The notes under the pieces are model-generated. The model saw nothing but the letters and a program-made list of their open reading frames with translations, had not been told where the DNA came from and did not search any database. Below, in pieces: positions 1 through 64,000 of a stretch of 64,000 bases of DNA (its first letter is position 1; the number at the start of each line of letters is the position of its first letter). This DNA is from Candidatus Poribacteria bacterium. Lineage in GTDB: Bacteria; Poribacteria; WGA-4E; WGA-3G. The DNA lies in contig CAXXLX010000001.1 of NCBI GenBank assembly GCA_963665235.2, forward strand, positions 544,001 through 608,000, read 5' to 3'. The position numbers and the translations under genes were made by a program.

Positions 1-393
1 GCTCTCGTGAATGGATGAACCGTTATGCGCAAACGCATTGCGTTGCATCCCCCACGCCTGATTGAGATAATCTTCTGAGCCGGTGCCGTGCAAATCCGGT
101 GGCCACTTATAGCCATCTATCCAAATCATATCATCGCCTTCACCCCACCATGTGCCTTGGAAGTTGGTAACCGACAGATTACAACCGATATAGTGCCCTC
201 TCCCTTCGGCAGACAGGATAAGATAGTTGTTATCCCATGCGAGTCGTTCCGCATTGATGATATCCGCTTCCGCCGTGTTGACTTTGATTTCGTGTCCCCA
301 GCCATCACACGGATTTTCGCGATGAAATTGTGCATGAAAATGTGCCACATCCTCACCGTGGGGTGTCGGGTATAACTCGTAAACCATCAACAT
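1..393 (-). pseudogene. 5'-truncated DUF2961/GH172-family glycoside hydrolase, running off the window start
   Basis: My translation of a frame missing from the ORF track gives FHAQFHRENP...NYLILSAEGRGHYIGCNLSV...WWGEGDDMIWIDG...LHGTGSEDYLNQAWG, typical GH172 motifs. The expected N-terminal part is absent and an IS605 end lies ~55 bp upstream. Confidence 0.75.
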
Positions 394-462
394 AAGTCAT
401 AGTTCAATTTTCCTATATATGCATCACACTGCGAATTCATGTTGTAGTGATACTCACAACGC

Positions 463-1752
463 CTAAAGGCGTGTGCTTCTTTGCCTCCTCAGGGGAGGCT
501 TACTTGATTTGAGCCCCGAAAACGGGGACCACTTATCAAGTCGACGCAGGTGCGGATTAAACCGAACACCTGTGGGGGATACCACAGCCCCGACTACAGG
601 GTTGAAAAGCCAGCCCTGATACTTTGTCAAAATGTTGCTTGCCCACACAACGTCTCTGTGTCCGTTCCAACCGCATTTAGAACAGTGGTAATTTCTGCCA
701 CTCGGCTTCTTGCGATTACGGCAACTCGGACAAGTTTGTGAGGTATAGGCTTCGTTTTCTGTCTCAACGTTGATGCCTACCGCTTTTGCTTTGTAGGTTA
801 TCAGGTGTTCGATTTTTGAGAAAGACCACTGGTGCAACTTCTGATTGGCGTTTTTGCTATAGTTAATAGATTGTCGTATGTGCTTAATGTCACCAATGAC
901 AATCGTTTCTATCCTTCGCTCTCGGCAGGAAGAAACAAATCGAGACGTGATTTTGTGACGCATATCACGTAATTGATTAGCAAGCGATGCAAGCGTTCTA
1001 TCTTTAGCACGTTTTAGTTTTTTCCAACGCTTGCTATAACGTTTGCACCTTGATAGTTTTTGGTTGATTTTCGCCTTAAACTTTTCGCAATACCTTGCTT
1101 TACTTCGGATTTCGCGGCCGTTATAAATCTCGGAATTAAGTCCATCAAAAGCAACAATCGGATGTATTTCGCCCATGTCCACAGCAACCACAGTACCCGC
1201 TTTTACTTTTGTCCGCTTCGGTTGCGTTACGTAGGTTGCGTGGAACTCGTATTGTTTCGTGGTTCGGTTATAGACAAGTGAGACTTCAGCGGGCACTTTC
1301 TTATGGAACTTCTTATCAATCTTAATCCAGAGTGGGTCTCTGCCTTTGCCCAGAGAAAGCCGTAGCTTACCGTGCTTGTAGGTGATACCTGTAGCACGCC
1401 ACGTGAAAGTATGGAACTTATGCTTTGGAGGCTTTGCTTTGGGATTAGAAGCTTTATTAGAAAAGAAAGAACGCCTTGCACCGCAATAGTCGTCTATGAT
1501 TGCCTGAACGCTATGGGCATGGCAGGGATACCGCTTGAATTTGAGATATGCCTTAAGTCCACCGTCTGAAATCCAAAAGCCTTTTCGCCTGTGTGTTTTG
1601 AACGCAAGCGATACCGTTTTTGAATAGATACGACCGCCAAGCCGATTCATCTCGTCTAACTGCTCTGTAGGCTTGGCGGTTCCTATGATATAAGTGAGAT
1701 AATCATTTTTGGACCTAGACATTCTTTTCATCCTCAATATACTTTTTGACAA
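463..1752 (-). CDS. tnpB: RNA-guided endonuclease TnpB
   Basis: RuvC-I VDMG, CPSC/CSKC zinc finger, RuvC-III HRD; lies downstream of tnpA. Confidence 0.93.
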   Translation of the reverse strand: MSKSILRMKRMSRSKNDYLTYIIGTAKPTEQLDEMNRLGGRIYSKTVSLAFKTHRRKGFWISDGGLKAYLKFKRYPCHAHSVQAIIDDYCGARRSFFSNKASNPKAKPPKHKFHTFTWRATGITYKHGKLRLSLGKGRDPLWIKIDKKFHKKVPAEVSLVYNRTTKQYEFHATYVTQPKRTKVKAGTVVAVDMGEIHPIVAFDGLNSEIYNGREIRSKARYCEKFKAKINQKLSRCKRYSKRWKKLKRAKDRTLASLANQLRDMRHKITSRFVSSCRERRIETIVIGDIKHIRQSINYSKNANQKLHQWSFSKIEHLITYKAKAVGINVETENEAYTSQTCPSCRNRKKPSGRNYHCSKCGWNGHRDVVWASNILTKYQGWLFNPVVGAVVSPTGVRFNPHLRRLDKWSPFSGLKSSKPPLRRQRSTRL

Positions 1753-2128
1753 CTTCTAAGGATACACACCCAACCGACGATATGAATTTGGAACGCGTCC
1801 ACAGAGAGGGTAAACCGGATTTTAGGTGTGGAAATCCCTCACGCAAGACTTTAGAGGTGAAACCTTTTAGCATCCAAACTGTCCGAGTGACTGGCACTTT
1901 CGGATTGGTTTCTATGATAAGATGCACAGGGTCTTCCATCACCTCACTGGCACACACCTTAAAATCTAAATCGGTTTGTTTGGAGCATATCAGCTGATGC
2001 AACCGTTCTTGTATAGGTTCGGTTAAAACCTTGCGCCGATACTTCGGACACCAGATAACAGGATACTGACAACTATAGACAAGGTTCGTATCAGAATACC
2101 AACTCTTTTCTGGGTTCTTAATAAACAT
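1715..2128 (-). CDS. tnpA: IS200-type Y1 transposase TnpA with a degenerate HUH motif
   Basis: WCPKYRRKVL, LWTRSKF and KKYIE motifs. The HUH motif reads DPVH instead of DHVH. Confidence 0.9.
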   Translation of the reverse strand: MFIKNPEKSWYSDTNLVYSCQYPVIWCPKYRRKVLTEPIQERLHQLICSKQTDLDFKVCASEVMEDPVHLIIETNPKVPVTRTVWMLKGFTSKVLREGFPHLKSGLPSLWTRSKFISSVGCVSLEVVKKYIEDEKNV

Positions 2129-2346
2129 TATACTATATCCTTTATCTGTTAGTTTCTCTAATATAGGATAACATATTTTTTAGATAATGTCAACTATTTT
2201 AGCTGTCACAGAGGCACGGGCGTTACGGGGTTGGACCCACAGCTAAAGCAGTGGGATTGTTAAGTGAGTCCCTTCACTATCAATTATAACACATCCATAC
2301 AAAAAAGCAACAGAAAAATCTATTTCTCAGCCGCTGTCCCGATTAT

Positions 2347-2844
2347 CAAGTCTTCCGCTACAAAACCCCCGTGCTTTAGCTGGGGGATGTAGTAGCGGCG
2401 CATGAGCTAAAATTTTAATTTGACTTTTGCATTAAAATGTGGTATAATATATATATCATCAGTGGTTCGGATTACCACCTTCAACGCCACCAATGTTGAA
2501 GTTCCGAACCTCAACCTATGGTAGGGTTGTGTGCTGATGTTCTGGCGATACCCAGTCAATATCCACATTTTTGTGCAATGCTTTCGGTATCCAAAAGACG
2601 GGTCATGCTGCATTGGATACCAAAGCACTGATTCACAAGCATAAAGAAGGTGCGAAGCACGAGGGCAGGGCATTGTCCTTTGAGTTAGGGGCAGTAAGAC
2701 TTGGAACAGCCCAAGCATCTCCGTTGAGGATGTCCTCGGTGGGACCTCGGACGTTCACACGTCTGAAAACCACAATCCAATAGCTAACGCGTAGCGGAAC
2801 TTTTTAAAAGAATCTCCCTTGCTTTAGCTGGGAGAGTATGTCAA
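2347..2844 (+). mobile_element. Non-autonomous, ORF-less IS605 derivative
   Basis: Left end: TTAT target, 15 nt, AAAA, hairpin CCCCCGTGCTTTAGCTGGGGG. Right end: GAAT, hairpin CTCCCTTGCTTTAGCTGGGAG, then AGTATGTCAA. No credible ORF between the ends. Confidence 0.85.
2420..2448 (+). promoter_or_regulatory. Sigma70 promoter inside the ORF-less IS605 derivative
   Basis: TTGACT-17 nt-TATAAT with an extended -10 TG. Confidence 0.8.
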
Positions 2845-2864
2845 GTACTCAAACTTGACTATCA
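2455..2864 (+). ncRNA. Putative stand-alone TnpB omegaRNA (reRNA)-like RNA including a flanking guide
   Basis: Series of hairpins, a GTAAGAC-hairpin-GCATCTCCGTTGA segment resembling tnpB 3'-end scaffolds, and an end at the right-end TCAA followed by flank. Confidence 0.55.
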
Positions 2865-3066
2865 ACCCTGTAATGAGACGCAGTGTTTATTGCCACAGGT
2901 GTTAGATATTCCGTTGAAATTGCGGTAAATTGATGGGTTTCGCTTTTTTGGCGATTAGCGATTGGCGATTAGCAAATAGCAAGAGGAAGAGGGGTTTGAC
3001 GCGCAGCAGAGATATGCTTAGCATCACAACCTTCTTGCTAATTGCCAAACTGCCAAAGAAGGAGGT

Positions 3067-3425
3067 ATGATTATGTTTTCACGGCTTCAAGCTCATCGGG
3101 ACAGACGGAAAAGACGATTCGATGAAGCTAGAACCGAAGGAAAAGCCGAAGGTAAAACCGAGGCTTACCGAACGCGAGTTTGAAAAAAGTTTTGACCTAG
3201 AGCGTTCTCTGGTAGTTTTAGCAAAAAACAGCACAAACTAGGAAGTATGTGCTACAATTATGCTGCTTTTTTCTCGGTGAAACAGGTTTAGAGCAAACGG
3301 ATATTTATTATCAAGCTCACGTTTACCGAGAAATCGCTGAATGGAATAGCAGACGGCTCAACGCACTGGCACGAAATGAACCATTCACCGAACTGTTCCC
3401 TGAACCGCCTGACACTACTCATTAG
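3067..3425 (+). pseudogene. Small hypothetical protein interrupted by a MITE
   Basis: AAGGAGG RBS. Removing 3171-3328 restores the frame MIMFSRLQ...EGKAEGKTEAYR|EIAEWNSRRLNALARNEPF...stop. Confidence 0.7.
3171..3323 (-). mobile_element. MITE family A copy 1 (153 bp)
   Basis: 13-bp TIR AACGYGAGYTTGA; 5-bp TSD TACCG. Confidence 0.9.
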
Positions 3426-3528
3426 CGATTGGCGATTGGCGATTGGCAAGAAATATAAGAGGGTTCTTTCTCTTGCTAATTGCCAACTGCCAACTGCAAC
3501 CTTAACAATATTGTAGGCTAAGTTTATC

Positions 3529-6500
3529 CTACCTGTTAGATTTTACAGATGCCCAGGTCCGGAACTGTTTGCCAGAGGCGGATACATGTCCACGCATCCG
3601 AACCGTCTGCAGCTGTTCACGCACACCGCTAAACGACACATCCTCTATACGATAGTAATACGAAACATTCGGCTTCGCTGTTGTGTCTTTCCATTCATAC
3701 TGCTGACGCTCACCGGTCGTGCCAGCACCCTGAATTAGCTCAGCATTAATCTGTTTGAACGCACCGGTCCGCGACTCACTGCGATAGATATTGAACCCCG
3801 CATTGTCTAACTCGGACTCGGTCGTCCACTTCAGCACAACTTCTGTCCCTGTGAACAGCGCATCGAAATGCGACAACGATACAGGTAAATAACCCCCCTG
3901 ACGATAGCCCGGATTACCAATATCTGTGCTATGTCCCCAGTAAGTTCTAAAACTGAGTTTCAAATCCTTCGCTATTTTCCAACTTGAGAGTTCTGTGCCG
4001 GGAAGCGGTGCCCCATTTTCATACTTACGGATTAATGAATTTCTATATCCCTCTAACGTTTTGCCAGCGGGCAGTTGCCAGGCGGGTTTGTCCATCGTCT
4101 TGGCATCACCATCAAGGTTGCCAATCTTATCAACCATTTTACCGTTGGCATCGGACAGCATCAGACTAAACCCGGCACTACTTAACAACAAATATCGGTT
4201 TACGTTAAATAGTTCACTTATACCGGGCATGTCTGTGTGCTGCACTGACAAATCGTACACTTTGTGCTCTGGGAAATGCCCAGAGTTGGAGCTTTTCTGC
4301 GTTACGATTAGCAACGTCTGTTTCGGGCCGACGTGAACGCCCTCAAAGGTGAAACCCCACGTTGTGTTTCGCAACGTGTTCGGTTCAGGTTTCACTTCTA
4401 AGTTAAACTGCCACCCTCTCAGGTCAACAGTTTTGTTAGAGGTATTGTAAAATTCTATCCACTGCGGGGCTGCACGACCGAAGTCTCGCGTAGCGAACAT
4501 TAGCTCACTGATAGAAACCGGACCACTCGGCAGATTCTTGCCCTTCGGGTAATCGTTGAGATGGCCGGGGGTGCCGAGACTGGTTGTCTTCGGGGCATCC
4601 TTATCGTAGCCGCGCCCCTCCTGGTATCCGCTGGCTGTCCACGCCGCTGCGAGATAGCCGGGCAACTTCTTCGTTGCGGTCGTGCCGGGTATTTTCTTAT
4701 CGGTCCGCCGCCACGCTGCATCCAGGGCGAAGACTGGACGTATTCCTGTCGGTTTCTGAATATACAGGGGCCACATCAACGTTTCGTGGTCCAGATTGTT
4801 CGGCCAATAGGTGCTGGCTACATCAACAATCGCTTCGGAGGTGCCAATTCTATCCTTCTTCTCACGCAAAGTGAGAAGGTATTTCTCCTCGACCGGAAGC
4901 GGAAGTTTCAACGCTTTGGTGGTGATATACCTTGAGACGTTCCAGCTTTCCAGAACAGCCTCATCCCAGCGTCCGGTATAGATGTCAATTCCCGCTGCGA
5001 TGGCGGTTTTCTCCGTCGCACTGTTGAGAATCAAAAGGATATGGTTCGGCAGCAACTCGTAACTTGGAAGTGTGATAATCTTTTTCTCTTCCAGGGTCTT
5101 GCCGTTGCCTGTTACGATGCCGATTTCCCAATCTCCAAGATTAACGCTCCGCTGTCCTACGTTCTTCAGTTCTATCCAGTCATTTTTATCCTCGGTGCCG
5201 TTGTATATCTCGTTGAAGATGACTTTGCCGAAATCGGAGCCATATTCCTCTGTAGACCCTGTGTCAACCAGTTGCGACTCGGTTTCAAAATCAATCGTTA
5301 TACTCACATCTGCAGCAGGCCCATTTCGGACACCGTCTGTCCCCGCATTCACCTTCACAGTGAGGACGATTTCGCCAGCAGTATCAACAGGGGGCGTGAT
5401 GGTAACCGTGTAGTCCGTGCCGCTGCCTGTCAAAGTGAATGTCGCATCGTCTATGCCATACATCCGAGTTGTCGTCAATGTCATATCGCCCAATTCAAAC
5501 CCGTTGACAGGTTTGGAGAAGGTAATATCGACATCAAACGGACCCGTCTGCACATCTTGCGGCACTGTGAAGCGGACCGTCGGTACTGTTGTATCAAAAG
5601 CGATACTTTCGGATGTTCTAACGGCAGTCGGCACATCATACACACCATCGTTTGCAGCATCAGCACGGACTTGAACCTGTAACGTGCCTTTGGCATTGGC
5701 GGGCACGGTGATTGTGGTTGTATAGTTGGCACCTTCACCTGTCAATACTGATGAAACGGTGCCGCCGCTGGTATCGGCACGCGTTGTGATAAGGGTAATA
5801 TCATCTGTTTCAAACTCCGTGACAGGTTTGGAGAAGGTGATACCGACATCAAACGTGTTGTTAAGTTGCGTTCCCGAAGGTTCGCTGAAAACTAGCGTCG
5901 TCGGATTCGTATTCACAGGTGGCGTGTTAACCGGGTTCGTATTCACAGGTGGCGTGTTAACCGGGTTCGTATTCGCAGGTGGCGTGTTAACCGGGTTCGT
6001 ATTCGCAGGTGGCGTGTTAACCGGGTTCGTATTCGCAGGTGGCGTGTTAACCGGGTTCGTATTCGCAGGTGGCGTGTTAACCGGGTTCGTATTCGCAGGT
6101 GGCGTGTTAACCGGGTTCGTATTCGCAGGTGGCGTGTTAACGGATGTATCAAAATTTACCGATACACTGGTATCTGCAACAGGTCCGTTGCGCACGCCAT
6201 CCGTCGCTGCATCTGCTTTCACGGTGAGGGCAATATCCCCCGCAGCATTCGCAGGTGGAGTGAGGGTAGCCGTGTAGTCGGTGCCGCTGCCCGTCAAAGT
6301 GAATGTCGCATCGCCTGTGCCACTTGTCCGAGTTGTTGTCAATGTCATATCGCCTACTTCAAACCCGGTGACAGACTTCGAGAAGGTGATACCGACATCA
6401 AAGGCACTCGCCTGCACACCTTGCGGCACTGTGAAACTGACCGTCGGGAGTGTCGTATCAAAAGCGATACTTGCCGACATTTGAGCGGTAGTCGGCACAT

Positions 6501-9500
6501 CGTGTGTGCCATCGTTGGCAGCATTTGCAGCAATTGAAAGCGTGGCACTTCCTGCCGCATCGGTTGGCGATGTAATCGTAGCTGTCCAAGACGTACCCGA
6601 ACCGCTCAACGATACCGAGGCAGTGCCAGAGGTGCTCGCCACTGTGATGTCACTTGCCGCAAACCCGGTGACCGATTTAGAGAAGGTAATACCAACATTA
6701 AACGTGTTGGCGCGTTGCGTCCCCGAAGGTTCACTGAAAACTAGCGTAGCCGGGGTCGTATTCACAGGCGGTGTGTTAATCGGATCCGAAAGCACCGGGG
6801 GCGTGTTAATCGGATCTGTATTCAGAGGCGGCTTGCTAACCTGTGTATCAAAAGATACCGATACACTCGCATTTTCAGCCGGTCCGTTGCGCACACCATC
6901 CGACGCTGCATCCGCTTTCACAGTGAAAACGACTCGACCGATAGCATCCGCAGGCGGGGTGAGGGTAGCCGTGTAGTCGGTGCCGCTACCCGTCAAAGTG
7001 AATGTCGCATCGCCTGTGCCACTTGTCCGAGTTGTTGTCAAGGTCATATCGCCTACTTCAAACCCAGTGACAGACCTGGAGAAGGTGATATCGACATCAA
7101 ACGGACCTGTCTGGACATTTGGCGGCACTGTGAAACTGACCGTCGGCGTTGTAGTGTCAAATGTAATAGCAGCGGAGCTGACGTTGCTTTCAGGTGCACT
7201 GCGGGCACCATCCGTTACTGAATCGCCTGAGATTTCCAACGTGACAGCACCTTTTGCCTCCGTGGGCGAGGTAACTGTAGCGGTATAAGAGGTGCCTGAA
7301 CCGCTGAGCGTCACTGTGGCATCGCCGGAGCCATTGGTGTGTGTTGTGTTCACCGTTATGTCACTTGCCTCAAAACCTGTGACCGATTTAGAAAAGGTAA
7401 TCGGTACATCAAATGTATCTGCTACCTGTGTGCCCGGGGGTTCCGTGAAGCTGACCGTTGCCACCGTGGTATCGTAGGCGATGGGTTGTGATGTCTCCGT
7501 GGTTGCCGGCACCTCATTTGCCCTATCATACGCGGCATGTTTGCCGACAGCTAATGTCACCGTGCCTTCGGCTGTTGTCGGTGAGGTCACCGTTGCGGTG
7601 TAAGACTTGCCGGAACCGCTCAACGTGAACGTGGCATTGCCGGAGCCGCTGGTGTGGGTTGTGGCAATTGTGATGTCACCCGCTTCAAACCCTTGGACAT
7701 CTTTGGAGAAGGTAATCCCAACGTCAAACGTTTTCGCTATCTGGACACCCTTCGGTTCACTGAAATTCACCGTGCCTTGTGTCGTATCAAAAGGGATAGG
7801 ATTAGACACTGCTATGTTTGCTGGGGCAGTGCGTGTACCATCCGTAACAGCATTTGCGGCGACGTAAAGGATGATGATACCTTTGGCATTTGTCGGTGAG
7901 ATGACCGAGGCGGAGTAGTCAAGGGATAAGCCCGATATGACCAACGTCACTGAGGCTGTGCCCGTGCTACTCGTCACGGTGATGTCGCTTGCATCAAACC
8001 CCGTAATATTCTTAGAGAAGGTAATCGGAACGGCAAAGCCGCTGCCTAACTGTGTGCCTACGGGTTCATCGAAACTCACCGTTGCCACCGTCGTATCAAA
8101 ACTAATCGCATCGGAGGTCGCTTTACTTGCTGGACCGGTGCGGGTGCCATCTGTTACCGAGTCTGCCGCAACTTCCAAGGTGATAGTCCCTTTCGTTGCC
8201 GTGGGAGATGTCACCGTTGCGGTGTAGGAAGTACCCGAACCGCTCAATGACACTGAGGCATTGCCACTGCTACTTGTCACGGTGATGTCACTCGCAGCAA
8301 ATCCTGTGACAGACTTGGAGATGGTAATCCCAACGTTAAACGTGTCTCTGTATTGTGTGCCTACAGGTTCTGTAAAGTCTACCGTTGCGACCGTCGTATC
8401 AAAACTAATCGCATCCGATGTCGCTTTACTTGCAGGACCCGTGCGCGTGCCATCCGTGACTGCATTTTTCGCAACTTCTAAGGTGATGGTGCCTTTGGCT
8501 GCCGTGGGTGAGGTCACCGTGGCGGTGTAGTCTTTGCCTGAACCGCTCAATGACACCGAAGCAGTGCCGGTGCTACTTGTCACTGTAATGTCACTGGCAG
8601 CAAATCCTGTGACAGACTTGGAGATGGTAATCGGAACGTCGAAAGTATTTGCTACCTGGATGCCTGCCGGTTCTGTAAAGTCTACCGTTGCGACTGTCGT
8701 ATCAAAACTAATCGCATCCGATGTGGCTTTACTTGCTGGACCTGTGCGGGTGCCATCCGTAACAGCATCTTTCGCAACTGCCAAGGTGATAGTCCCTTTT
8801 GCTGCCGTGGGTGAGGTCACCGTGGCGGTGTAGTCTTTGCCGGAACCGCTCAATGACACAGAGGCAGTGCCGGTGCTACTTGTCACTGTAATGTCACTGG
8901 CAGCAAATCCTGTGACACTCTTATTGAAGGTGATAGGCACATCAAACGTATTTGCTACTTGTGTTCCTGCCGGTTCTGTGAAAGTCACCGTTGCAACTGT
9001 TGTATCAAAACTAATCGCATCGGAGGTGACTTTGCTTGCAGGCCCCGTGCGCGTGCCATCCGTAACAGCATCTTTCGCAACTTCCAACGTGATAGTCCCT
9101 TTCGCTGTTGTCGGTGAGGTCACCGTGGCGGTATAGGAAGTGCCGGAACCGCTTAACGTTACCGTGGCATCACCTGAGCCGCTTGTGCGCGTCGTCGTTA
9201 CCGTAATATCGCTCGCTACAAATCCTGTGACAGACTTAGAGATGGTAATCGGAACGTCAAAGGTGGCTCCATACTGTGTGCCTGCCGGTTCTGTAAAGTC
9301 TACCGTTGCGACTGTTGTATCAAAGCTAATCGCATCGGAGGTGGCTTTACTAGCAGGACCGGTGCGTGTGCCATCCGTGACAGCATTTTTCGCAACCTCC
9401 AACGTGATAGTCCCTTTCGCTGCCGTGGGCGAGGTAACCGTGGCGGTATAGGAAGTCCCCGAACCGCTTAACGTTACCGTAGCATCGCCTGAGCCGCTTG

Positions 9501-12500
9501 TGCGCGTCGTCGTCACCGTGATGTCGCTTGCTACAAACCCTGTGACGCTCTTAGAAATGGTAATCGGCACGTCAAACGTATTTGCTACCTGCGTTCCTTC
9601 CGGTTCGGTGAAGCTGACCGTTGCGACTGTTGTATCAAAGCTAATCGCATCGGAGGTGGCTTTACTAGCAGGACCGGTGCGTGTGCCATCCGTGACAGCA
9701 TTTTTCGCAACTTCCAACGTGATAGTCCCTTTCGCTGCCGTGGGTGATGTCACTGTGGCGGTATAGGAAGTACCTGAACCGCTCAACGTTACCGTGGCAT
9801 CGCCTGAGCCACTCGTGCGCGTCGTCGTCACCGTAATATCGCTCGCTGCAAACCCTGTGACGCTCTTGGAGATAGTGATCGGCACGTCAAACGTATCTGC
9901 TACCTGCGTTCCTTCCGGTTCTGTGAAATCTACCGTTGCGACTGTTGTATCAAAGCTAATCGCATCGGAGGTGGCTTTGCTTGCAGGCCCCGAGCGTGTG
10001 CCATCCGAGACTGAGTGCGCGGAGATTTCCAGCCTTACCGTACCTTTCGCTGCTGAGGGTAAAGAAATCGTAGCGGTCCAAGAGGTACCTGAACCGCTCA
10101 ACGTTACTGTGGCATTACCCGTGCCGCTTGTGCGCGTCGTTGCCACGGTGAGGTCGGGGCCAGCCTCCTTGGGATCCGGTACCGTTGAAAACCCAGTAAC
10201 GCTCTTATTGAAGGTAATCGGGAGGTCAAACGTTGCTGCTACTTGTGTACCTTCGGGTTCTGTGAAACTCACCGTCGGTACTCTGGTATCAAAAGAGATT
10301 GTCCCGGTTTCTGTCGCACTGGACGGTCCCTCATGTTCTCCTGTATCTTCCACAGCATCCGCCTGCATGGAGAGGTTAACGGTGCCTGCAGCATTTGCTG
10401 GAAGTGTGATTTTCGCTGTGAAGTTGGTGCCAGAGCTGCCGACGATTCCCCCGACACCTGGTATACGGAATGTCGCATCACCTGTACCACTGGTGCGCGT
10501 CGTCGTCAACGTCAAATCGTTTAATTCAAAATCCAAAATGAACTTGGAGAATTTAATCGGCACATCAAAATTGGTTACCTGCACACCTTGTGGCACCGTG
10601 TAGGTGGCTGACGGCGTTGTGTTGTCAAAACTGATAGACTCGGATGTCGTTGCACTGACAGGACCGCTGCGATTTTGGCTATCAGCTACTGCGTCTTTGG
10701 CGACTTGTAGTGTGATGGTGCCTTTCGTTTCCGTGGATGGCGTAACATTAACAGAGTAACCAGCACCTGAACCTAAAAGCGTAAACGTTGCATTGCCGGT
10801 GCCACTGGTAAGCGTCGTCGTTATCGTAATATCGCTGGCGGCAAACCCTGTGACAGACTTACCGAAGGCAATCGGCACACTAAACGTATCTTCGTATTGT
10901 ATGCCTACGGGTTCTCCGAAAGTCACCGATGGCGGTGCCGTATCAAAGCTGATAGCATCGGAGGTCGTTTTACTGGCAGGACCGGTGCGCGTGCCATCCG
11001 TAACCGAGTCTGCTGCAACCGCCAGTGTAACGGTGCCTTTCGCATTTGTCGGCACGGTGATTGCGGCTGTATAGTCTTTGCCGGAGCCGCTGAGGGTGAA
11101 CGTTGCATCCCCCGTGCCACTCGTGCGCGTTGTCGTGATCGTGATGTCAGCCGCTGCAAATCCTGTAACGCTCTTAGAGAACGTGATAGGCAGGTCAAAG
11201 TTAGTAGCTTGTCCCACCGTGGGTTCCGTGAAATCTACCGTTGCCACCGTCGTATCAAAACTAATCGCAGAAGAGGTGGCTTTGCTGGCAGGACCCGTGC
11301 GTGTACCATCTGTTACAGAGTCTGCTGCAACAGCCAACGTGATGGTACCCTTTGCTGCTGTCGGTGAGGTCACCGTGGCGGTATAAGATGAACCAGAACC
11401 GCTCAACGCCACCGTGGCATCCCCTGTGCCGCTTGTGCGCGTCGTCGTCACCGTGATGTCACTCGCTGTAAATTCTGCGACAGACTTAGAGATCGTGATA
11501 GGCACGGTAAAGGTGTTCCCGTACTGTGATCCTTCGGGTTCCGTGAAACTCACCGTTGGCGGTGTGGTATCAAAACTAATCGCATCGGAGTCAGTTTTCT
11601 GTGAAGGACCTGTGCGCGTACCATCGGTGACAGCACCTTTGGCAACTGCCAGTGTAACGGTGCCTTTCGCATTTGTCGGCACGGTGATTGTGGCTGTGTA
11701 GACTTTGCCAGAACCGCTGAGCGTGAACGTGGCATCGCCGGAGCCACTCGTGCGCGTGGTATTGATCGTAATATCGTCCGATGTAAACCCGGTAACGCTC
11801 TTAGAGAACGTAATCTCAACGCTGAAGTTCTTGGCTTGGACATCCGTGGGTTCCGTGAAATCCACTGTCGGCGGTGTCGTGTCAAAACTAATCGCATCGG
11901 AGTCAGTTTTCTGTGAAGGACCTGTGCGCGTACCATCTGTTACCGAACCCCCGGCGACTTCCAGCCTGATAGTGCCTTTCGCGTTTGTCGGCACGGTGAT
12001 TGTGGCTTTGTAGTCCTTGCCGGAGCCGCTGAGCGTGAACGTTGCATCCCCTGTACCACTCGTGCGCGTGGTGTTGAGGTTGATGTCAGCCGCTGCAAAT
12101 CCTGTAACGCTCTTAGAGAACGTGATAGGCAGGTCAAAGGTCGTTACCTGTGTGCTCGTGGGTTCCGTGAAATCTACTTTCGGCACCGTGGTATCAAAAC
12201 TCATCGCATCGGATGTCGCTTTGCTTGCAGGCCCCGTGCGCGTCCCATCCGTTACCGAGTCTGCGGCAACTTCCAAGGTGATAGTGCCTTTGGCTGCAGT
12301 CGGTGATGTCACCGTTGCGGTCCAAGAGGTACCTGAACCATTCAATGTGAACGTAGCATTGCCTGTGCCGCTTGTGCGCGTTGTTTTTATCGTAATATCG
12401 GCCGCTGCAAATCCTGTGACGCTCTTACTGAAAGTAATCGGCACGTCAAACGTATTTGTCACTTGTGTGCCTGTGGGCTCCGTGAAATCTACCGTTGCGA

Positions 12501-13137
12501 CTGTTGTATCAAAACTAATCGCATCGGATGTCGCTTTACTGGCAGGCCCGGTGACGCTGTTGCTATCGGTGACAGCATTTGCGGCAACTTCCAATGTAAT
12601 CGTGCCTTTTGCTGCCGTGGGTGATGTCACCGTGGCAGTCCAGGAAGTGCCTGAACCGCTCAAAGCCACCGTTGCATCCCCTGTACCGCTTGTGCGCGTC
12701 GTCGTCACCGTGATGTCGCTCGATGCAAACCCTGTAACACTCTTATTGAAGGTAATCGGCACGTCAAAGGTGGTTCCGGACTGTGAGCTTTCGGGTTCTG
12801 TGAAACCCACCGTTATCGGCACGGTATCAAAACTAATACTATTAGAGGTTTCATCCGAGGAGGGCCCGTTAAGATTTTGCTTAAAACCTACCATATTGGC
12901 TTTTATGGTAAGGGTTACACTGCCTGCCGCGTTACTCGGCGGTGTGACCGTGGCGGTGTAGCTACTGCCCGAGCCGCTCAAAGCCACCGTTGCATCCCCC
13001 GTGCCACTTGTGCGGGTTGTTGCCACGTCAATGTCATCCGTCGCGTCAAAGTTGGTGACAGTGTGACTGAAATCAATTGGCACGGTGAACGTACTGCCTG
13101 TCTGTGTGCCTTCGGGTTCTGTGAAATCCACCATCAA
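3529..13137 (-). CDS. Giant Ig-like repeat surface protein/adhesin with C-terminal lamin-tail-like domains
   Basis: About 24 Thr/Ser-rich ~100-aa repeats (FTEP...ISFDT), two LTD-like domains (VIFNEI...DWIELKN; ISELM...QWIEFYN) and C-terminal GKQFRTWASVK. The true N-terminus lies upstream and is frameshifted. Confidence 0.88.
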   Translation of the reverse strand: MMVDFTEPEGTQTGSTFTVPIDFSHTVTNFDATDDIDVATTRTSGTGDATVALSGSGSSYTATVTPPSNAAGSVTLTIKANMVGFKQNLNGPSSDETSNSISFDTVPITVGFTEPESSQSGTTFDVPITFNKSVTGFASSDITVTTTRTSGTGDATVALSGSGTSWTATVTSPTAAKGTITLEVAANAVTDSNSVTGPASKATSDAISFDTTVATVDFTEPTGTQVTNTFDVPITFSKSVTGFAAADITIKTTRTSGTGNATFTLNGSGTSWTATVTSPTAAKGTITLEVAADSVTDGTRTGPASKATSDAMSFDTTVPKVDFTEPTSTQVTTFDLPITFSKSVTGFAAADINLNTTRTSGTGDATFTLSGSGKDYKATITVPTNAKGTIRLEVAGGSVTDGTRTGPSQKTDSDAISFDTTPPTVDFTEPTDVQAKNFSVEITFSKSVTGFTSDDITINTTRTSGSGDATFTLSGSGKVYTATITVPTNAKGTVTLAVAKGAVTDGTRTGPSQKTDSDAISFDTTPPTVSFTEPEGSQYGNTFTVPITISKSVAEFTASDITVTTTRTSGTGDATVALSGSGSSYTATVTSPTAAKGTITLAVAADSVTDGTRTGPASKATSSAISFDTTVATVDFTEPTVGQATNFDLPITFSKSVTGFAAADITITTTRTSGTGDATFTLSGSGKDYTAAITVPTNAKGTVTLAVAADSVTDGTRTGPASKTTSDAISFDTAPPSVTFGEPVGIQYEDTFSVPIAFGKSVTGFAASDITITTTLTSGTGNATFTLLGSGAGYSVNVTPSTETKGTITLQVAKDAVADSQNRSGPVSATTSESISFDNTTPSATYTVPQGVQVTNFDVPIKFSKFILDFELNDLTLTTTRTSGTGDATFRIPGVGGIVGSSGTNFTAKITLPANAAGTVNLSMQADAVEDTGEHEGPSSATETGTISFDTRVPTVSFTEPEGTQVAATFDLPITFNKSVTGFSTVPDPKEAGPDLTVATTRTSGTGNATVTLSGSGTSWTATISLPSAAKGTVRLEISAHSVSDGTRSGPASKATSDAISFDTTVATVDFTEPEGTQVADTFDVPITISKSVTGFAASDITVTTTRTSGSGDATVTLSGSGTSYTATVTSPTAAKGTITLEVAKNAVTDGTRTGPASKATSDAISFDTTVATVSFTEPEGTQVANTFDVPITISKSVTGFVASDITVTTTRTSGSGDATVTLSGSGTSYTATVTSPTAAKGTITLEVAKNAVTDGTRTGPASKATSDAISFDTTVATVDFTEPAGTQYGATFDVPITISKSVTGFVASDITVTTTRTSGSGDATVTLSGSGTSYTATVTSPTTAKGTITLEVAKDAVTDGTRTGPASKVTSDAISFDTTVATVTFTEPAGTQVANTFDVPITFNKSVTGFAASDITVTSSTGTASVSLSGSGKDYTATVTSPTAAKGTITLAVAKDAVTDGTRTGPASKATSDAISFDTTVATVDFTEPAGIQVANTFDVPITISKSVTGFAASDITVTSSTGTASVSLSGSGKDYTATVTSPTAAKGTITLEVAKNAVTDGTRTGPASKATSDAISFDTTVATVDFTEPVGTQYRDTFNVGITISKSVTGFAASDITVTSSSGNASVSLSGSGTSYTATVTSPTATKGTITLEVAADSVTDGTRTGPASKATSDAISFDTTVATVSFDEPVGTQLGSGFAVPITFSKNITGFDASDITVTSSTGTASVTLVISGLSLDYSASVISPTNAKGIIILYVAANAVTDGTRTAPANIAVSNPIPFDTTQGTVNFSEPKGVQIAKTFDVGITFSKDVQGFEAGDITIATTHTSGSGNATFTLSGSGKSYTATVTSPTTAEGTVTLAVGKHAAYDRANEVPATTETSQPIAYDTTVATVSFTEPPGTQVADTFDVPITFSKSVTGFEASDITVNTTHTNGSGDATVTLSGSGTSYTATVTSPTEAKGAVTLEISGDSVTDGARSAPESNVSSAAITFDTTTPTVSFTVPPNVQTGPFDVDITFSRSVTGFEVGDMTLTTTRTSGTGDATFTLTGSGTDYTATLTPPADAIGRVVFTVKADAASDGVRNGPAENASVSVSFDTQVSKPPLNTDPINTPPVLSDPINTPPVNTTPATLVFSEPSGTQRANTFNVGITFSKSVTGFAASDITVASTSGTASVSLSGSGTSWTATITSPTDAAGSATLSIAANAANDGTHDVPTTAQMSASIAFDTTLPTVSFTVPQGVQASAFDVGITFSKSVTGFEVGDMTLTTTRTSGTGDATFTLTGSGTDYTATLTPPANAAGDIALTVKADAATDGVRNGPVADTSVSVNFDTSVNTPPANTNPVNTPPANTNPVNTPPANTNPVNTPPANTNPVNTPPANTNPVNTPPANTNPVNTPPVNTNPVNTPPVNTNPTTLVFSEPSGTQLNNTFDVGITFSKPVTEFETDDITLITTRADTSGGTVSSVLTGEGANYTTTITVPANAKGTLQVQVRADAANDGVYDVPTAVRTSESIAFDTTVPTVRFTVPQDVQTGPFDVDITFSKPVNGFELGDMTLTTTRMYGIDDATFTLTGSGTDYTVTITPPVDTAGEIVLTVKVNAGTDGVRNGPAADVSITIDFETESQLVDTGSTEEYGSDFGKVIFNEIYNGTEDKNDWIELKNVGQRSVNLGDWEIGIVTGNGKTLEEKKIITLPSYELLPNHILLILNSATEKTAIAAGIDIYTGRWDEAVLESWNVSRYITTKALKLPLPVEEKYLLTLREKKDRIGTSEAIVDVASTYWPNNLDHETLMWPLYIQKPTGIRPVFALDAAWRRTDKKIPGTTATKKLPGYLAAAWTASGYQEGRGYDKDAPKTTSLGTPGHLNDYPKGKNLPSGPVSISELMFATRDFGRAAPQWIEFYNTSNKTVDLRGWQFNLEVKPEPNTLRNTTWGFTFEGVHVGPKQTLLIVTQKSSNSGHFPEHKVYDLSVQHTDMPGISELFNVNRYLLLSSAGFSLMLSDANGKMVDKIGNLDGDAKTMDKPAWQLPAGKTLEGYRNSLIRKYENGAPLPGTELSSWKIAKDLKLSFRTYWGHSTDIGNPGYRQGGYLPVSLSHFDALFTGTEVVLKWTTESELDNAGFNIYRSESRTGAFKQINAELIQGAGTTGERQQYEWKDTTAKPNVSYYYRIEDVSFSGVREQLQTVRMRGHVSASGKQFRTWASVKSNR
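5902..6141 (-). repeat. Intragenic 30-bp tandem repeat, ~8 copies, encoding NTPPANTNPV
   Basis: Direct 30-bp periodicity visible in the sequence. Confidence 0.95.
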
Positions 13138-13609
13138 CAGATTTGTCGTATCAAAACTAATACTCTTAGAGGTTTCAGCCGAGGAAGGCCCATATATCCA
13201 GTCTAGTGAACTATGAAATGCAGTAATTGAATTCGCTTTTATGGTAAGGGTGACACTTCCTATTGCGTTACCCGGCGGTCTAATCGTAATGTCGTACTAA
13301 TTTTCGAGCTCCCTATCACTGCCACCACTGTGGCATCTCCCGAACCTTGTGTGTTGGTTGTTGCCACTGTGACATCTTCCACGGTAAATTCACCGTTACC
13401 ACCGGGACCGGCAGAGGCAGCGTGACTTAACGTGACTTCCACCTTGAACGTTTTGCTTGTCTGTGTGCCTGCGGGTTCGGTGAAAGTCACACTATCGATT
13501 GTGCATGTGCGTCTTGTGGTGTTGTCAGCATCATGCCTGCGGTCAGGAATAGGAGTATCAGTGCTCCGGTGAGTAGGTTTCGGGTTAGTGTGTTAGTGTT
13601 TCTTCTAAT
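13138..13609 (-). pseudogene. Disrupted 5' end of the giant adhesin (signal peptide and first Ig repeat)
   Basis: AAAGGA RBS, then ATT-RRNTNTLTRNLLTGALILLFLTAGMMLTTPQDAHA (signal peptide). Frameshifts near 13500 and 13300. Confidence 0.75.
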
Positions 13610-13841
13610 ATTTATCCTTTCAACAGAATTATGTGAACTAAAAGCTTGTAGTAACATTATAAGGCTCCTTTTTGTTCCGCAAATTCAAATTTCGTGTCAG
13701 TTGTCAGCAGGTAGACCGATTCACCCGCTTGAACGGTTCCTCGAAGTGTCTAAATTTGGTTCATTAGGTAAGTAAGTGAGCTTACCAATTTTTCTAGCAC
13801 TATCGAGACCGCGAAAAAATTCTTTATCTGCTTCCCTATTG

Positions 13842-13858
13842 TGCAAGTGCTGTGCCAA
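13842..13858 (-). promoter_or_regulatory. Sigma54 (-24/-12) promoter of the giant adhesin
   Basis: TTGGCAC-AGCAC-TTGCA on the minus strand, an exact TGGCAC-N5-TTGC match. Confidence 0.75.
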
Positions 13859-13983
13859 ATAGCTAAAATTGGTCTTTTTCATGTTATCGATATGTTGTGC
13901 GGAGCCTTGTGTAGCCTATGTTTGTCGGGGGGTGAAAAATTTTTTCGGTGTGCGGATGGTGTTATAGGTATCTTTATGAGGAT

Positions 13984-14101
13984 GTTGTAAAATGCCACAG
14001 AATTTTAGGGAAAATTGGCTTTGGTGCCTTGATACGACAGGGTTTATCGGGGTTCGTTGCAAAATACGATAGGCGTTGTAAAATGCCACAGAATTTTAGG
14101 G
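13984..14101. promoter_or_regulatory. Two 27-bp direct repeats, candidate enhancer sites
   Basis: GTTGTAAAATGCCACAGAATTTTAGGG at 13984 and 14075, 125-245 bp upstream of the sigma54 site. Confidence 0.5.
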
Positions 14102-14143
14102 TTTAGTGGAGTGAGATGGAGGGTGTCTGATCGAAAATAAATA

Positions 14144-15053
14144 GGGACGATATATTTATAGAAGAAGACGCACACGCCCCAAATCTTAGTCCCATCGGGA
14201 CGATATCTTTATAGAAGAAGGCGTTTCCGGACTAAATCTTAGTCCCATCGGGACGATATATTTATAGAAGCGGTTTCCGCGCGGTCTCTTAGTCCCAGTA
14301 TTCGGGCAAGCAGCCCGCTCCTCAAGGACGATATATTTATAGAAGAAGACGCACACGCCCCAAATCTTAGTCCCATCGGGACGATATCTTTATAGAAGAA
14401 GACGCACACGCCCCAAATCTTAGTCCCATCGGGACGATATCTTTATAGAAGAAGGTGTTTCCGGACTAAATCTTAGTCCCATCGGGACGATATATTTATA
14501 GAAGAAGACGCACACGCCCCAAATCTTAGTCCCATCGGGACGATATATTTATAGAAGAAGGCGTTTCCGGACTAAATCTTAGTCCCATCGGGACGATATA
14601 TTTATAGAAGAAGGCGTTTCCGGACTAAATCTTAGTCCCATCGGGACGATATATTTATAGAAGAAGGCGTTTCCGGACTAAATCTTAGTCCCATCGGGAC
14701 GATATATTTATAGAAGAAGGCGTTTCCGGACTAAATCTTAGTCCCATCGGGACGATATATTTATAGAAGAAGGCGTTTCCGGACTAAATCTTAGTCCCAT
14801 CGGGACGATATATTTATAGAAGAAGGCGTTTCCGGACTAAATCTTAGTCCCATCGGGACGATATATTTATAGAAGCGGTTTCCGCGCGGTCTCTTAGTCC
14901 CAGTATTCGGGCAAGCAGCCCGCTCCTCAAGGACGATATATTTATAGAAGAAGGCGTTTCCGGACTAAATCTTAGTCCCATCGGGACGATATATTTATAG
15001 AAGAAGGCGTTTCCGGACTAAATCTTAGTCCCATCGGGACGATATATTTATAG
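14144..15053 (+). repeat. 53-bp REP-like tandem array, 16 units with three variable-segment types
   Basis: GGGACGATATATTTATAGAAG-[17-20 nt]-CTTAGTCCCATC; the palindrome GTCCCATCGGGAC spans each junction. Confidence 0.92.
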
Positions 15054-15144
15054 GGGTTAGTGCAAACCGACATTTATTATCAAACTCACGTTGCACGGGG
15101 AGGAGGCCGGGGCGGAGGCGGAAAGAAGCGGGGTTTGGCTAAAA

Positions 15145-15355
15145 TCTATAACCATATCGCCCCGCTGGGGCTATTTTGTGTTTTGTTTGGGTTTTCTATA
15201 AAGATACCGCCCCGCTGGGGCTAAGAGCCGACTGTTCCCCTCAAGTTACGTTAGGAGGTCGCGTGCGAAGCAGGTTTCTACATAAGCTCAATGTCGGGAT
15301 TCCAGACAGGTCGAGGGGTGCCAGTCGCGTGCGAAGCAGGCTTCTACATAAGACA
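15145..15355 (-). repeat. REP-like palindromes in the opposite orientation
   Basis: Two CGCCCCGCTGGGGCTA units with TCTATAA flanks; two GTCGCGTGCGAAGCAGGYTTCTACATAAG copies. Confidence 0.65.
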
Positions 15356-15558
15356 TCGGACTGTTTGTAAAAAAACTTTACACACCCATTTACTTTTGAT
15401 GCCTTGACATTTTATAGGTGGAATAAGGACTTTCATTTTGAACGTGTCTTCCTTCGTGATGCCCGCGGGACGATGAGGCTGGTATCTCCACCTCTGTAAG
15501 TTACGAAATCATGCAGATTTGTAATCTTTTTTGTTGAAATTGACGACTTCTTTATTGC

Positions 15559-17475
15559 TTACGGCTGCCTTTTCTGCAAACGAATGTCGCCCGAAGAGGT
15601 AAGCAATTTCAGCAAAGTCCCACCCCCATTAATCTTGCCCTTTAAACTATTTTTGGATTGGGTGCCCTGGACAACGAAGTCGCTTGAAATGCTCCCCCTA
15701 TTCGTTTGCGCATCTACATCAATGCCAATCCGGCCTCTGAGTATAGCAATTATCTCACCACTGCCTGATGTCGCCAGATGCCATTGACGATTAGGGCGCC
15801 TTGTTATTTCAGCATGTATATCACCTATGGCGGTGCTCACGTTCACACCTCCCTGACAGCTATTCAGTGTGATATTTCCACTGCTGCCCGTTTTTGCTGA
15901 GACATCGCCTCTGACATCGCTAAACTGTAGGTTACCAATAGAGGCTGCTGCTTCTACTGCGCCCCCAACTCTCGTAACCTTAATATTGCCGCTACTGCCC
16001 GTTTTAACTTTCGCGGTCCCAGTGATATTGGTCAATTCAATATCCCCAATAGATGCTTTCACGGTGACGTTATCTCGGCAATTTTTTAGGGTGACGCGCC
16101 CGCTACTGGAGGCTTCTGCTGTTACGCTACCCCCAACGTCCGTGATTTCAATATCGCCGCCGCGCGCGTTTACAGTGCCAGTAATATTCGTCAACTCAAC
16201 ATCGCCAATAGAGGCTTCCACGTCGACGTTGTTTTTACAAGTGTTCAACAAGATGCGTCCGCTACTGCCTGTCTTTGCCTTTACGGTTCCAGTAATATTG
16301 GTCAATTCAATATCGCCGATGGAGGCTTCCACGTCAATGTTATCTCGGCAATCTTTTAGCGTGATTTTACCACTACTAGATGCCCGCGCTGTTAGGATTC
16401 CCCCGACATTGCTAATCTGAATATCGCCGCCGCGCGCGTTCACAGTTCCAGTAATATTGGTCAATTCAACATCGCCGATGGAGGCTTGCACATCAACATC
16501 ACTTTCACACTTTTTTAGCAAGATGCGTCCGCTACTGCCTGTTTTTGCCTTTACTTTTCCTACAACATTGCCCAGGTCAATATCGCCGATGGAGGCTTCC
16601 ACATCTACACCTCCTTGACAGGCTTTAAGGGTGATGTTACCACTGCTAAAGGCTTTTGCTATTACCTCACCATCAACGGTGCCAATTTGAATATTACCTC
16701 CATTTACTCTCACGTTCCCTGTAACATCGCCGAGCGTGACATCGCCGATAGAGGTTTTTACGTCGACGTTTCCTTGACATGCTTTGAGGGTGATGCGTCC
16801 ACTGCTGCCTGTTTTTGCTTTTACCTCTCCTACGACATCGCCGAGGTCAATATTGCCGATAGAGGTTTCCACATCCACAGCTCCTTGAGCCGTTTTGACG
16901 GTAACGTTACCACTGCTGGTGGTTCTCCCCCAAACGGGGCCTTTAATTTCTCCGAGCTGTAGGTTACCTACAGAGGTCTGTGCTTGCACGCCTCCTATAA
17001 GGTCTACTACGGAAATGCCCCCGTGGGACGTGTTTAGATTGACACTGTACCGGTTAGGTATTGTTACGTTGAAACGAATCTCCAGTAGCGGCAGTACCAG
17101 CAACTTTTTCTGCCAATATTCTTTTCCAGCTTTGAACTTCGCATCAATCATAACATCGGAATCTTCTTGCGTAAATGCAACTTCAAAATCAGCGAGTGCT
17201 TCCTGCAGCAATTTAGTAAGTTCCTGCTTTGTTAATCCGGGTATAGCGATATTAGTGTTTTCTCTTACCGATTTCGTGTAGGTAATTCCAATCTGATTCC
17301 GGGGGTTGATTTTGATATCAATCGCGCCGAGATGTGAGGTAAGGGTTAATTGACCGCCGGGTTTAGTATCAAAATTTTTCTGGGTAGCCTGTGGAATCGT
17401 CTGTGTATCTGCTGCGCTAATTGTGCAGAACAGAAGGGACACTAAGATTGTGATGCTCAACAATCCTTTTCTCAT
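15559..17475 (-). CDS. DUF4097-type beta-strand repeat (putative adhesin) protein
   Basis: Signal peptide; many V-A-T-S-x-G-x-I repeats; C-terminal GKINGGG...TSSGDIRL. Confidence 0.85.
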   Translation of the reverse strand: MRKGLLSITILVSLLFCTISAADTQTIPQATQKNFDTKPGGQLTLTSHLGAIDIKINPRNQIGITYTKSVRENTNIAIPGLTKQELTKLLQEALADFEVAFTQEDSDVMIDAKFKAGKEYWQKKLLVLPLLEIRFNVTIPNRYSVNLNTSHGGISVVDLIGGVQAQTSVGNLQLGEIKGPVWGRTTSSGNVTVKTAQGAVDVETSIGNIDLGDVVGEVKAKTGSSGRITLKACQGNVDVKTSIGDVTLGDVTGNVRVNGGNIQIGTVDGEVIAKAFSSGNITLKACQGGVDVEASIGDIDLGNVVGKVKAKTGSSGRILLKKCESDVDVQASIGDVELTNITGTVNARGGDIQISNVGGILTARASSSGKITLKDCRDNIDVEASIGDIELTNITGTVKAKTGSSGRILLNTCKNNVDVEASIGDVELTNITGTVNARGGDIEITDVGGSVTAEASSSGRVTLKNCRDNVTVKASIGDIELTNITGTAKVKTGSSGNIKVTRVGGAVEAAASIGNLQFSDVRGDVSAKTGSSGNITLNSCQGGVNVSTAIGDIHAEITRRPNRQWHLATSGSGEIIAILRGRIGIDVDAQTNRGSISSDFVVQGTQSKNSLKGKINGGGTLLKLLTSSGDIRLQKRQP

Positions 17476-17540
17476 GAAAATTTCTCCTTATTGGCTATTG
17501 GCAAGAGATATATTGGGTATGTGCGTTGTGTGCTTCTATA

Positions 17541-17694
17541 AACGTGAGCTTGATAATAAATATCCGTTTTCTCTAAACCTTTTTCATCGCGAAAAAAGCG
17601 GAATAATTGTAGCATAAACTTCCTAGTTTGTGCAGTTTTTTGCTAAAACTAACACAGAACGCTCTAGGTCAAAACTTTTTTTCAAACTCGCGTT
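17541..17694 (+). mobile_element. MITE family A copy 2
   Basis: Same TIRs as copy 1; TSD CTATA; inserted in a CTTCTATAAACATATCG REP-like unit. Confidence 0.9.
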
Positions 17695-17710
17695 CTATAA
17701 ACATATCGTT

Positions 17711-17911
17711 AATATCGCGTGCGAAGCACGCTCCTGAGGAGCGACTTATCGCCCGAATACTAGAAAAGAACGGTTGAAAATATGGAGGCGCAATATCGCG
17801 AGCACAGCTCGCTCCTACAGAAGAACATATACACATCAATCATCTTTTTTTCTGGAGGCGCAATATCGCGAGCACAGCTCGCTCCTACAGAAGAACATAT
17901 ACACATCAATC
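17711..17911 (-). repeat. GTAG-type REP copies (GTAGGAGCGAGCTGTGCTCGCGA) with a 70-bp duplication
   Basis: Two direct copies at ~17783 and ~17853, plus one interrupted variant at ~17711-17760. Confidence 0.75.
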
Positions 17912-19021
17912 TTTTTTTTCTGAATCGTATAGGTCAAGAATCTTTGTTCGAGAATTGTAACCGAAATGGTATTCGCGAGCATCCTTCAAGCGACTAGGTT
18001 TAACCCCTGAGCCGAGGGTCCGAGAATAGGTTTGTAATTTATAGTGCTTCGGGGTGAAGGTTTCATCGTTGGCTATGTAATCGAAACGAATTTTGGGGTA
18101 TTCCTTGGGAATATTTTTTGCCGCGCCAGGATACCAATGATTCATAGCTTGCCCCGGTTTAACAGAGGTTTTTTCCCAAGGGTCGTCTTCGAACCATTTG
18201 GTTTGATAATGTACAGTAAACGCGGTGTTATTTTGGATGGAGAACACCTGTCTGGGTTGTAACGTATTCAGCAGGTCTTTTATGTGTTTGGCTGGCACAG
18301 CCCAGGTCGCTGTCCGTTCGTTGCTTAAGGTGGCAATTCCGATTAATGTGCCTTGCTCATTAATTACCGGCCCTCCACTGTTGCCTTTATAGGTGCCGGC
18401 ATGAATCTTAAGCAGGCCTTGGTGAACCGTTTGGAAGAATCCAGCTGCCCATTTCCAAAGTTTGAGTCCGCCTGGGTTCCCAAAAATCTGAACGGGCTCG
18501 TTGGCATCCATACGCAAATAAGGGGAATAGTTGAAATTATGTTCGATTTCACGGGCTGTATCTGGAAGTCCATCAAGTTGAACTATAGCAAGGTCAGTTT
18601 TCGGCTCTTTTGCAATAATGCGGCCTGTTGCTGCATACCCGAGGCGCGATAGTACCCCTAAATTGCTCTTACTTAGGTAGAAATTCCGCTCGTCAATTAA
18701 GTTGCCGTGCCTGTCGCGTACGGGGAAGAACACCTTTACCGATGCATTGTCTTTTGTAACATGGTGGTTTGTGATGGCGAGTCTCAATTCTTCATCAATT
18801 AACACGCCGCTCCCTTGTCCGCTTTCAGAGACAATCCATACCAGTGAGCGAATTGTTTTGTCGTAGAGCTGGTCCACGCTCAATTTTGGTCCGCCAGCTG
18901 AAGTTTTTCCGCTACGTGAAAAAGGAAATTGGCTGTAGCTAATGCTTTGCATGCTGAATGCTAACAACACAACCGCTAAAATTGCCACAATCGGTTTTCG
19001 GTATAAAATTGAATTTCTCAT
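17906..19021 (-). CDS. Secreted trypsin-like (S1) serine protease
   Basis: Signal peptide; catalytic triad motifs TNHHV, DLA and GNSGGP. Confidence 0.88.
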   Translation of the reverse strand: MRNSILYRKPIVAILAVVLLAFSMQSISYSQFPFSRSGKTSAGGPKLSVDQLYDKTIRSLVWIVSESGQGSGVLIDEELRLAITNHHVTKDNASVKVFFPVRDRHGNLIDERNFYLSKSNLGVLSRLGYAATGRIIAKEPKTDLAIVQLDGLPDTAREIEHNFNYSPYLRMDANEPVQIFGNPGGLKLWKWAAGFFQTVHQGLLKIHAGTYKGNSGGPVINEQGTLIGIATLSNERTATWAVPAKHIKDLLNTLQPRQVFSIQNNTAFTVHYQTKWFEDDPWEKTSVKPGQAMNHWYPGAAKNIPKEYPKIRFDYIANDETFTPKHYKLQTYSRTLGSGVKPSRLKDAREYHFGYNSRTKILDLYDSEKKD

Positions 19022-19022
19022 T

Positions 19023-19835
19023 TTATCCTTCCACGATGGCGTGCATCTTTTCCAACCCAATCCGGGCGACCTCTGCTGGGTCTTCCGCCCAATAGCTCGG
19101 GTTGAACAGCTCTAACGAGATAACCCCGGTATAATCTGCATCTCTCAAAATAGCAATCATTCTTTTCAGGTCGAGAATGCCATCACCGGGGTAAACTCTA
19201 TCGGCATCGGTTTGTTCCGCGCGCGCGGGTTCCGCAGGTGCATCGTTAAAGTGGAAGACAGCAATTTTTTCACCGGGGATGCCCACCATATCCTCAATTT
19301 CTCCGCCACCACGGTAGATATGAAACGGGTCAAGCACAATCGTACTATCCGGGTGGTCAGCGACTGTTATCACCTCCCAGGCATGTTTGACCTGATTTAT
19401 GCCATCAACGAAACCGAGAAATTCCATGGCAGGTTTTACACCGAGTTCACGACCGAGTTCAAGCAGTTCACGGTAATTCTCACCGCCTAACTGCAAGTCA
19501 GCGACTTCGCGCGGGGGACTTGAGATGATATAGGTTGCCCCGACTGCGGCGGCTTGTGCCATACGTCGTTTTGCTTCCTCAATTGCTTTTTCATGTTCCG
19601 CGCCTGTCGTGTTAAGCCAGCCGTGCAAGGCGATGACAGTAGGGACAGAAAGCCCGTGGTCCTCCAGTGCGCTTTTCACATCGGCGAGTGAACCGCCCTC
19701 TTCTTCGTAAGCGGTTAAATCATCGTTCCACAACTCAATTGCCGAATAACCTGTTTCTCCGGCAATCCGAATCTTATCCATTAAATTAGCGGGACGAATT
19801 GTGCTGGTATTTAAGCCTAACTGAAATTGTGACAT
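19023..19835 (-). CDS. Sugar phosphate isomerase/epimerase (xylose isomerase-like TIM barrel)
   Basis: Metal-ligand motifs MEF, DPFH, HFND and SLELF. Confidence 0.85.
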   Translation of the reverse strand: MSQFQLGLNTSTIRPANLMDKIRIAGETGYSAIELWNDDLTAYEEEGGSLADVKSALEDHGLSVPTVIALHGWLNTTGAEHEKAIEEAKRRMAQAAAVGATYIISSPPREVADLQLGGENYRELLELGRELGVKPAMEFLGFVDGINQVKHAWEVITVADHPDSTIVLDPFHIYRGGGEIEDMVGIPGEKIAVFHFNDAPAEPARAEQTDADRVYPGDGILDLKRMIAILRDADYTGVISLELFNPSYWAEDPAEVARIGLEKMHAIVEG

Positions 19836-19846
19836 TCTATTTACCT

Positions 19847-20647
19847 CTATTTATCCAACAGTGCCCGAATAAACCGGACATCTACCCGAGCTAAGTCAAT
19901 GACGCTATCTACCGGTTCACCGCTGTATTCACTGTGAAAACTGACCGGTCCCGAGAAGTTCATCGCTTTCAAGGTCTTAAGTGCTGTTTCCCAATCGACA
20001 AAACCTTTTCCGATACGGACAACTTTCCCGCCTCGCATTCCGGGTGAACGCGATAGGTCTTTGAAAGCGATTACGGCGAGGTGTGAGCTGACAATATCAA
20101 GTGCCATGTCAATCGGTTCACCCACAATTGAGAGGTGCCCCGTGTCCGCAAAAACGCCGATGTGTTGTGGGTCAAACCCCTTCACAAGGTTCATCACAGC
20201 ACATGAATTGAGTCCCATGGAGGTTCCGGAATGGTTGTGAATGCAGGTTCGTGGTCCGTATTTCTCAGAAAGTTTGGAAAATCCATCGAGTTGGGTGCGG
20301 ATAAAATCAACTTGTGCCCAATATCCACCATCCGTTGCACGCCAATGCCAGTATCCCAATTTGATATTCTGAACGTTTGCTTCGCCTGCGGCGGCAAAAA
20401 CGCGGATTGTCTCTTCGTTTGAAGGGTCTAAAAAATCTCCGGGCGTTGTAACAAGCGGAATAGACAATCCCGCTTCGGTAAATTGTTTTGCGGCGGTGGG
20501 TAATGCCTTCTCCGCATTTTCCGGGTTTACCGGATACCCGGGACGCACACAAAGGTCAGCCCCTTCAACCCCAACCGATTGCAATGCAGTGATAATGTGT
20601 GGGACCTCTAATCCTTGTAGATGTTTTGTGAACATTATAAATTTCAT
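19847..20647 (-). CDS. Sugar phosphate isomerase/epimerase family protein
   Basis: HNH, DTGH, KD, GxVDW and HSEY motifs. Confidence 0.8.
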   Translation of the reverse strand: MKFIMFTKHLQGLEVPHIITALQSVGVEGADLCVRPGYPVNPENAEKALPTAAKQFTEAGLSIPLVTTPGDFLDPSNEETIRVFAAAGEANVQNIKLGYWHWRATDGGYWAQVDFIRTQLDGFSKLSEKYGPRTCIHNHSGTSMGLNSCAVMNLVKGFDPQHIGVFADTGHLSIVGEPIDMALDIVSSHLAVIAFKDLSRSPGMRGGKVVRIGKGFVDWETALKTLKAMNFSGPVSFHSEYSGEPVDSVIDLARVDVRFIRALLDK

Positions 20648-20670
20648 AATTTTTCGGGTTTCCTACTACT

Positions 20671-21774
20671 TCACCAGTCCACAACGGCTCCGTCATCCGG
20701 ATGGTATGTCATCGGATTTCGCCAGTCGTGATCGATTTTGTCTTCAAGTGCATCTTCGTCAAGTTCAATGCCTAATCCAGGGCCGGTGGGAAGTTCGACG
20801 AATCCATCGTTGAAAACGAAGGGATTCTTAAGATAGCCTTCTCCGAGGGTGGTATGTTCCTGCATCACGAAGTTCGGAATGGAGGCATCTAATTGGATAC
20901 ATGCGGCTAACGAGATGGGGCCGAGCGGATTATGTGGGGCGATGCCGCCGTAATAGGCTTCCGCCATTCCTGCGATGATGCGTACTTCATTGATACCGCC
21001 TGCATGACAAAGGTCGGGTTGGAGGATAGACGCTGCCTGTTTCTCCAAAATTTCGCGGAATCCCCATTTGGTGAAAATCCGTTCCCCTGTTGCAATCGGC
21101 AAATGGGTGCTGCGTGCAATTTCCGCGAGGACATCCACATTTTGACACTGAATCGGCTCTTCGATAAACATCGGTTGATACGGTTCCAAGGCTTTAATTA
21201 AAACCTTCGCTGTCTGTGGACTGACAGCACCGTGGAAGTCAATAGCCAGGTCCACTTCTGTGCCAGCGGCTTCACGCAATGCAGCAAAATGCTCGACAGC
21301 TCTGTCAATGAAAGCTTTGTTTTCAATTATACGTGGGGCTCTTCCGCCAGCAACGCCGGTTTTAAAAGCGGTAAACCCTTTGTCAATCCATTCCCGAATG
21401 CCTTGCGGGTCGCCGCCGCCTTTGTATAGTCTAATTCGGTCACGGGTGGGGCCGCCGAAGAGTTGGTAAACGGGCACCCCGAGTGATTTTCCTGCTAAAT
21501 CCCAGAGGGCTTGTTCAACGCCGCTCAGCGCGCTTGTCAGGATAGGGCCACCTCGGTAGAATGCATGTCGGTACATCGCCTGCCAGTGATGGACGACGCG
21601 TCTTGGGTCTTCGCCGATGAGGTAGGGTGCAAGTTCGTCGACAGCTTGTGCACAGGTCTTCGCGCGCCCCTCTAAAATCGGTTCGCCAAGTCCAACTAAA
21701 CCTTCATCGGTGTGGATTTTTAAAAAAAGCCAACGTGGCTGTACGAGAAATGTTTCTAATTTTGTAATTTTCAT
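20671..21774 (-). CDS. dgoD: Galactonate dehydratase (enolase superfamily)
   Basis: PRWLFLKIHTDEG, YRGGPIL, DFHG, EEP, GER and APHNPLGPI motifs. Confidence 0.9.
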   Translation of the reverse strand: MKITKLETFLVQPRWLFLKIHTDEGLVGLGEPILEGRAKTCAQAVDELAPYLIGEDPRRVVHHWQAMYRHAFYRGGPILTSALSGVEQALWDLAGKSLGVPVYQLFGGPTRDRIRLYKGGGDPQGIREWIDKGFTAFKTGVAGGRAPRIIENKAFIDRAVEHFAALREAAGTEVDLAIDFHGAVSPQTAKVLIKALEPYQPMFIEEPIQCQNVDVLAEIARSTHLPIATGERIFTKWGFREILEKQAASILQPDLCHAGGINEVRIIAGMAEAYYGGIAPHNPLGPISLAACIQLDASIPNFVMQEHTTLGEGYLKNPFVFNDGFVELPTGPGLGIELDEDALEDKIDHDWRNPMTYHPDDGAVVDW

Positions 21775-21977
21775 CGAAAACTCCTTTTCCTTTAAGCCCA
21801 ACCAACGGGCGGACTGGATATACGGCATGACACGCCTTTTTTGTATGTATCCTCAACGAACCGATAGGAAATATTAAAAAATGGTATCATTTTGCCTAAA
21901 TTTTGTCAATCTTTTTTTTGATGGTGAGACATGATTCAAATTTGAAATTTTTGAGAGAATCTGTTATCATGATTAGT

Positions 21978-22928
21978 ATGAAAAGAGGAAAACCTTTACT
22001 CAATGTGAATATTGGCGGGATTCAGATGCGAAATCCTGTTATGACAGCCTCCGGGACGTTCGGGTACGGCAGTGAATATGCGGAGTTCATAAATTTGAAC
22101 GAGCTCGGTGCGGTTGTCGTTAAAGGGGTGACAAGCACGCCATGGCCCGGCAACCCGATGCAACGTATTATGGAAACCCCATCCGGCATGCTCAACGCCA
22201 TTGGGCTTCAGAATGTTGGGGTGGATGATTTTATCCGTCAAAAATTGCCCTATCTTCGCGATTTTGATGTACCTGTCATCGTCAATGTCTGCGGCAAAAC
22301 AGTGGCGGAATATCTGACGGTGGTGGCAAAGCTAAACAGGGCGGCAGGGGTTGCTGGGGTGGAGCTCAACATATCCTGTCCGAATCTGGATTATGGCGGT
22401 ATGAGTTTCGGCGTTAATGCAACGTTAGCACATCAACTTGTGAAAGCGGTTCGCGCAGAAACAGCACTTCCGTTATTGGTGAAACTGACACCGAATGTCA
22501 CGGATATTACAGTGATTGCCCGTGCTGTTGAATCTGCTGGGGCAGATGCGCTCTCTGCGATTAATACCTTACGTGCTATGGCAATCAATGCGGAAACGCG
22601 CAGACCGGAACTTTCAAACGTCACAGGTGGGCTCTCTGGGCCTGCAATTAAGCCGGTGGCATTGCGATTTGTTTGGGAGGCTTACAAAAGCGTCTCTATT
22701 CCAATTGTCGGGATGGGTGGTATTATGAATGCGACAGATGCAGTGGAATTTTTTATCGCCGGTGCGTCCGCTGTCGCAGTGGGGACCGCGAACTTTGTCA
22801 ATCCTCGGGCATCAATGGAAGTGGTGGAGGGTATTCACGCCTATCTTGAAAAAGCAGAGATGCCGTCCATCGACGAACTAGTCGGGAGTCTGAAGGTTAA
22901 TGACACTGAAGCAACGCGAGAAAGTTGA
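21978..22928 (+). CDS. pyrD: Dihydroorotate dehydrogenase family 1B catalytic subunit
   Basis: ASGTFG, NAIGLQN, ELNISCPN and GGLSGPAIKP motifs; start codon uncertain. Confidence 0.93.
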   Translation: MKRGKPLLNVNIGGIQMRNPVMTASGTFGYGSEYAEFINLNELGAVVVKGVTSTPWPGNPMQRIMETPSGMLNAIGLQNVGVDDFIRQKLPYLRDFDVPVIVNVCGKTVAEYLTVVAKLNRAAGVAGVELNISCPNLDYGGMSFGVNATLAHQLVKAVRAETALPLLVKLTPNVTDITVIARAVESAGADALSAINTLRAMAINAETRRPELSNVTGGLSGPAIKPVALRFVWEAYKSVSIPIVGMGGIMNATDAVEFFIAGASAVAVGTANFVNPRASMEVVEGIHAYLEKAEMPSIDELVGSLKVNDTEATRES

Positions 22929-22960
22929 TATTTTCTCACAAGATAAGGAAATATTAAAGA

Positions 22961-24040
22961 ATGCGGCATCTTGTAACGCTTGACGATTTATCCAATTTTG
23001 AAATTGAGCAAATTTTTCGCCTTGCAGGCGGCATGCAGGTCCAATTAGAGACCTGGGCAGGAATTTGCCGAAGCAAGTTGCTGGCAACCCTTTTTTATGA
23101 ACCGAGTACACGGACTCGGCTCTCGTTTGAGAGTGCAATGGAACGTCTCAACGGGGGTACGCTCGGTTTTGCTGACCCGCGTGCAACCTCTGCCACGAAA
23201 GGGGAAACGTTGGCTGATACCGCGAGAATGGTCACGAACTATGCAGACATCATTGTCGTTCGGCACAATTGGGCGGGTTCGGCGCGTGTCATGGCAAGTT
23301 ATGCGAATATTCCTGTAATCAATGGGGGTGATGGAAGTCATACCCATCCCACACAAGCACTTACCGACCTCTATACGATTATTCGGCGGAAATCACAGGT
23401 GAACGGGTTAAACATTGGCATCTGTGGTGACCTGCGATATGGCCGTGCGGCACACTCGTTTGCATTAGCGGCCGCAAGATTCGGGGGCAAGCTGATTCAT
23501 ATTGCACCCAGCGGGTTACAGATGCCGCCCTGGGTGCTGGCGCGATTAGCACATCTCCATGCACAAAAACCGATTGAAGTAGAAAACGTCACAGAGGTGA
23601 TTGAAACACTTGATGTTATCTATGTTAACCGCCTTCAGGAGGAGCGGCTTCCGCCCACTGTAGATGCGAAAACTGTGCGCGGGAGTTATCTGCTGAATGC
23701 AGCTGTAATGAAAAATGCGAAACCGGATGCGATGATTATGCACCCGCTCCCACGCGTCAACGAACTCGCTTACGAGTTAGATGATGACCCACGCGCTGCC
23801 TATTTTGAACAATCCGCGAATGCTGTGCCAGTTCGCATGGCACTGATTGCTAGCCTTATGGGATTAGAACAACTTATCTTAACACAGCCGCCAGAACGAA
23901 ACATCGGGAAAGCAGCCCATCAGTGTGAAAACACGAACTGTGTCACTAATCATGAGACCTATCTGCTTTCCGAACGTGAAACGTTTACGGGGGATGTTGA
24001 GGTTCACGGCTGCGCGTATTGTGGAGTCCTTATTCCTTAA
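22961..24040 (+). CDS. pyrB: Aspartate carbamoyltransferase with a C-terminal PyrI-like zinc domain
   Basis: FYEPSTRTRLSF, HPTQAL and HPLPR motifs; tail CENTNC...CAYC. Confidence 0.93.
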   Translation: MRHLVTLDDLSNFEIEQIFRLAGGMQVQLETWAGICRSKLLATLFYEPSTRTRLSFESAMERLNGGTLGFADPRATSATKGETLADTARMVTNYADIIVVRHNWAGSARVMASYANIPVINGGDGSHTHPTQALTDLYTIIRRKSQVNGLNIGICGDLRYGRAAHSFALAAARFGGKLIHIAPSGLQMPPWVLARLAHLHAQKPIEVENVTEVIETLDVIYVNRLQEERLPPTVDAKTVRGSYLLNAAVMKNAKPDAMIMHPLPRVNELAYELDDDPRAAYFEQSANAVPVRMALIASLMGLEQLILTQPPERNIGKAAHQCENTNCVTNHETYLLSERETFTGDVEVHGCAYCGVLIP

Positions 24041-24094
24041 ATGTAGTAGAAACGCTCCAAATGTAGTAGAAACGCCCCGCCATGCTGTCCGCTA

Positions 24095-25477
24095 TTATTC
24101 CTCGGTAAGCGGTGTCCCTTTCTCAAGAAGTGCTTGCTTGGTTACACGCCAGAAAAGATCGCCTGGACCAACAGCGTGCCACATTCCGTTTATAAAGGTC
24201 ATGACAGCACTATCTTTCCTTTCATCCGAGAGGGTGCTGCGCGGAAACCTTTGCTTGGGGCCCCAATTCGTGTAAGTGAGCGGTTCACCGCTTTGCCATA
24301 CCCAATCCCCCTCTGTTTCAGCATCGCTGAGACCAATCCAATAGAGAGAATTGCCAAAGATGCCTGAAAGCCATTTCTGTTCCGCTTCGTCGTTGATGGC
24401 GACGAGATATGCTCCTTCGGTAGCGGCTTGCTTTTGTGCGTCTTTAAGATTTCTGCACCGGATTTTTCTGTAAGCGTGACCGTTCGCCGGGTTCACAACC
24501 CACACATTTTTGGGGCTTGAAAACCGCCCAGGCCGCGCTGGTAGCACCGGCAGCGGCGGGGGTGTACTATCGTCCGGCTCATCCGATGGTTTCAGTGTCT
24601 TCGTCAGTTTACGTAATAGACTTGGCAACGATTCACGAGATGTGGTGTCTGGCTTCGGTTTGGGAGTGGAGGCTGCACCTTCAGAAGATGGCTTTGGTTT
24701 CGGAGTGGAGGCTACACCATCAGATGTTGGTTTGGGCGGTGGTGCTACACCATCCAATGTTAAAACTAGGTCATCGTGACGTGTTCCATCTTCAATCAAA
24801 ATCTTTTCTGACTGTGCTGAAAGGCCTCTGTACTTCACTAAAATCGTGTAGTGTGCTGGAACGTCATCTTTCTGAATATAGTGCACAAAATATCCCTCGG
24901 AATTTGTAGCACTGCCTCCACTACTCCTACCGCTCCCTGTTCCATCTACATCTTCATGTGTGATGACTTCGGTAATACGTGCGTTGGTTAACGGTTTTCC
25001 ATCCTTGAAAACGACTCGCGCCCGAATCCGCGCCCGGAGTTGCACAGTGACCGCCACATTTTCGAAATGCCCCCCCGGCTTGACACCGAAACTGATACCC
25101 CCGAAGTGTGTAGGTCCATGTTGAAAAAGGGTTATGTTCCCGATTTTGATTGAGACAATTTCATAATCCGGTTCCGAGGGTGCAAGCAGGACTATGGGCC
25201 GGGTGTTCGGAATCTTCTTTTTACTCTCTTCTTGCGTTTGCACGGGAATAGTAATCTGAATCGGTCCAGCGGGGATATTCGTGAAAGTAAAAGCACCCTT
25301 TTCGTTAGTTTTCACGCCTTGCAAACGCGACGATAGACCAATTACAAATCCGGCAATCGGTTTCCCTTTTGTATCAAGGACAGTACCAGAGAGCGTCCCA
25401 CCTTTTCCTTGTGCTACACAAGGCACTGACATCATAAGGCAAAATCCGATAATTCCAATGAAAAATAAACGTTTCAT
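24095..25477 (-). CDS. Secreted carboxypeptidase-regulatory-like domain + C-type lectin protein (paralog A1)
   Basis: Signal peptide, SGTVLDTKGKPI, Pro-rich linker, NGHAY...WIGLSD...W lectin domain. Confidence 0.85.
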   Translation of the reverse strand: MKRLFFIGIIGFCLMMSVPCVAQGKGGTLSGTVLDTKGKPIAGFVIGLSSRLQGVKTNEKGAFTFTNIPAGPIQITIPVQTQEESKKKIPNTRPIVLLAPSEPDYEIVSIKIGNITLFQHGPTHFGGISFGVKPGGHFENVAVTVQLRARIRARVVFKDGKPLTNARITEVITHEDVDGTGSGRSSGGSATNSEGYFVHYIQKDDVPAHYTILVKYRGLSAQSEKILIEDGTRHDDLVLTLDGVAPPPKPTSDGVASTPKPKPSSEGAASTPKPKPDTTSRESLPSLLRKLTKTLKPSDEPDDSTPPPLPVLPARPGRFSSPKNVWVVNPANGHAYRKIRCRNLKDAQKQAATEGAYLVAINDEAEQKWLSGIFGNSLYWIGLSDAETEGDWVWQSGEPLTYTNWGPKQRFPRSTLSDERKDSAVMTFINGMWHAVGPGDLFWRVTKQALLEKGTPLTEE

Positions 25478-25488
25478 TTCTACCTCCG

Positions 25489-26742
25489 TTATTTACTGTC
25501 AGCTGGTTTTTGAATAGGTTGGGATGGTTTTTCTATAATTACCACTTTGGTGGAACGGGAGTGTCTATCTCCGGGCCCGACGGCCCGCCATCCACCACCA
25601 AATCCAAATCCGGCGATGACATAATCTTTCATGTCGGTGTTGCCTCCCTCGCTGTCCCCATCTGCCTCGTCGGCATATTTAGTCCAGTTAGTATAGGTAA
25701 CAGGCTCCCCGCTATGCCAGACCCATTTTCCCTCTTCAGCGGCATCACTGAGCCCAATCAAAAAATCCGTTCCTCCAGAGATTTGCCGTATCCATTCCTC
25801 TTCCGCTCTATCGTTAATAGAAACGAGGAACGCCTTTTCGGCGGTGGCTTTGGCAATTGCATCCTCTATACTGTGGCAATAAATCTTTTTGTAGGCGTGT
25901 CCATTTGTGGAGTTCACAGCCCATACCGGTGGTGGATTGAGAAATGCGTCTAATTCAGTTTCCATGCGCTCTGGGTCGTGTTCTTCTATCGGAATTGCCT
26001 GCTCCCCCATCTTCAAAAGAAGATGAACTTCGGGTTGGCCTTCGTGCAAAATAAATGGGAGCGATTTGGCAAGGAAACCTTCATACTCAACGCCAATTAC
26101 ATAGAACTGCGGCTCGTCATCTACCCTAAGGTCCTCCAAAAAATACCCCTCTGCATCGGTATAAAGTGTGCCCCATGAACTCCCGCGGCCGGTTTCATCC
26201 AGGTCCCTACGGCGGAATATATAGCGAATTTGTGCGTTAGCAATCGGCATCCCATCAGCATAAACGACCCGCGCGCGAACCTGGGGCTGGATTTGTGTTT
26301 TCACCTTGATAACGGCATCTTCAATTGTTGTCCCCGGGCTTAAGGAAAATCGCATTTCATTGAAATGTGGATGATCATTTGGATAAAGGGTTAGATTTCC
26401 GATGTCGACTGAAAGCACTTCTGTTTCCCTCTCGTCATCGCCTACCACCAATCTGACAGAGACTGGCGGAATGTCCGTGATGGAGAAACTGCCTTGTAGC
26501 CCGGTTTCTCTGGCTAATATCGGTAAGAAACCCTCTATTTCGATGCCCTCGACTTCGATTTCGTGTTGATGAACGGGGAAATCCGAAGGTTGAATTTCTA
26601 TCGGCATACCGACAACCGGATTTCCCTTTTCATCAACTACACGGCCGGAAAATGTGGAACCTTCTTGTGCAAGCGCGAACGATGCCGCACAAGTGAATAG
26701 CATCGTAATCCCTAAGAGCACGCTAAGTTTTTGAAACGTCAT
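25489..26742 (-). CDS. Secreted carboxypeptidase-regulatory-like domain + C-type lectin protein (paralog B1)
   Basis: Signal peptide, SGRVVDEKGNPV, NGHAY...IGLSDAAEEGKWVW. Confidence 0.85.
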   Translation of the reverse strand: MTFQKLSVLLGITMLFTCAASFALAQEGSTFSGRVVDEKGNPVVGMPIEIQPSDFPVHQHEIEVEGIEIEGFLPILARETGLQGSFSITDIPPVSVRLVVGDDERETEVLSVDIGNLTLYPNDHPHFNEMRFSLSPGTTIEDAVIKVKTQIQPQVRARVVYADGMPIANAQIRYIFRRRDLDETGRGSSWGTLYTDAEGYFLEDLRVDDEPQFYVIGVEYEGFLAKSLPFILHEGQPEVHLLLKMGEQAIPIEEHDPERMETELDAFLNPPPVWAVNSTNGHAYKKIYCHSIEDAIAKATAEKAFLVSINDRAEEEWIRQISGGTDFLIGLSDAAEEGKWVWHSGEPVTYTNWTKYADEADGDSEGGNTDMKDYVIAGFGFGGGWRAVGPGDRHSRSTKVVIIEKPSQPIQKPADSK

Positions 26743-26926
26743 TGTAAATCTCCTTTTTTAATATTCACAGAACTTACGCACCTGAAAATCGCAGGCATAA
26801 TCGGAAACATTCTCTATACAACCTTTGACAGAATTTTAATCTTGTAATAGACTGTATAGATTATGGCATATTCAATAAATTTACGCAAGCATGGGCAAAA
26901 ACTTTACACACCTTGACCGAAAACCG

Positions 26927-27017
26927 TTATAAAATTCTATATTACGAAAAATTGCTAAAAATCATAATATAAAATTCTATATTACGAAAAATTGCTAAAA
27001 ATCATAATATAAAATTC
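26927..27017. repeat. AT-rich ~40-bp tandem duplication
   Basis: TATAAAATTCTATATTACGAAAAATTGCTAAAAATCATAA repeated twice plus a partial copy. Confidence 0.8.
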
Positions 27018-27086
27018 GTAGAATTTGAGTGATTGACGCGGAAGCTGTCCGAAAACATTAGGCACACGCTGCCATACCGTCACCTG

Positions 27087-28490
27087 TTATTCCCCGTTAG
27101 GCAGTGTATCCTTCTCAAGGAGTGCTTGCTTGGTCACGCGCCAGAAAAGCTCGCCTGGACCAACAGCGTGCCACATTCCGTTTACAAAGGTCATGACAGC
27201 ACTATCTTTCCTTTCATCCGAGAGGGTGCTGCGCGGAAACCTTTGCTTGGGGCCCCAATTCGTGTAGGTGAGCGGTTCACCGCTTTGCCATACCCAATCC
27301 CCCTCTGTTTTAGCATCGCTGAGACCAATCCAATAAAGAGAATTGCCAAAGATGCCTGAAAGCCATTTCTGTTCCGCTTCGTCGTTGATGGCGACGAGAT
27401 ATGCTCCTTCCGTAGCGGCTTGCTTTTGTGCGTCTTTAAGATTTCTGCACCGGATTTTTCTGTAAGCGTGACCGTTCGCTGGGTTCACAACCCATGCATT
27501 TTTAGGACCTGAAGACCGTCCAGGCCGCGACGTTTGCGGCGGGGGTGTGCTAGCGTCCGGCTCATCCGCCGGTTTCAGTTTCCCCGCCAGTTTACGTAAT
27601 AGACTTGGCAACGATTCACGAGGGGCGGTGTCTGGCTTCGGTTTGGGAGTGGAGGCTACACCTTCAGACGTTGGTTTGGAAGGGGGGACTACCCCCTCTG
27701 ATGTGGTGTCCGGCTTTGGTTTGGGAGTGGAGGCTACACCATCAGACGTTGGTTTGGGCGGTGGTGCTACACCATCTAATGTCAAAACTAGGTCATCGTG
27801 ACGTGTTCCGGCTTCAATCAAAATCTTTTTTGACAGTGCTGAAAGTCCTTTGTAATTCACGAGAACCGTGTAGTTTCCTGGAACGCTCCTTTGATGAATA
27901 TAATGCACAAAATATCCTTCGGAATTTGTAGTAATGTCTCCACTATTACTACCGCGACTTGTTCCATCTACACTTTCATGTGTGATGATCCGGCGAATAT
28001 GCGCGTTGGTTAACGGTTTCCCATCTTTGAAAACGACTCGCGCCTGAATCCGCGCCCGGCGTTGCACGGTAACCGCCACATTTTCGATATGATTGCCCGG
28101 CTTGACACCGAACATTATGCCGTCGACATCTTGAAAAAGGGTTATGTCTCCGATTTTGATTGAGACAACTTCATGCTCCGGGTTCCGGAATGAAGCCGGG
28201 ACTATGGGTGCGCCGTTGGGAATCTCCTTTTTACTTTCTTCTGGCGTTTGCACGGGAATAGTCATCCGAACCGGGCCAGCGGGGATATTCGTGAAAGTAA
28301 AAGCACCCTTTTCGTCCGTTTTCACGCCTTGTAAACGCGACGATAAGCTAATTACAAATCCGGCAATCGGTTTCCCTTTTGTATCAAGGACAGTGCCGGA
28401 GAGCGTTCCACCTTTTACTTGTGCAGGACAAGGCACTGATGTCATAAGGCAAAATCCGATAATTCCGATGAAAAATGTGATATGTTTCAT
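27087..28490 (-). CDS. C-type lectin domain protein (paralog A2)
   Basis: C-terminus nearly identical to 24095..25477. Confidence 0.85.
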   Translation of the reverse strand: MKHITFFIGIIGFCLMTSVPCPAQVKGGTLSGTVLDTKGKPIAGFVISLSSRLQGVKTDEKGAFTFTNIPAGPVRMTIPVQTPEESKKEIPNGAPIVPASFRNPEHEVVSIKIGDITLFQDVDGIMFGVKPGNHIENVAVTVQRRARIQARVVFKDGKPLTNAHIRRIITHESVDGTSRGSNSGDITTNSEGYFVHYIHQRSVPGNYTVLVNYKGLSALSKKILIEAGTRHDDLVLTLDGVAPPPKPTSDGVASTPKPKPDTTSEGVVPPSKPTSEGVASTPKPKPDTAPRESLPSLLRKLAGKLKPADEPDASTPPPQTSRPGRSSGPKNAWVVNPANGHAYRKIRCRNLKDAQKQAATEGAYLVAINDEAEQKWLSGIFGNSLYWIGLSDAKTEGDWVWQSGEPLTYTNWGPKQRFPRSTLSDERKDSAVMTFVNGMWHAVGPGELFWRVTKQALLEKDTLPNGE

Positions 28491-29734
28491 TATTTAACCT
28501 CCGTTGCTTTTTGAATAGGCGGGGATGGTTTTTCGAGAATCGCCACTTTGGTGAAACGGTGGTTTCTATCTCTGGGTCCGATGACCTGCCATCTACCCTG
28601 AAGACCATAGACAAATCTGGCGATGACATAATTTTTCATGTCGGTGTTGCCTTCCACGCTGTCCCCATCTGCTTCGTTGCCAGAGTTAATCCAGTTGGTA
28701 TAGGTAACAGGCTCACCACTATGCCAGACCCATTTTCCCTCTTCGGCGGCATCACTGAGCCCAATCCAAAAATCCGCTCCTCCAAAGATTTGCCGTATCC
28801 ATTCCTCTTCGGCTTTATCGTTAATAGAAATGAGGTAAGCCTTTTCGGCGGTAGCTTTGGCAATTGCATCCTCTATACTGCGGCAATAAATCTTTTTGTA
28901 GACGTGTCCATTTGTAGGGTTCACAGCCCATACCGGTGGGGGCTCGAGAAATGCGTCTAATTCAGTTCCCATGCGCTCTGGGTCGCGTTCTTCCAACGGA
29001 ATTGCCTGCTCGCTCATCTTCAAAAGAAGATGAACTTCGAGTTGGCCTTTGTGCAAAATAAATGGGAGCGATTTGGCAAGGAAGCCATCATATTCAACAC
29101 CAATTACATAGAACTGCGGCTCGTCATCTCCCTCGAGCTCCTGTAAAAAATACCCTTCCGCATCGGTATAACGTGTTCCCCCTGAACTCCCGCGGCCGGT
29201 TTCATCCAGGTCCCTACGGCGGAATACATAGCGAATTTGTGCGTTAGCAATCGGTGTCCCATCAGCATAAACGACCCGCGCGCGAATCTGCGGCCGGTGT
29301 CGGGTTTGTGTTCGGACTCTGATAACGGCATCTTTAATTGTTGTCCCCGGTGCTAAGGAAAACCTCATTTCCATTTCATCGAAATCTGAATCATTATAAA
29401 GCGTTAAACCTCCGATGTCGACTGAAAGCAATTGTGTTTCTCTCTCGTCCTCGCCTACCACCAATCTGACAGAGCCTGGTGGAATGTCCGTGATGGAGAA
29501 ATTGCCTTGTAGCCCGGTTTCCCTGGCTAATAGCGGTAAGAAACCCTCTACTTCGATGTCCCCGGCTTCGATTTTGTGAGGCTGAATTTCTATCGGCATC
29601 CCGACAACCGGATTTCCCTTTTCATCAACAATACGGCCGGAGAATGTGGCACCTTCTTGTGCAGGCGCGAACGGTGCCGCCCAAGTGAACAGCAGCATAA
29701 TCCCTAAAAGCATGCTAAGTTTTTGAAACGTCAT
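28490..29734 (-). CDS. C-type lectin domain protein (paralog B2)
   Basis: Paralog of 25489..26742; WIGLSD motif. Confidence 0.85.
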   Translation of the reverse strand: MTFQKLSMLLGIMLLFTWAAPFAPAQEGATFSGRIVDEKGNPVVGMPIEIQPHKIEAGDIEVEGFLPLLARETGLQGNFSITDIPPGSVRLVVGEDERETQLLSVDIGGLTLYNDSDFDEMEMRFSLAPGTTIKDAVIRVRTQTRHRPQIRARVVYADGTPIANAQIRYVFRRRDLDETGRGSSGGTRYTDAEGYFLQELEGDDEPQFYVIGVEYDGFLAKSLPFILHKGQLEVHLLLKMSEQAIPLEERDPERMGTELDAFLEPPPVWAVNPTNGHVYKKIYCRSIEDAIAKATAEKAYLISINDKAEEEWIRQIFGGADFWIGLSDAAEEGKWVWHSGEPVTYTNWINSGNEADGDSVEGNTDMKNYVIARFVYGLQGRWQVIGPRDRNHRFTKVAILEKPSPPIQKATEVK

Positions 29735-30082
29735 TGTAAATTTCACTCCTTCGTACGTAAGTCTTGTGTTATTTTTGGTTATTTAGAGTCTCTTTAGATG
29801 TAAAAAGATAGTAAAAAATTAAAGATTACAGAATTAGGCATTATAATGATTTAATCAGAGTCCGCCTACAGACCTCGCACCGCACCTGCTAACGAAACAG
29901 AAGGGCTACAATTAAACCGGCATAATGTCTATTGTAATCTTGTGATAGACTGTCCAGATTATGGCATATTCAATAGATGGACGCACACATGTTTTGGCGC
30001 AGAAAAATTTTCCTTGATTTTTTGATGAATTTAGACTAAAATTTAAAGATACAGACTTTTTAATTTACAGAAGGTGGTTCTT

Positions 30083-30427
30083 ATGACCGGTACCGAATTT
30101 ATGACCCTACGAGAAAATGGCGAGGTCAAAATTGTTGATGTCAAAACAGATTTGAGCAGTTACGCTGCTTCCGATTTGCGTAAGGTCTTAGAGGACCTTC
30201 TTGCGGAGAAGGTCAATATGATTGTTGTGAACCTGAGTGAGGTTAGTCACATCAACAGTACTGCTGTCGGCAGTCTTGTAGGTGTAGCGAAGCGGCTGCG
30301 GCAGAGCGGTGGCGACCTCAAAATTTGTGAAGCGGCACTAAACTTGAGGCACACCTTCGATTTGATAGGTGCCTCAAGCGTTGTTGAAATTTACGAATCT
30401 GAGAAGAGTGCGATTGCCGCTTTTTAA
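30083..30427 (+). CDS. STAS-domain anti-sigma factor antagonist
   Basis: NLSEVSHINSTAVGSL motif, RsbV/SpoIIAA-like. Confidence 0.88.
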   Translation: MTGTEFMTLRENGEVKIVDVKTDLSSYAASDLRKVLEDLLAEKVNMIVVNLSEVSHINSTAVGSLVGVAKRLRQSGGDLKICEAALNLRHTFDLIGASSVVEIYESEKSAIAAF

Positions 30428-30458
30428 GCAAACGCGCTATAGAAAACGGGTACGAGCT

Positions 30459-30890
30459 ATGGAGAAAACCTATATTGAGCTCAAGGTGCCGAGCGATGTC
30501 TATTACCTTGAGGCGGTACGTGCATTTGTCGGGAAGTTGTCCGAAACCTTGAGATTTTCCAAAAAACGGGTATCAGACATTCAGCTCGCGCTTGACGAAA
30601 TCTGTAGCAATGCTGTCAATCACGGTTCAACGGGGGTTGAAAGCGGAATTCTATTGCAAATTAGCGTTGATGCGCGAGTGCTTGAGATTTTGGTCAGAGA
30701 TACGGGCAAACAGGGAACATGCGACTGGCTAACGCCTGAAAGGTTGACTGAGATTAAGCAGCAACGTTCGCCTGAGGGTGAACGCGGGCATGGGCTTTTT
30801 ATCGTAAATTGTCTTACTGATGCACACAAATTGGAGGGGAATGCAGGTGGGGGGACAGATGTAACAGCTATTTTTTATCGGGAGCATTAG
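30459..30890 (+). CDS. Anti-sigma factor kinase (RsbW/SpoIIAB-like HATPase)
   Basis: EICSNAVNHG, DTG and GHGLF motifs. Confidence 0.88.
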   Translation: MEKTYIELKVPSDVYYLEAVRAFVGKLSETLRFSKKRVSDIQLALDEICSNAVNHGSTGVESGILLQISVDARVLEILVRDTGKQGTCDWLTPERLTEIKQQRSPEGERGHGLFIVNCLTDAHKLEGNAGGGTDVTAIFYREH

Positions 30891-32073
30891 GAAACGATGC
30901 GGTTTCACTCCCGATACCTTTAATAGCGATGAGTGTCATATCATCATCATTCGGGATGGCGTTTGCAAATGCGGTGATGGCTTCCGAAACGCGCTGAATA
31001 AACAGCAGCGGGGTGTGCTCAGTACATGTTTCTACGATGTGTTGCAACCGCTCGGTTGTAAAATCTTCGCCTTTCGGATTTTTAATTTCATAGGCACCAT
31101 CGGTATACAGAAGGAGCTGGCTTGAAGTATCGAACGGGTAATCGTGTATTTGATATGTGGAGTCTCTCTCAATACCGAGGCCGTTTCCTGTATTTTTATC
31201 GCCGATTAATTCGCAGGGTGTCTGGATGCCATGTTGTAAGAACGGAAATGGGTGGCCTGCGTTCGCGCAGATGAGCTGCTTTTTCGCGAGGTCGAAGATG
31301 GCACAGAAGGCAGTAGCGAACATAAAAAGACGGGAGCTAATTATATCGCTGAAACGTGTATTTAGCATTTGCATAAGGGCGGCGGGGTTGTCGCCAAGCT
31401 GTGCTCTGTATTCTGTGAGGAGTGTTTTGATAAACACGGTGACAAATGCAGCGGAAACGCCGTGTCCCATGACATCAGAGATAAAAACGCCTATTCGGTT
31501 TTCGTCGATTTCCCATACATCAAAGAAGTCACCCCCGACTGCAAGCGTTGGGCTGCTATGGGATGCGATGCGAAACCCCGCGAGGTCTTGGGTGCCGTTT
31601 TGTGGGATGAGAATTTCTTGCACGCTCCGCGCCATTTTGAGTTCATGTTCTAAGCGTGCGTTATGCTCTGCTAGCGTATCCTGGTAATGTTTAATCCGCA
31701 GGAGCGAGCGGATACGTGCTAACACTTCGAAAGCATCAAACGGTTTTTCTATAAAATCGTCTGCGCCTGCTTCGATGGCTTTAATTCGGTTCTCTTGTGT
31801 ATCGCGCAAGGCGGTTATCATAACAATCGGAATGAATTCTGTCTTTTTATCGGCTCGGACGCGTGCTGCGACCTGAAATCCATCCATTTTGGGCATATTA
31901 ATATCTAGCAAAATGAGGTCGGGGGTTTCGTTAGTGATGACCTCTAGTGCCTCAAATCCATTTTGGGCTGTTAGGATGTTGTATCCTCTCGCTTCGAGCT
32001 GAATCCGGAGGACTCTGATATTAAGGGGTTCATCATCAACGATGAGGATTTTTGCTAAGGCTTCACCCTTCAT
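30868..32073 (-). CDS. Response regulator fused to a SpoIIE/RsbU PP2C phosphatase
   Basis: REC domain plus GGDFFD, DVMGHG, YTDG and DDMT motifs. Confidence 0.9.
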   Translation of the reverse strand: MKGEALAKILIVDDEPLNIRVLRIQLEARGYNILTAQNGFEALEVITNETPDLILLDINMPKMDGFQVAARVRADKKTEFIPIVMITALRDTQENRIKAIEAGADDFIEKPFDAFEVLARIRSLLRIKHYQDTLAEHNARLEHELKMARSVQEILIPQNGTQDLAGFRIASHSSPTLAVGGDFFDVWEIDENRIGVFISDVMGHGVSAAFVTVFIKTLLTEYRAQLGDNPAALMQMLNTRFSDIISSRLFMFATAFCAIFDLAKKQLICANAGHPFPFLQHGIQTPCELIGDKNTGNGLGIERDSTYQIHDYPFDTSSQLLLYTDGAYEIKNPKGEDFTTERLQHIVETCTEHTPLLFIQRVSEAITAFANAIPNDDDMTLIAIKGIGSETASFPNAPDKK

Positions 32074-32449
32074 TTTTATGTCCTTTGAGGGAACGTTCAA
32101 CGCGTTCTACAAGTATTTGGATATCAATCGGCTTGCTCAGATAATCATCACATCCCGCTTTAAGGAATCGTTCCCGGTCGCCTGTCATTGCGGCGGCTGT
32201 TAATGCGATAACTGGAATATTTTTCCAGGCGGGATTGGCTTTAATCTGTCGGGTGAGTGCTTCGCCGCTCTGTCCTGGCAGTGCGATGTCCATTAGGATA
32301 AGCGCGGGAATTTCAGTTTTTAGATGGTCGAGGGCTTCTTCTGCGTCGCTTGCTTCTATGACCTCATACCCGTTGGATTGTAAGACGATGCGAACCACTT
32401 TTCGGTTCAACGCCTGGTCCTCTATGACTAAAATCTGTTGTGATTTCAC
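32063..32449 (-). CDS. Single-domain response regulator
   Basis: IED, MDIALP and SKP motifs. Confidence 0.9.
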   Translation of the reverse strand: MKSQQILVIEDQALNRKVVRIVLQSNGYEVIEASDAEEALDHLKTEIPALILMDIALPGQSGEALTRQIKANPAWKNIPVIALTAAAMTGDRERFLKAGCDDYLSKPIDIQILVERVERSLKGHKNEG

Positions 32450-34719
32450 TGTTTCTGCTTTATTGGAATGCTGATTGAGAAATTACTTCCCTTCCCCTCT
32501 TCGCTAGTGACTCGAATGGCTCCGCCGTGCAATTCAATCAAACGTTGTGTGAGTGCTAATCCGAGGCCGGTGCCGCCGTAGCGTCTTGATTTGGACGTAT
32601 CAATTTGAGTAAAGGGGGCAAAGAGTTTCATCTGGTCCTCTTCAGCTATCCCTATTCCTGTATCAATGACTTGTGCGTGCAGTGCTGTGGGTGTGACCTC
32701 AAGGTGCGTTGTCACTTTGCCGCCTTCTGGTGTAAATTTGATAGCATTTGAAAGTAGATTGTAAAAGATTTGCTTAACCTTGACACGGTCGGCTTCAATA
32801 GTGCTATTTTGCTGGTATTGCAATGTAAGGGTGATGTTCTTTTGAAGAGCGAGGGCCTTTATAATTGCGTTGACCTCCTGAACGGCATCAACAATAGGGA
32901 AAGACTCTAGGTGTAGTACCATTTTGCCGGCTTCGATTTTTGAGAGGTCGAGGATGTCGTTAATCATCTCGAGGAGGTGTTGTCCGCTGACGCGAATGTC
33001 GTTTGCACACTCCTTCTGTTCAGGGTTAAGGGTGCCGACCAGTTCATCTCTGAGAATTTCGGCGAACCCGATGATGGCATTTAAGGGTGTCCGCAATTCG
33101 TGGCTCATGTTTGCAAGAAAATCGCTTTTGGCTCTGCTGGCATATTCTGCGGTTTCCTTTGCATTTTGCATTGCGCGTTGTGCCCTTATCCGTTCGGTGA
33201 TGTCAAGTGCCATGCTAATCACGAGCTGCCTGCCATCTGGCAGTGCGCCGAGTGAGGATGAGCTGAATTCCCATATCTGTTTTTTGCCCGCTTTGGTTAT
33301 AACTACGTATTGTCCTTCAGTAATTCGTTCCTTTGTTTGGTGAACGTGTGCAAGGTATTCCTGAATCTGTTTGCTTTTTTCACTGTTAGCGTGTTCTAAC
33401 CATTTGGAGACCGTTTGCATATCCTCCGGGGTGTAGCCTGTCAGTTCGGTCCAGGTTCGGCTGATGAGTATGACTTCTCCATCTTCAGCGTGAATCATAA
33501 TGGGTAGGGGGGCGTTAAGGACAGCGCGTCGGAGCCGTTCTTCGCTTTTTTGGAGTTGGGTTTCCGCCTGTTTTCGGTCGGTGATGTCTGTTGAGGTTAA
33601 GACAAATCCAACAATCTCATTATCGGGTTTGATGGGTCCGATGCAGGAGGCGTACCAGTTTCCACTGATGCGTCCTTGTATTTCATAACTCGCGGCTCCG
33701 CCTGTTTCAGTGACCTTTTGACATGCCTGCCGAAATCGGTCGTGATGCTCGGGTGTCAAGAAATCAAAGACGCTTTTTCCGATAATATCTTTTATTTGAA
33801 TGTCGACACTTGATGGGAGTCGATTGACGAACGTCAATCGGTGGTTGAGGTCAAGTGTAGCAATAATATCTGGTGCACTTTCAACGAGGGAACGCCATTT
33901 TGCTTCGGAGTCGTGTAAGGCTTGAACTGCGCGATGGTACTCGGTAATATCTCGCGAGATACCGCACGTACCTTTTATACGTCCACTTCTATCCCGGATG
34001 GGGACTTTGGTGGTAGACACCCAGGTGTCTTGTCCATCGGGCCATGTCTCTTTTTCCTGTTTTCCCTCAAGCGGTTTTCCGGTTTCAATAACTGTGCGTT
34101 CGTCTTGGTATGCCTGTTGGGCGTGTTCGCGCGTAAAAAAATCGAAGTCACTTTTTCCAACGGCTTCTGCTGGATTTTGCAGGTTGAATCGCGCTGCTAA
34201 AGACCGGTTGATTCGGATAAACTGACTCTCTATGTCCTTAAAATAAATCTGGTCAGTCGTGTTGTCCATGAGGGTGTGAAGCAGGTTGCTTTCTTGGGTG
34301 TGCGTTTGTGCTAACTGCTGGAACCGTGTTTCACTTTCCCGGATTTTCGTTTCCAATTCCTTTTGCCGCGTGACATCGCGGGCTACAGCGGTATAGGTTG
34401 AATTGTCGGGGCCCACATTCACTACCCAGGCAAGCCATTTATACGTTCCATCTTTGCAAAGATACCGATTCTCGAAAGAGATGGGGCCCCCCATTTCTGT
34501 GCTCAGTTTTTCGAGTTTTGTTAGGGTAGCTTGCCTATCGTCTGGATGGACAAGTTCAAGCCACTGCCGGTTTTGGAGTTCTTCTTGGGTGAAACCGAGG
34601 GTTTGCTCCCAGGCAGGATTGAGCGGTACAAAATCGCCTGCTACCTGAATATAGGCGAACATATCCGAGGCTATCTCAAAAAAAGCGAAATCCTTGAAGG
34701 TTTCATAACCAAAAGACAT
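32446..34719 (-). CDS. Multi-PAS sensor histidine kinase
   Basis: Four PAS/PAC-like domains, MSHELRTPLN H-box, DTGIG and GTGLGL boxes. Confidence 0.93.
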   Translation of the reverse strand: MSFGYETFKDFAFFEIASDMFAYIQVAGDFVPLNPAWEQTLGFTQEELQNRQWLELVHPDDRQATLTKLEKLSTEMGGPISFENRYLCKDGTYKWLAWVVNVGPDNSTYTAVARDVTRQKELETKIRESETRFQQLAQTHTQESNLLHTLMDNTTDQIYFKDIESQFIRINRSLAARFNLQNPAEAVGKSDFDFFTREHAQQAYQDERTVIETGKPLEGKQEKETWPDGQDTWVSTTKVPIRDRSGRIKGTCGISRDITEYHRAVQALHDSEAKWRSLVESAPDIIATLDLNHRLTFVNRLPSSVDIQIKDIIGKSVFDFLTPEHHDRFRQACQKVTETGGAASYEIQGRISGNWYASCIGPIKPDNEIVGFVLTSTDITDRKQAETQLQKSEERLRRAVLNAPLPIMIHAEDGEVILISRTWTELTGYTPEDMQTVSKWLEHANSEKSKQIQEYLAHVHQTKERITEGQYVVITKAGKKQIWEFSSSSLGALPDGRQLVISMALDITERIRAQRAMQNAKETAEYASRAKSDFLANMSHELRTPLNAIIGFAEILRDELVGTLNPEQKECANDIRVSGQHLLEMINDILDLSKIEAGKMVLHLESFPIVDAVQEVNAIIKALALQKNITLTLQYQQNSTIEADRVKVKQIFYNLLSNAIKFTPEGGKVTTHLEVTPTALHAQVIDTGIGIAEEDQMKLFAPFTQIDTSKSRRYGGTGLGLALTQRLIELHGGAIRVTSEEGKGSNFSISIPIKQKQ

Positions 34720-34811
34720 TTGATGTTTCCTTGCGGTTTGATAAGGATATAGGTGAAAAAACGTGCAAACCCATATATCCAGTCCGCCCGATGGTTGGAC
34801 TTACAGACCGA

Positions 34812-35455
34812 AAAAAAGCGGTATAATTGTAGCATAAACTTCCTAGTTTGTGCTACTATGTGGCAACTTGCACGCGAATATGTCAAGTCTTTTCGTCTAC
34901 TTTAAAAAAGCGGTATAATTGTAGCATAAACTTCCTAGTTTGTGCTACTATGTGGCAACTTGCACGCGAATATGTCAAGTCTTTTCGTCTACTTTAAAAA
35001 AGCGGTATAATTGTAGCATAAACTTCCTAGTTTGTGCTACTATGTGGCAACTTGCACGCGAATATGTCAAGTCTTTTCGTCTACTTTAAAAAAGCGGTAT
35101 AATTGTAGCATAAACTTCCTAGTTTGTGCTACTATGTGGCAACTTGCACGCGAATATGTCAAGTCTTTTCGTCTACTTTAAAAAAGCGGTATAATTGTAG
35201 CATAAACTTCCTAGTTTGTGCTACTATGTGGCAACTTGCACGCGAATATGTCAAGTCTTTTCGTCTACTTTAAAAAAGCGGTATAATTGTAGCATAAACT
35301 TCCTAGTTTGTGCTACTATGTGGCAACTTGCACGCGAATATGTCAAGTCTTTTCGTCTACTTTAAAAAAGCGGTATAATTGTAGCATAAACTTCCTAGTT
35401 TGTGCTACTATGTGGCAACTTGCACGCGAATATGTCAAGTCTTTTCGTCTACTTT
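34812..35455. repeat. Seven identical 92-bp tandem repeats
   Basis: GCGGTATAAT recurs at 34818, 34910, 35002, 35094, 35186, 35278 and 35370. Confidence 0.95.
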
Positions 35456-36210
35456 GTTACTAGAACGGCTCTATTTGCAAGTTTGACGACAGCCTGCGTG
35501 GTACTTTGGAAAACCATCTTATATAATTTTCCGTGATTGCTTGCACTGAGTGCGATTAGGTCACAATCATTCGCTTCAGCATTTTCCAAGATATTGGTTA
35601 CGTTAAAACCGGACGCGGTGAGAAATTCAGATGGTATCTCGTAGTATTTGAGATAATTTTTCATCTGTTGCTCAATCGCGTTCGCTTCCTGTCGTGTATT
35701 GGAAAGTGCAAGGCCGCATATTTCCGATTTTGTCCGTTCTGCAATTTCAGCAGTGAGGGTGAGGACGCTGTCAGAATAAAGGTCGCCGTGATGGACTACC
35801 AAAATTTTCCGTAATAGCTTGCACTGTTGATGTACAATAAGAATAGGTTTGGTAATATTTGCAAGGATATGGTCGATGTGGTTCTGAATAAGCTTCAGCT
35901 CTTGTGTTTCTGTTTTTTCCGGAAATCCAACGACGACTAAATCAGCGGTACGTGCTTTTTGGCAGAGCAGCTGTTGGGGATTTCCGGTGAGCGTCTCGAC
36001 GTGATAATCCAAGAAGTCATAAAGCGCGCACTCTTCTCGGGTGCGCTGCATCACTGCTTCAGCAACATCGGCATTTCCACCGTGCTGGCTGTCCTGAAAA
36101 AACACACAAGAGAGATGTGTTCCTAAAAGGACCGCAAGTTGGCCTGCGTAATAAAAGGCACTTTTCTTATAATCGGTATCGCCTATAGAAACAAGAATGT
36201 TTTTTATCAT
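35449..36210 (-). CDS. Universal stress protein (tandem USP domains)
   Basis: MIKNILV start, ADLVVVG, and C-terminal STTQAVVKLANRAVLV. Confidence 0.8.
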   Translation of the reverse strand: MIKNILVSIGDTDYKKSAFYYAGQLAVLLGTHLSCVFFQDSQHGGNADVAEAVMQRTREECALYDFLDYHVETLTGNPQQLLCQKARTADLVVVGFPEKTETQELKLIQNHIDHILANITKPILIVHQQCKLLRKILVVHHGDLYSDSVLTLTAEIAERTKSEICGLALSNTRQEANAIEQQMKNYLKYYEIPSEFLTASGFNVTNILENAEANDCDLIALSASNHGKLYKMVFQSTTQAVVKLANRAVLVTK

Positions 36211-36451
36211 TCGGATACTCTCCAGTGAAAATTACCGCGTATTGGCTCATGTAAAGAACAAGTGCATAAGAAAATTTAACCCTTGTGGCCATTGCGTTTA
36301 TTAGAACGATCGCACACATCTTTAACATGAGCCAGTTTCTGAAGCGGGTGATGAGTTTCGCTAGGACAATCGCAGCATTAAAAATAGATGCATCGGGCTG
36401 GACAATCGTAGCGAGCGATTGCCCAAATTGCGGTCGGTTTTGCCGAAATTC

Positions 36452-36799
36452 TTATTTCTCGCTTCCCAGCCCGGCAACTGCTTCGTCTTCAGTATCGTAA
36501 TGTTCAAAAATACTGACAAGCCGACTGCGCACAATCAGGTTTTTGATATTTTTTCCGACGTTGATGACACCAATTCTGCCATCCTGCCGGGTGGCTTTAA
36601 CATGCGCTCCCATCAGGGTTCCAAGTCCTGAGCTGTCCATCATATTGACCTTCTCGAAGTTAATCAGGAGCCTCGGCGAATCGGCAGTATCTATCTGTGC
36701 GTCAAGCGCGTCACGCAAATCGACTACTGCAGCTCCCATAATTTTACCGGTGGGTTCCAAAATTGTAACCCCCTCTCTAGTTCGAACTGTTGTTGGCAT
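36452..36799 (-). CDS. STAS-domain anti-sigma factor antagonist
   Basis: MDSSGLGTL phosphorylation motif. Confidence 0.9.
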   Translation of the reverse strand: MPTTVRTREGVTILEPTGKIMGAAVVDLRDALDAQIDTADSPRLLINFEKVNMMDSSGLGTLMGAHVKATRQDGRIGVINVGKNIKNLIVRSRLVSIFEHYDTEDEAVAGLGSEK

Positions 36800-36834
36800 C
36801 GTTTCCTCCTCTTTACTCTTTAATTTGCTTTTAC

Positions 36835-36987
36835 AACGTGAGCTTGATAATAAATATCCGTTTGCTCTAAACCTTTTTCACCGCGAAAAAAGCAGCATAA
36901 TTGTAGCACATACTTCCTAGTTTGTGCAGTTTTTTGCTAAAACTACCAGAGAACGCTCTAGGTCAAAACTTTTTTCAAACTCGCGTT
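36835..36987 (+). mobile_element. MITE family A copy 3
   Basis: Same TIRs as copy 1; TSD TTTAC. Confidence 0.9.
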
Positions 36988-37145
36988 TTTACACAAAAAT
37001 TAACCTAACACTTTTTAAATTATATACAATTTTGGATTAATTGTCAAGAGAAAAATTAAAAAGCACCGGGAAATTTCGCTTGTATTTATTTAAAAATTCG
37101 ATTATACTTAAAAAAATTGAACTTGGATTACTTTAGTGTCTAACG

Positions 37146-37228
37146 GACTTACGCAAATACGTGCCAGATTGTAGGAAGATGGCTTTAGACTTTCTGATAG
37201 CGCGGAGTTGGAATAATTGCGTGAGTTC
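37146..37228. mobile_element. Small putative MITE with GRACTYACGCAA inverted ends
   Basis: GGACTTACGCAA...TTGCGTGAGTTC; similar half-sites at ~26770 and ~39316. Confidence 0.45.
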
Positions 37229-37264
37229 TGATACAAAAACTTCAGATTAATAGAAAGGAACACA

Positions 37265-38026
37265 ATGTCCGACTACAGCATTGACCCGACCCGTTTACGT
37301 ATCAAAGACCTACCGAAGGATGAACGGCCTCGGGAACGACTTTACAAACACGGGCCTGCACAATTGAAAACATCCGAGCTGCTCGCGATAATTCTCAAAA
37401 GCGGTTTCCAAGGCACCACCGCACTCCAACTTGGTGAACAAATCCTGACCGCCTACGATAATGACCTGAAACGGATGGCAGATAACCGAGCGAAGCAATT
37501 TGAATCGATTAAAGGGGTGGGTGAGGCGAAAGCTTCACAAATCGTCGCCGCTTTTGAATTAGGCAGACGACTCGCACGTTCACATGCTGAACGCGTTAAG
37601 ATTACTTCTCCTACGGATGTCGCTGATTTGATGATGCCGTTGATGCGAGACCTTCGAAAAGAGGTTGTTTGTGTCATGTGCCTCGACACTAAAGGCGGGG
37701 TGACGACACAGGGAATCGCAGGAGACGAGGATAATGAGATCCACTGGGGGAAAAAACTTATCGCCGAAGAGAAGGTATTTGAAGGAACCTTAAACGCAAG
37801 CGTTTTCCATCCGCGTGAAATCTTTCGGTTTGCCATTGAAGAATCGGCAAATTCTATCGTGCTTGCACATAATCACCCCTCCGGTGACCCGCAACCGAGC
37901 CAGGAGGATATCCGAGCGACGAAACAGCTGATTGAGGCGGGGAACTACGTCGGTATTAAGGTGCTAGACCATATTATTATCGGCGACGGCATCTTTTATA
38001 GCCTAAAAGAGGAGGGGGTTATCTAA
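37265..38026 (+). CDS. radC: RadC family JAB-domain protein
   Basis: ERPRERL, HPRE, HNHPSGDPQPSQED and LDHIIIG motifs. Confidence 0.92.
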   Translation: MSDYSIDPTRLRIKDLPKDERPRERLYKHGPAQLKTSELLAIILKSGFQGTTALQLGEQILTAYDNDLKRMADNRAKQFESIKGVGEAKASQIVAAFELGRRLARSHAERVKITSPTDVADLMMPLMRDLRKEVVCVMCLDTKGGVTTQGIAGDEDNEIHWGKKLIAEEKVFEGTLNASVFHPREIFRFAIEESANSIVLAHNHPSGDPQPSQEDIRATKQLIEAGNYVGIKVLDHIIIGDGIFYSLKEEGVI

Positions 38027-38690
38027 CCCTGCTGTCCACTACTGTTTGGCAGAATCAAACAGATTACCGCAACATAGACAGATGCTCCCGCTTATCCGGG
38101 GTAGACACGCCTGAACTGTATAAGAAAAATCGCTGTGTTTGTCCACCAAACGCCTTATATTGCAGCACCGCAGCGATATAAGGGGTATCTCAAAACATGG
38201 AGGATTCACGATGCATAGAAAATGGAATTGGGGAGTTGTTATCTTATTAACGGCCACTGTTTTCCTACTGACACAGTGTAACACCAACATAACACCGGAA
38301 GTTGCTTTTGAGCCACCGGAAGTCACGGAAAAAATTAAGGATGCCGCCAAACCGCCACCCCCCGGCGAAACCGAAACGAGCGGATTTTGGCATGGCGACC
38401 ATTGGTATAAAACAAAACCGCCTCCACTTCAAGGAAAAAAACTATCGCATATCACCGAAAAACCGGATATTACCGAAGAGGAGTTTTATGCAAGCTTTGG
38501 ACTTGTACCACCCCCTGAAGGCTTCTACTATCGCGTGCACGCTGATAATACCCCGGTATTAGACGAAAACGGCAAACCTCGTCTGTTCACCTACTATGAA
38601 CCTATCTTTGTCTTGCATTGATTTTGCCCCCACGCCCAAACAGTATGCACATTATCAAAAATTGGTGAGTGAGCTAGAGGCTGCATATAA

Positions 38691-39053
38691 TACCATTTCT
38701 AATTGGAAATGCATAAACTTCCTGCACTTTATTGTAGCATAAACTTCCAGTTTGTGCACTTTATTGTAGCATAAACTTCCAGTTTGTGCACTTTATTGTA
38801 GCATAAACTTCCAGTTTGTGCACTTTATTGTAGCATAAACTTCCAGTTTGTTCTTTATTGTAGCATAAACTTCCAGTTTGTGCACTTTATTTTCCAGTTT
38901 GTGCACTTTATTGTAGCATAAACTTCCAGTTTGTGCACTTTATTGTAGCATAAACTTCCAGTTTGTGAGCATCATAAACTTCCAGTTTGTGTCTTCCGTT
39001 CTCCGTTTGATTTCTAACAACCGGTAATGATAGAATAATTAATAAAAATGGTA
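38691..39053. mobile_element. MITE family B carrying a REP array
   Basis: TIR TACCATTTYTA; 3-bp TSD TAA. Confidence 0.8.
38710..38991 (+). repeat. 32-bp tandem REP array (GTAGCATAAACTTCCAGTTTGTGC)
   Basis: About 9 full or degenerate copies, each GTAG plus a hairpin. Confidence 0.9.
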
Positions 39054-39369
39054 TAAGAACAAGGATAACGCGGAATACGCACGTATTACCGCTAAAATTG
39101 ATGCATTCAAAGCATCAGCGCAAGGTGAAATCCCTGATTTTACATATACCGCTGCAACCCCAACCTCTGTGTATGAAACAGAGGCGTACCAAAATGAAAT
39201 AAGCCGTAGAGCCAAAGAAATGCGCGCCAAACTATACGAAGAATGGGGACTAGGACACTTACCCGCCTACTAACTATGAAACTCCAGATTTATTTGCAAA
39301 AGGTGCTATCACGTCAGGAATTACGCAAATTTAGCACACAGGGACAGATGTAGAACGTTCCGTGACAAA

Positions 39370-39609
39370 TTAACCCCCCCGGACGAACTTCACATCCGGC
39401 CCACGGGGGGTAATTTTAATATCGGGGTCATCAACCTGACATTGGACGCAGGTGATGGGACCGACATTTGCTGTTTCCATCCGCGGGGCGAGTTTTCCGA
39501 GTTTAAAGGCGAATCGCAACATATCATCTGCGGAGATTGTGTTGTCGCAGTTATTGCAGGGTACGCCTTCGCCTGCTTTCAGTTGGTCTAAAAGTTCTGA
39601 TGCTTTCAT
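39370..39609 (-). CDS. Small CxxC...CxxC putative zinc-binding protein
   Basis: GGAG RBS; CNNC and CVQC motifs; follows iolD. Confidence 0.65.
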   Translation of the reverse strand: MKASELLDQLKAGEGVPCNNCDNTISADDMLRFAFKLGKLAPRMETANVGPITCVQCQVDDPDIKITPRGPDVKFVRGG

Positions 39610-39688
39610 GAGATTGAGACTCCTTTGATAGTTTATGATGTTGGCGAGAGGTTTCAGGTTGCCCAATTCCGTAGGCATACCCATCTTC

Positions 39689-41554
39689 TTAAAGGAAGTA
39701 CCGCTCTTTCCGTTTCGCTTCCTGATAGTCTTGATACGCCTGCTTCGCTGTGTCTGTTTCTGACACCTCTGCAACTGGCACATCCCACCACGATTCATAT
39801 TGGGGGACATGTCCATCAAAATCCACGTCAATTTTGACGACCGTTGTCTGTGTAGACTCTCGGGCTGCCTGAAGGGCAACCTTTAAGCTCTGTGGGGTTG
39901 TCGCTTCAATGACGTTAGCGCCGAGGCTTTCCGCGTTCGCTGCAAGGTCGACCGGTAGGAGGTCGCCGCTGAGCTCTCCTGTGTTTTTGTCCCGATATCG
40001 GAATCGGGTGGCGAACCCTTGTGCACCGCTTGCCTTTGATAATCCGCCGATGCTGCTGTGTCCATCGTTATTGATAAGCACAATAATCAACTTAAAGTTT
40101 TCCTGAATAGCCGTGATAATTTCCTGTGCCAGCATGAGATATGAGCCGTCCCCGACGAGTACATACACGTCGCGTGTCGGGTCAGCCATTTTTATGCCTA
40201 AGCCGCCTGCGATTTCGTAACCCATGCAGGAGTATCCGTATTCGAGATGGTACTGTTTTGGGTTGCGTGTCCGCCACAGTTTGTGGAGGTCGCCGGGCAA
40301 ACTTCCTGCAGCACAAACGACAACATCTTCCGGGTGCGAAAATTCATTAACAACGCCAATAACCTCACTCTGACTGGGCAGCGGTTTGTGGTCGAGGTGA
40401 TAGAGCCTGTCCACTTCGGCTTCCCAGGCTTCACGGAAATTTTCGATGCGCGTTGCATACTCGGCATCAATTCGGTATGTTTCAACGGCGGCGGTAAGTT
40501 CAGTAAGCGTGACGCGAGCGTCAGCGACTAACGGCAAGGCGGCGTGTTTTGCGGCATCGAATTCGGCAATATTGATAGTGATAAACCGGACCTCCGGATT
40601 TTGGAAGGCGGTTTTAGATGCAGTGGTGAAATCGCTCAGCCGTGTGCCGATAGCAATGACGAGGTCAGCTTCGCGTGCGGCGATATTTGCACCGGGCGTG
40701 CCTGTAGCCCCAATCGCGCCCAGGTTCTGTGGATGGTCATATCGGAGCGACCCCTTGCCAGCAAAGGTTTCACCGACAGGAATACCGGTTTGCGATGCAA
40801 ACTGTGCCAACTGCTCCGTTGCCTCACTATAGATAGTGCCACCCCCAGTGATGATTAACGGCCGTTTACTTGCAGCTATCCATTCGGCAGCCCGTTTCAA
40901 TAAATTCCTATCCGCACGCGGTCTTGGAACGGTATACACCCGTTTTTCAAAAAGCTCTATAGGGTAGGGGTATGCCTCTGCTTGTACATCTTGAGGCAAT
41001 GCTATTGTCACTGTGCCTGTTTCTGCTTGAGAGGTGAGTACGCGCATCGCCTCCGGCAGTGCGGTGATTATCTGCTCCGGGCGATTGATGCGGTCCCAAT
41101 ATCGGGAAATCGGTTTGAAGCAATCGTTGACCGAAATGTCTTGTGAGCTGGGGGATTCTAATTGCTGCAAAACGGGGGCGACCAGACGCGTTGAAAAAAT
41201 ATCACCCGGCAATAGCAGCACCGGCAGTCGATTAATAGTTGCCCCTGCCGCTCCGGTAATCATGTTGGTTGCTCCCGGTCCGATAGAGGTAGTGCAGGCA
41301 AAGGTGCGGAGGCGGTTATTCATCTTTGCATAAGCCGCAGCGGTATGCACCATCGCTTGTTCATTGCGCGTCTGATAAAACCGGAATGTGTCCGAGTATT
41401 GATGCAGTGCCTGTCCGATACCTGCCACGTTTCCGTGTCCGAAGATGCCGAACATGCCAGCAAAAAACGCTGTCTCTTTCCCGTCACGTTCGACGTATTG
41501 CTGCTTCAGAAATTGAACGACTGCTTGTCCCATCGTGAGTTTTTGCGTATTCAT
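39689..41554 (-). CDS. iolD: 3D-(3,5/4)-trihydroxycyclohexane-1,2-dione acylhydrolase
   Basis: GIFGHGNVAG, LEYGYSCMGYE, TPP motif GDGS, and WWDVPV. Confidence 0.95.
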   Translation of the reverse strand: MNTQKLTMGQAVVQFLKQQYVERDGKETAFFAGMFGIFGHGNVAGIGQALHQYSDTFRFYQTRNEQAMVHTAAAYAKMNNRLRTFACTTSIGPGATNMITGAAGATINRLPVLLLPGDIFSTRLVAPVLQQLESPSSQDISVNDCFKPISRYWDRINRPEQIITALPEAMRVLTSQAETGTVTIALPQDVQAEAYPYPIELFEKRVYTVPRPRADRNLLKRAAEWIAASKRPLIITGGGTIYSEATEQLAQFASQTGIPVGETFAGKGSLRYDHPQNLGAIGATGTPGANIAAREADLVIAIGTRLSDFTTASKTAFQNPEVRFITINIAEFDAAKHAALPLVADARVTLTELTAAVETYRIDAEYATRIENFREAWEAEVDRLYHLDHKPLPSQSEVIGVVNEFSHPEDVVVCAAGSLPGDLHKLWRTRNPKQYHLEYGYSCMGYEIAGGLGIKMADPTRDVYVLVGDGSYLMLAQEIITAIQENFKLIIVLINNDGHSSIGGLSKASGAQGFATRFRYRDKNTGELSGDLLPVDLAANAESLGANVIEATTPQSLKVALQAARESTQTTVVKIDVDFDGHVPQYESWWDVPVAEVSETDTAKQAYQDYQEAKRKERYFL

Positions 41555-41563
41555 TTTTCTCTC

Positions 41564-42571
41564 CTATAAATTGCCGCGTTTGGCGACAAAAGTCTCAACT
41601 TCTGCCATGGTAGGCATAAAGTTTGCACATCCGTGCCGTGTGACGACGATTGCTCCGGTGGCATTTCCGAGGCGTGCGGACTTTTGCCAATCCCACTCGT
41701 TTAAGATACCGTAGATAAAGCCGCTTGCAAATGCGTCTCCTGCCCCGAGTGTATTATAGACCTCAACAGGAAAAGGTGCGGCGTGAATCACTTCTCCCTG
41801 CTTCAAATAGATGTCTGCCCCTTCAACGCCGCGTTTGACGATTAACGCTTCAGGCCCTCTGTCCAAAATCGTATCGATTGCAAGTGCCAGGTCTCCCGCA
41901 ATGTTAGGATTTGAGACCTGAGAGTGTTCTATTGACAGATTGGCAACGTCGGTGAGGGCTGTGGCTTTGACCTCTTCTTCGGTTCCGATGGCGATGTCGA
42001 TATTGCGTAGGGCGGCTCGGACGTTTACACCGAATGCGCGCGGGTCGTGCCATTGGTCTGCGCGAAAATCCAAATCCAGAAAGACCTGTTTTCGCAATAT
42101 ATTGGCTTGTTCTGCTGCGTAGAGTGTAGCACTCCGGCTCGGTTCTTTGCTGAGCCCGGTTCCCGATATTAACACAGCCTGACTTTGTGCAATCGGGGCG
42201 GCGAGGACATCGTCAATTGTGAGCTCAATATCCGCACAGTTATCGCGGTAATAGACAAGTGGAAAGCGGTCAGGCGGTTCAATTCCGAGGACAACAGCAC
42301 TCGTTCGGTATCCGTTTTTGTGTGCGATGAACTGCGTTTCGACACCCTCTGCCTTCAGAAATCGGAGGAGGAATTCACCGACCGGGTCGTCCCCGATAGC
42401 GGTCAGGAGAGCGGAGCGGAGTCCAAGTCGGCGTGTTCCTACGCTGATATTGGTTGGACATCCCCCGACGAATGCGCCGAAGCTGGTAATTTCAGGAAAA
42501 GGACTGCCAATATCGTTGGAATATAGGTCTAATGAACTCCTGCCGATTGCAAGAATATGATATGTTTGCAT
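41564..42571 (-). CDS. iolC: 5-dehydro-2-deoxygluconokinase
   Basis: PfkB kinase with GGCPTN, YYRDNCAD and GAGDAF motifs; adjacent to iolD. Confidence 0.9.
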   Translation of the reverse strand: MQTYHILAIGRSSLDLYSNDIGSPFPEITSFGAFVGGCPTNISVGTRRLGLRSALLTAIGDDPVGEFLLRFLKAEGVETQFIAHKNGYRTSAVVLGIEPPDRFPLVYYRDNCADIELTIDDVLAAPIAQSQAVLISGTGLSKEPSRSATLYAAEQANILRKQVFLDLDFRADQWHDPRAFGVNVRAALRNIDIAIGTEEEVKATALTDVANLSIEHSQVSNPNIAGDLALAIDTILDRGPEALIVKRGVEGADIYLKQGEVIHAAPFPVEVYNTLGAGDAFASGFIYGILNEWDWQKSARLGNATGAIVVTRHGCANFMPTMAEVETFVAKRGNL

Positions 42572-42624
42572 TGTGTGGTCCGTTTCCGAATTTTGGATGT
42601 CCGCCAGGGCGTGTCCTATATTTT

Positions 42625-44556
42625 TTAGGGTTCTCCCTGAATTTGAGCGATTAATTCTTGTGCCTCAAGGACTGCGCTTGTTGGTGCTTTCAATGTTTCG
42701 CCAACCGTTAAAATCAACATGTAATAGTCGTGTGCGGTTTGGAGGTCACCGTTAAGGTGTGCCCCTTCGGCTGCTTTGAAATAGCAAGTGGTTGCGGCAG
42801 CTTGGTATTTTTCAAATTCGTCGTCTAATTGGGCGTATCGGTAATTGGCGGCTGAGAAGATATAGGATTTGCCTGCTTCGGGCCATTCGCGAAGCATTTC
42901 AAGTTGCCGTGCAAGGGATGCGTAGTATAGGGCCCCCTGTTTTGCGTTTTTTCTCGCTTCTCTCGGTTTATTTGCAGCCGCGTAAGCGAATCTTGCCCGT
43001 GTATAACAGTTAGCGACGAGTTCCATTTCGCCGGTTCTCATAAACCTTTTTGCATGTTTCTGATAAAATGCGCCGAGTTTCTTATATTGCGCGTAGCATC
43101 GGCGTCTATTTTCCTGTTGTATATAGATTTGTGCTTGCTGATAGATATGTGCTGCTTCCTCTTCGTGGGGATATTGGATATCTGTGTGAATTTTGTCCAA
43201 CAAAAATTCAGGGGAGGCTTCCTCAATTAGGACGCGGTAGCTACCCGCCGGTTGTACCTGTGTTCTGTGGGCAGTGGACTTGGGGACCTCTTCGGGATAT
43301 TCTTGTTGGTGGGCGAACCAATCGCGCAGATGTCTCCTCTCCATTTCGGGTAGTTTTTCTATAAGTACTGTGATTTCTTGGGCAGTCGGTGCATTTGGAC
43401 GCAGTATGTTATCCTCTATCTGCTGGAACAACGTGCCTGCTTGGTTCGCCAATTCCATGTCCGGTAAACAGAGGTTATGCGCCTCATGAAGTTCCTGAAG
43501 CATGCCTTGCACATTATTGTTGTGTGCGTACTGTGTGGCATTCACGTAGTGTTGCTTGAGCTGGGTTTTTATTTTTTCTCGGTGGATGTTTTCGTTTTTT
43601 TTCCGCTCGCTAAAGAAGAGGTTCTGATTAATTTTTTCGGCGATTTCGATTTGCAATCGGAACGCCTTTCTGCAGCGTTCGAGGGCACCGGCGAGTTCTG
43701 TCTCCGGGGAATCGGTGCTTTTCTGAATCAGGATGCTGGCTTGATATTCATATTGTCCCCGTTTGATGCTGTCTAGTTCGTCGTGCATCTCAGCGGCGGT
43801 TTGGTAACGTTTTGTTACATCTCGGTGGAGTGCCTTGAGTAAAAAGTTTCGGAATCCTTCTGGGCATTTCTCAAGGTTTTCTACTTCGCCGCCCGCTTTT
43901 TTTCTATCAATTTCATCCGCTTCGCCAGAAAATGGGAAATGCCCCGTTGCGGCTTCATATAGAATTAACCCTGTGGCATAGAGGTCCGCTCGGTAATCGT
44001 AAGCACCGTAATGTTGTTCAGGGGCCATATAGCGTTGGGTGCCGGTCATGGTTCCTGCGACTTCTGTTTTCTCGCTAAAAATCCGCGCGATACTGAAGTC
44101 GGCGATTTTTGCTTCTTTCTCTTGTGTGAGCAGGATATTTTGCGGTTTAATATCACGGTGCAGGATATTTTGGGCATGGGCAGCTTTTAACCCGTTGGAA
44201 ATATCTAAGCCGATATTGAGGACTTCCGTTAGGGCTAGCTCCCTTTTTTGCATGAGTTGATGGAGACTGGGGCCCCCAATATATTCCATGATTATCCATG
44301 CAAGATAATTATCTTCGCCTGGTTCAACGGTATGGATTGAAACGATATTAGGATGGCCACAAATCTTTGACATAGATTTAATTTCGTTAAAGAGATATTG
44401 CATTCTTCCGGGGGGGTACGCATCTTTGGTGAGCGCTTTAATCGCCACGATACGGTTCGTCATTTCTTCGCGAGCGCGAAAAACGGACGAAAAACTGCCC
44501 GAACCGAGATATTCAAGCAATCTATATTTACCTAATATCAGTTCATTAATATCCAT
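42625..44556 (-). CDS. Hanks-type Ser/Thr protein kinase with a helical TPR-like C-terminus
   Basis: GSGSFS, VAIK, HRDIKPQN, DFS and APE motifs. Confidence 0.9.
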   Translation of the reverse strand: MDINELILGKYRLLEYLGSGSFSSVFRAREEMTNRIVAIKALTKDAYPPGRMQYLFNEIKSMSKICGHPNIVSIHTVEPGEDNYLAWIIMEYIGGPSLHQLMQKRELALTEVLNIGLDISNGLKAAHAQNILHRDIKPQNILLTQEKEAKIADFSIARIFSEKTEVAGTMTGTQRYMAPEQHYGAYDYRADLYATGLILYEAATGHFPFSGEADEIDRKKAGGEVENLEKCPEGFRNFLLKALHRDVTKRYQTAAEMHDELDSIKRGQYEYQASILIQKSTDSPETELAGALERCRKAFRLQIEIAEKINQNLFFSERKKNENIHREKIKTQLKQHYVNATQYAHNNNVQGMLQELHEAHNLCLPDMELANQAGTLFQQIEDNILRPNAPTAQEITVLIEKLPEMERRHLRDWFAHQQEYPEEVPKSTAHRTQVQPAGSYRVLIEEASPEFLLDKIHTDIQYPHEEEAAHIYQQAQIYIQQENRRRCYAQYKKLGAFYQKHAKRFMRTGEMELVANCYTRARFAYAAANKPREARKNAKQGALYYASLARQLEMLREWPEAGKSYIFSAANYRYAQLDDEFEKYQAAATTCYFKAAEGAHLNGDLQTAHDYYMLILTVGETLKAPTSAVLEAQELIAQIQGEP

Positions 44557-44770
44557 AACATTCTTGATGCAGGTCTGTCGCTCGCTTGTGCCGTTGTTGC
44601 AAGCGGATTTCTGATTCTTTAAGTCAAGTCACGTCCTATAAATGAGAACAGACGCATGGTTAATACGACCGTCTTGGGGTACATTAACCGCTAATATCTA
44701 GAAGATTAGCAGAAATTGCATTAATTGTCAACACAAAGACGAGTTTTTAGGCGAATACGTGTTGATTTGC

Positions 44771-45415
44771 TTAGCCCCGGGCAGATTTAACAGCGGCGAC
44801 TAGATGTTTTGCGGCTTCTGTGAGCTGTGCAAAATCTCCAGATTCGAGGCGGCTATTGCTGACAAGTGCGCTGCCGACCCCTAATGCGGTTGCGCCCGCC
44901 TTGATGAACTCAGCAGCGTTTGCAGCATTGATTCCACCTGTCGGTACAAGTGGAATATGTGGCAGCGGTGCTTTTATGTCCTTGATATACGTGGAACCGA
45001 CTCCGCTTGAAGGAAAGACCTTCACGTAATCTGCTCCCGCTTCCCATGCCGTTAAAATCTCCGTCGGTGTAAAGGCACCCGGTATAACCACTTTGCCGTA
45101 TCGGTTGCAGATTTCGATGACATCCGGTTTTGTAACGGGACTAACAACGAACTCAGCTCCTGCTAATATAGCAGCGCGTGCTGTTTCAGCGTCCAGGACG
45201 GAACCGACACCGACCAGTATGGCATCGCCTGCCTGTGTTGACACCTCGTGAATTACGTGTAACGCGTTCGGTGTTGTCATCGTTACTTCAATAACATCAA
45301 CGCCACCATTTTGAATGGCTGTTGCTGCTTCAATAAGTTCATTTGAGCTGCTGGCACGAATTATAGCAACTATACCGCATGCCTCAATACGTTGCATCTG
45401 TTCTAGTTTAGTCAT
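44771..45415 (-). CDS. eda: KHG/KDPG aldolase
   Basis: EVTMTTP, TPTE, KVFP and PTGG motifs. Confidence 0.9.
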   Translation of the reverse strand: MTKLEQMQRIEACGIVAIIRASSSNELIEAATAIQNGGVDVIEVTMTTPNALHVIHEVSTQAGDAILVGVGSVLDAETARAAILAGAEFVVSPVTKPDVIEICNRYGKVVIPGAFTPTEILTAWEAGADYVKVFPSSGVGSTYIKDIKAPLPHIPLVPTGGINAANAAEFIKAGATALGVGSALVSNSRLESGDFAQLTEAAKHLVAAVKSARG

Positions 45416-45658
45416 TGACTGCCCTCATTTCTTTTTCGAATCGTGCTTTAGGGATGTACCGTTTGGCAGTTGAATTCCAGTTGTCTATTTCGCTGGAGTC
45501 TTCTATATTGTACAATTTTTTTTGCATTTAATTTGTGAATATGTTATGATTATACTGAAACTGCACAGAATGCTCCTGAATACCTATATTTTTAACCCCC
45601 GAAACTGAGGTTCTACAACTCGGGCGAGCGTTGGATTAGAAATCGCCCACAAAGAAGA

Positions 45659-47005
45659 ATGGAAGTTGTCCCACTATCCGCTTATCTCATCGGCTTAGCT
45701 GGTTTACTTGTCCTCTCCGGTTTTTTCTCAGGCTCTGAAACGGCCTTATGTGCTCTCACCCGGGTGCAAGTGGAGAAATTGCGTTTTGAGAAGAAAGGTG
45801 CGTCGGCAATCGTCAATTTTGTTGACAATCCGCGCAGGCTGTTTATTACTGTACTGCTCGGTAACAATCTTGTTAATGTTGCGTTTGCGATTTTGATGTT
45901 ACGACTTGCGACGCAAGTGCTCCAGCAATACAGTGAGGGGCTCCGGTTTGTCATCTCTTTAGCGGTCAGCGTGATACTGATGCTCATTTTCGGCGAGATG
46001 ACTCCGAAGGCTTACGCGCTTAAGCATGCAGAGCTTTTTGCTAAAATAACTGCCCCTCCGTTGTGGGTGTTTTCTATTGTCATTTCCCCATTGCGCGCCT
46101 TACTGCGCAGAATTATTGATGTGCTCGTCCCAATATTTGGCGGCCACTTGCCCACTGTAGAGCACTTCACAACCACAGATTTTAAGGAACTTCTTGATAC
46201 TTACCCAGAGGAGGCTCTGCCTGCCGATGAACGTGAAATTGTGAGCAATATCCTCGAATTGTATGACATTCAAGCGAGAGAAATTATGGTGCCTCGAACG
46301 GAAGTCGTCGCGGTGCCCATATCAAACACTATTCAAGCAACTTTAAAGCAGGCAAAAGACTCCGGGTTCTCACGTATACCTGTCTATAGAGAGCAAATTG
46401 ATAAAATCTGTGGTATCTTCTATGTGAAAGATATCCCTTTGTGGCCGTATACCGAAATAAATTCACTGACGATTGAGACGTTTCTAGAAAAACGAGCGAC
46501 GATTCCCGAAGTATCCGAGAATGCACCTCTGATTCGGGAGGCTATTTCGGTACTTGAAACTCGTAAAATCGGTGTGTTGCTGTTGCAATTGACCCAAGAA
46601 AAAACGAAAATGGCGATTCTCCTAGATGAATACGGTGGTACGTCCGGGATTGTCACTACCGAAGACATCATCGAGCAGGTGGTTGGGGATATCGTAGATG
46701 AATATGACCGTTTAGAAAATCTGCCCGATTTTGTTAAGCATTCCGAAAACCCCCTTATCCTTGAAACGTCAGGGCGCCTGAGTATTCGAGAACTCAATCA
46801 GCTGTTCGATTTAAAACTGAGTGAGGAAGGGACGGATACTGTCGGAGGCTATGTCCTTAGACTCCTGGGACAAATTCCATCTGTCGGCGAATCTGCTGTT
46901 GATGAAAATGGTATCGAATTTGAAATTACTGCAACAGAAGGTAACCTGATTACAAGACTGTTTCTCCGGGGCCCAGCAATTCCGGAGTCGGAAACCGAAA
47001 TCTAG
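45659..47005 (+). CDS. CNNM/hemolysin-family CBS domain protein
   Basis: FFSGSETA, FGEMTPK, FSRIPVY, DEYGG and a CorC-like tail. Confidence 0.9.
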   Translation: MEVVPLSAYLIGLAGLLVLSGFFSGSETALCALTRVQVEKLRFEKKGASAIVNFVDNPRRLFITVLLGNNLVNVAFAILMLRLATQVLQQYSEGLRFVISLAVSVILMLIFGEMTPKAYALKHAELFAKITAPPLWVFSIVISPLRALLRRIIDVLVPIFGGHLPTVEHFTTTDFKELLDTYPEEALPADEREIVSNILELYDIQAREIMVPRTEVVAVPISNTIQATLKQAKDSGFSRIPVYREQIDKICGIFYVKDIPLWPYTEINSLTIETFLEKRATIPEVSENAPLIREAISVLETRKIGVLLLQLTQEKTKMAILLDEYGGTSGIVTTEDIIEQVVGDIVDEYDRLENLPDFVKHSENPLILETSGRLSIRELNQLFDLKLSEEGTDTVGGYVLRLLGQIPSVGESAVDENGIEFEITATEGNLITRLFLRGPAIPESETEI

Positions 47006-47021
47006 TAAGAGGTCACTTACA

Positions 47022-48077
47022 TTGAAAATCCTCCTATTTTCCCTCTTTTTAATCGGTGCGGGCAGTTCAGCACATATTGCGACATTGAGCTCGTTTATAG
47101 TCGCAGTGCTTATCTGCCTCGTTTTGTCTGCTTTCTATTCCGGTTCAGAAACTGCTCTTGTCTCGGTTAATAAAATCCGCATTAATCAACTTGTTAAATC
47201 CAAGGAGCCTCGTGCAAAAATTATTCACCGTTTAGTTCAATCTCCAAATAGGATGCTTGCTTTGACCTTAGTAGGGACCAACATTGCAAATGTCCTGATT
47301 GCCCAATTCGGTGGTAAATTAACTGCACAAATTCTGCCAAACCTCACTGGGAGGGCTCAAGACGCAATCGCTACGATTTACATTACCGTGCTGCTGCTTA
47401 TCTTCGGTGAAATCTTACCGAAAACCATTTTTCGTGTCAAATCGGATACCCTCACCCTGCGATACGCATATCTTTTACGCCTCTCCGAATGGGTTTTAGC
47501 CCCCATAATTTACGTTGTACAAACGTTGACAAAATTCATTATCGGTCTTGTAGACAGAAGAGCAAGTGCACCGAGTGCTGATGAACAACGCGAAGAATTA
47601 CGGTTACTTGCAACTATGGGAGAACGTTCCGGCAATCTTTTCACCGACCAACGCAGAATGATTCACAGTCTGCTTGATATACAAAACCGAACTGTTGCGG
47701 ATGTTATGGTCCCGCTCGAGGATATTGTGGCAATTGAGAAAAGTACGAAATGTGAGGATTTTCTCAAAATTGCAGTGCACTCCGGCTTCTCACGGATTCC
47801 GGTTTACGATGAACGTATAGATAACATTGTGGGTATTGTCAATCTCCTCGATGTTATCTATGCGGAACACCCGCCGGAAACCGTAACGCCTTTTATTCGT
47901 TCAACGCTGCACTTTGTGCCTGAATACAAAAAAATTAACGCCCTCCTTAAAGAGATTCAGAATAGTCAACATACCATGGTATTCGCTGTAGATGAAAACA
48001 GAACGGTTGTTGGCCTCGTAACTGTTGAAGATTTGGTTGAAGAAATCGTGGGCGAATTTGCCGATGAGCGCGACTAA
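47022..48077 (+). CDS. CNNM/hemolysin-family CBS domain protein
   Basis: FYSGSETA, FGEILPK, FSRIPVY and EDLVEEIVGE motifs. Confidence 0.9.
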   Translation: MKILLFSLFLIGAGSSAHIATLSSFIVAVLICLVLSAFYSGSETALVSVNKIRINQLVKSKEPRAKIIHRLVQSPNRMLALTLVGTNIANVLIAQFGGKLTAQILPNLTGRAQDAIATIYITVLLLIFGEILPKTIFRVKSDTLTLRYAYLLRLSEWVLAPIIYVVQTLTKFIIGLVDRRASAPSADEQREELRLLATMGERSGNLFTDQRRMIHSLLDIQNRTVADVMVPLEDIVAIEKSTKCEDFLKIAVHSGFSRIPVYDERIDNIVGIVNLLDVIYAEHPPETVTPFIRSTLHFVPEYKKINALLKEIQNSQHTMVFAVDENRTVVGLVTVEDLVEEIVGEFADERD

Positions 48078-48078
48078 T

Positions 48079-48831
48079 CTATAAAATCCCAAGCGGGGGC
48101 ATCACAACAATCTCCTCCGTAACCATGCCAATCGGTTGTTGGCAGACAGACAGAACTGTTTCGGCTACATGCTCAGGTTTGAGCATTTTCTCAAAGTCGG
48201 GGTGCTCCGGAATATCATCCCAGAACGAAGTCTCAACGGACCCTGGGAGTACTGCTGTAACACGAATGTTGTCTTGTCGGACTTCAGCTGCGAGGACCTT
48301 TGTGAATGCCAAGGCACCTGCCTTTGCGGCACAATATGCACTAGACGCTGCAAAAGGCACCTTCGCGGCGATGGAAAGGACGTTAATAATCTGACCGCTG
48401 CCGCGTGCCAAGAGATGTGGCAGTGCGTACTTGGTACAGAGATAGATACCCTTCAAATTGGAATTAACGACGCTATCCCAATCAGCAAGCTCAAAATCGA
48501 CAACGTTTCCGAATCTGCCATTTCCTGCACAGTTTATCAGGATATCCAGGTGCTGATAAGCCTCTTGACTACGGCGCATGAGGTTTCTCACAGCGTCGGC
48601 ATCTGTGACATCGGTTGGGACAGCGAGTGCTTCTGCCCCTGCCGCTGTGAGTGTTGCTGCGACCGCTGCAACGTCCTTATGTGTGCGGGCGGCAAGAACA
48701 ATCTTCGCACCTACGTTAGCCAAAGCGAACGCTACGGCTTTCCCAATGCCTTTTGACGCGCCAGTAATAACGACAACTTTTCCTTCAACCCTGTTCGTTT
48801 GTGTCGCATCAAGCCGGTTTTCCGTTGACAT
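48079..48831 (-). CDS. SDR family oxidoreductase
   Basis: TGASKGIG and YCAAK motifs. Confidence 0.9.
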   Translation of the reverse strand: MSTENRLDATQTNRVEGKVVVITGASKGIGKAVAFALANVGAKIVLAARTHKDVAAVAATLTAAGAEALAVPTDVTDADAVRNLMRRSQEAYQHLDILINCAGNGRFGNVVDFELADWDSVVNSNLKGIYLCTKYALPHLLARGSGQIINVLSIAAKVPFAASSAYCAAKAGALAFTKVLAAEVRQDNIRVTAVLPGSVETSFWDDIPEHPDFEKMLKPEHVAETVLSVCQQPIGMVTEEIVVMPPLGIL

Positions 48832-48956
48832 GTTTCACCTCTATAGATTGGCTATTGGAAACCGTTGGCAAGAAGTCTCTGACGCGTGTCAAAAACCTGC
48901 CTATAATCACAACATCTTGCTAATTGATAAATAGAACACTCCGTGCGCCTACTCCC

Positions 48957-49565
48957 TTAGGAAATCTGTATACATCTGAGGAACTCTGCCCGCGTTGCAC
49001 TATCTTCACGAAATGCTCCGCGCATAACGTTTGTCGTCATTTTCGGGGATTGCTTTTCAACCCCACGGGCCATCATGCACAGATGTTGCCCTTCCATCAC
49101 GACTGCAACACCTCGCGGGTCAAGGGTCTGTTCGAGGGCTTCAGCAATCTCGCGGGTGAGCCGTTCTTGGACCTGTAAACGTCGAGAAAACATATCCACA
49201 ATGCGTGGTATCTTGCTCAGTCCGATGGTCCGGTTCCGTGAGAGGTATCCGACGTGACATTTTCCCCAGAAGGGGAGTATATGATGTTCGCAAAGGCTGT
49301 AAAATTCGATATCCTTTACAATTACCATTTCATCATAATCTTCGTCAAAGATGGCTTCGTTCAAGATTTCGTTGATATCTAGATGATAACCGCTGGTAAA
49401 AAATTCCATCGCTTTTGCTGCGCGATGCGGCGTTTTGATTAAACCTTGCCGCCCTGGGTCTTCACCTATATGTTCCAGAATCTGTGTAAACAGCGATTCT
49501 AATTCTGGGTTCGACACTTGCGATACAGATTTGCAAGTGGAGCCCTTTTCCTCTTGAGGATTCAT
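48957..49565 (-). CDS. folE: GTP cyclohydrolase I
   Basis: [21 protein letters not shown] and HLCM motifs. Confidence 0.95.
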
Positions 49566-49568
49566 AAA

Positions 49569-50402
49569 TTAAGTGGATTCTCCGTAGTAATCGAAGTGGT
49601 TTTTGGGCGTTTCTCGCAAGCGAAGTCGGTGTAAAACCACCGGCCGCAGATTCGGTTCTAGGACATCCCAGAGCACTTTAACGAAGTTTTCAGAGGTCGG
49701 ATTGCATGTCTCAAATTCGGGCGTATCTACATTCAGATGTTTGTAATCAAAGCGTGCATACACCTCTTTTTCCACTACCTCGTCAAGCAGCTGCAAACCG
49801 ACAACGAGGCCGGTTCTTTCATCCACTTCCCCCTTTACAGTAACTTCAAGGATGTAGTTATGTCCGTGTCCTGCTGGATTGTTGCATTTTCCAAAGATTT
49901 CCCGGTTTTCCACATCACTAAGCGTGTGGCTGTGCAGGCGATGCGCTGCACTGAATTCGTAGACCTTGGTGAGATAAACCATGGGCCCTTCTCCATAATA
50001 GTCAGCAAATTGCGTTGCGCTTTCATAGAGCCGAACTCTATGCAGCACACCTGCGGGCAACGCAGCGGCGACCCGGCACCAGATGTCAAGGACGATATTT
50101 TCGTTTGTCGGTAGCAAATGCGGAGCCTTCGCGAAAGTTGGATGCTGGCTGTTTAGATGCTTGTGGTCGTAATTCGCAAGCACCTCTGTTTTTAGTAATG
50201 CATTTAGCAGTACCAAATTGATGACCATGCCATCATCGGCATCCACGTCCCCTTTCACCATCACTTCAAGTATATAGTTATGACCGTGGCTACTCGGATT
50301 CGCGGCGGGGCCGAACAACGCGAAGTTCTCCGCATCGCTTAATTCAGGGATACGATTGTAATGAGATGCTTCAAAAGCGGTTTGCCGGGTTAAGTAATGC
50401 AT
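49569..50402 (-). CDS. Two-domain 6-pyruvoyl-tetrahydropterin synthase-family protein
   Basis: Two HGHNY domains: PAANPSSHGHNY and KCNNPAGHGHNY. Confidence 0.88.
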   Translation of the reverse strand: MHYLTRQTAFEASHYNRIPELSDAENFALFGPAANPSSHGHNYILEVMVKGDVDADDGMVINLVLLNALLKTEVLANYDHKHLNSQHPTFAKAPHLLPTNENIVLDIWCRVAAALPAGVLHRVRLYESATQFADYYGEGPMVYLTKVYEFSAAHRLHSHTLSDVENREIFGKCNNPAGHGHNYILEVTVKGEVDERTGLVVGLQLLDEVVEKEVYARFDYKHLNVDTPEFETCNPTSENFVKVLWDVLEPNLRPVVLHRLRLRETPKNHFDYYGEST

Positions 50403-50438
50403 CAATTTTTTTAGAGGGTGTGCTGAATCGATGTGCCG

Positions 50439-50726
50439 CTAGCGATTTTCAGCGGGTACTCTCAATTCATCACCAACCGACTCATATTGAACTGTCATAA
50501 CCCATTCACCTGTACCGCGTATTTGCACGTTGCACTTTTTTAACCATTCGATTAAAGTTACGCGGTCGCGTGCTTCCCATTCGCAAAGCATGCGTCCCGA
50601 TAAGGTGTCGCACAAAACTCGGATGTTGCTGACATCAGCGGTTTTTTCTTTTTGAAACCGTTTCAGCAGCCGGGCGACATCTTGCCGTGTCATACAAGCG
50701 ATAGCATGGGCAGAAACAAATCTCAT
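50439..50726 (-). CDS. Small hypothetical protein
   Basis: Co-oriented ORF filling the operon gap; possible DUF4242-like ferredoxin fold. Confidence 0.6.
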   Translation of the reverse strand: MRFVSAHAIACMTRQDVARLLKRFQKEKTADVSNIRVLCDTLSGRMLCEWEARDRVTLIEWLKKCNVQIRGTGEWVMTVQYESVGDELRVPAENR

Positions 50727-50769
50727 CGTCTACTCTTTAGCGGTTACCGGTTATTGTGAAACTTCTTTA

Positions 50770-51618
50770 TTAATCGCGTGCAATGGGTGCCCCGACAAGG
50801 TTACCCCATTCTGTCCAACTGCCATCATAGTTTCGGACCTTCTCATAACCGAGCAGGTATTTCAACACGAACCATGTATGCGATGACCGTTCACCGATAC
50901 GGCAGTATGCAATTGTCTCTTTGTTGGAATCAACGCCTTCTCCACCATAGATAGCTTCGAGTTCGTCATGGGACTTGAAGGTGCCATCCTCGGCGACTGC
51001 GGTTGCCCACGGTATATTTGCTGCGCCGGGGATATGTCCCCCACGCTGGGCGGTTTCACTCATACCGGGGGGTGCGATGACTTCCCCAGTAAATTCTGCG
51101 GGTGACCGGACATCCACGAGGTTGATAACACCCTGTTCAAGTGTAGGGAGTATGTTGTCCTTCGTTGCGCGGACGTTGTCATCCGGAAATTTCGCCTGAT
51201 ATCCCGGGCTAGAATAGGATGGAACATCCGTGACAAGTTCTCTTCCCTCGTCTATCCATTTTTGACGGCCGCCGTTCATGACCTTCAGCAGACTCTCATC
51301 ATGTCCATAGTAGCGGAATTGCCACAACGCGTAGGTTGCGAACCAGTTATTATTATCACCGTAGAAGATTACGGTGGTATCGTTGGCGATGCCGCTGTCG
51401 TTGCAGAGTGCCTCAAATTGGTCTTTTGTGAGAATATCACGGCGGATTTGGTCACACAACTGCGTCTGCCAATTCAAGCCGACTGCCCCGGCGATATGTC
51501 CCTCCGCGTACGCTGACGTATCTACATCAACTTCGAGCAACCGGATATCTGCCTCGTCGCCGTGTTCGGCAACCCATGCTGTACTTACTAAAACATCGGG
51601 ATTTGCATATTCGGCCAT
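50770..51618 (-). CDS. Thiosulfate sulfurtransferase (tandem rhodanese)
   Basis: GHIPGA, YCRIGERS and YDGSWTEW motifs. Confidence 0.93.
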   Translation of the reverse strand: MAEYANPDVLVSTAWVAEHGDEADIRLLEVDVDTSAYAEGHIAGAVGLNWQTQLCDQIRRDILTKDQFEALCNDSGIANDTTVIFYGDNNNWFATYALWQFRYYGHDESLLKVMNGGRQKWIDEGRELVTDVPSYSSPGYQAKFPDDNVRATKDNILPTLEQGVINLVDVRSPAEFTGEVIAPPGMSETAQRGGHIPGAANIPWATAVAEDGTFKSHDELEAIYGGEGVDSNKETIAYCRIGERSSHTWFVLKYLLGYEKVRNYDGSWTEWGNLVGAPIARD

Positions 51619-51946
51619 TTCTGTTTTAATCCTCCTTATGTCGTTCCGGAACCTGTATTAAATCTATAGGCTGATAACTTTGCATTCACTTAATGTTCAG
51701 ATTCCCTCTCTTATATTATACATGTTTCAACGCTAGTTGTCAAGTGTAAATGCTATTTTTCTATACATATTGCCTGTTTTTACACAATTTGTCAAGCTTT
51801 TTCTTAAAAATGTGGGAAATAGGCGGGATGAAAAAGGAGAAATTGCCGGAATCTCGGCTTTTTGGAAAATTTAACGCTGGGCACGTCAAATCAACGCCAA
51901 ATGCATTTAAGAAATTTAGTGGACGAAAGGGTCCGGTTTTTCAACT

Positions 51947-52276
51947 TCACTGCAACGGTGAATATTCTGTCGGTTCAAGGATTTTGGTACTCACAACGTT
52001 AACTAATGGACCTCCGACTTCGGTAAGTCGTTTCGCCGCTTGCCATTCCGGGTCGGCGATGAAGGCATCCCAGGCGCGTTGGTAGTGCCCCAAATCTTCA
52101 AAAGCAAGCATGTAGACCAGCTCCGTTGTCGTCGCCTCACCGATGGCGGTCTCCCAAAAACCGATGACCTTCATATTGTACTTTTCAAACAACGGTAACG
52201 TGATGTTTGCAAATCTGTCGTTCAGATTTTTCATTTTCCCCGGTACAACCTGATACGTTCGCAACTCATAAATCAT
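51947..52276 (-). CDS. NIPSNAP family protein
   Basis: IYELRTY, WDAFIADPEW and PTEYSPLQ motifs. Confidence 0.88.
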   Translation of the reverse strand: MIYELRTYQVVPGKMKNLNDRFANITLPLFEKYNMKVIGFWETAIGEATTTELVYMLAFEDLGHYQRAWDAFIADPEWQAAKRLTEVGGPLVNVVSTKILEPTEYSPLQ

Positions 52277-52288
52277 TCAATTGCCTCC

Positions 52289-52987
52289 TTACAAAATTCC
52301 GTATCTATCATAAACCTCTCTAAGGGTTGCGCCCTCAAGAAGTGCGTCCCGGGTACGGTTTTCACCCTTAACCTTCTCCAGCGCAGCCTGAATTACCGCT
52401 GTTTCCACGGTGTGTGGTATCACAACCACGCCATCAGCATCGCCGAAGACGATATCGCCAGGGTTAACCGTGACCCCCGCACATTCTATCGGGACGTTAT
52501 ACGCGACAACCTCTCCGCGGCCGTTAGAGTCTACAGGTGACAGGCCGGTTGTAAAGATAGGAAACTGCATCGCCATGATTTTGCGTGCGTCCCGGATGAA
52601 TCCATCAATAATTGCCCCGCGTGCTCCGCGCGCCCGCGCTGCCGTTGAAAGCAATTCACCCCAAAAGCAGATACGGGTGCTGCCGTTGGTAGAGCAGACT
52701 AGGACATCGTCCTGTTTAAGGCTGTCTACCGCTGCGATTTCCTGTTGATACGGTTCATCAGGAATTTCGTAGACCTCCAAGCAGAGGACAGGCATTGCAC
52801 GACCGACAACGATTGTCTCTGGCAGCAACGGCCGGAGTGTGTGTTTCAGTGCCTGCTTGCGGAACCCTGCTGCATCTAGGGCATCCGAAATTACGGCAGC
52901 ATATAACTGCGACTCCATCATATCAAACAGCTCTGTATCGTTTTCCCACGCTCTATTTTCTTCGGTTTCTGTGATGGTTTGAATCAT
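52289..52987 (-). CDS. RraA/HMG aldolase family protein
   Basis: WGEL, DGFIRD and PGDIVFGDADGVV motifs. Confidence 0.88.
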   Translation of the reverse strand: MIQTITETEENRAWENDTELFDMMESQLYAAVISDALDAAGFRKQALKHTLRPLLPETIVVGRAMPVLCLEVYEIPDEPYQQEIAAVDSLKQDDVLVCSTNGSTRICFWGELLSTAARARGARGAIIDGFIRDARKIMAMQFPIFTTGLSPVDSNGRGEVVAYNVPIECAGVTVNPGDIVFGDADGVVVIPHTVETAVIQAALEKVKGENRTRDALLEGATLREVYDRYGIL

Positions 52988-53027
52988 GGGACCTCCGTAT
53001 CTGTCCATAACGAACCGTGAGGCAATA

Positions 53028-53555
53028 CTAATAATTTTGATAACCGACCTCTTGGAGTCGTGCTGCTTTCTCCGCAACGCCGTCACTTAATTTCTTTTTA
53101 TAGGCGAGCAGTTTCGCTTCGAGTTCGGGGTCTTGAAGTGCCAAAATTTGGACAGCAAATAGACCCGCGTTCCTTGCACCGCCTGACCCGATGGCCATTG
53201 TCCCGACAGGAATGCCCGGGGGCATCTGTACTGTCGCGTAAAGTGCATCAACACCGTTGAGGGGCCCGCCATCAATTGGTACACCGATAACCGGCAACGT
53301 TGTGTGTGCGGCGATAACGCCTGCAAGATGTGCAGCGCGTCCCGCACCGGCGATGATTACCTGCCCACCCTCTGCTTTAATCTTTTCTGTCCACGCCAAC
53401 GTTCGTTCCGGGGAACGGTGTGCTGAAGATACGGTTATCTCAAACGGGACCTCAAATTCCTCTAAAACCTTCGCGGCTTCTGCCATCTTCTCTAAATCGG
53501 AATCACTCCCCATGACAATACCAACTATGGGGGTTTTCTGTTCTTGAACGGACAT
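53028..53555 (-). CDS. purE: N5-CAIR mutase
   Basis: MGSDSD, SAHR, AAHLAG and QMPPGIPV motifs. Confidence 0.95.
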   Translation of the reverse strand: MSVQEQKTPIVGIVMGSDSDLEKMAEAAKVLEEFEVPFEITVSSAHRSPERTLAWTEKIKAEGGQVIIAGAGRAAHLAGVIAAHTTLPVIGVPIDGGPLNGVDALYATVQMPPGIPVGTMAIGSGGARNAGLFAVQILALQDPELEAKLLAYKKKLSDGVAEKAARLQEVGYQNY

Positions 53556-53647
53556 ATCTGTACTGGACCTCTTACGTATAGGTTGTCTGTGTAGGGCGCG
53601 TTTTATAAGCACGCGCCTCGGTTGAATTCGTGCTCCAGAGAGCACGT

Positions 53648-54442
53648 CTATTGTGGATAAACAATATGTGAATTTCTTTCAATGATAAGCGGTTTGGGAC
53701 CATCCGCTGGAAATTGGGATGCCCACTCGTTCGGATTATAATCACGGGTGACGAAACATGCACGATGTACTGGCACCGCGTGCTTCAAACCGATACGCGT
53801 CGCCATTTTGACACAACCCGCGTAGAACGGAAATTCTCCCTCCGTCGGGTGATTTGTCAAGAAACCTATATCCGGTTGATGCGCTGCGACTGCTGAAATC
53901 AGGCTGTCATGGTCAGCAAAATTATTTATCGGGTCGCCGCTGAAGTAGAGCGTGACCCCATCGCAAGCGATGACATATCCCAGGTGTGTAACATCTGGAG
54001 GAGCTATATCAGCGGATGCGTCGCCTTCGGGCGGTTTTGCATAGACAGCGTGCACGGTAAATCCATCTAGTGTTGTAGAGTCGCCCGCGCGAATCTCTGA
54101 AACGTTAGCCGCGGCAACATCTGTTGCAGACGAAATCTGATGCACACTCTCCTCCGGCCCGATAAATTGCGTTGACGTGGAGGTTTCCCAAATTCGGGAT
54201 ATAGATTCCGGGCACGTATGGTCGCCGTGTGCATGTGTCAACAGCACGAAATCGGTCGGGAGGTCGGCCTCATCGAGCGGCGGTTCGGTGTGGATAAAGC
54301 GGTCCGATGGACGGTTCCGCGGGAAATACGGGTCAATTTGGACAATAGTGCCAGCCGAATTTTTCAGGGCAAAGCTGCTCTGTTCAAACCAATGAACAGC
54401 GATAATCCCTTCCGGCACCTTCAATTTAACAAGTGGATGCAT
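53648..54442 (-). CDS. MBL-fold metallo-hydrolase (UlaG-like)
   Basis: IDPY, THAHGDH and YFSGD motifs. Confidence 0.85.
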   Translation of the reverse strand: MHPLVKLKVPEGIIAVHWFEQSSFALKNSAGTIVQIDPYFPRNRPSDRFIHTEPPLDEADLPTDFVLLTHAHGDHTCPESISRIWETSTSTQFIGPEESVHQISSATDVAAANVSEIRAGDSTTLDGFTVHAVYAKPPEGDASADIAPPDVTHLGYVIACDGVTLYFSGDPINNFADHDSLISAVAAHQPDIGFLTNHPTEGEFPFYAGCVKMATRIGLKHAVPVHRACFVTRDYNPNEWASQFPADGPKPLIIERNSHIVYPQ

Positions 54443-54443
54443 A

Positions 54444-54830
54444 TTATTTCTTTTTCCTTCTGTTTCGATAATAGAGATAAACCGTTAGCACACCGACAAT
54501 TGCTCCTACGACATCGGCAACCCAATCTGCAAGGGTGGCGAATCTACCGGGGACGAAGGTCTGATGCCATTCATCGCTTGCCCCGTAGAGAATTGAGATG
54601 AGTGCAGCGGTAATCCATATCCAATTTGCGGGTAACCATCTCGGTGGCGCGTTCACAAACGCAATCGCCAGCAATCCGCCGAGTATACCGTATTCAATAA
54701 TGTGGTAGATTTTGTCAATCGTGAGCCACTCCAATTTCGGCATCGGCAGCGGTGGCTGCTTCAAGGACGAGCCAACAAAAATCAGTACCATGTAGAGCAC
54801 GGGTGGTGCCCAATATTTAAGAGAGCGCAT
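54444..54830 (-). CDS. VanZ family membrane protein
   Basis: DKIYHIIEY and [15 protein letters not shown] motifs. Confidence 0.88.
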
Positions 54831-56781
54831 TGAGAATTGCATCCACGTCGTAGACACAGCCGCCCCAGGTGCCGCCGCCGACCGCTTGGAGAGCTGCCCA
54901 CAATCTTGTATCATCTGGCAACGCTGCGTCAGATGCAAGGTCGGGGCGCGGCTGTCGTTCTGCTAATACCTGTTCCCCTGCTTTAGCTCCAAAGTGTTCG
55001 CTGCCGTGTCCGACAAGGTCGATGCTTCCTAACAGCTGCCGCGTGTCAATCTGAATCTGGATGATGTCGCCATCGAGCACCTTTCCGATGGGACCGCCCG
55101 CAAGTGCCTCCGGGCCGACATGTCCAATACACGCGCCGGTTGAAACACCCGAGAAACGGGCATCTGTAATCAGGGCGATGTGTTTGCCGAACGAGAGGTG
55201 TTTGAGGGCGGAGGTCAGTTGATAAACCTCCTCCATGCCTGTGCCCAGTGGTCCACGGCAACACAACACCATAATATCGCCCGGCTTGATGTTTACTGTG
55301 CCTTGTCCTTTAAGCGTCTGTATTGCATCAGATTCCCGAACGAAGACACGCGCGGGGCCTGTCATTCGATATACACCGTCGGCATCGACGACGCTTGGGT
55401 CAATGGCGGTGCTTTTAATGACCGAGCCCTCTGGTGCAAGATTGCCGCGCGGAAATGTGACGGTGCTTGTTAATCCCGCTGCCTTCGCGGCATCCGGGTT
55501 CAAAATAACCTCATCTGGGGCAACCCCATCCCTTTCTGTTAGCAATTCTCGGACGCGTGCGCGCCGTTCAGAGGTTTCCCACCAATCCAAGTTTCTACCG
55601 AGAGGTTCACCTGTTGCTGTCAGCACGTCTTCGTTGAGGAGCCCGCCCAATTGCCGTAGGTGTAGCATGACTTCAGGCACACCGCCCGCAAGAAAAACAC
55701 GGATTGTCGGATGCCCTATCGGTCCGTTCGGTAGGACATCGACGAGACGCGGCACGCGCTGATTGACTTCAGTCCACTCATCTACCGTTGGACGTTGGAG
55801 CCCCGCAGCGTGAGCAATGGCAGGAATATGCAGCAGGAGATTCGTAGAACCACCAAACGCTGCATGCACGACCATGGCGTTCCGAATCGCTGCCGATGTG
55901 ACGATATCCGCCATCGTTAACCCCTTCGCTGCCAGATTGACGACTGCCCTTGCAGAACGCAGGCCCATATCCGACCAGATGTTCTGTCCTGATGGGGCTA
56001 ACGCTGTATGTGTTAAACTCATCCCTAACGCCTCGCCGACAACCTGTGACGTTGCGGCGGTTCCGAGAAATTGACAGCCGCCGCCGGGGGTTGCACAGGC
56101 TCGGCATCCCATATCGGCTGCGTCTTGTAGACTTATTTCACCGTGTGCGAACCGTGCCCCGATGGTCTGAATTTTTCCTGCATCCTCACCCGTAGTGGGC
56201 GGCAGCGTTACGCCGCCAGGGACGAGAACTGCCGGTAATTCACGCATTGAGGCGAGTGCCATCATCATTGCGGGCAACCCTTTATCGCAGGTGGCAACAC
56301 CGACTACCCCTTTTCGGGTCGGAAGGGAACGGATGAGTCTTCTGAAAATCTGGGCTGCATCGTTACGATAGGCGAGGCTATCCATCATGCCGACGGTGCC
56401 TTGTGTTCTGCCGTCACACGGGTCGGAGCAGTAGCCAGCAAACGGAATTGCTGCCTTTTTGAGTTCATGGGCGACCGCTTGCATGAGAAGACCGACCTCC
56501 CAATGGCCGGTGTGATACCCCAATGCAATGGGGCTGCCATCCGGTGCGCGGATACCGCCCTGTGTGCTGAGAATCAGGAATTCTTCTCTACGCAGTTCTG
56601 TCGGTGCCCATCCCATTGCGGTGTTGTGGCTCAATCCGAAGATATCGCCACTCGGTCGCGTCAGGAGCATCTCTGCTGTGAGGGGTAGACTGCCTTCGGG
56701 TCCAGCGGCGTGGGTTTGGATGTCATAGATGTCGCTGTCGCCGGTTTCTAAAATGTCGGTGTAGTTAATCGATTTTGCCAT
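54817..56781 (-). CDS. YjhG/YagF-family D-xylonate dehydratase (IlvD/Edd family)
   Basis: [30 protein letters not shown] and TDARFSG motifs. Confidence 0.9.
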
Positions 56782-56836
56782 GATGTGTTCTCTTTTCTAT
56801 CTATAGGATTTTCAACCGCTGAGTCGCTTTTATCCA

Positions 56837-57250
56837 TCAATTTAACCATTCCCAAAGTGTTAGATAATCATCGCGCCTGAGAAAATCTTCGCGCATCTCT
56901 GTGTCAATATTTATGCCCCAGACCTGGATGTACTCAGATTCATTTTCCCCAATCTGAATATGCAACCTCCGTTTTTCTTCGGACCATTCTACAGTTACAT
57001 AACCACTTTCATCACTAGAGATAAATGGCGTAAGCCAAGAATGTCCGGCAGAAATGATTGAATCAAAAAAATCTTCTATGAGAGATTTAGCATGGACTAG
57101 GGTTAACTCGGTCGGCTTTTTGGAGTCGTATCCATCCCAATTGTCTTCCCGTTGCGCTAGGACATCAAATCGCTCCGATAGCTTACGTTTTTGATGAGAT
57201 AGGAGCGTTGCCCCTAAGAATTCGGCGCGGTTTCTATTTGGAGTAGTCAA
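56837..57250 (-). CDS. NWDGY-domain hypothetical protein, separated from its first 7 codons by an IS
   Basis: Paralog of the C-terminal half of 59285..60016. The original start MSKPEKI at 58733-58711 rejoins in frame when the IS is removed. Confidence 0.75.
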   Translation of the reverse strand: MTTPNRNRAEFLGATLLSHQKRKLSERFDVLAQREDNWDGYDSKKPTELTLVHAKSLIEDFFDSIISAGHSWLTPFISSDESGYVTVEWSEEKRRLHIQIGENESEYIQVWGINIDTEMREDFLRRDDYLTLWEWLN

Positions 57251-58509
57251 CTACCCAAGCCTAAAGACTTGTGCCTATTAAGAGCATCGAACAGCGTTAA
57301 CTGTACCGCGTCTATTAAACCTTTGTCTCGTGCTTCGTTCTTGTTTCTCGCTTCATAGAGGGTGGTAACCCACCGCTCTCCACGAAAGGCAGCAGCTGCC
57401 TTAAAAAGAATGTTTAATGCAGCGTTGTGGTCTCGGTCTAAAGACGTGCCACAGAAACTGCAATTAAAGGTCCGTATCGCCAGAGAGAGTTTCTTTGGCG
57501 ATTTCTGACCGCAACTTGAGCAGATTTGCGAAGTGTTTCTTGGATCAACTTGGTGGAAATGGAAACCGTCTCTTTCGGCTATATTTCCGCACCACTCAAA
57601 GAAGGTTGCCCAAGATGCATCGCTAATACTCTTGCTGAGGTGTTTGTTCTTGACCATGTTAGAAACGCTTAAGGCCTCTGCCACTAATACACTGTTTTTC
57701 TTGTGGTGGTAGAGTTTGTAGATGAGTTTACCAATAAAGTCTTTGCGTCTGTTCGCGGTTCGCTCATGGTGTAATGATAGTTTGTGTTGTTGTTTCTTTG
57801 AACGGTTGCTACCTTTTTTCTTTCGAGAAAGGTCTTTGGAATGTTTTTGGGTTAAACCTTCTGCTTGACGATACCAGCGTGGGTTGTTCTCTTTTTCGCC
57901 TTCGGATGTTGTCAGATAATGCATCGTTCCCATATCAACAGCTATAGCAGTTGTTGGGTCAACCTTCGGTGTGTCCGTGAGTTCACAGGTAATATGAGCA
58001 TACCAGCCACTTGCTTTTTTTACCAGCGTAACGCCTTTAGCATCGCCTTGAAGCGGGCGGTGCATATAGATTTTGACTTCGCCAAGTTTGGGGACTTTCA
58101 AACGGTCGTGTTTCCATGCTGTTTCGCGTATCGGATGCTCGCGAATACCTTTGGACTTGCGGAGTTTCCACGACATAGACTTTATGCTTTTTCTGTGCCT
58201 TGGATACCCTTTTTTCGCAGTGCCTTCTTTGCAGCGTCTATAGAAACCGTCGAAGGCTTTATCGTTACGTTCCAAAGCACAGACTTGCATATCTTGTGGG
58301 ACTTCGCGAAAGTCTTCGTATTTTTTACGCGCAACCGTCAACTTCCGTTGTTGGTCGTAGCAAGAAACTTTTTCGCGTTCCGTTTCCCAAGCGACCTTGC
58401 GATCATGGCGAGCAGAGTTCTGAAGTTCACACAAATGGGCAAGCCAGTCTAATAATGTTGTTTCCTGTGTTTTCGTAGGATACACAGGGTATCTGAAAGT
58501 TAGTTTCAT
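57247..58509 (-). CDS. tnpB: RNA-guided endonuclease TnpB
   Basis: FRYPVYPT N-terminus, RuvC residues in VDMG, AEAL and DRDHNAA, CSSC/CSFC zinc finger. Confidence 0.93.
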   Translation of the reverse strand: MKLTFRYPVYPTKTQETTLLDWLAHLCELQNSARHDRKVAWETEREKVSCYDQQRKLTVARKKYEDFREVPQDMQVCALERNDKAFDGFYRRCKEGTAKKGYPRHRKSIKSMSWKLRKSKGIREHPIRETAWKHDRLKVPKLGEVKIYMHRPLQGDAKGVTLVKKASGWYAHITCELTDTPKVDPTTAIAVDMGTMHYLTTSEGEKENNPRWYRQAEGLTQKHSKDLSRKKKGSNRSKKQQHKLSLHHERTANRRKDFIGKLIYKLYHHKKNSVLVAEALSVSNMVKNKHLSKSISDASWATFFEWCGNIAERDGFHFHQVDPRNTSQICSSCGQKSPKKLSLAIRTFNCSFCGTSLDRDHNAALNILFKAAAAFRGERWVTTLYEARNKNEARDKGLIDAVQLTLFDALNRHKSLGLGS

Positions 58510-58605
58510 GGTATATCAAGTATCAAGCGTTTATCCCCTTCTTAGTGGGAAGCGGACACATTACCAAGCGGTAACGCTAAGAATGTCCGCCAACTTGACA
58601 CTCTA

Positions 58606-58634
58606 ATTATACCATGTTTTGGGGTCAATGTCAA
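58606..58634 (-). promoter_or_regulatory. Consensus sigma70 promoter for tnpB
   Basis: TTGACA-17 nt-TATAAT with an extended TG. Confidence 0.8.
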
Positions 58635-58830
58635 GTTAAAAACGATGTACCAACGGGGTTAGCGGGCTTTCCTCCCAAAGCTAAAGCATTGGGCTTCTCG
58701 CCCGAAGAAGGTGATTTTTTCCGGTTTGCTCATAACGGCATACTCTCAAATTTTTGAGGTTGTAGGTCAGGGCCATCTTCAATAGAGACAGCCCGTATAT
58801 TTAGAGGTACAAACTAGCGGAGTGCTTGTT

Positions 58831-59292
58831 TCACCTTGTCCCGGGTTCTAATGTCCATCCGTTTTTAGTAGCTAGCTTAGCAAGTGCAACCCGAAGCTTT
58901 CTAAATGTCTTACCTTTCTTGCTATCTGTGCCAAGAAATTCGGGATTCACAATAATTTGTGAGTGGGCGGAATTTTCAGGAGTAGGAGCATAGATAATGT
59001 CTACAGTGTGAACCGTATTTTTATCCTCATTTTTTGTTTCCACCTCTTTTATTGCGCGAACATCATGAGCTATAAGACTAACAATACCATCCGTTTCTTG
59101 TAACCTAGAGAGAGAAGGATCGAATCCTCTTAGTTTCGCTCTATCTACGGACGGTTCTTTATTCCTATCATTAAAAGCTGCGGACCGAATTATAAGTTTT
59201 CCTCTGTCAAAAAAGTACTCTTCAGCTACTGATTCGCCTCGGACACTTCGGTATAGCACCTCATTGTCCTGTACGGGGTCGTTTTTATCCAT
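58831..59292 (-). CDS. Hypothetical protein, possible ADP-ribosyltransferase/RES-like toxin fold
   Basis: LYRSV...AF...SVD...NSAHSQI pattern; overlaps the upstream gene. The fold call is inference. Confidence 0.6.
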   Translation of the reverse strand: MDKNDPVQDNEVLYRSVRGESVAEEYFFDRGKLIIRSAAFNDRNKEPSVDRAKLRGFDPSLSRLQETDGIVSLIAHDVRAIKEVETKNEDKNTVHTVDIIYAPTPENSAHSQIIVNPEFLGTDSKKGKTFRKLRVALAKLATKNGWTLEPGTR

Positions 59293-60016
59293 CAAGTAAC
59301 CATCCCCAAAGTGTTAAATAATCATCGCGCCTGAGAGAATCTTCGCGCATCTCTGTGTCAATATTCGTTCCCCATACTTGGAGATATTCCGCCACATTTT
59401 CTCCTATCTGAAGATGTAATTCTCTTTCTCCTTCATACCATTCTACAATTACATTACCATCTTCATCGCTAGAAATGAAAGGCACAACCCACGGATATCC
59501 AGCTACAACGATAGCCTCTAATATTCCTTCAATAAGAAGTTTTGCACGCGCTAGAGTTAGCTCGGTTGGCTTTTTGGAGTCATATCCATCCCAGTTATCC
59601 TCCCGTTGCGCTAGGACATCAAATCGCTCCGATATTTTATGTCTTTGCAAGTATAGGATAATTTTCTTCCTGAATTGCTCTTCGACTACATCATTAGTTG
59701 TGGATTCTCGCGACTGAGGAAATGCGAATGTATCCAATCGCATAGTTGTTACAGTTCTGTCGATAAGTTTATACGACTCTACTGCTTTAATATCTGCAGC
59801 CGCCGATTCTCTTCGATGAGAAATTTGGGAGGACTTTTCCTCAATAGTCAGCCGAGCAATTGTTTCAGCAAGGAAGAATAGATTTGGTATCCCCAGAGGA
59901 ATATTAGTACCTTCATGACTTCGATCCTGCAAGGGCTCCCCGTAAGCTATCGGTGATACTCCACTGGAAGATATTCCAGCAGTGATTCCTGAATATATCG
60001 CATTTTGTAAGGACAT
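59285..60016 (-). CDS. Hypothetical protein with a low-complexity N-terminus and NWDGY domain
   Basis: Operonic overlap with both neighbours; paralog at 56837; start uncertain. Confidence 0.7.
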   Translation of the reverse strand: MSLQNAIYSGITAGISSSGVSPIAYGEPLQDRSHEGTNIPLGIPNLFFLAETIARLTIEEKSSQISHRRESAAADIKAVESYKLIDRTVTTMRLDTFAFPQSRESTTNDVVEEQFRKKIILYLQRHKISERFDVLAQREDNWDGYDSKKPTELTLARAKLLIEGILEAIVVAGYPWVVPFISSDEDGNVIVEWYEGERELHLQIGENVAEYLQVWGTNIDTEMREDSLRRDDYLTLWGWLLDG

Positions 60017-60704
60017 CCTCTATTTCCTTCGTGTTGCTTTCAGAGTAGCAATCTACATCGATTATATACGATTTCTCATTAGCTAAGTGTTTGTGTCCGA
60101 AATTTCCAGATACTTCAGCCAGAGCATGAGCCACATTTGCTTTTACGTCTCCATCTCTGAATAAAGATACTTTTTGTAAAATATCGATATTTCTTGCTAT
60201 AGGTGTTGTTAATTCCGGAAAGATATGTTCCGGAACAAAAACCTCAACCTCTTGTTCCACGCGGGGCAGAAAGGTTTTATTGGCTATATCTCGATACCTA
60301 AGACCGAGGCGAGTAAAATAGGAAGGTTCATAGATTTCACTAAATAACCGTAAAACCTTTTCCAATCTTTCTCTAAAATCCGCATAATTTCTGTAATTTC
60401 CGCTACAAGTAAGAGCAATAAAATTCTTTGCTAAGGAGACTTTCCAATCTTTTTTTTCTGAAAAAAAATGGAACACTTTAGTTGTAGAAACTAGTTCCTC
60501 TAGCTCTTTAGGCACATTAGATGCTAAAATAGGCATATCTATATCTGAGGCAAGTTCTGGGTACCCTTCCTTCCGTAAAATATCCTGAAATTTGACTGGC
60601 CTCTCCTCGGAAATTCTCATGATTTCAGGAAAGCGGGCCTGAAATAAAACGTCAAATAGGATATTATGTTCATATTCTACCTTTTCGAATTCCTTAAAAT
60701 GCAT
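59913..60704 (-). CDS. TIGR04255-like family protein
   Basis: VLFQARFP, RLGLRY, IIDVDCY and terminal F-x-W-S-I-T pattern. Confidence 0.7.
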   Translation of the reverse strand: MHFKEFEKVEYEHNILFDVLFQARFPEIMRISEERPVKFQDILRKEGYPELASDIDMPILASNVPKELEELVSTTKVFHFFSEKKDWKVSLAKNFIALTCSGNYRNYADFRERLEKVLRLFSEIYEPSYFTRLGLRYRDIANKTFLPRVEQEVEVFVPEHIFPELTTPIARNIDILQKVSLFRDGDVKANVAHALAEVSGNFGHKHLANEKSYIIDVDCYSESNTKEIEDVLTKCDIFRNHCWNIFQWSITDSLRGALAGSKS

Positions 60705-60927
60705 GGGTTAAAAACCTCAGTTAACTGAATGTTAATAGAAACAAACGTTTCTCACGGATATTTTGAGGGTGTTACCTAAAAAATAATATTGCACGGCCGA
60801 ACGCAACCGTTTGCGCACAGACCTGACGTAAAATTAGGAACTCGCGTAAAATCGGACATGAAACCGTTCACAAAACCGACCGCGACCGTGTACACCGGCC
60901 CCTCCCATAAATTAACGAAAATATTAT

Positions 60928-61235
60928 AACGTGAGTTTAAAAAAAGTTTTCGCCCTCAACGTTCTCTGGTAGTTTTAGCAAAAAACAGCACAAACTAAAT
61001 GAAGATTAATTTTTAAAATCGGTAATTTCGGAACGGGTGATAAATCACCCTATTACAAACGCGTTCAGTATTCGGGCAAACAGTTTCCCGCTCCTCTGGG
61101 CAATTCATTGCCCATCGAATACCAAAATATTTATTTAAACTTCATAAAATTTATGCTACAATTATACCGCTTTTTTCGTCTTTTCGCCATCAAAAGTGTT
61201 TAGTACCAACGAATATTTATTGTCAAGCTCACGTT
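60928..61235 (-). mobile_element. Diverged MITE family A copy 4 with a nested ~147-bp insertion
   Basis: AACGTGAG...CTCACGTT ends. The nested element 60999-61145 has ATGAAG...CTTCAT ends and splits the internal REP hairpin. Confidence 0.75.
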
Positions 61236-61242
61236 AATTATA

Positions 61243-61271
61243 ATTATAGTATATTTTACAAAAAAAGTCAA
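61243..61271 (-). promoter_or_regulatory. Sigma70 promoter facing the TIGR04255 operon
   Basis: TTGACT-17 nt-TATAAT. Confidence 0.7.
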
Positions 61272-61282
61272 ACTTTTTTTCT

Positions 61283-62118
61283 GGGTGTGTAAAGTTTTTG
61301 TACAAAACCGGTGTAAATGTTACACTTTCGACACAAAGTGTAACATTTGGCTCTCGGTTCTGAATGTGTCTGAACGCACGCCACGCATAGCTTTGTAAGC
61401 CGTTTTGTCCTCTCTCTTTCGCAACACAAAAAAAACAAAGTGTGTCATTTCAAACGCCCATTTCGGGTATCTGTTCTGACAACTTTTCTTACCGTTCCAC
61501 CGCCTACTTTTTGACACCGGGGCCGGTGAAAATGTTACACTTTCGACACAAAGTGTAACATTTGGTTCTCGGTGTTGCATGTGCCTGAACGCCCGCCCTG
61601 TCTATGTTTGTAAGCGTTTTTGTCCTCTCTTTTTCGCAACAGAAAAAAACGCGTTGTGTCATTTCGACCGCCGATTTCGGGTATCAGTTCATCGGAGTTT
61701 TCTTATCGTTCTGCCGCCTACTTTTTTGTGCGGTTTGTGTGTAAATGTTACACTTTTGACACAAAGTGTAACATTTGGTTTTGGGTGTTTCCTGTGTGTG
61801 AACGCCCGCCCCGTCTATGTTTGTAAGCGTTTTTGTCCTCTCTTTTTCGCAACAGAAAAAAACGCGTTGTGTCATTTCAACTGCCGATTTCGGGTATCTG
61901 TCCTGACCACTTTTCTTACTGTTTTGCCTCCTACTTTTTGACACCGTTCCGGTGCCAATGTTACACTTTTGACACACGCTATCGATGTCTGGTCAGGTGA
62001 GTTGCAAAACACACCGCTTGCCTCCCAAAAATGTTTTGGGGTGCTGTTATATTAGTTGCGAACTGTTCTATTTTTCTTCAGAAAAAATATCGCAGCCGTA
62101 CAAAAACTTTACACACCC
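61283..62118. mobile_element. Non-coding element with 21-bp TIRs carrying ~214-bp repeats
   Basis: GGGTGTGTAAAGTTTTTGTAC...GTACAAAAACTTTACACACCC; solo ends also at ~15370 and ~26897. Confidence 0.8.
61315..61976. repeat. Three and a partial ~214-bp diverged tandem repeats, each headed by a hairpin
   Basis: AAATGTTACACTTT-YGACAC-AAAGTGTAACATTT at 61315, 61530 and ~61744; half-site at 61957. Confidence 0.9.
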
Positions 62119-62119
62119 C

Positions 62120-62148
62120 TTGACAATTCCAGAAAAATACGGTAAAAT
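62120..62148 (+). promoter_or_regulatory. Sigma70 promoter of the thioredoxin lipoprotein
   Basis: TTGACA-17 nt-TAAAAT. Confidence 0.75.
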
Positions 62149-62239
62149 ACAAACAGAATAAGAGATTAAAGCGCGTTCTACGATTTAACGCGGACCACAC
62201 TTACGAAACCACTTCATCTATTTGACTACGGAGGATTTC

Positions 62240-63199
62240 ATGAAACTATTTTCTAGAACACTCATCCTAATCACAGCTGCCCTGTTTACAGTTTACATGG
62301 TCGGTTGTGGAGCTGATGAGGATGCTGACACAGCACTGTTTATGAGTGCTACGCCAGCTGATGGAGAGATTGAAGCAAACGGAAGCATCACGGTGACCTT
62401 CGACAAAACCCCCGCAAATTTTAAAGCAAGTGCCGGGAAAAAGGTCACTGTTAGCGGCCAAATTGCCACTATTGAGGGGCCCTTCACACCGGGCGAGCTT
62501 GAACTCACTATCACCTGGGAAAATGGCGAACAAACGCTCAAATACACTGTCCTTGATGGAGATATTGACCGTCCTAAAGTCATAGGCGGGACTATCAGAA
62601 ATGGGGATGACGCAGTTGAATCTAAACAGATTAACGCTGATGGCCGAATCGAAATTGAGTTTGACGAGAACGTAACCGGACAGGTTGCACTGCAAACCGC
62701 AGTAGGTGAACCCCTCGGATGGTTCGGTAAAGTTGAAGGCAATAAAGCTGTCCTTGAATTTATCGACGGTGAAGAACTTGATACTGGGACCGATTACATC
62801 ATCAAGGGACGAGTCACAGATGCTGATGGTAATACAGCAAGCTTCACTGTTAACTTTTTAACCGCGGGACCCCCGCGCAGCCCGTTTGTTGTGACCGATA
62901 CGTCGTTTGACCGCCTTGTGCTGCGAGCTGAACTACCGGTAGTGGTTGCATTTGGAGCGGTCTGGTGAGCAATCTGCCAACAAATGGAGCCAGTTGTCTC
63001 CAAAGTTGCAACAGAATACCGGGATAGATTCTCTATCGCGAATATGGACATTGATAAGAGCTCGAAGACATATCCTAAATATGGCATTAATGCAATTCCA
63101 ACATACCTCGTATTTAAAGAGGGGAAGCTAGTGCTACGTTTCAGAGGTTTAACTCCAGAGGCCGATTTCGTAAAGAAAGTTCTTGGAGCGATAAGATAG
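62240..63199 (+). CDS. Lipoprotein with Ig-like domains and a C-terminal selenocysteine thioredoxin (W-U-A-I-C)
   Basis: Lipobox MVGC. An in-frame TGA at 62966 occupies the first Cys position of WCxxC, and the frame continues to AIPT and a TAG stop. Confidence 0.85.
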
Positions 63200-63362
63200 C
63201 GATAAGCTTATAAATTGGCAGGCGTGCTGCCCTTTGTAGATACCGATGCAAAACGCACATTCAGCGTTGAGTGGAGGCTTTGTTGGCACGCCTATTTCTT
63301 CATATTGAAAACGGTAATTGCTACTAAAGGACAAAAAGATGTCTAATCAAACCGCTAAACCG

Positions 63363-63424
63363 ATAAAGGAGGCGGGCATTCGTCCCCGCGCTAAAGCCTC
63401 GGGGTCTCCTGCCCGAACGTTTTG
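63363..63424 (-). mobile_element. 62-bp single-hairpin IS605-derived miniature element (PATE-like)
   Basis: TCAT target, GAGA guide, hairpin CCCCGAGGCTTTAGCGCGGGG with TTCGGGC/GCCCGC arms as in the 58710 left end. Removal restores MSNQTAKP|MTGRERV. Confidence 0.7.
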
Positions 63425-64000
63425 ATGACAGGTCGAGAACGTGTGCTTGCTGCGCTCCGCAATGAGCCAACCGACCGTACGCCTGTTTGCAACCCGACCT
63501 CAGTCGCCACCGTTGAACTCATGGATCTGGTCGATGCGCCGTTTCCGCAGGCAAATCGCGAACCGGAACTTATGGCGAGACTCGCCGCTACAGGCTATAC
63601 CGAACTCGGTTTCGATACCATTATGCCGGTTTTCACGATTATCCAAGAATCCAGTGCCCTCGGATGTAAAATTCAGTGGGAACAGAAGGATAATTGGCCG
63701 ACTGTCAAAATGCGTGAACCTATCTGGGAAGATGTTGACGACATTACTATTCCTAGCGATTTTTTGACGCACCCAGACACACAATGTGTCCTTGAAGCTA
63801 TTAAAATCCTAAAGCGGGAGTATGGCGATGAAGTCGCCGTCATCGGAAAAACGATGGGCCCCTGGTCGCTTGGCTATCACTGTTTCGGTGTAGAGCCGTT
63901 CCTACTGCTTTCTCTCGATGACCCGGGTAAAACGAAGCTTGCACTGGATAGAATGAAGGAAGCGACTGTGCAATTCGGTCTTGCACAAATTGATGCGGGG
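63425..64000 (+). CDS. MtaA/CmuA-type methyltransferase (uroporphyrinogen decarboxylase family), partial
   Basis: My translation: MTGRERVLAALRNEPTDRTPV...LGFDTIMPVF...GKTMGPWSL; open to the window end. Confidence 0.85.
   Translation, partial: MTGRERVLAALRNEPTDRTPVCNPTSVATVELMDLVDAPFPQANREPELMARLAATGYTELGFDTIMPVFTIIQESSALGCKIQWEQKDNWPTVKMREPIWEDVDDITIPSDFLTHPDTQCVLEAIKILKREYGDEVAVIGKTMGPWSLGYHCFGVEPFLLLSLDDPGKTKLALDRMKEATVQFGLAQIDAG

What the first reader, a model, noticed from the sequence alone, without database searches (positions are those of the whole stretch)
2347..2864. ORF-less IS605 derivative that appears to express only an enlarged omegaRNA-like RNA
Seen: both HUH ends are intact (TTAT target with AAAA guide; GAAT guide with terminal TCAA). 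Inside is a near-perfect promoter (TTGACT-17-TATAAT) and ~390 nt made almost entirely of hairpins, e.g. GGTTCGGA/TCCGAACC, TGCTTTCGGTATCCAA/TTGGATACCAAAGCA, CTTGG/CCAAG and GGACGT/ACGTCT. The 3' part has a GTAAGAC...GCATCTCCGTTGA segment like tnpB-end scaffolds, and no tnpB remnant is evident. Known: TnpB guides derive from the right end plus flank. Inference: a mobile stand-alone guide-RNA cassette that loads a TnpB in trans, with guide GTACTCAAACTTGACTATCA and TAM TTAT. It sits 75 bp from a tnpA/tnpB element whose ends predict a different target (TGAA).
Basis: partly seen in the sequence, partly recalled or inferred. Interest (0 to 1): 0.8.

Follow-up and report, generated by a model that had tools for sequence, protein, structure and literature searches.

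The report
Gene-less transposon keeping guide RNA
This is one of nine copies of a small protein-less jumping element that keeps only the promoter, a folded leader and the guide-RNA part of its parent TnpB transposon; guide-only elements of this kind are already known, but the conserved extra RNA fold in this one was not found described.

Summary
Window 2347-2844 is a 498-bp ORF-less IS200/IS605 element. It has 9 copies in the genome, all 3' of TTAT, in 8 different flank contexts. A contig in two public runs joins 2346 directly to 2845, which looks like an empty site.

The last 194 nt (2651-2844) are a complete TnpB omegaRNA scaffold. A covariance model built only from 9 tnpB-linked 3' ends matches it full-length at 87 bits. 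The left end, with its 11/12 promoter, is shared with ten 1.4-kb tnpB-only elements (400-aa TnpB) and three tnpA-tnpB elements in the same genome.

The "enlarged" 5' half (2455-2660) is not random hairpins. It is the pseudoknotted 5'-UTR leader of tnpB plus a hairpin from the RuvC-I coding region, so tnpB remnants do exist. This composite recurs in ORF-less elements of 7 of 100 sampled genomes of the same family. In 11 of the 12 loci fetched from them an omegaRNA scaffold follows directly. Covariation is strong: 54 of 63 pairs show changes on both sides.

Stand-alone omegaRNA elements (PATEs) are already in print. Expression and TnpB loading are untested. Verdict: a new variant of a known kind, of moderate interest.

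The parts
2343..2346 (+). Target / TAM tetranucleotide TTAT (flank, not part of the element)
   Evidence: TTAT directly precedes 9 of 9 copies. It also precedes the related tnpB-only and tnpA-tnpB elements.
2347..2419 (+). Left end with subterminal hairpin (CCCCC 2366-2370 / GGGGG 2382-2386), preceded by AAAA 2362-2365
   Evidence: Read. It is 88-98% identical to the LEs of ten 1.4-kb tnpB-only elements and of tnpA-tnpB elements.
2420..2448 (+). Sigma-70-type promoter TTGACT-17-TATAAT with extended TG
   Evidence: 11 of 12 matches. It is kept in the copies and in the LEs of the tnpB and tnpA-tnpB relatives.
2455..2539 (+). Leader: three-way junction (P1-P4) homologous to the 5' UTR of tnpB, with a loop-loop pseudoknot 2473-2478 x 2518-2523
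   Evidence: Model R3, built from 11 tnpB-linked leaders, aligns 2445-2539 full-length at 21.2 bits, E 9.4e-5 in a 601-nt search. Pseudoknot: 98.1% of 54 cells paired against 33-52% when slid. The same pseudoknot appears in tnpB leaders.
2540..2578 (+). P5 and P6 hairpins; P6 may be a relic of the first tnpB codons
   Evidence: Helices 5 and 6 (87.1% and 82.1% of cells paired). The codon-relic reading rests on comparison by eye and is weak.
2579..2627 (+). P7 long hairpin; its 18-nt apical loop AAGACGGGTCATGCTGCA (2595-2612) is a relic of the RuvC-I coding motif (KTGxAA) of tnpB
   Evidence: Model R2 positions ~124-172 hit inside tnpB genes at the RuvC-I site in 11 loci at E <= 0.003. The loop is identical to that of locus L063. 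In helix 7, 14 of 14 pairs show changes on both sides.
2651..2844 (+). Complete TnpB omegaRNA scaffold, ending at the right-end hairpin (2814-2834) and cleavage site TCAA (2841-2844)
   Evidence: Model R1, built only from 9 tnpB-linked 3' ends, matches at 87.2 bits, E 1.3e-24, model positions 1-169 of 169. nhmmer matches to the 3' ends of the ten 1.4-kb elements score 47-53 bits.
2727..2750 (+). 24-nt secondary insertion (tiny dispersed repeat) in the linker between scaffold stems 2 and 3
   Evidence: Present in 3 of 9 copies, plus a shorter variant in the C3 copy. The same 24-mer (<= 2 mismatches) occurs at 20 sites in several sequence contexts.
2845..2864 (+). Flanking sequence that a read-through transcript would carry as guide
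   Evidence: By position only, which is inference. No terminator lies before it. No other TTAT + 12-nt-seed site for it exists in the assembly.

Best explanation
Window 2347-2844 is a non-autonomous, protein-less IS200/IS605 element (PATE type). It arose from a tnpB-only (IS1341-type) element by internal deletions that removed nearly all of tnpB.

It keeps these parts:
1. Both ends needed for TnpA (Y1) 'peel-and-paste' transposition 3' of TTAT.
2. The element's own promoter in the left end.
3. The pseudoknotted 5'-UTR leader of tnpB.
4. A hairpin from the RuvC-I coding region.
5. The complete omegaRNA scaffold abutting the right end.

Proposed mechanism (inferred):
- The promoter drives a transcript of about 390-410 nt that runs through TCAA into the flank.
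- TnpB made by the ten 1.4-kb sister elements binds the 3' scaffold and trims the 5' part.
- TnpB then uses the 16-20 flank bases as guide to cut the empty TTAT + flank site left after TnpA excision.
- The copy is restored by recombination.

Shown here: copy number, ends, target, an empty-site contig, scaffold homology, structural covariation, and the origin of the 5' half. Inferred: transcription, TnpB loading, cleavage, and any role of the 5' domain.
For: - Copies and ends: 9 copies, TTAT in 9 of 9, 8 flank contexts.
- Empty site: joint 2346->2845 skipping 498 bases in contigs of runs X1 and X2.
- No coding capacity: no Pfam hit for its ORFs. The 103-aa antisense ORF has no homologue and is broken in 3 of 9 copies.
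- Promoter 11 of 12 and no terminator.
- Scaffold: R1, from 9 tnpB-linked ends with 14 of 37 pairs compensatory, hits 2651-2844 at 87.2 bits. It hits the other 8 copies at 68.2-99.6 bits.
- Partners in the genome: same LE and TTAT in ten tnpB-only elements, 9 with an intact 400/401-aa ORF. Their product matches OrfB_IS605 and the TNB domain. Three tnpA-tnpB elements share the LE.
- The 5' domain is conserved. R2 finds full-length homologues in 7 of 100 other same-family genomes. In 11 of the 12 loci fetched an R1 scaffold follows directly.
- Covariation: 90.9% of 738 cells paired and 54 of 63 pairs changed on both sides, against 35-40% of cells and 13-23 pairs when slid. A structure-blind MAFFT + RNAalifold run gives 26 of 41 pairs compensatory.
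- The guides have no second TTAT-adjacent target in the assembly, as expected for homing.
- Published precedent: PATEs 'often encode omegaRNAs' acted on in trans (PMC10055086 Discussion, passages read). Stand-alone omegaRNAs work in trans (PMC10691335 introduction). TnpB trims 5' sequence from longer RNAs (PMC10278001 Results).
Against: - No RNA data: no RNA run is listed. Transcription and RNA ends are unknown.
- No tnpB gene in this genome carries this scaffold's stem-1 sequence: 0 of 7 sites with that motif (<= 2 mismatches) lie at a tnpB 3' end.
- By eye in the alignments, the most similar tnpB-linked scaffold is in another genome (G017, locus L088). That TnpB is only 45-47% identical to the best TnpBs here. 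Whether the 400-aa TnpB accepts this scaffold is therefore open; it shares the last ~45 nt at ~93% and scores only 47-53 bits overall.
- The autonomous tnpA-tnpB elements share the LE but end in ...TCTATCAC, not ...GTATGTCAA.
- Three or four copies, including this one, carry a 24-nt insertion inside the scaffold.
- In the empty-site joint the letters between the two sides are marked 'not known', the shorter side is 30 letters, and the kind of run is recorded as '?'.
- The leader homology rests on a modest score: 21.2 bits in a 601-nt search, and no hit with default filters.
Confidence: 0.62

Rival explanations
1. It is a purely parasitic MITE. The element is moved by TnpA in trans, and its RNA-like features are inherited baggage of the parent tnpB element. 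No TnpB uses them.
For: No expression data. No TnpB here has exactly this scaffold type. Copies carry indels and a 24-nt insertion in the scaffold. One truncated and one divergent copy exist.
Against: The ORF-less lineage keeps both the scaffold and the 5' domain base-paired across genera. Compensatory changes occur in 54 of 63 pairs and in 26 of 41 on a structure-blind alignment. Unpaired loop motifs such as the 18-nt P7 loop stay conserved without any coding need. The indels in stem 1 leave a hairpin in place. Baggage would decay.
Confidence: 0.14
2. It is a regulatory or decoy RNA. The transcript, which holds the tnpB leader, an internal tnpB hairpin and the scaffold, titrates TnpB or a factor that binds the tnpB leader. 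It would tune tnpB translation or nuclease activity instead of guiding cleavage, or as well as guiding it.
For: The 5' half is the tnpB leader. In tnpB elements its 5' strand is complementary both to an internal copy and to the start-codon copy of one 7-9-nt word, which looks like a translational switch (alignment). A region of one TnpB mRNA inhibits DNA cleavage in vitro (PMC10278001 Results). The leader and P7 are kept with covariation although nothing is left to translate.
Against: No direct evidence. The complete scaffold, the intact right end and the lack of a terminator are exactly what a guide needs. A decoy would not need mobile ends.
Confidence: 0.12
3. The conserved helices act in single-stranded DNA. 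They would fold on the excised top strand and help TnpA-mediated excision or integration, or protect the circle. They would not act in RNA.
For: IS200/IS605 elements move as single-stranded DNA, and the strand that carries the end hairpins has the same sense as the RNA (established knowledge of IS608, recalled). Covariation alone cannot tell RNA from DNA.
Against: Many conserved pairs are G-U/U-G (for example GU:6 at pair 23-61 and GU:9 at 181-206). These are weaker in DNA. The 3' part is homologous to omegaRNA scaffolds. A strong promoter sits directly upstream. The leader part is a 5' UTR in tnpB elements.
Confidence: 0.07
4. The interior encodes a small protein: the 103-aa antisense ORF 2407-2718 or the 70-aa sense ORF 2571-2783.
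For: Both ORFs exist. The 103/104-aa ORF is intact in 6 of 9 copies.
Against: No Pfam family. No homologue among proteins of 56-181 residues. The ORF is broken or shifted in 3 of 9 copies. The homologous elements of other genera differ by many indels.
Confidence: 0.02

Closest known systems
PATE-like minimal IS200/IS605 elements that encode omegaRNAs (Geobacillus stearothermophilus; Meers et al., PMC10055086, passages read)
   Same: Protein-less. LE and RE are shared with tnpB elements of the same genome. Presumed to be moved by TnpA in trans. Carries an omegaRNA that a TnpB encoded elsewhere would have to use.
   Different: Here about 200 nt of conserved, pseudoknotted 5' RNA (the tnpB leader plus the RuvC-I hairpin) and the element's own promoter are kept as well. 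This composite recurs in other genomes of the bacterial family. I could not see that paper's figures or supplements, so similar extra domains there cannot be excluded.
Stand-alone omegaRNAs of OMEGA systems (as summarised in the introduction of PMC10691335, which cites Altae-Tran et al. 2021; the 2021 paper itself was not read)
   Same: Mobilised omegaRNA loci without effector or transposase, found in genomes that also hold effector loci. They are reported to work in trans.
   Different: Those statements come from other organisms and effectors. Trans activity was not tested here, and the best-matching scaffold type has no cognate tnpB in this genome.
IS1341-type tnpB-only elements: the ten 1.4-kb sister copies in this genome (e.g. 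C1:63516-64945)
   Same: Same TTAT target, same LE with promoter (88-93% identical over ~113 nt), same last ~43 nt of RE, and the same scaffold architecture.
   Different: The sister elements encode a 400-aa TnpB and have a different, shorter leader. The small element has lost the ORF, and its scaffold stems differ by compensatory changes.
Cis-regulatory region of AmaTnpB mRNA that inhibits DNA cleavage (Nety et al., PMC10278001, Results read)
   Same: A part of the tnpB transcript outside the mature omegaRNA has an RNA-level effect on the RNP. TnpB trims 5' sequence from long precursors.
   Different: That region lies next to RuvC-II and acts through proposed complementarity to the scaffold. 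Here the retained pieces are the 5' UTR and a RuvC-I hairpin, and no effect has been measured.
Rfam IS605-orfB-I (RF03065) and all other Rfam 15 families
   Same: A structured RNA associated with IS605 orfB (tnpB).
   Different: No match anywhere: cmscan of window 1-6000 at E <= 1, of the whole window at gathering score, and of 4 further loci at E <= 5 gave only chance-level hits. RF03065 has 0 matches in the own genome, but the control genomes gave none either.

Membership tests
Non-autonomous IS200/IS605 element (PATE) | Subterminal hairpins at both ends, and no terminal inverted repeats | tested here: met
   LE hairpin 2366-2386 and RE hairpin 2814-2834 share the loop core GCTTTAGCT. The same hairpins occur in tnpB and tnpA-tnpB relatives.
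Non-autonomous IS200/IS605 element (PATE) | Insertion 3' of a fixed tetranucleotide without target duplication | tested here: met
   TTAT precedes 9 of 9 copies. The empty-site joint 2346->2845 skips exactly the 498 element bases (letters between the two sides marked not known).
Non-autonomous IS200/IS605 element (PATE) | No protein-coding gene | tested here: met
   Longest ORFs are 103 and 70 aa. No Pfam hit, no homologue, broken in 3 of 9 copies. tblastx of 2450-2700 against the genome: best non-self E 0.22.
Non-autonomous IS200/IS605 element (PATE) | Several copies in different flanks, and a Y1 transposase element with matching ends in the genome | tested here: met
   9 copies in 8 contexts. 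13 Y1_Tnp matches in the genome. tnpA-tnpB elements at C1:3153011 and C1:33271 have LEs 88-90% identical over ~120 nt. Actual mobilisation was not tested.
TnpB omegaRNA | Scaffold homologous to the 3' end of tnpB genes, ending at the transposon right boundary | tested here: met
   R1, built from 9 tnpB-linked ends with no ORF-less sequence in the seed, hits 2651-2844 over model positions 1-169 of 169 at 87.2 bits, E 1.3e-24.
TnpB omegaRNA | Conserved secondary structure supported by covariation | tested here: met
   14 of 37 pairs are compensatory in the seed. The small element keeps stems 1-3 through compensatory changes (alignments).
TnpB omegaRNA | Transcribed, with a guide of about 16-20 nt from the flank | not testable with these tools
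   No RNA run is listed for this sequence. Only a promoter match and the absence of a terminator are known.
TnpB omegaRNA | Bound by a TnpB, and directs TAM-dependent DNA cleavage | not testable with these tools
   Needs a pull-down and an interference assay. Intact TnpB genes with the same TAM are present.
Rfam IS605-orfB-I (RF03065) / any Rfam 15 family | Match to the family covariance model at its gathering score | tested here: not met
   0 matches. RF03065 has 0 in the own genome, with no control genome giving a match either.
IStron (group I intron fused to an IS605 element) | Group I intron core at the 5' side of the element | tested here: not met
   No Rfam group I intron match at E <= 1 in 1-6000. 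The 5' domain is explained instead by the tnpB leader and the RuvC-I hairpin.

The most novel reading that the evidence does not exclude
The element belongs to an old, protein-less transposon lineage whose unit of selection is a composite RNA of about 390 nt: the pseudoknotted tnpB leader, a hairpin from inside the RuvC-I coding region, and the omegaRNA scaffold. If the 5' domain is functional (for TnpB recruitment, processing, stability, or control of nuclease activity), then tnpB mRNAs of this clade carry two undescribed cis-acting RNA elements. These are a leader switch that can pair with the start codon and an intragenic hairpin. Both would matter enough to survive loss of the gene.
Probability: 0.3. 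Interest if true: 0.65.

Novelty: new variant of a known kind. Interest (0 to 1): 0.45.

Why it matters
Guide-only derivatives of TnpB transposons are known, so the basic finding adds a well-documented case: precise ends, an apparent empty site, a full scaffold and candidate partners.

The additional point is that nearly all of tnpB was deleted while three structured RNA pieces were kept. These pieces then stayed base-paired, with many compensatory changes, in elements from several genomes of the same family. This points to RNA elements of the tnpB transcript other than the omegaRNA, namely a pseudoknotted leader and an intragenic hairpin. They may control TnpB expression or RNP formation, and they can be tested directly with simple reporter and interference assays. 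They could also matter for designing compact single-transcript TnpB editors.

Tried and rejected
- RNA evidence: the look-up of sequencing runs listed no RNA holder. Nothing can be said on expression.
- Rfam: no family matched. Only chance-level hits below gathering score appeared on four other loci. RF03065 gave nothing in the genome, and its controls gave nothing either.
- Simply decayed tnpB, tested by translation: tblastx of 2450-2700 gave 42 non-self hits of 162, best E 0.22, none at a tnpB. The remnants became visible only with covariance models.
- Copies elsewhere by DNA identity:
  - BLAST in 40 relatives found only end segments. No match outside the own genome covered query 171-416.
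  - An exact 22-mer scan of genome contigs gave 1 hit, which is a chance match inside a coding region of an unrelated MAG.
  - The same scan of metagenome contigs gave 0 hits.
  - The plasmid collection gave no match.
- Organism name: a tblastn of the TnpB against plasmids gave only <= 43.5% identical hits, best in cyanobacterial plasmids. The taxon was left unnamed.
- Leader model R3 with default filters found neither the element nor tnpB leaders of the other subtype. It is too insensitive to count for or against. With filters off it aligned.
- A cognate TnpB for this scaffold type: the TnpB linked to the most similar scaffold (L088) has no close relative here, best 45-47%.
- A kissing contact between the P7 loop and the stem-1 loop was considered by eye. 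Both loops are invariant, so there is no covariation to test it, and it was dropped.
- Link between the element and the 32-nt tandem arrays: the arrays lie next to a solo LE (C1:470310) and next to a scaffold fragment (C2:317210). With 178 arrays in the genome this may be chance. The upstream repeats in G010 turned out to be a different nested inverted-repeat insertion.
- Earlier notes of this scan describe similar gene-less omegaRNA elements in other genomes. They were used as leads only.
Full report
**1. What is at the locus**

The sequence shows TTAT at 2343-2346 and an element that starts at C2347. The left-end hairpin is CCCCC/GGGGG (2366-2370 with 2382-2386), with AAAA directly 5' of it. 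The right-end hairpin is CTCCC/GGGAG (2814-2818 with 2830-2834), with GAAT 5' of it. The element ends in TCAA at 2841-2844.

The element proper is therefore 2347-2844 (498 nt). Positions 2845-2864 of the finding are flank.

A sigma-70-type promoter, TTGACT-17-TATAAT with an extended TG, spans 2420-2448 (11 of 12 matches). No terminator-like site lies between 2250 and 3100.

The RNA 2450-2884 folds much better than shuffles (z = -4.14; 0 of 100 shuffles fold as well).

ORFs of 103 aa (antisense) and 70 aa (sense) exist, but they do not look coding:
- Neither has a Pfam match.
- The 103-aa ORF has no homologue.
- It is broken or shifted in 3 of 9 copies.

**2. It is a mobile element**

The genome (5.31 Mb in 4 contigs; the window is C1:544001-608000) holds 9 near-full copies at 86-100% identity.

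In an alignment with 60-nt flanks, 9 of 9 copies are preceded by TTAT and 9 of 9 end in GTATGTCAA. Flanks differ, except that the C1:1018312 and C3:14408 copies share theirs. That gives 8 contexts. A 5'-rearranged copy (C1:1843776-1844104) and a divergent relative (C1:1298497-1298887) also exist.

When contigs of four public runs were laid on 2150-3050, runs X1 and X2 each gave a contig that joins 2346 to 2845. That skips exactly the 498 predicted bases. Caveats apply:
- The shorter side of the joint is 30 letters.
- The tool marks the letters between the two sides as 'not known'.
- The kind of run is recorded as '?'. No holder is on record as RNA, and the longest records reach 147 kb.

The joined flank is not present in the assembly. 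I read the joint as an empty site, from either excision or a population polymorphism.

**3. Relatives in the same genome**

The first ~113 nt (LE with promoter) and the last ~43 nt recur about 1.4 kb apart in ten elements. Each carries a 400/401-aa ORF; 9 are intact and one has a TAG. The product matches OrfB_IS605 and the Cas12f1-like TNB domain. It contains the motifs GYDFG, FETL and RDVNAA and two CxxC pairs. Assigning these to RuvC-I, II, III and the zinc finger is from recall.

Three tnpA-tnpB elements share the LE, the promoter and the TTAT target, but end in ...TCTATCAC.

The genome is rich in these genes: 44 TNB-domain matches and 13 Y1_Tnp matches.

The neighbouring tnpA/tnpB element (window 447-2276, minus strand) belongs to another family. 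It has other hairpins, and all 4 copies begin TGAA|GGGA...

Two further ORF-less families exist (C1:490743-491355 and C1:1891788-1892370).

**4. The 3' part is an omegaRNA scaffold**

A profile of the 9 copies matches the last ~160 nt of the ten 1.4-kb elements at 47-53 bits (E about 1e-13). It matches other tnpB 3' ends more weakly.

For a test that does not use the small element, I took tnpB homologues from 60 other genomes of the same family and cut out their 3' ends. I aligned nine long-type ends from nine genomes. RNAalifold gave 5 helices with 37 pairs, 14 of them with compensatory changes.

The covariance model R1 built from that alignment gave these hits:

| Target | Score |
|---|---|
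| Window 2651-2844 (model positions 1-169 of 169) | 87.2 bits, E 1.3e-24 |
| The other 8 full copies | 68.2-99.6 bits |
| The two other ORF-less families | 78.2 and 37.7 bits |
| A tnpB-linked control | 178.1 bits |

Stems 1-3 of the small element differ from the tnpB-linked ones by compensatory changes. For stem 1, AGGGCA/TGTCCT replaces AGGTTG/CAACCT around the conserved loop GGGCAT.

A 24-nt insertion (2727-2750) sits in the linker between stems 2 and 3. It regenerates the base it displaces.

**5. The 5' half**

BLAST-level and translated searches found nothing:
- tblastx gave a best E of 0.22.
- No interior match appeared in 40 relatives.
- An exact 22-mer scan gave one chance hit in genome contigs and none in metagenome contigs.

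A covariance model R2 of 2455-2660 did find full-length matches in 7 of 100 other genomes of the same family:

| Genome | Matches | Score |
|---|---|---|
| G098 | 1 | 144.9 bits |
| G074 | 1 | 101.3 bits |
| G001 | 3 | about 48-53 bits |
| G010 | 9 | 22-49 bits |
| G053, G067, G002 | weak, partly aligned | 21-27 bits |

In 11 of the 12 loci fetched, an R1 scaffold match follows directly, leaving no room for a gene. The twelfth locus ends 94 nt after the match.

All of these loci have a TTGAC.-17-TA..AT-type promoter upstream. Those with a scaffold end in ..ATGTCAA (GAGTATGTCAA in the eight stronger loci). Their LE hairpins are of several types. In G010 a further inverted-repeat insertion sits between the LE hairpin and the promoter.

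Covariation on the model-fitted alignment of 15 sequences:

| Measure | Observed | Partners slid by 1-3 columns |
|---|---|---|
| Cells paired (of 738) | 90.9% | 35-40% |
| Pairs changed on both sides (of 63) | 54 | 13-23 |

None of 500 shuffles reached the observed values.

A fitted alignment leans towards its own structure. I therefore repeated the test with plain MAFFT plus RNAalifold on 9 sequences. That gave 41 pairs, 26 of them compensatory, and the same helices.

**6. Where the 5' half comes from**

R2 was run with filters off over 24 loci (94,316 nt; 94 matches at E <= 10). It gave two consistent kinds of hit in tnpB elements.

(a) Model positions ~124-172 (the long hairpin P7) hit inside tnpB at one site in 11 loci at E <= 0.003, and in more loci at weaker E. 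That site is the codons for ..SEVxPKTGxAAGxDFG...
- The 18-nt loop of the window's P7 (2595-2612) is identical to the sequence at that site in locus L063.
- In 15 tnpB genes the flanking codons also pair: 86.7% of 195 cells against 21-55% when slid.
- Only 4 of 13 pairs there change on both sides, so covariation inside the gene is weak.

(b) Whole-model alignments fell on the 5' UTR just upstream of the tnpB start.
- These UTRs share one architecture: a closing helix, a long two-part hairpin and a short hairpin.
- A model R3 built from 11 tnpB-linked leaders found nothing with default filters. It also missed tnpB leaders of the other subtype, so that search is uninformative.
- With filters off on window 2300-2900, R3 aligned 2445-2539 over its full length at 21.2 bits, E 9.4e-5.

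A loop-loop pseudoknot links the internal loop of the long hairpin (2473-2478) with the loop of the short hairpin (2518-2523):
- In the 9 ORF-less sequences 98.1% of 54 cells pair, against 33-52% when slid, with 5 cells changed on both sides.
- In the 11 tnpB leaders the five central pairs show 16 cells changed on both sides, against 0-4 when slid.

So the 5' half is the tnpB leader plus a hairpin from the RuvC-I region, possibly with relics of the first codons (a weak reading by eye). The element is a deletion derivative of a tnpB-only element. What was kept is exactly the structured parts, and they stayed structured.

**7. How it most likely works**

- Shown: see sections 1-6.
- Inferred: the promoter makes a transcript of about 390-410 nt that runs through TCAA into the flank. 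A TnpB from the sister elements binds the scaffold and trims the 5' sequence, as shown in vitro for another TnpB (PMC10278001, Results read). It then cuts the empty TTAT + flank site after TnpA excision. This is the homing model of Meers et al. (PMC10055086, passages read).
- Consistent with homing: none of the 11 guides tested has a second TTAT-adjacent site with a 12-nt seed match (<= 1 mismatch) in the assembly.
- Open points:
  - There is no RNA evidence.
  - No tnpB here carries this scaffold's stem-1 sequence (0 of 7 sites).
  - By eye in the alignments, the most similar tnpB-linked scaffold is in G017. Its TnpB has only 45-47% identical relatives here.
- The role of the 5' domain is unknown. 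Candidates are transcript stability, help in RNP assembly or processing, or control of TnpB. Nety et al. saw an mRNA region that inhibits cleavage. In tnpB elements the leader's 5' strand is complementary both to an internal word and to its copy that contains the start codon (alignment). That arrangement looks like a translational switch.

**8. Comparison with what is known**

Meers et al. state that PATEs 'often encode omegaRNAs' that must be used in trans. The introduction of PMC10691335 states that mobilised stand-alone omegaRNAs exist and work in trans. The core interpretation is therefore already in print.

Earlier notes of this scan describe similar gene-less omegaRNA elements on other DNA. 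One of them (e1-5393901) also mentions an undescribed 5' domain. Those notes were unchecked leads.

For a pseudoknotted tnpB leader, or a RuvC-I hairpin retained in ORF-less elements, I found no description in the listings of my searches or in the passages I read. Rfam 15 has no matching family. Figures and supplements of the papers were not available to me and might bear on this.

**9. Verdict**

This is a new variant of a known kind. Its added value lies in the conserved composite RNA and in the two candidate cis-acting RNA elements of tnpB transcripts that it exposes.

Noticed in passing
window 2727-2750; also 19 other sites in the genome, e.g. G000 C1:121376, C1:727689, C1:1653888, C1:2521645: A 24-nt unit (AGGATGTCCTCGGTGGGACCTCGG, always followed by ACGT except at one site) occurs at 20 places (<= 2 mismatches) in several unrelated sequence contexts. 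It is present in only 3 of the 9 element copies, with a variant in a fourth. It behaves like a very small mobile insertion. The resemblance to the 'small dispersed repeats' of cyanobacteria is recalled, not tested.
   Followed up: partly
window 38723-38967; genome-wide: A 32-33-nt tandem repeat (unit containing ACTGGAAGTTTATGCTACGATAAAGA) without spacers forms about 898 units in 178 clusters across all four contigs, with arrays of up to 26 units. One array lies in this window. Two arrays share a leader-like flank. One abuts a solo left end with promoter (C1:470310-470423), and another abuts a fragment of this element's scaffold (C2:317210-317353). Its nature is unknown.
   Followed up: partly
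window 447-2276 (minus strand): Complete IS605-family element (tnpA 1715-2128, tnpB 463-1752) of a different family. Four related copies in the genome all begin TGAA|GGGA.. and end ..GAGTATCAC. In three other genomes (G053, G067; loci L097, L099, L103), ORF-less elements with a related 5' domain carry this TGAA-type left end.
   Followed up: partly
loci L066, L067, L071, L072, L075 and others (5' UTRs of tnpB genes in related genomes): In tnpB leaders the 5' strand of the closing helix is complementary to two copies of one 7-9-nt word. One copy is internal, and the other contains the tnpB start codon (for example CACGATGTA twice in L066). The words co-vary with the 5' strand between loci. This may be a translational switch.
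   Followed up: partly
G000 C1:490743-491355, C1:1891788-1892370, C1:1298497-1298887: Two further ORF-less families (612 and 582 bp) and one divergent 390-bp relative. They have the same kind of left end, a leader-like 5' structure, and an omegaRNA scaffold of another subtype (R1 scores 78.2 and 37.7 bits for the first two).
   Followed up: partly
loci L096, L102, L106 (genome G010): In G010 the homologous ORF-less elements carry a nested insertion of about 150-250 nt, with inverted repeats rich in GCAGGATT/AATCCTGC words, between the left-end hairpin and the promoter.
   Followed up: no
window 3529-13137 (minus strand): A 3202-aa ORF with 19 Big_12 Ig-like repeats and Lamin Tail Domains lies 685 bp downstream of the element. 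Short GCGATT/GGCGATT-rich repeats flank small ORFs at 2940-3480.
   Followed up: no
window ~58606-58698 and tnpB at ~57409-57612 (minus strand): A second tnpB element in the window (422-aa frame). Weak left-end and hairpin matches lie upstream of it.
   Followed up: no
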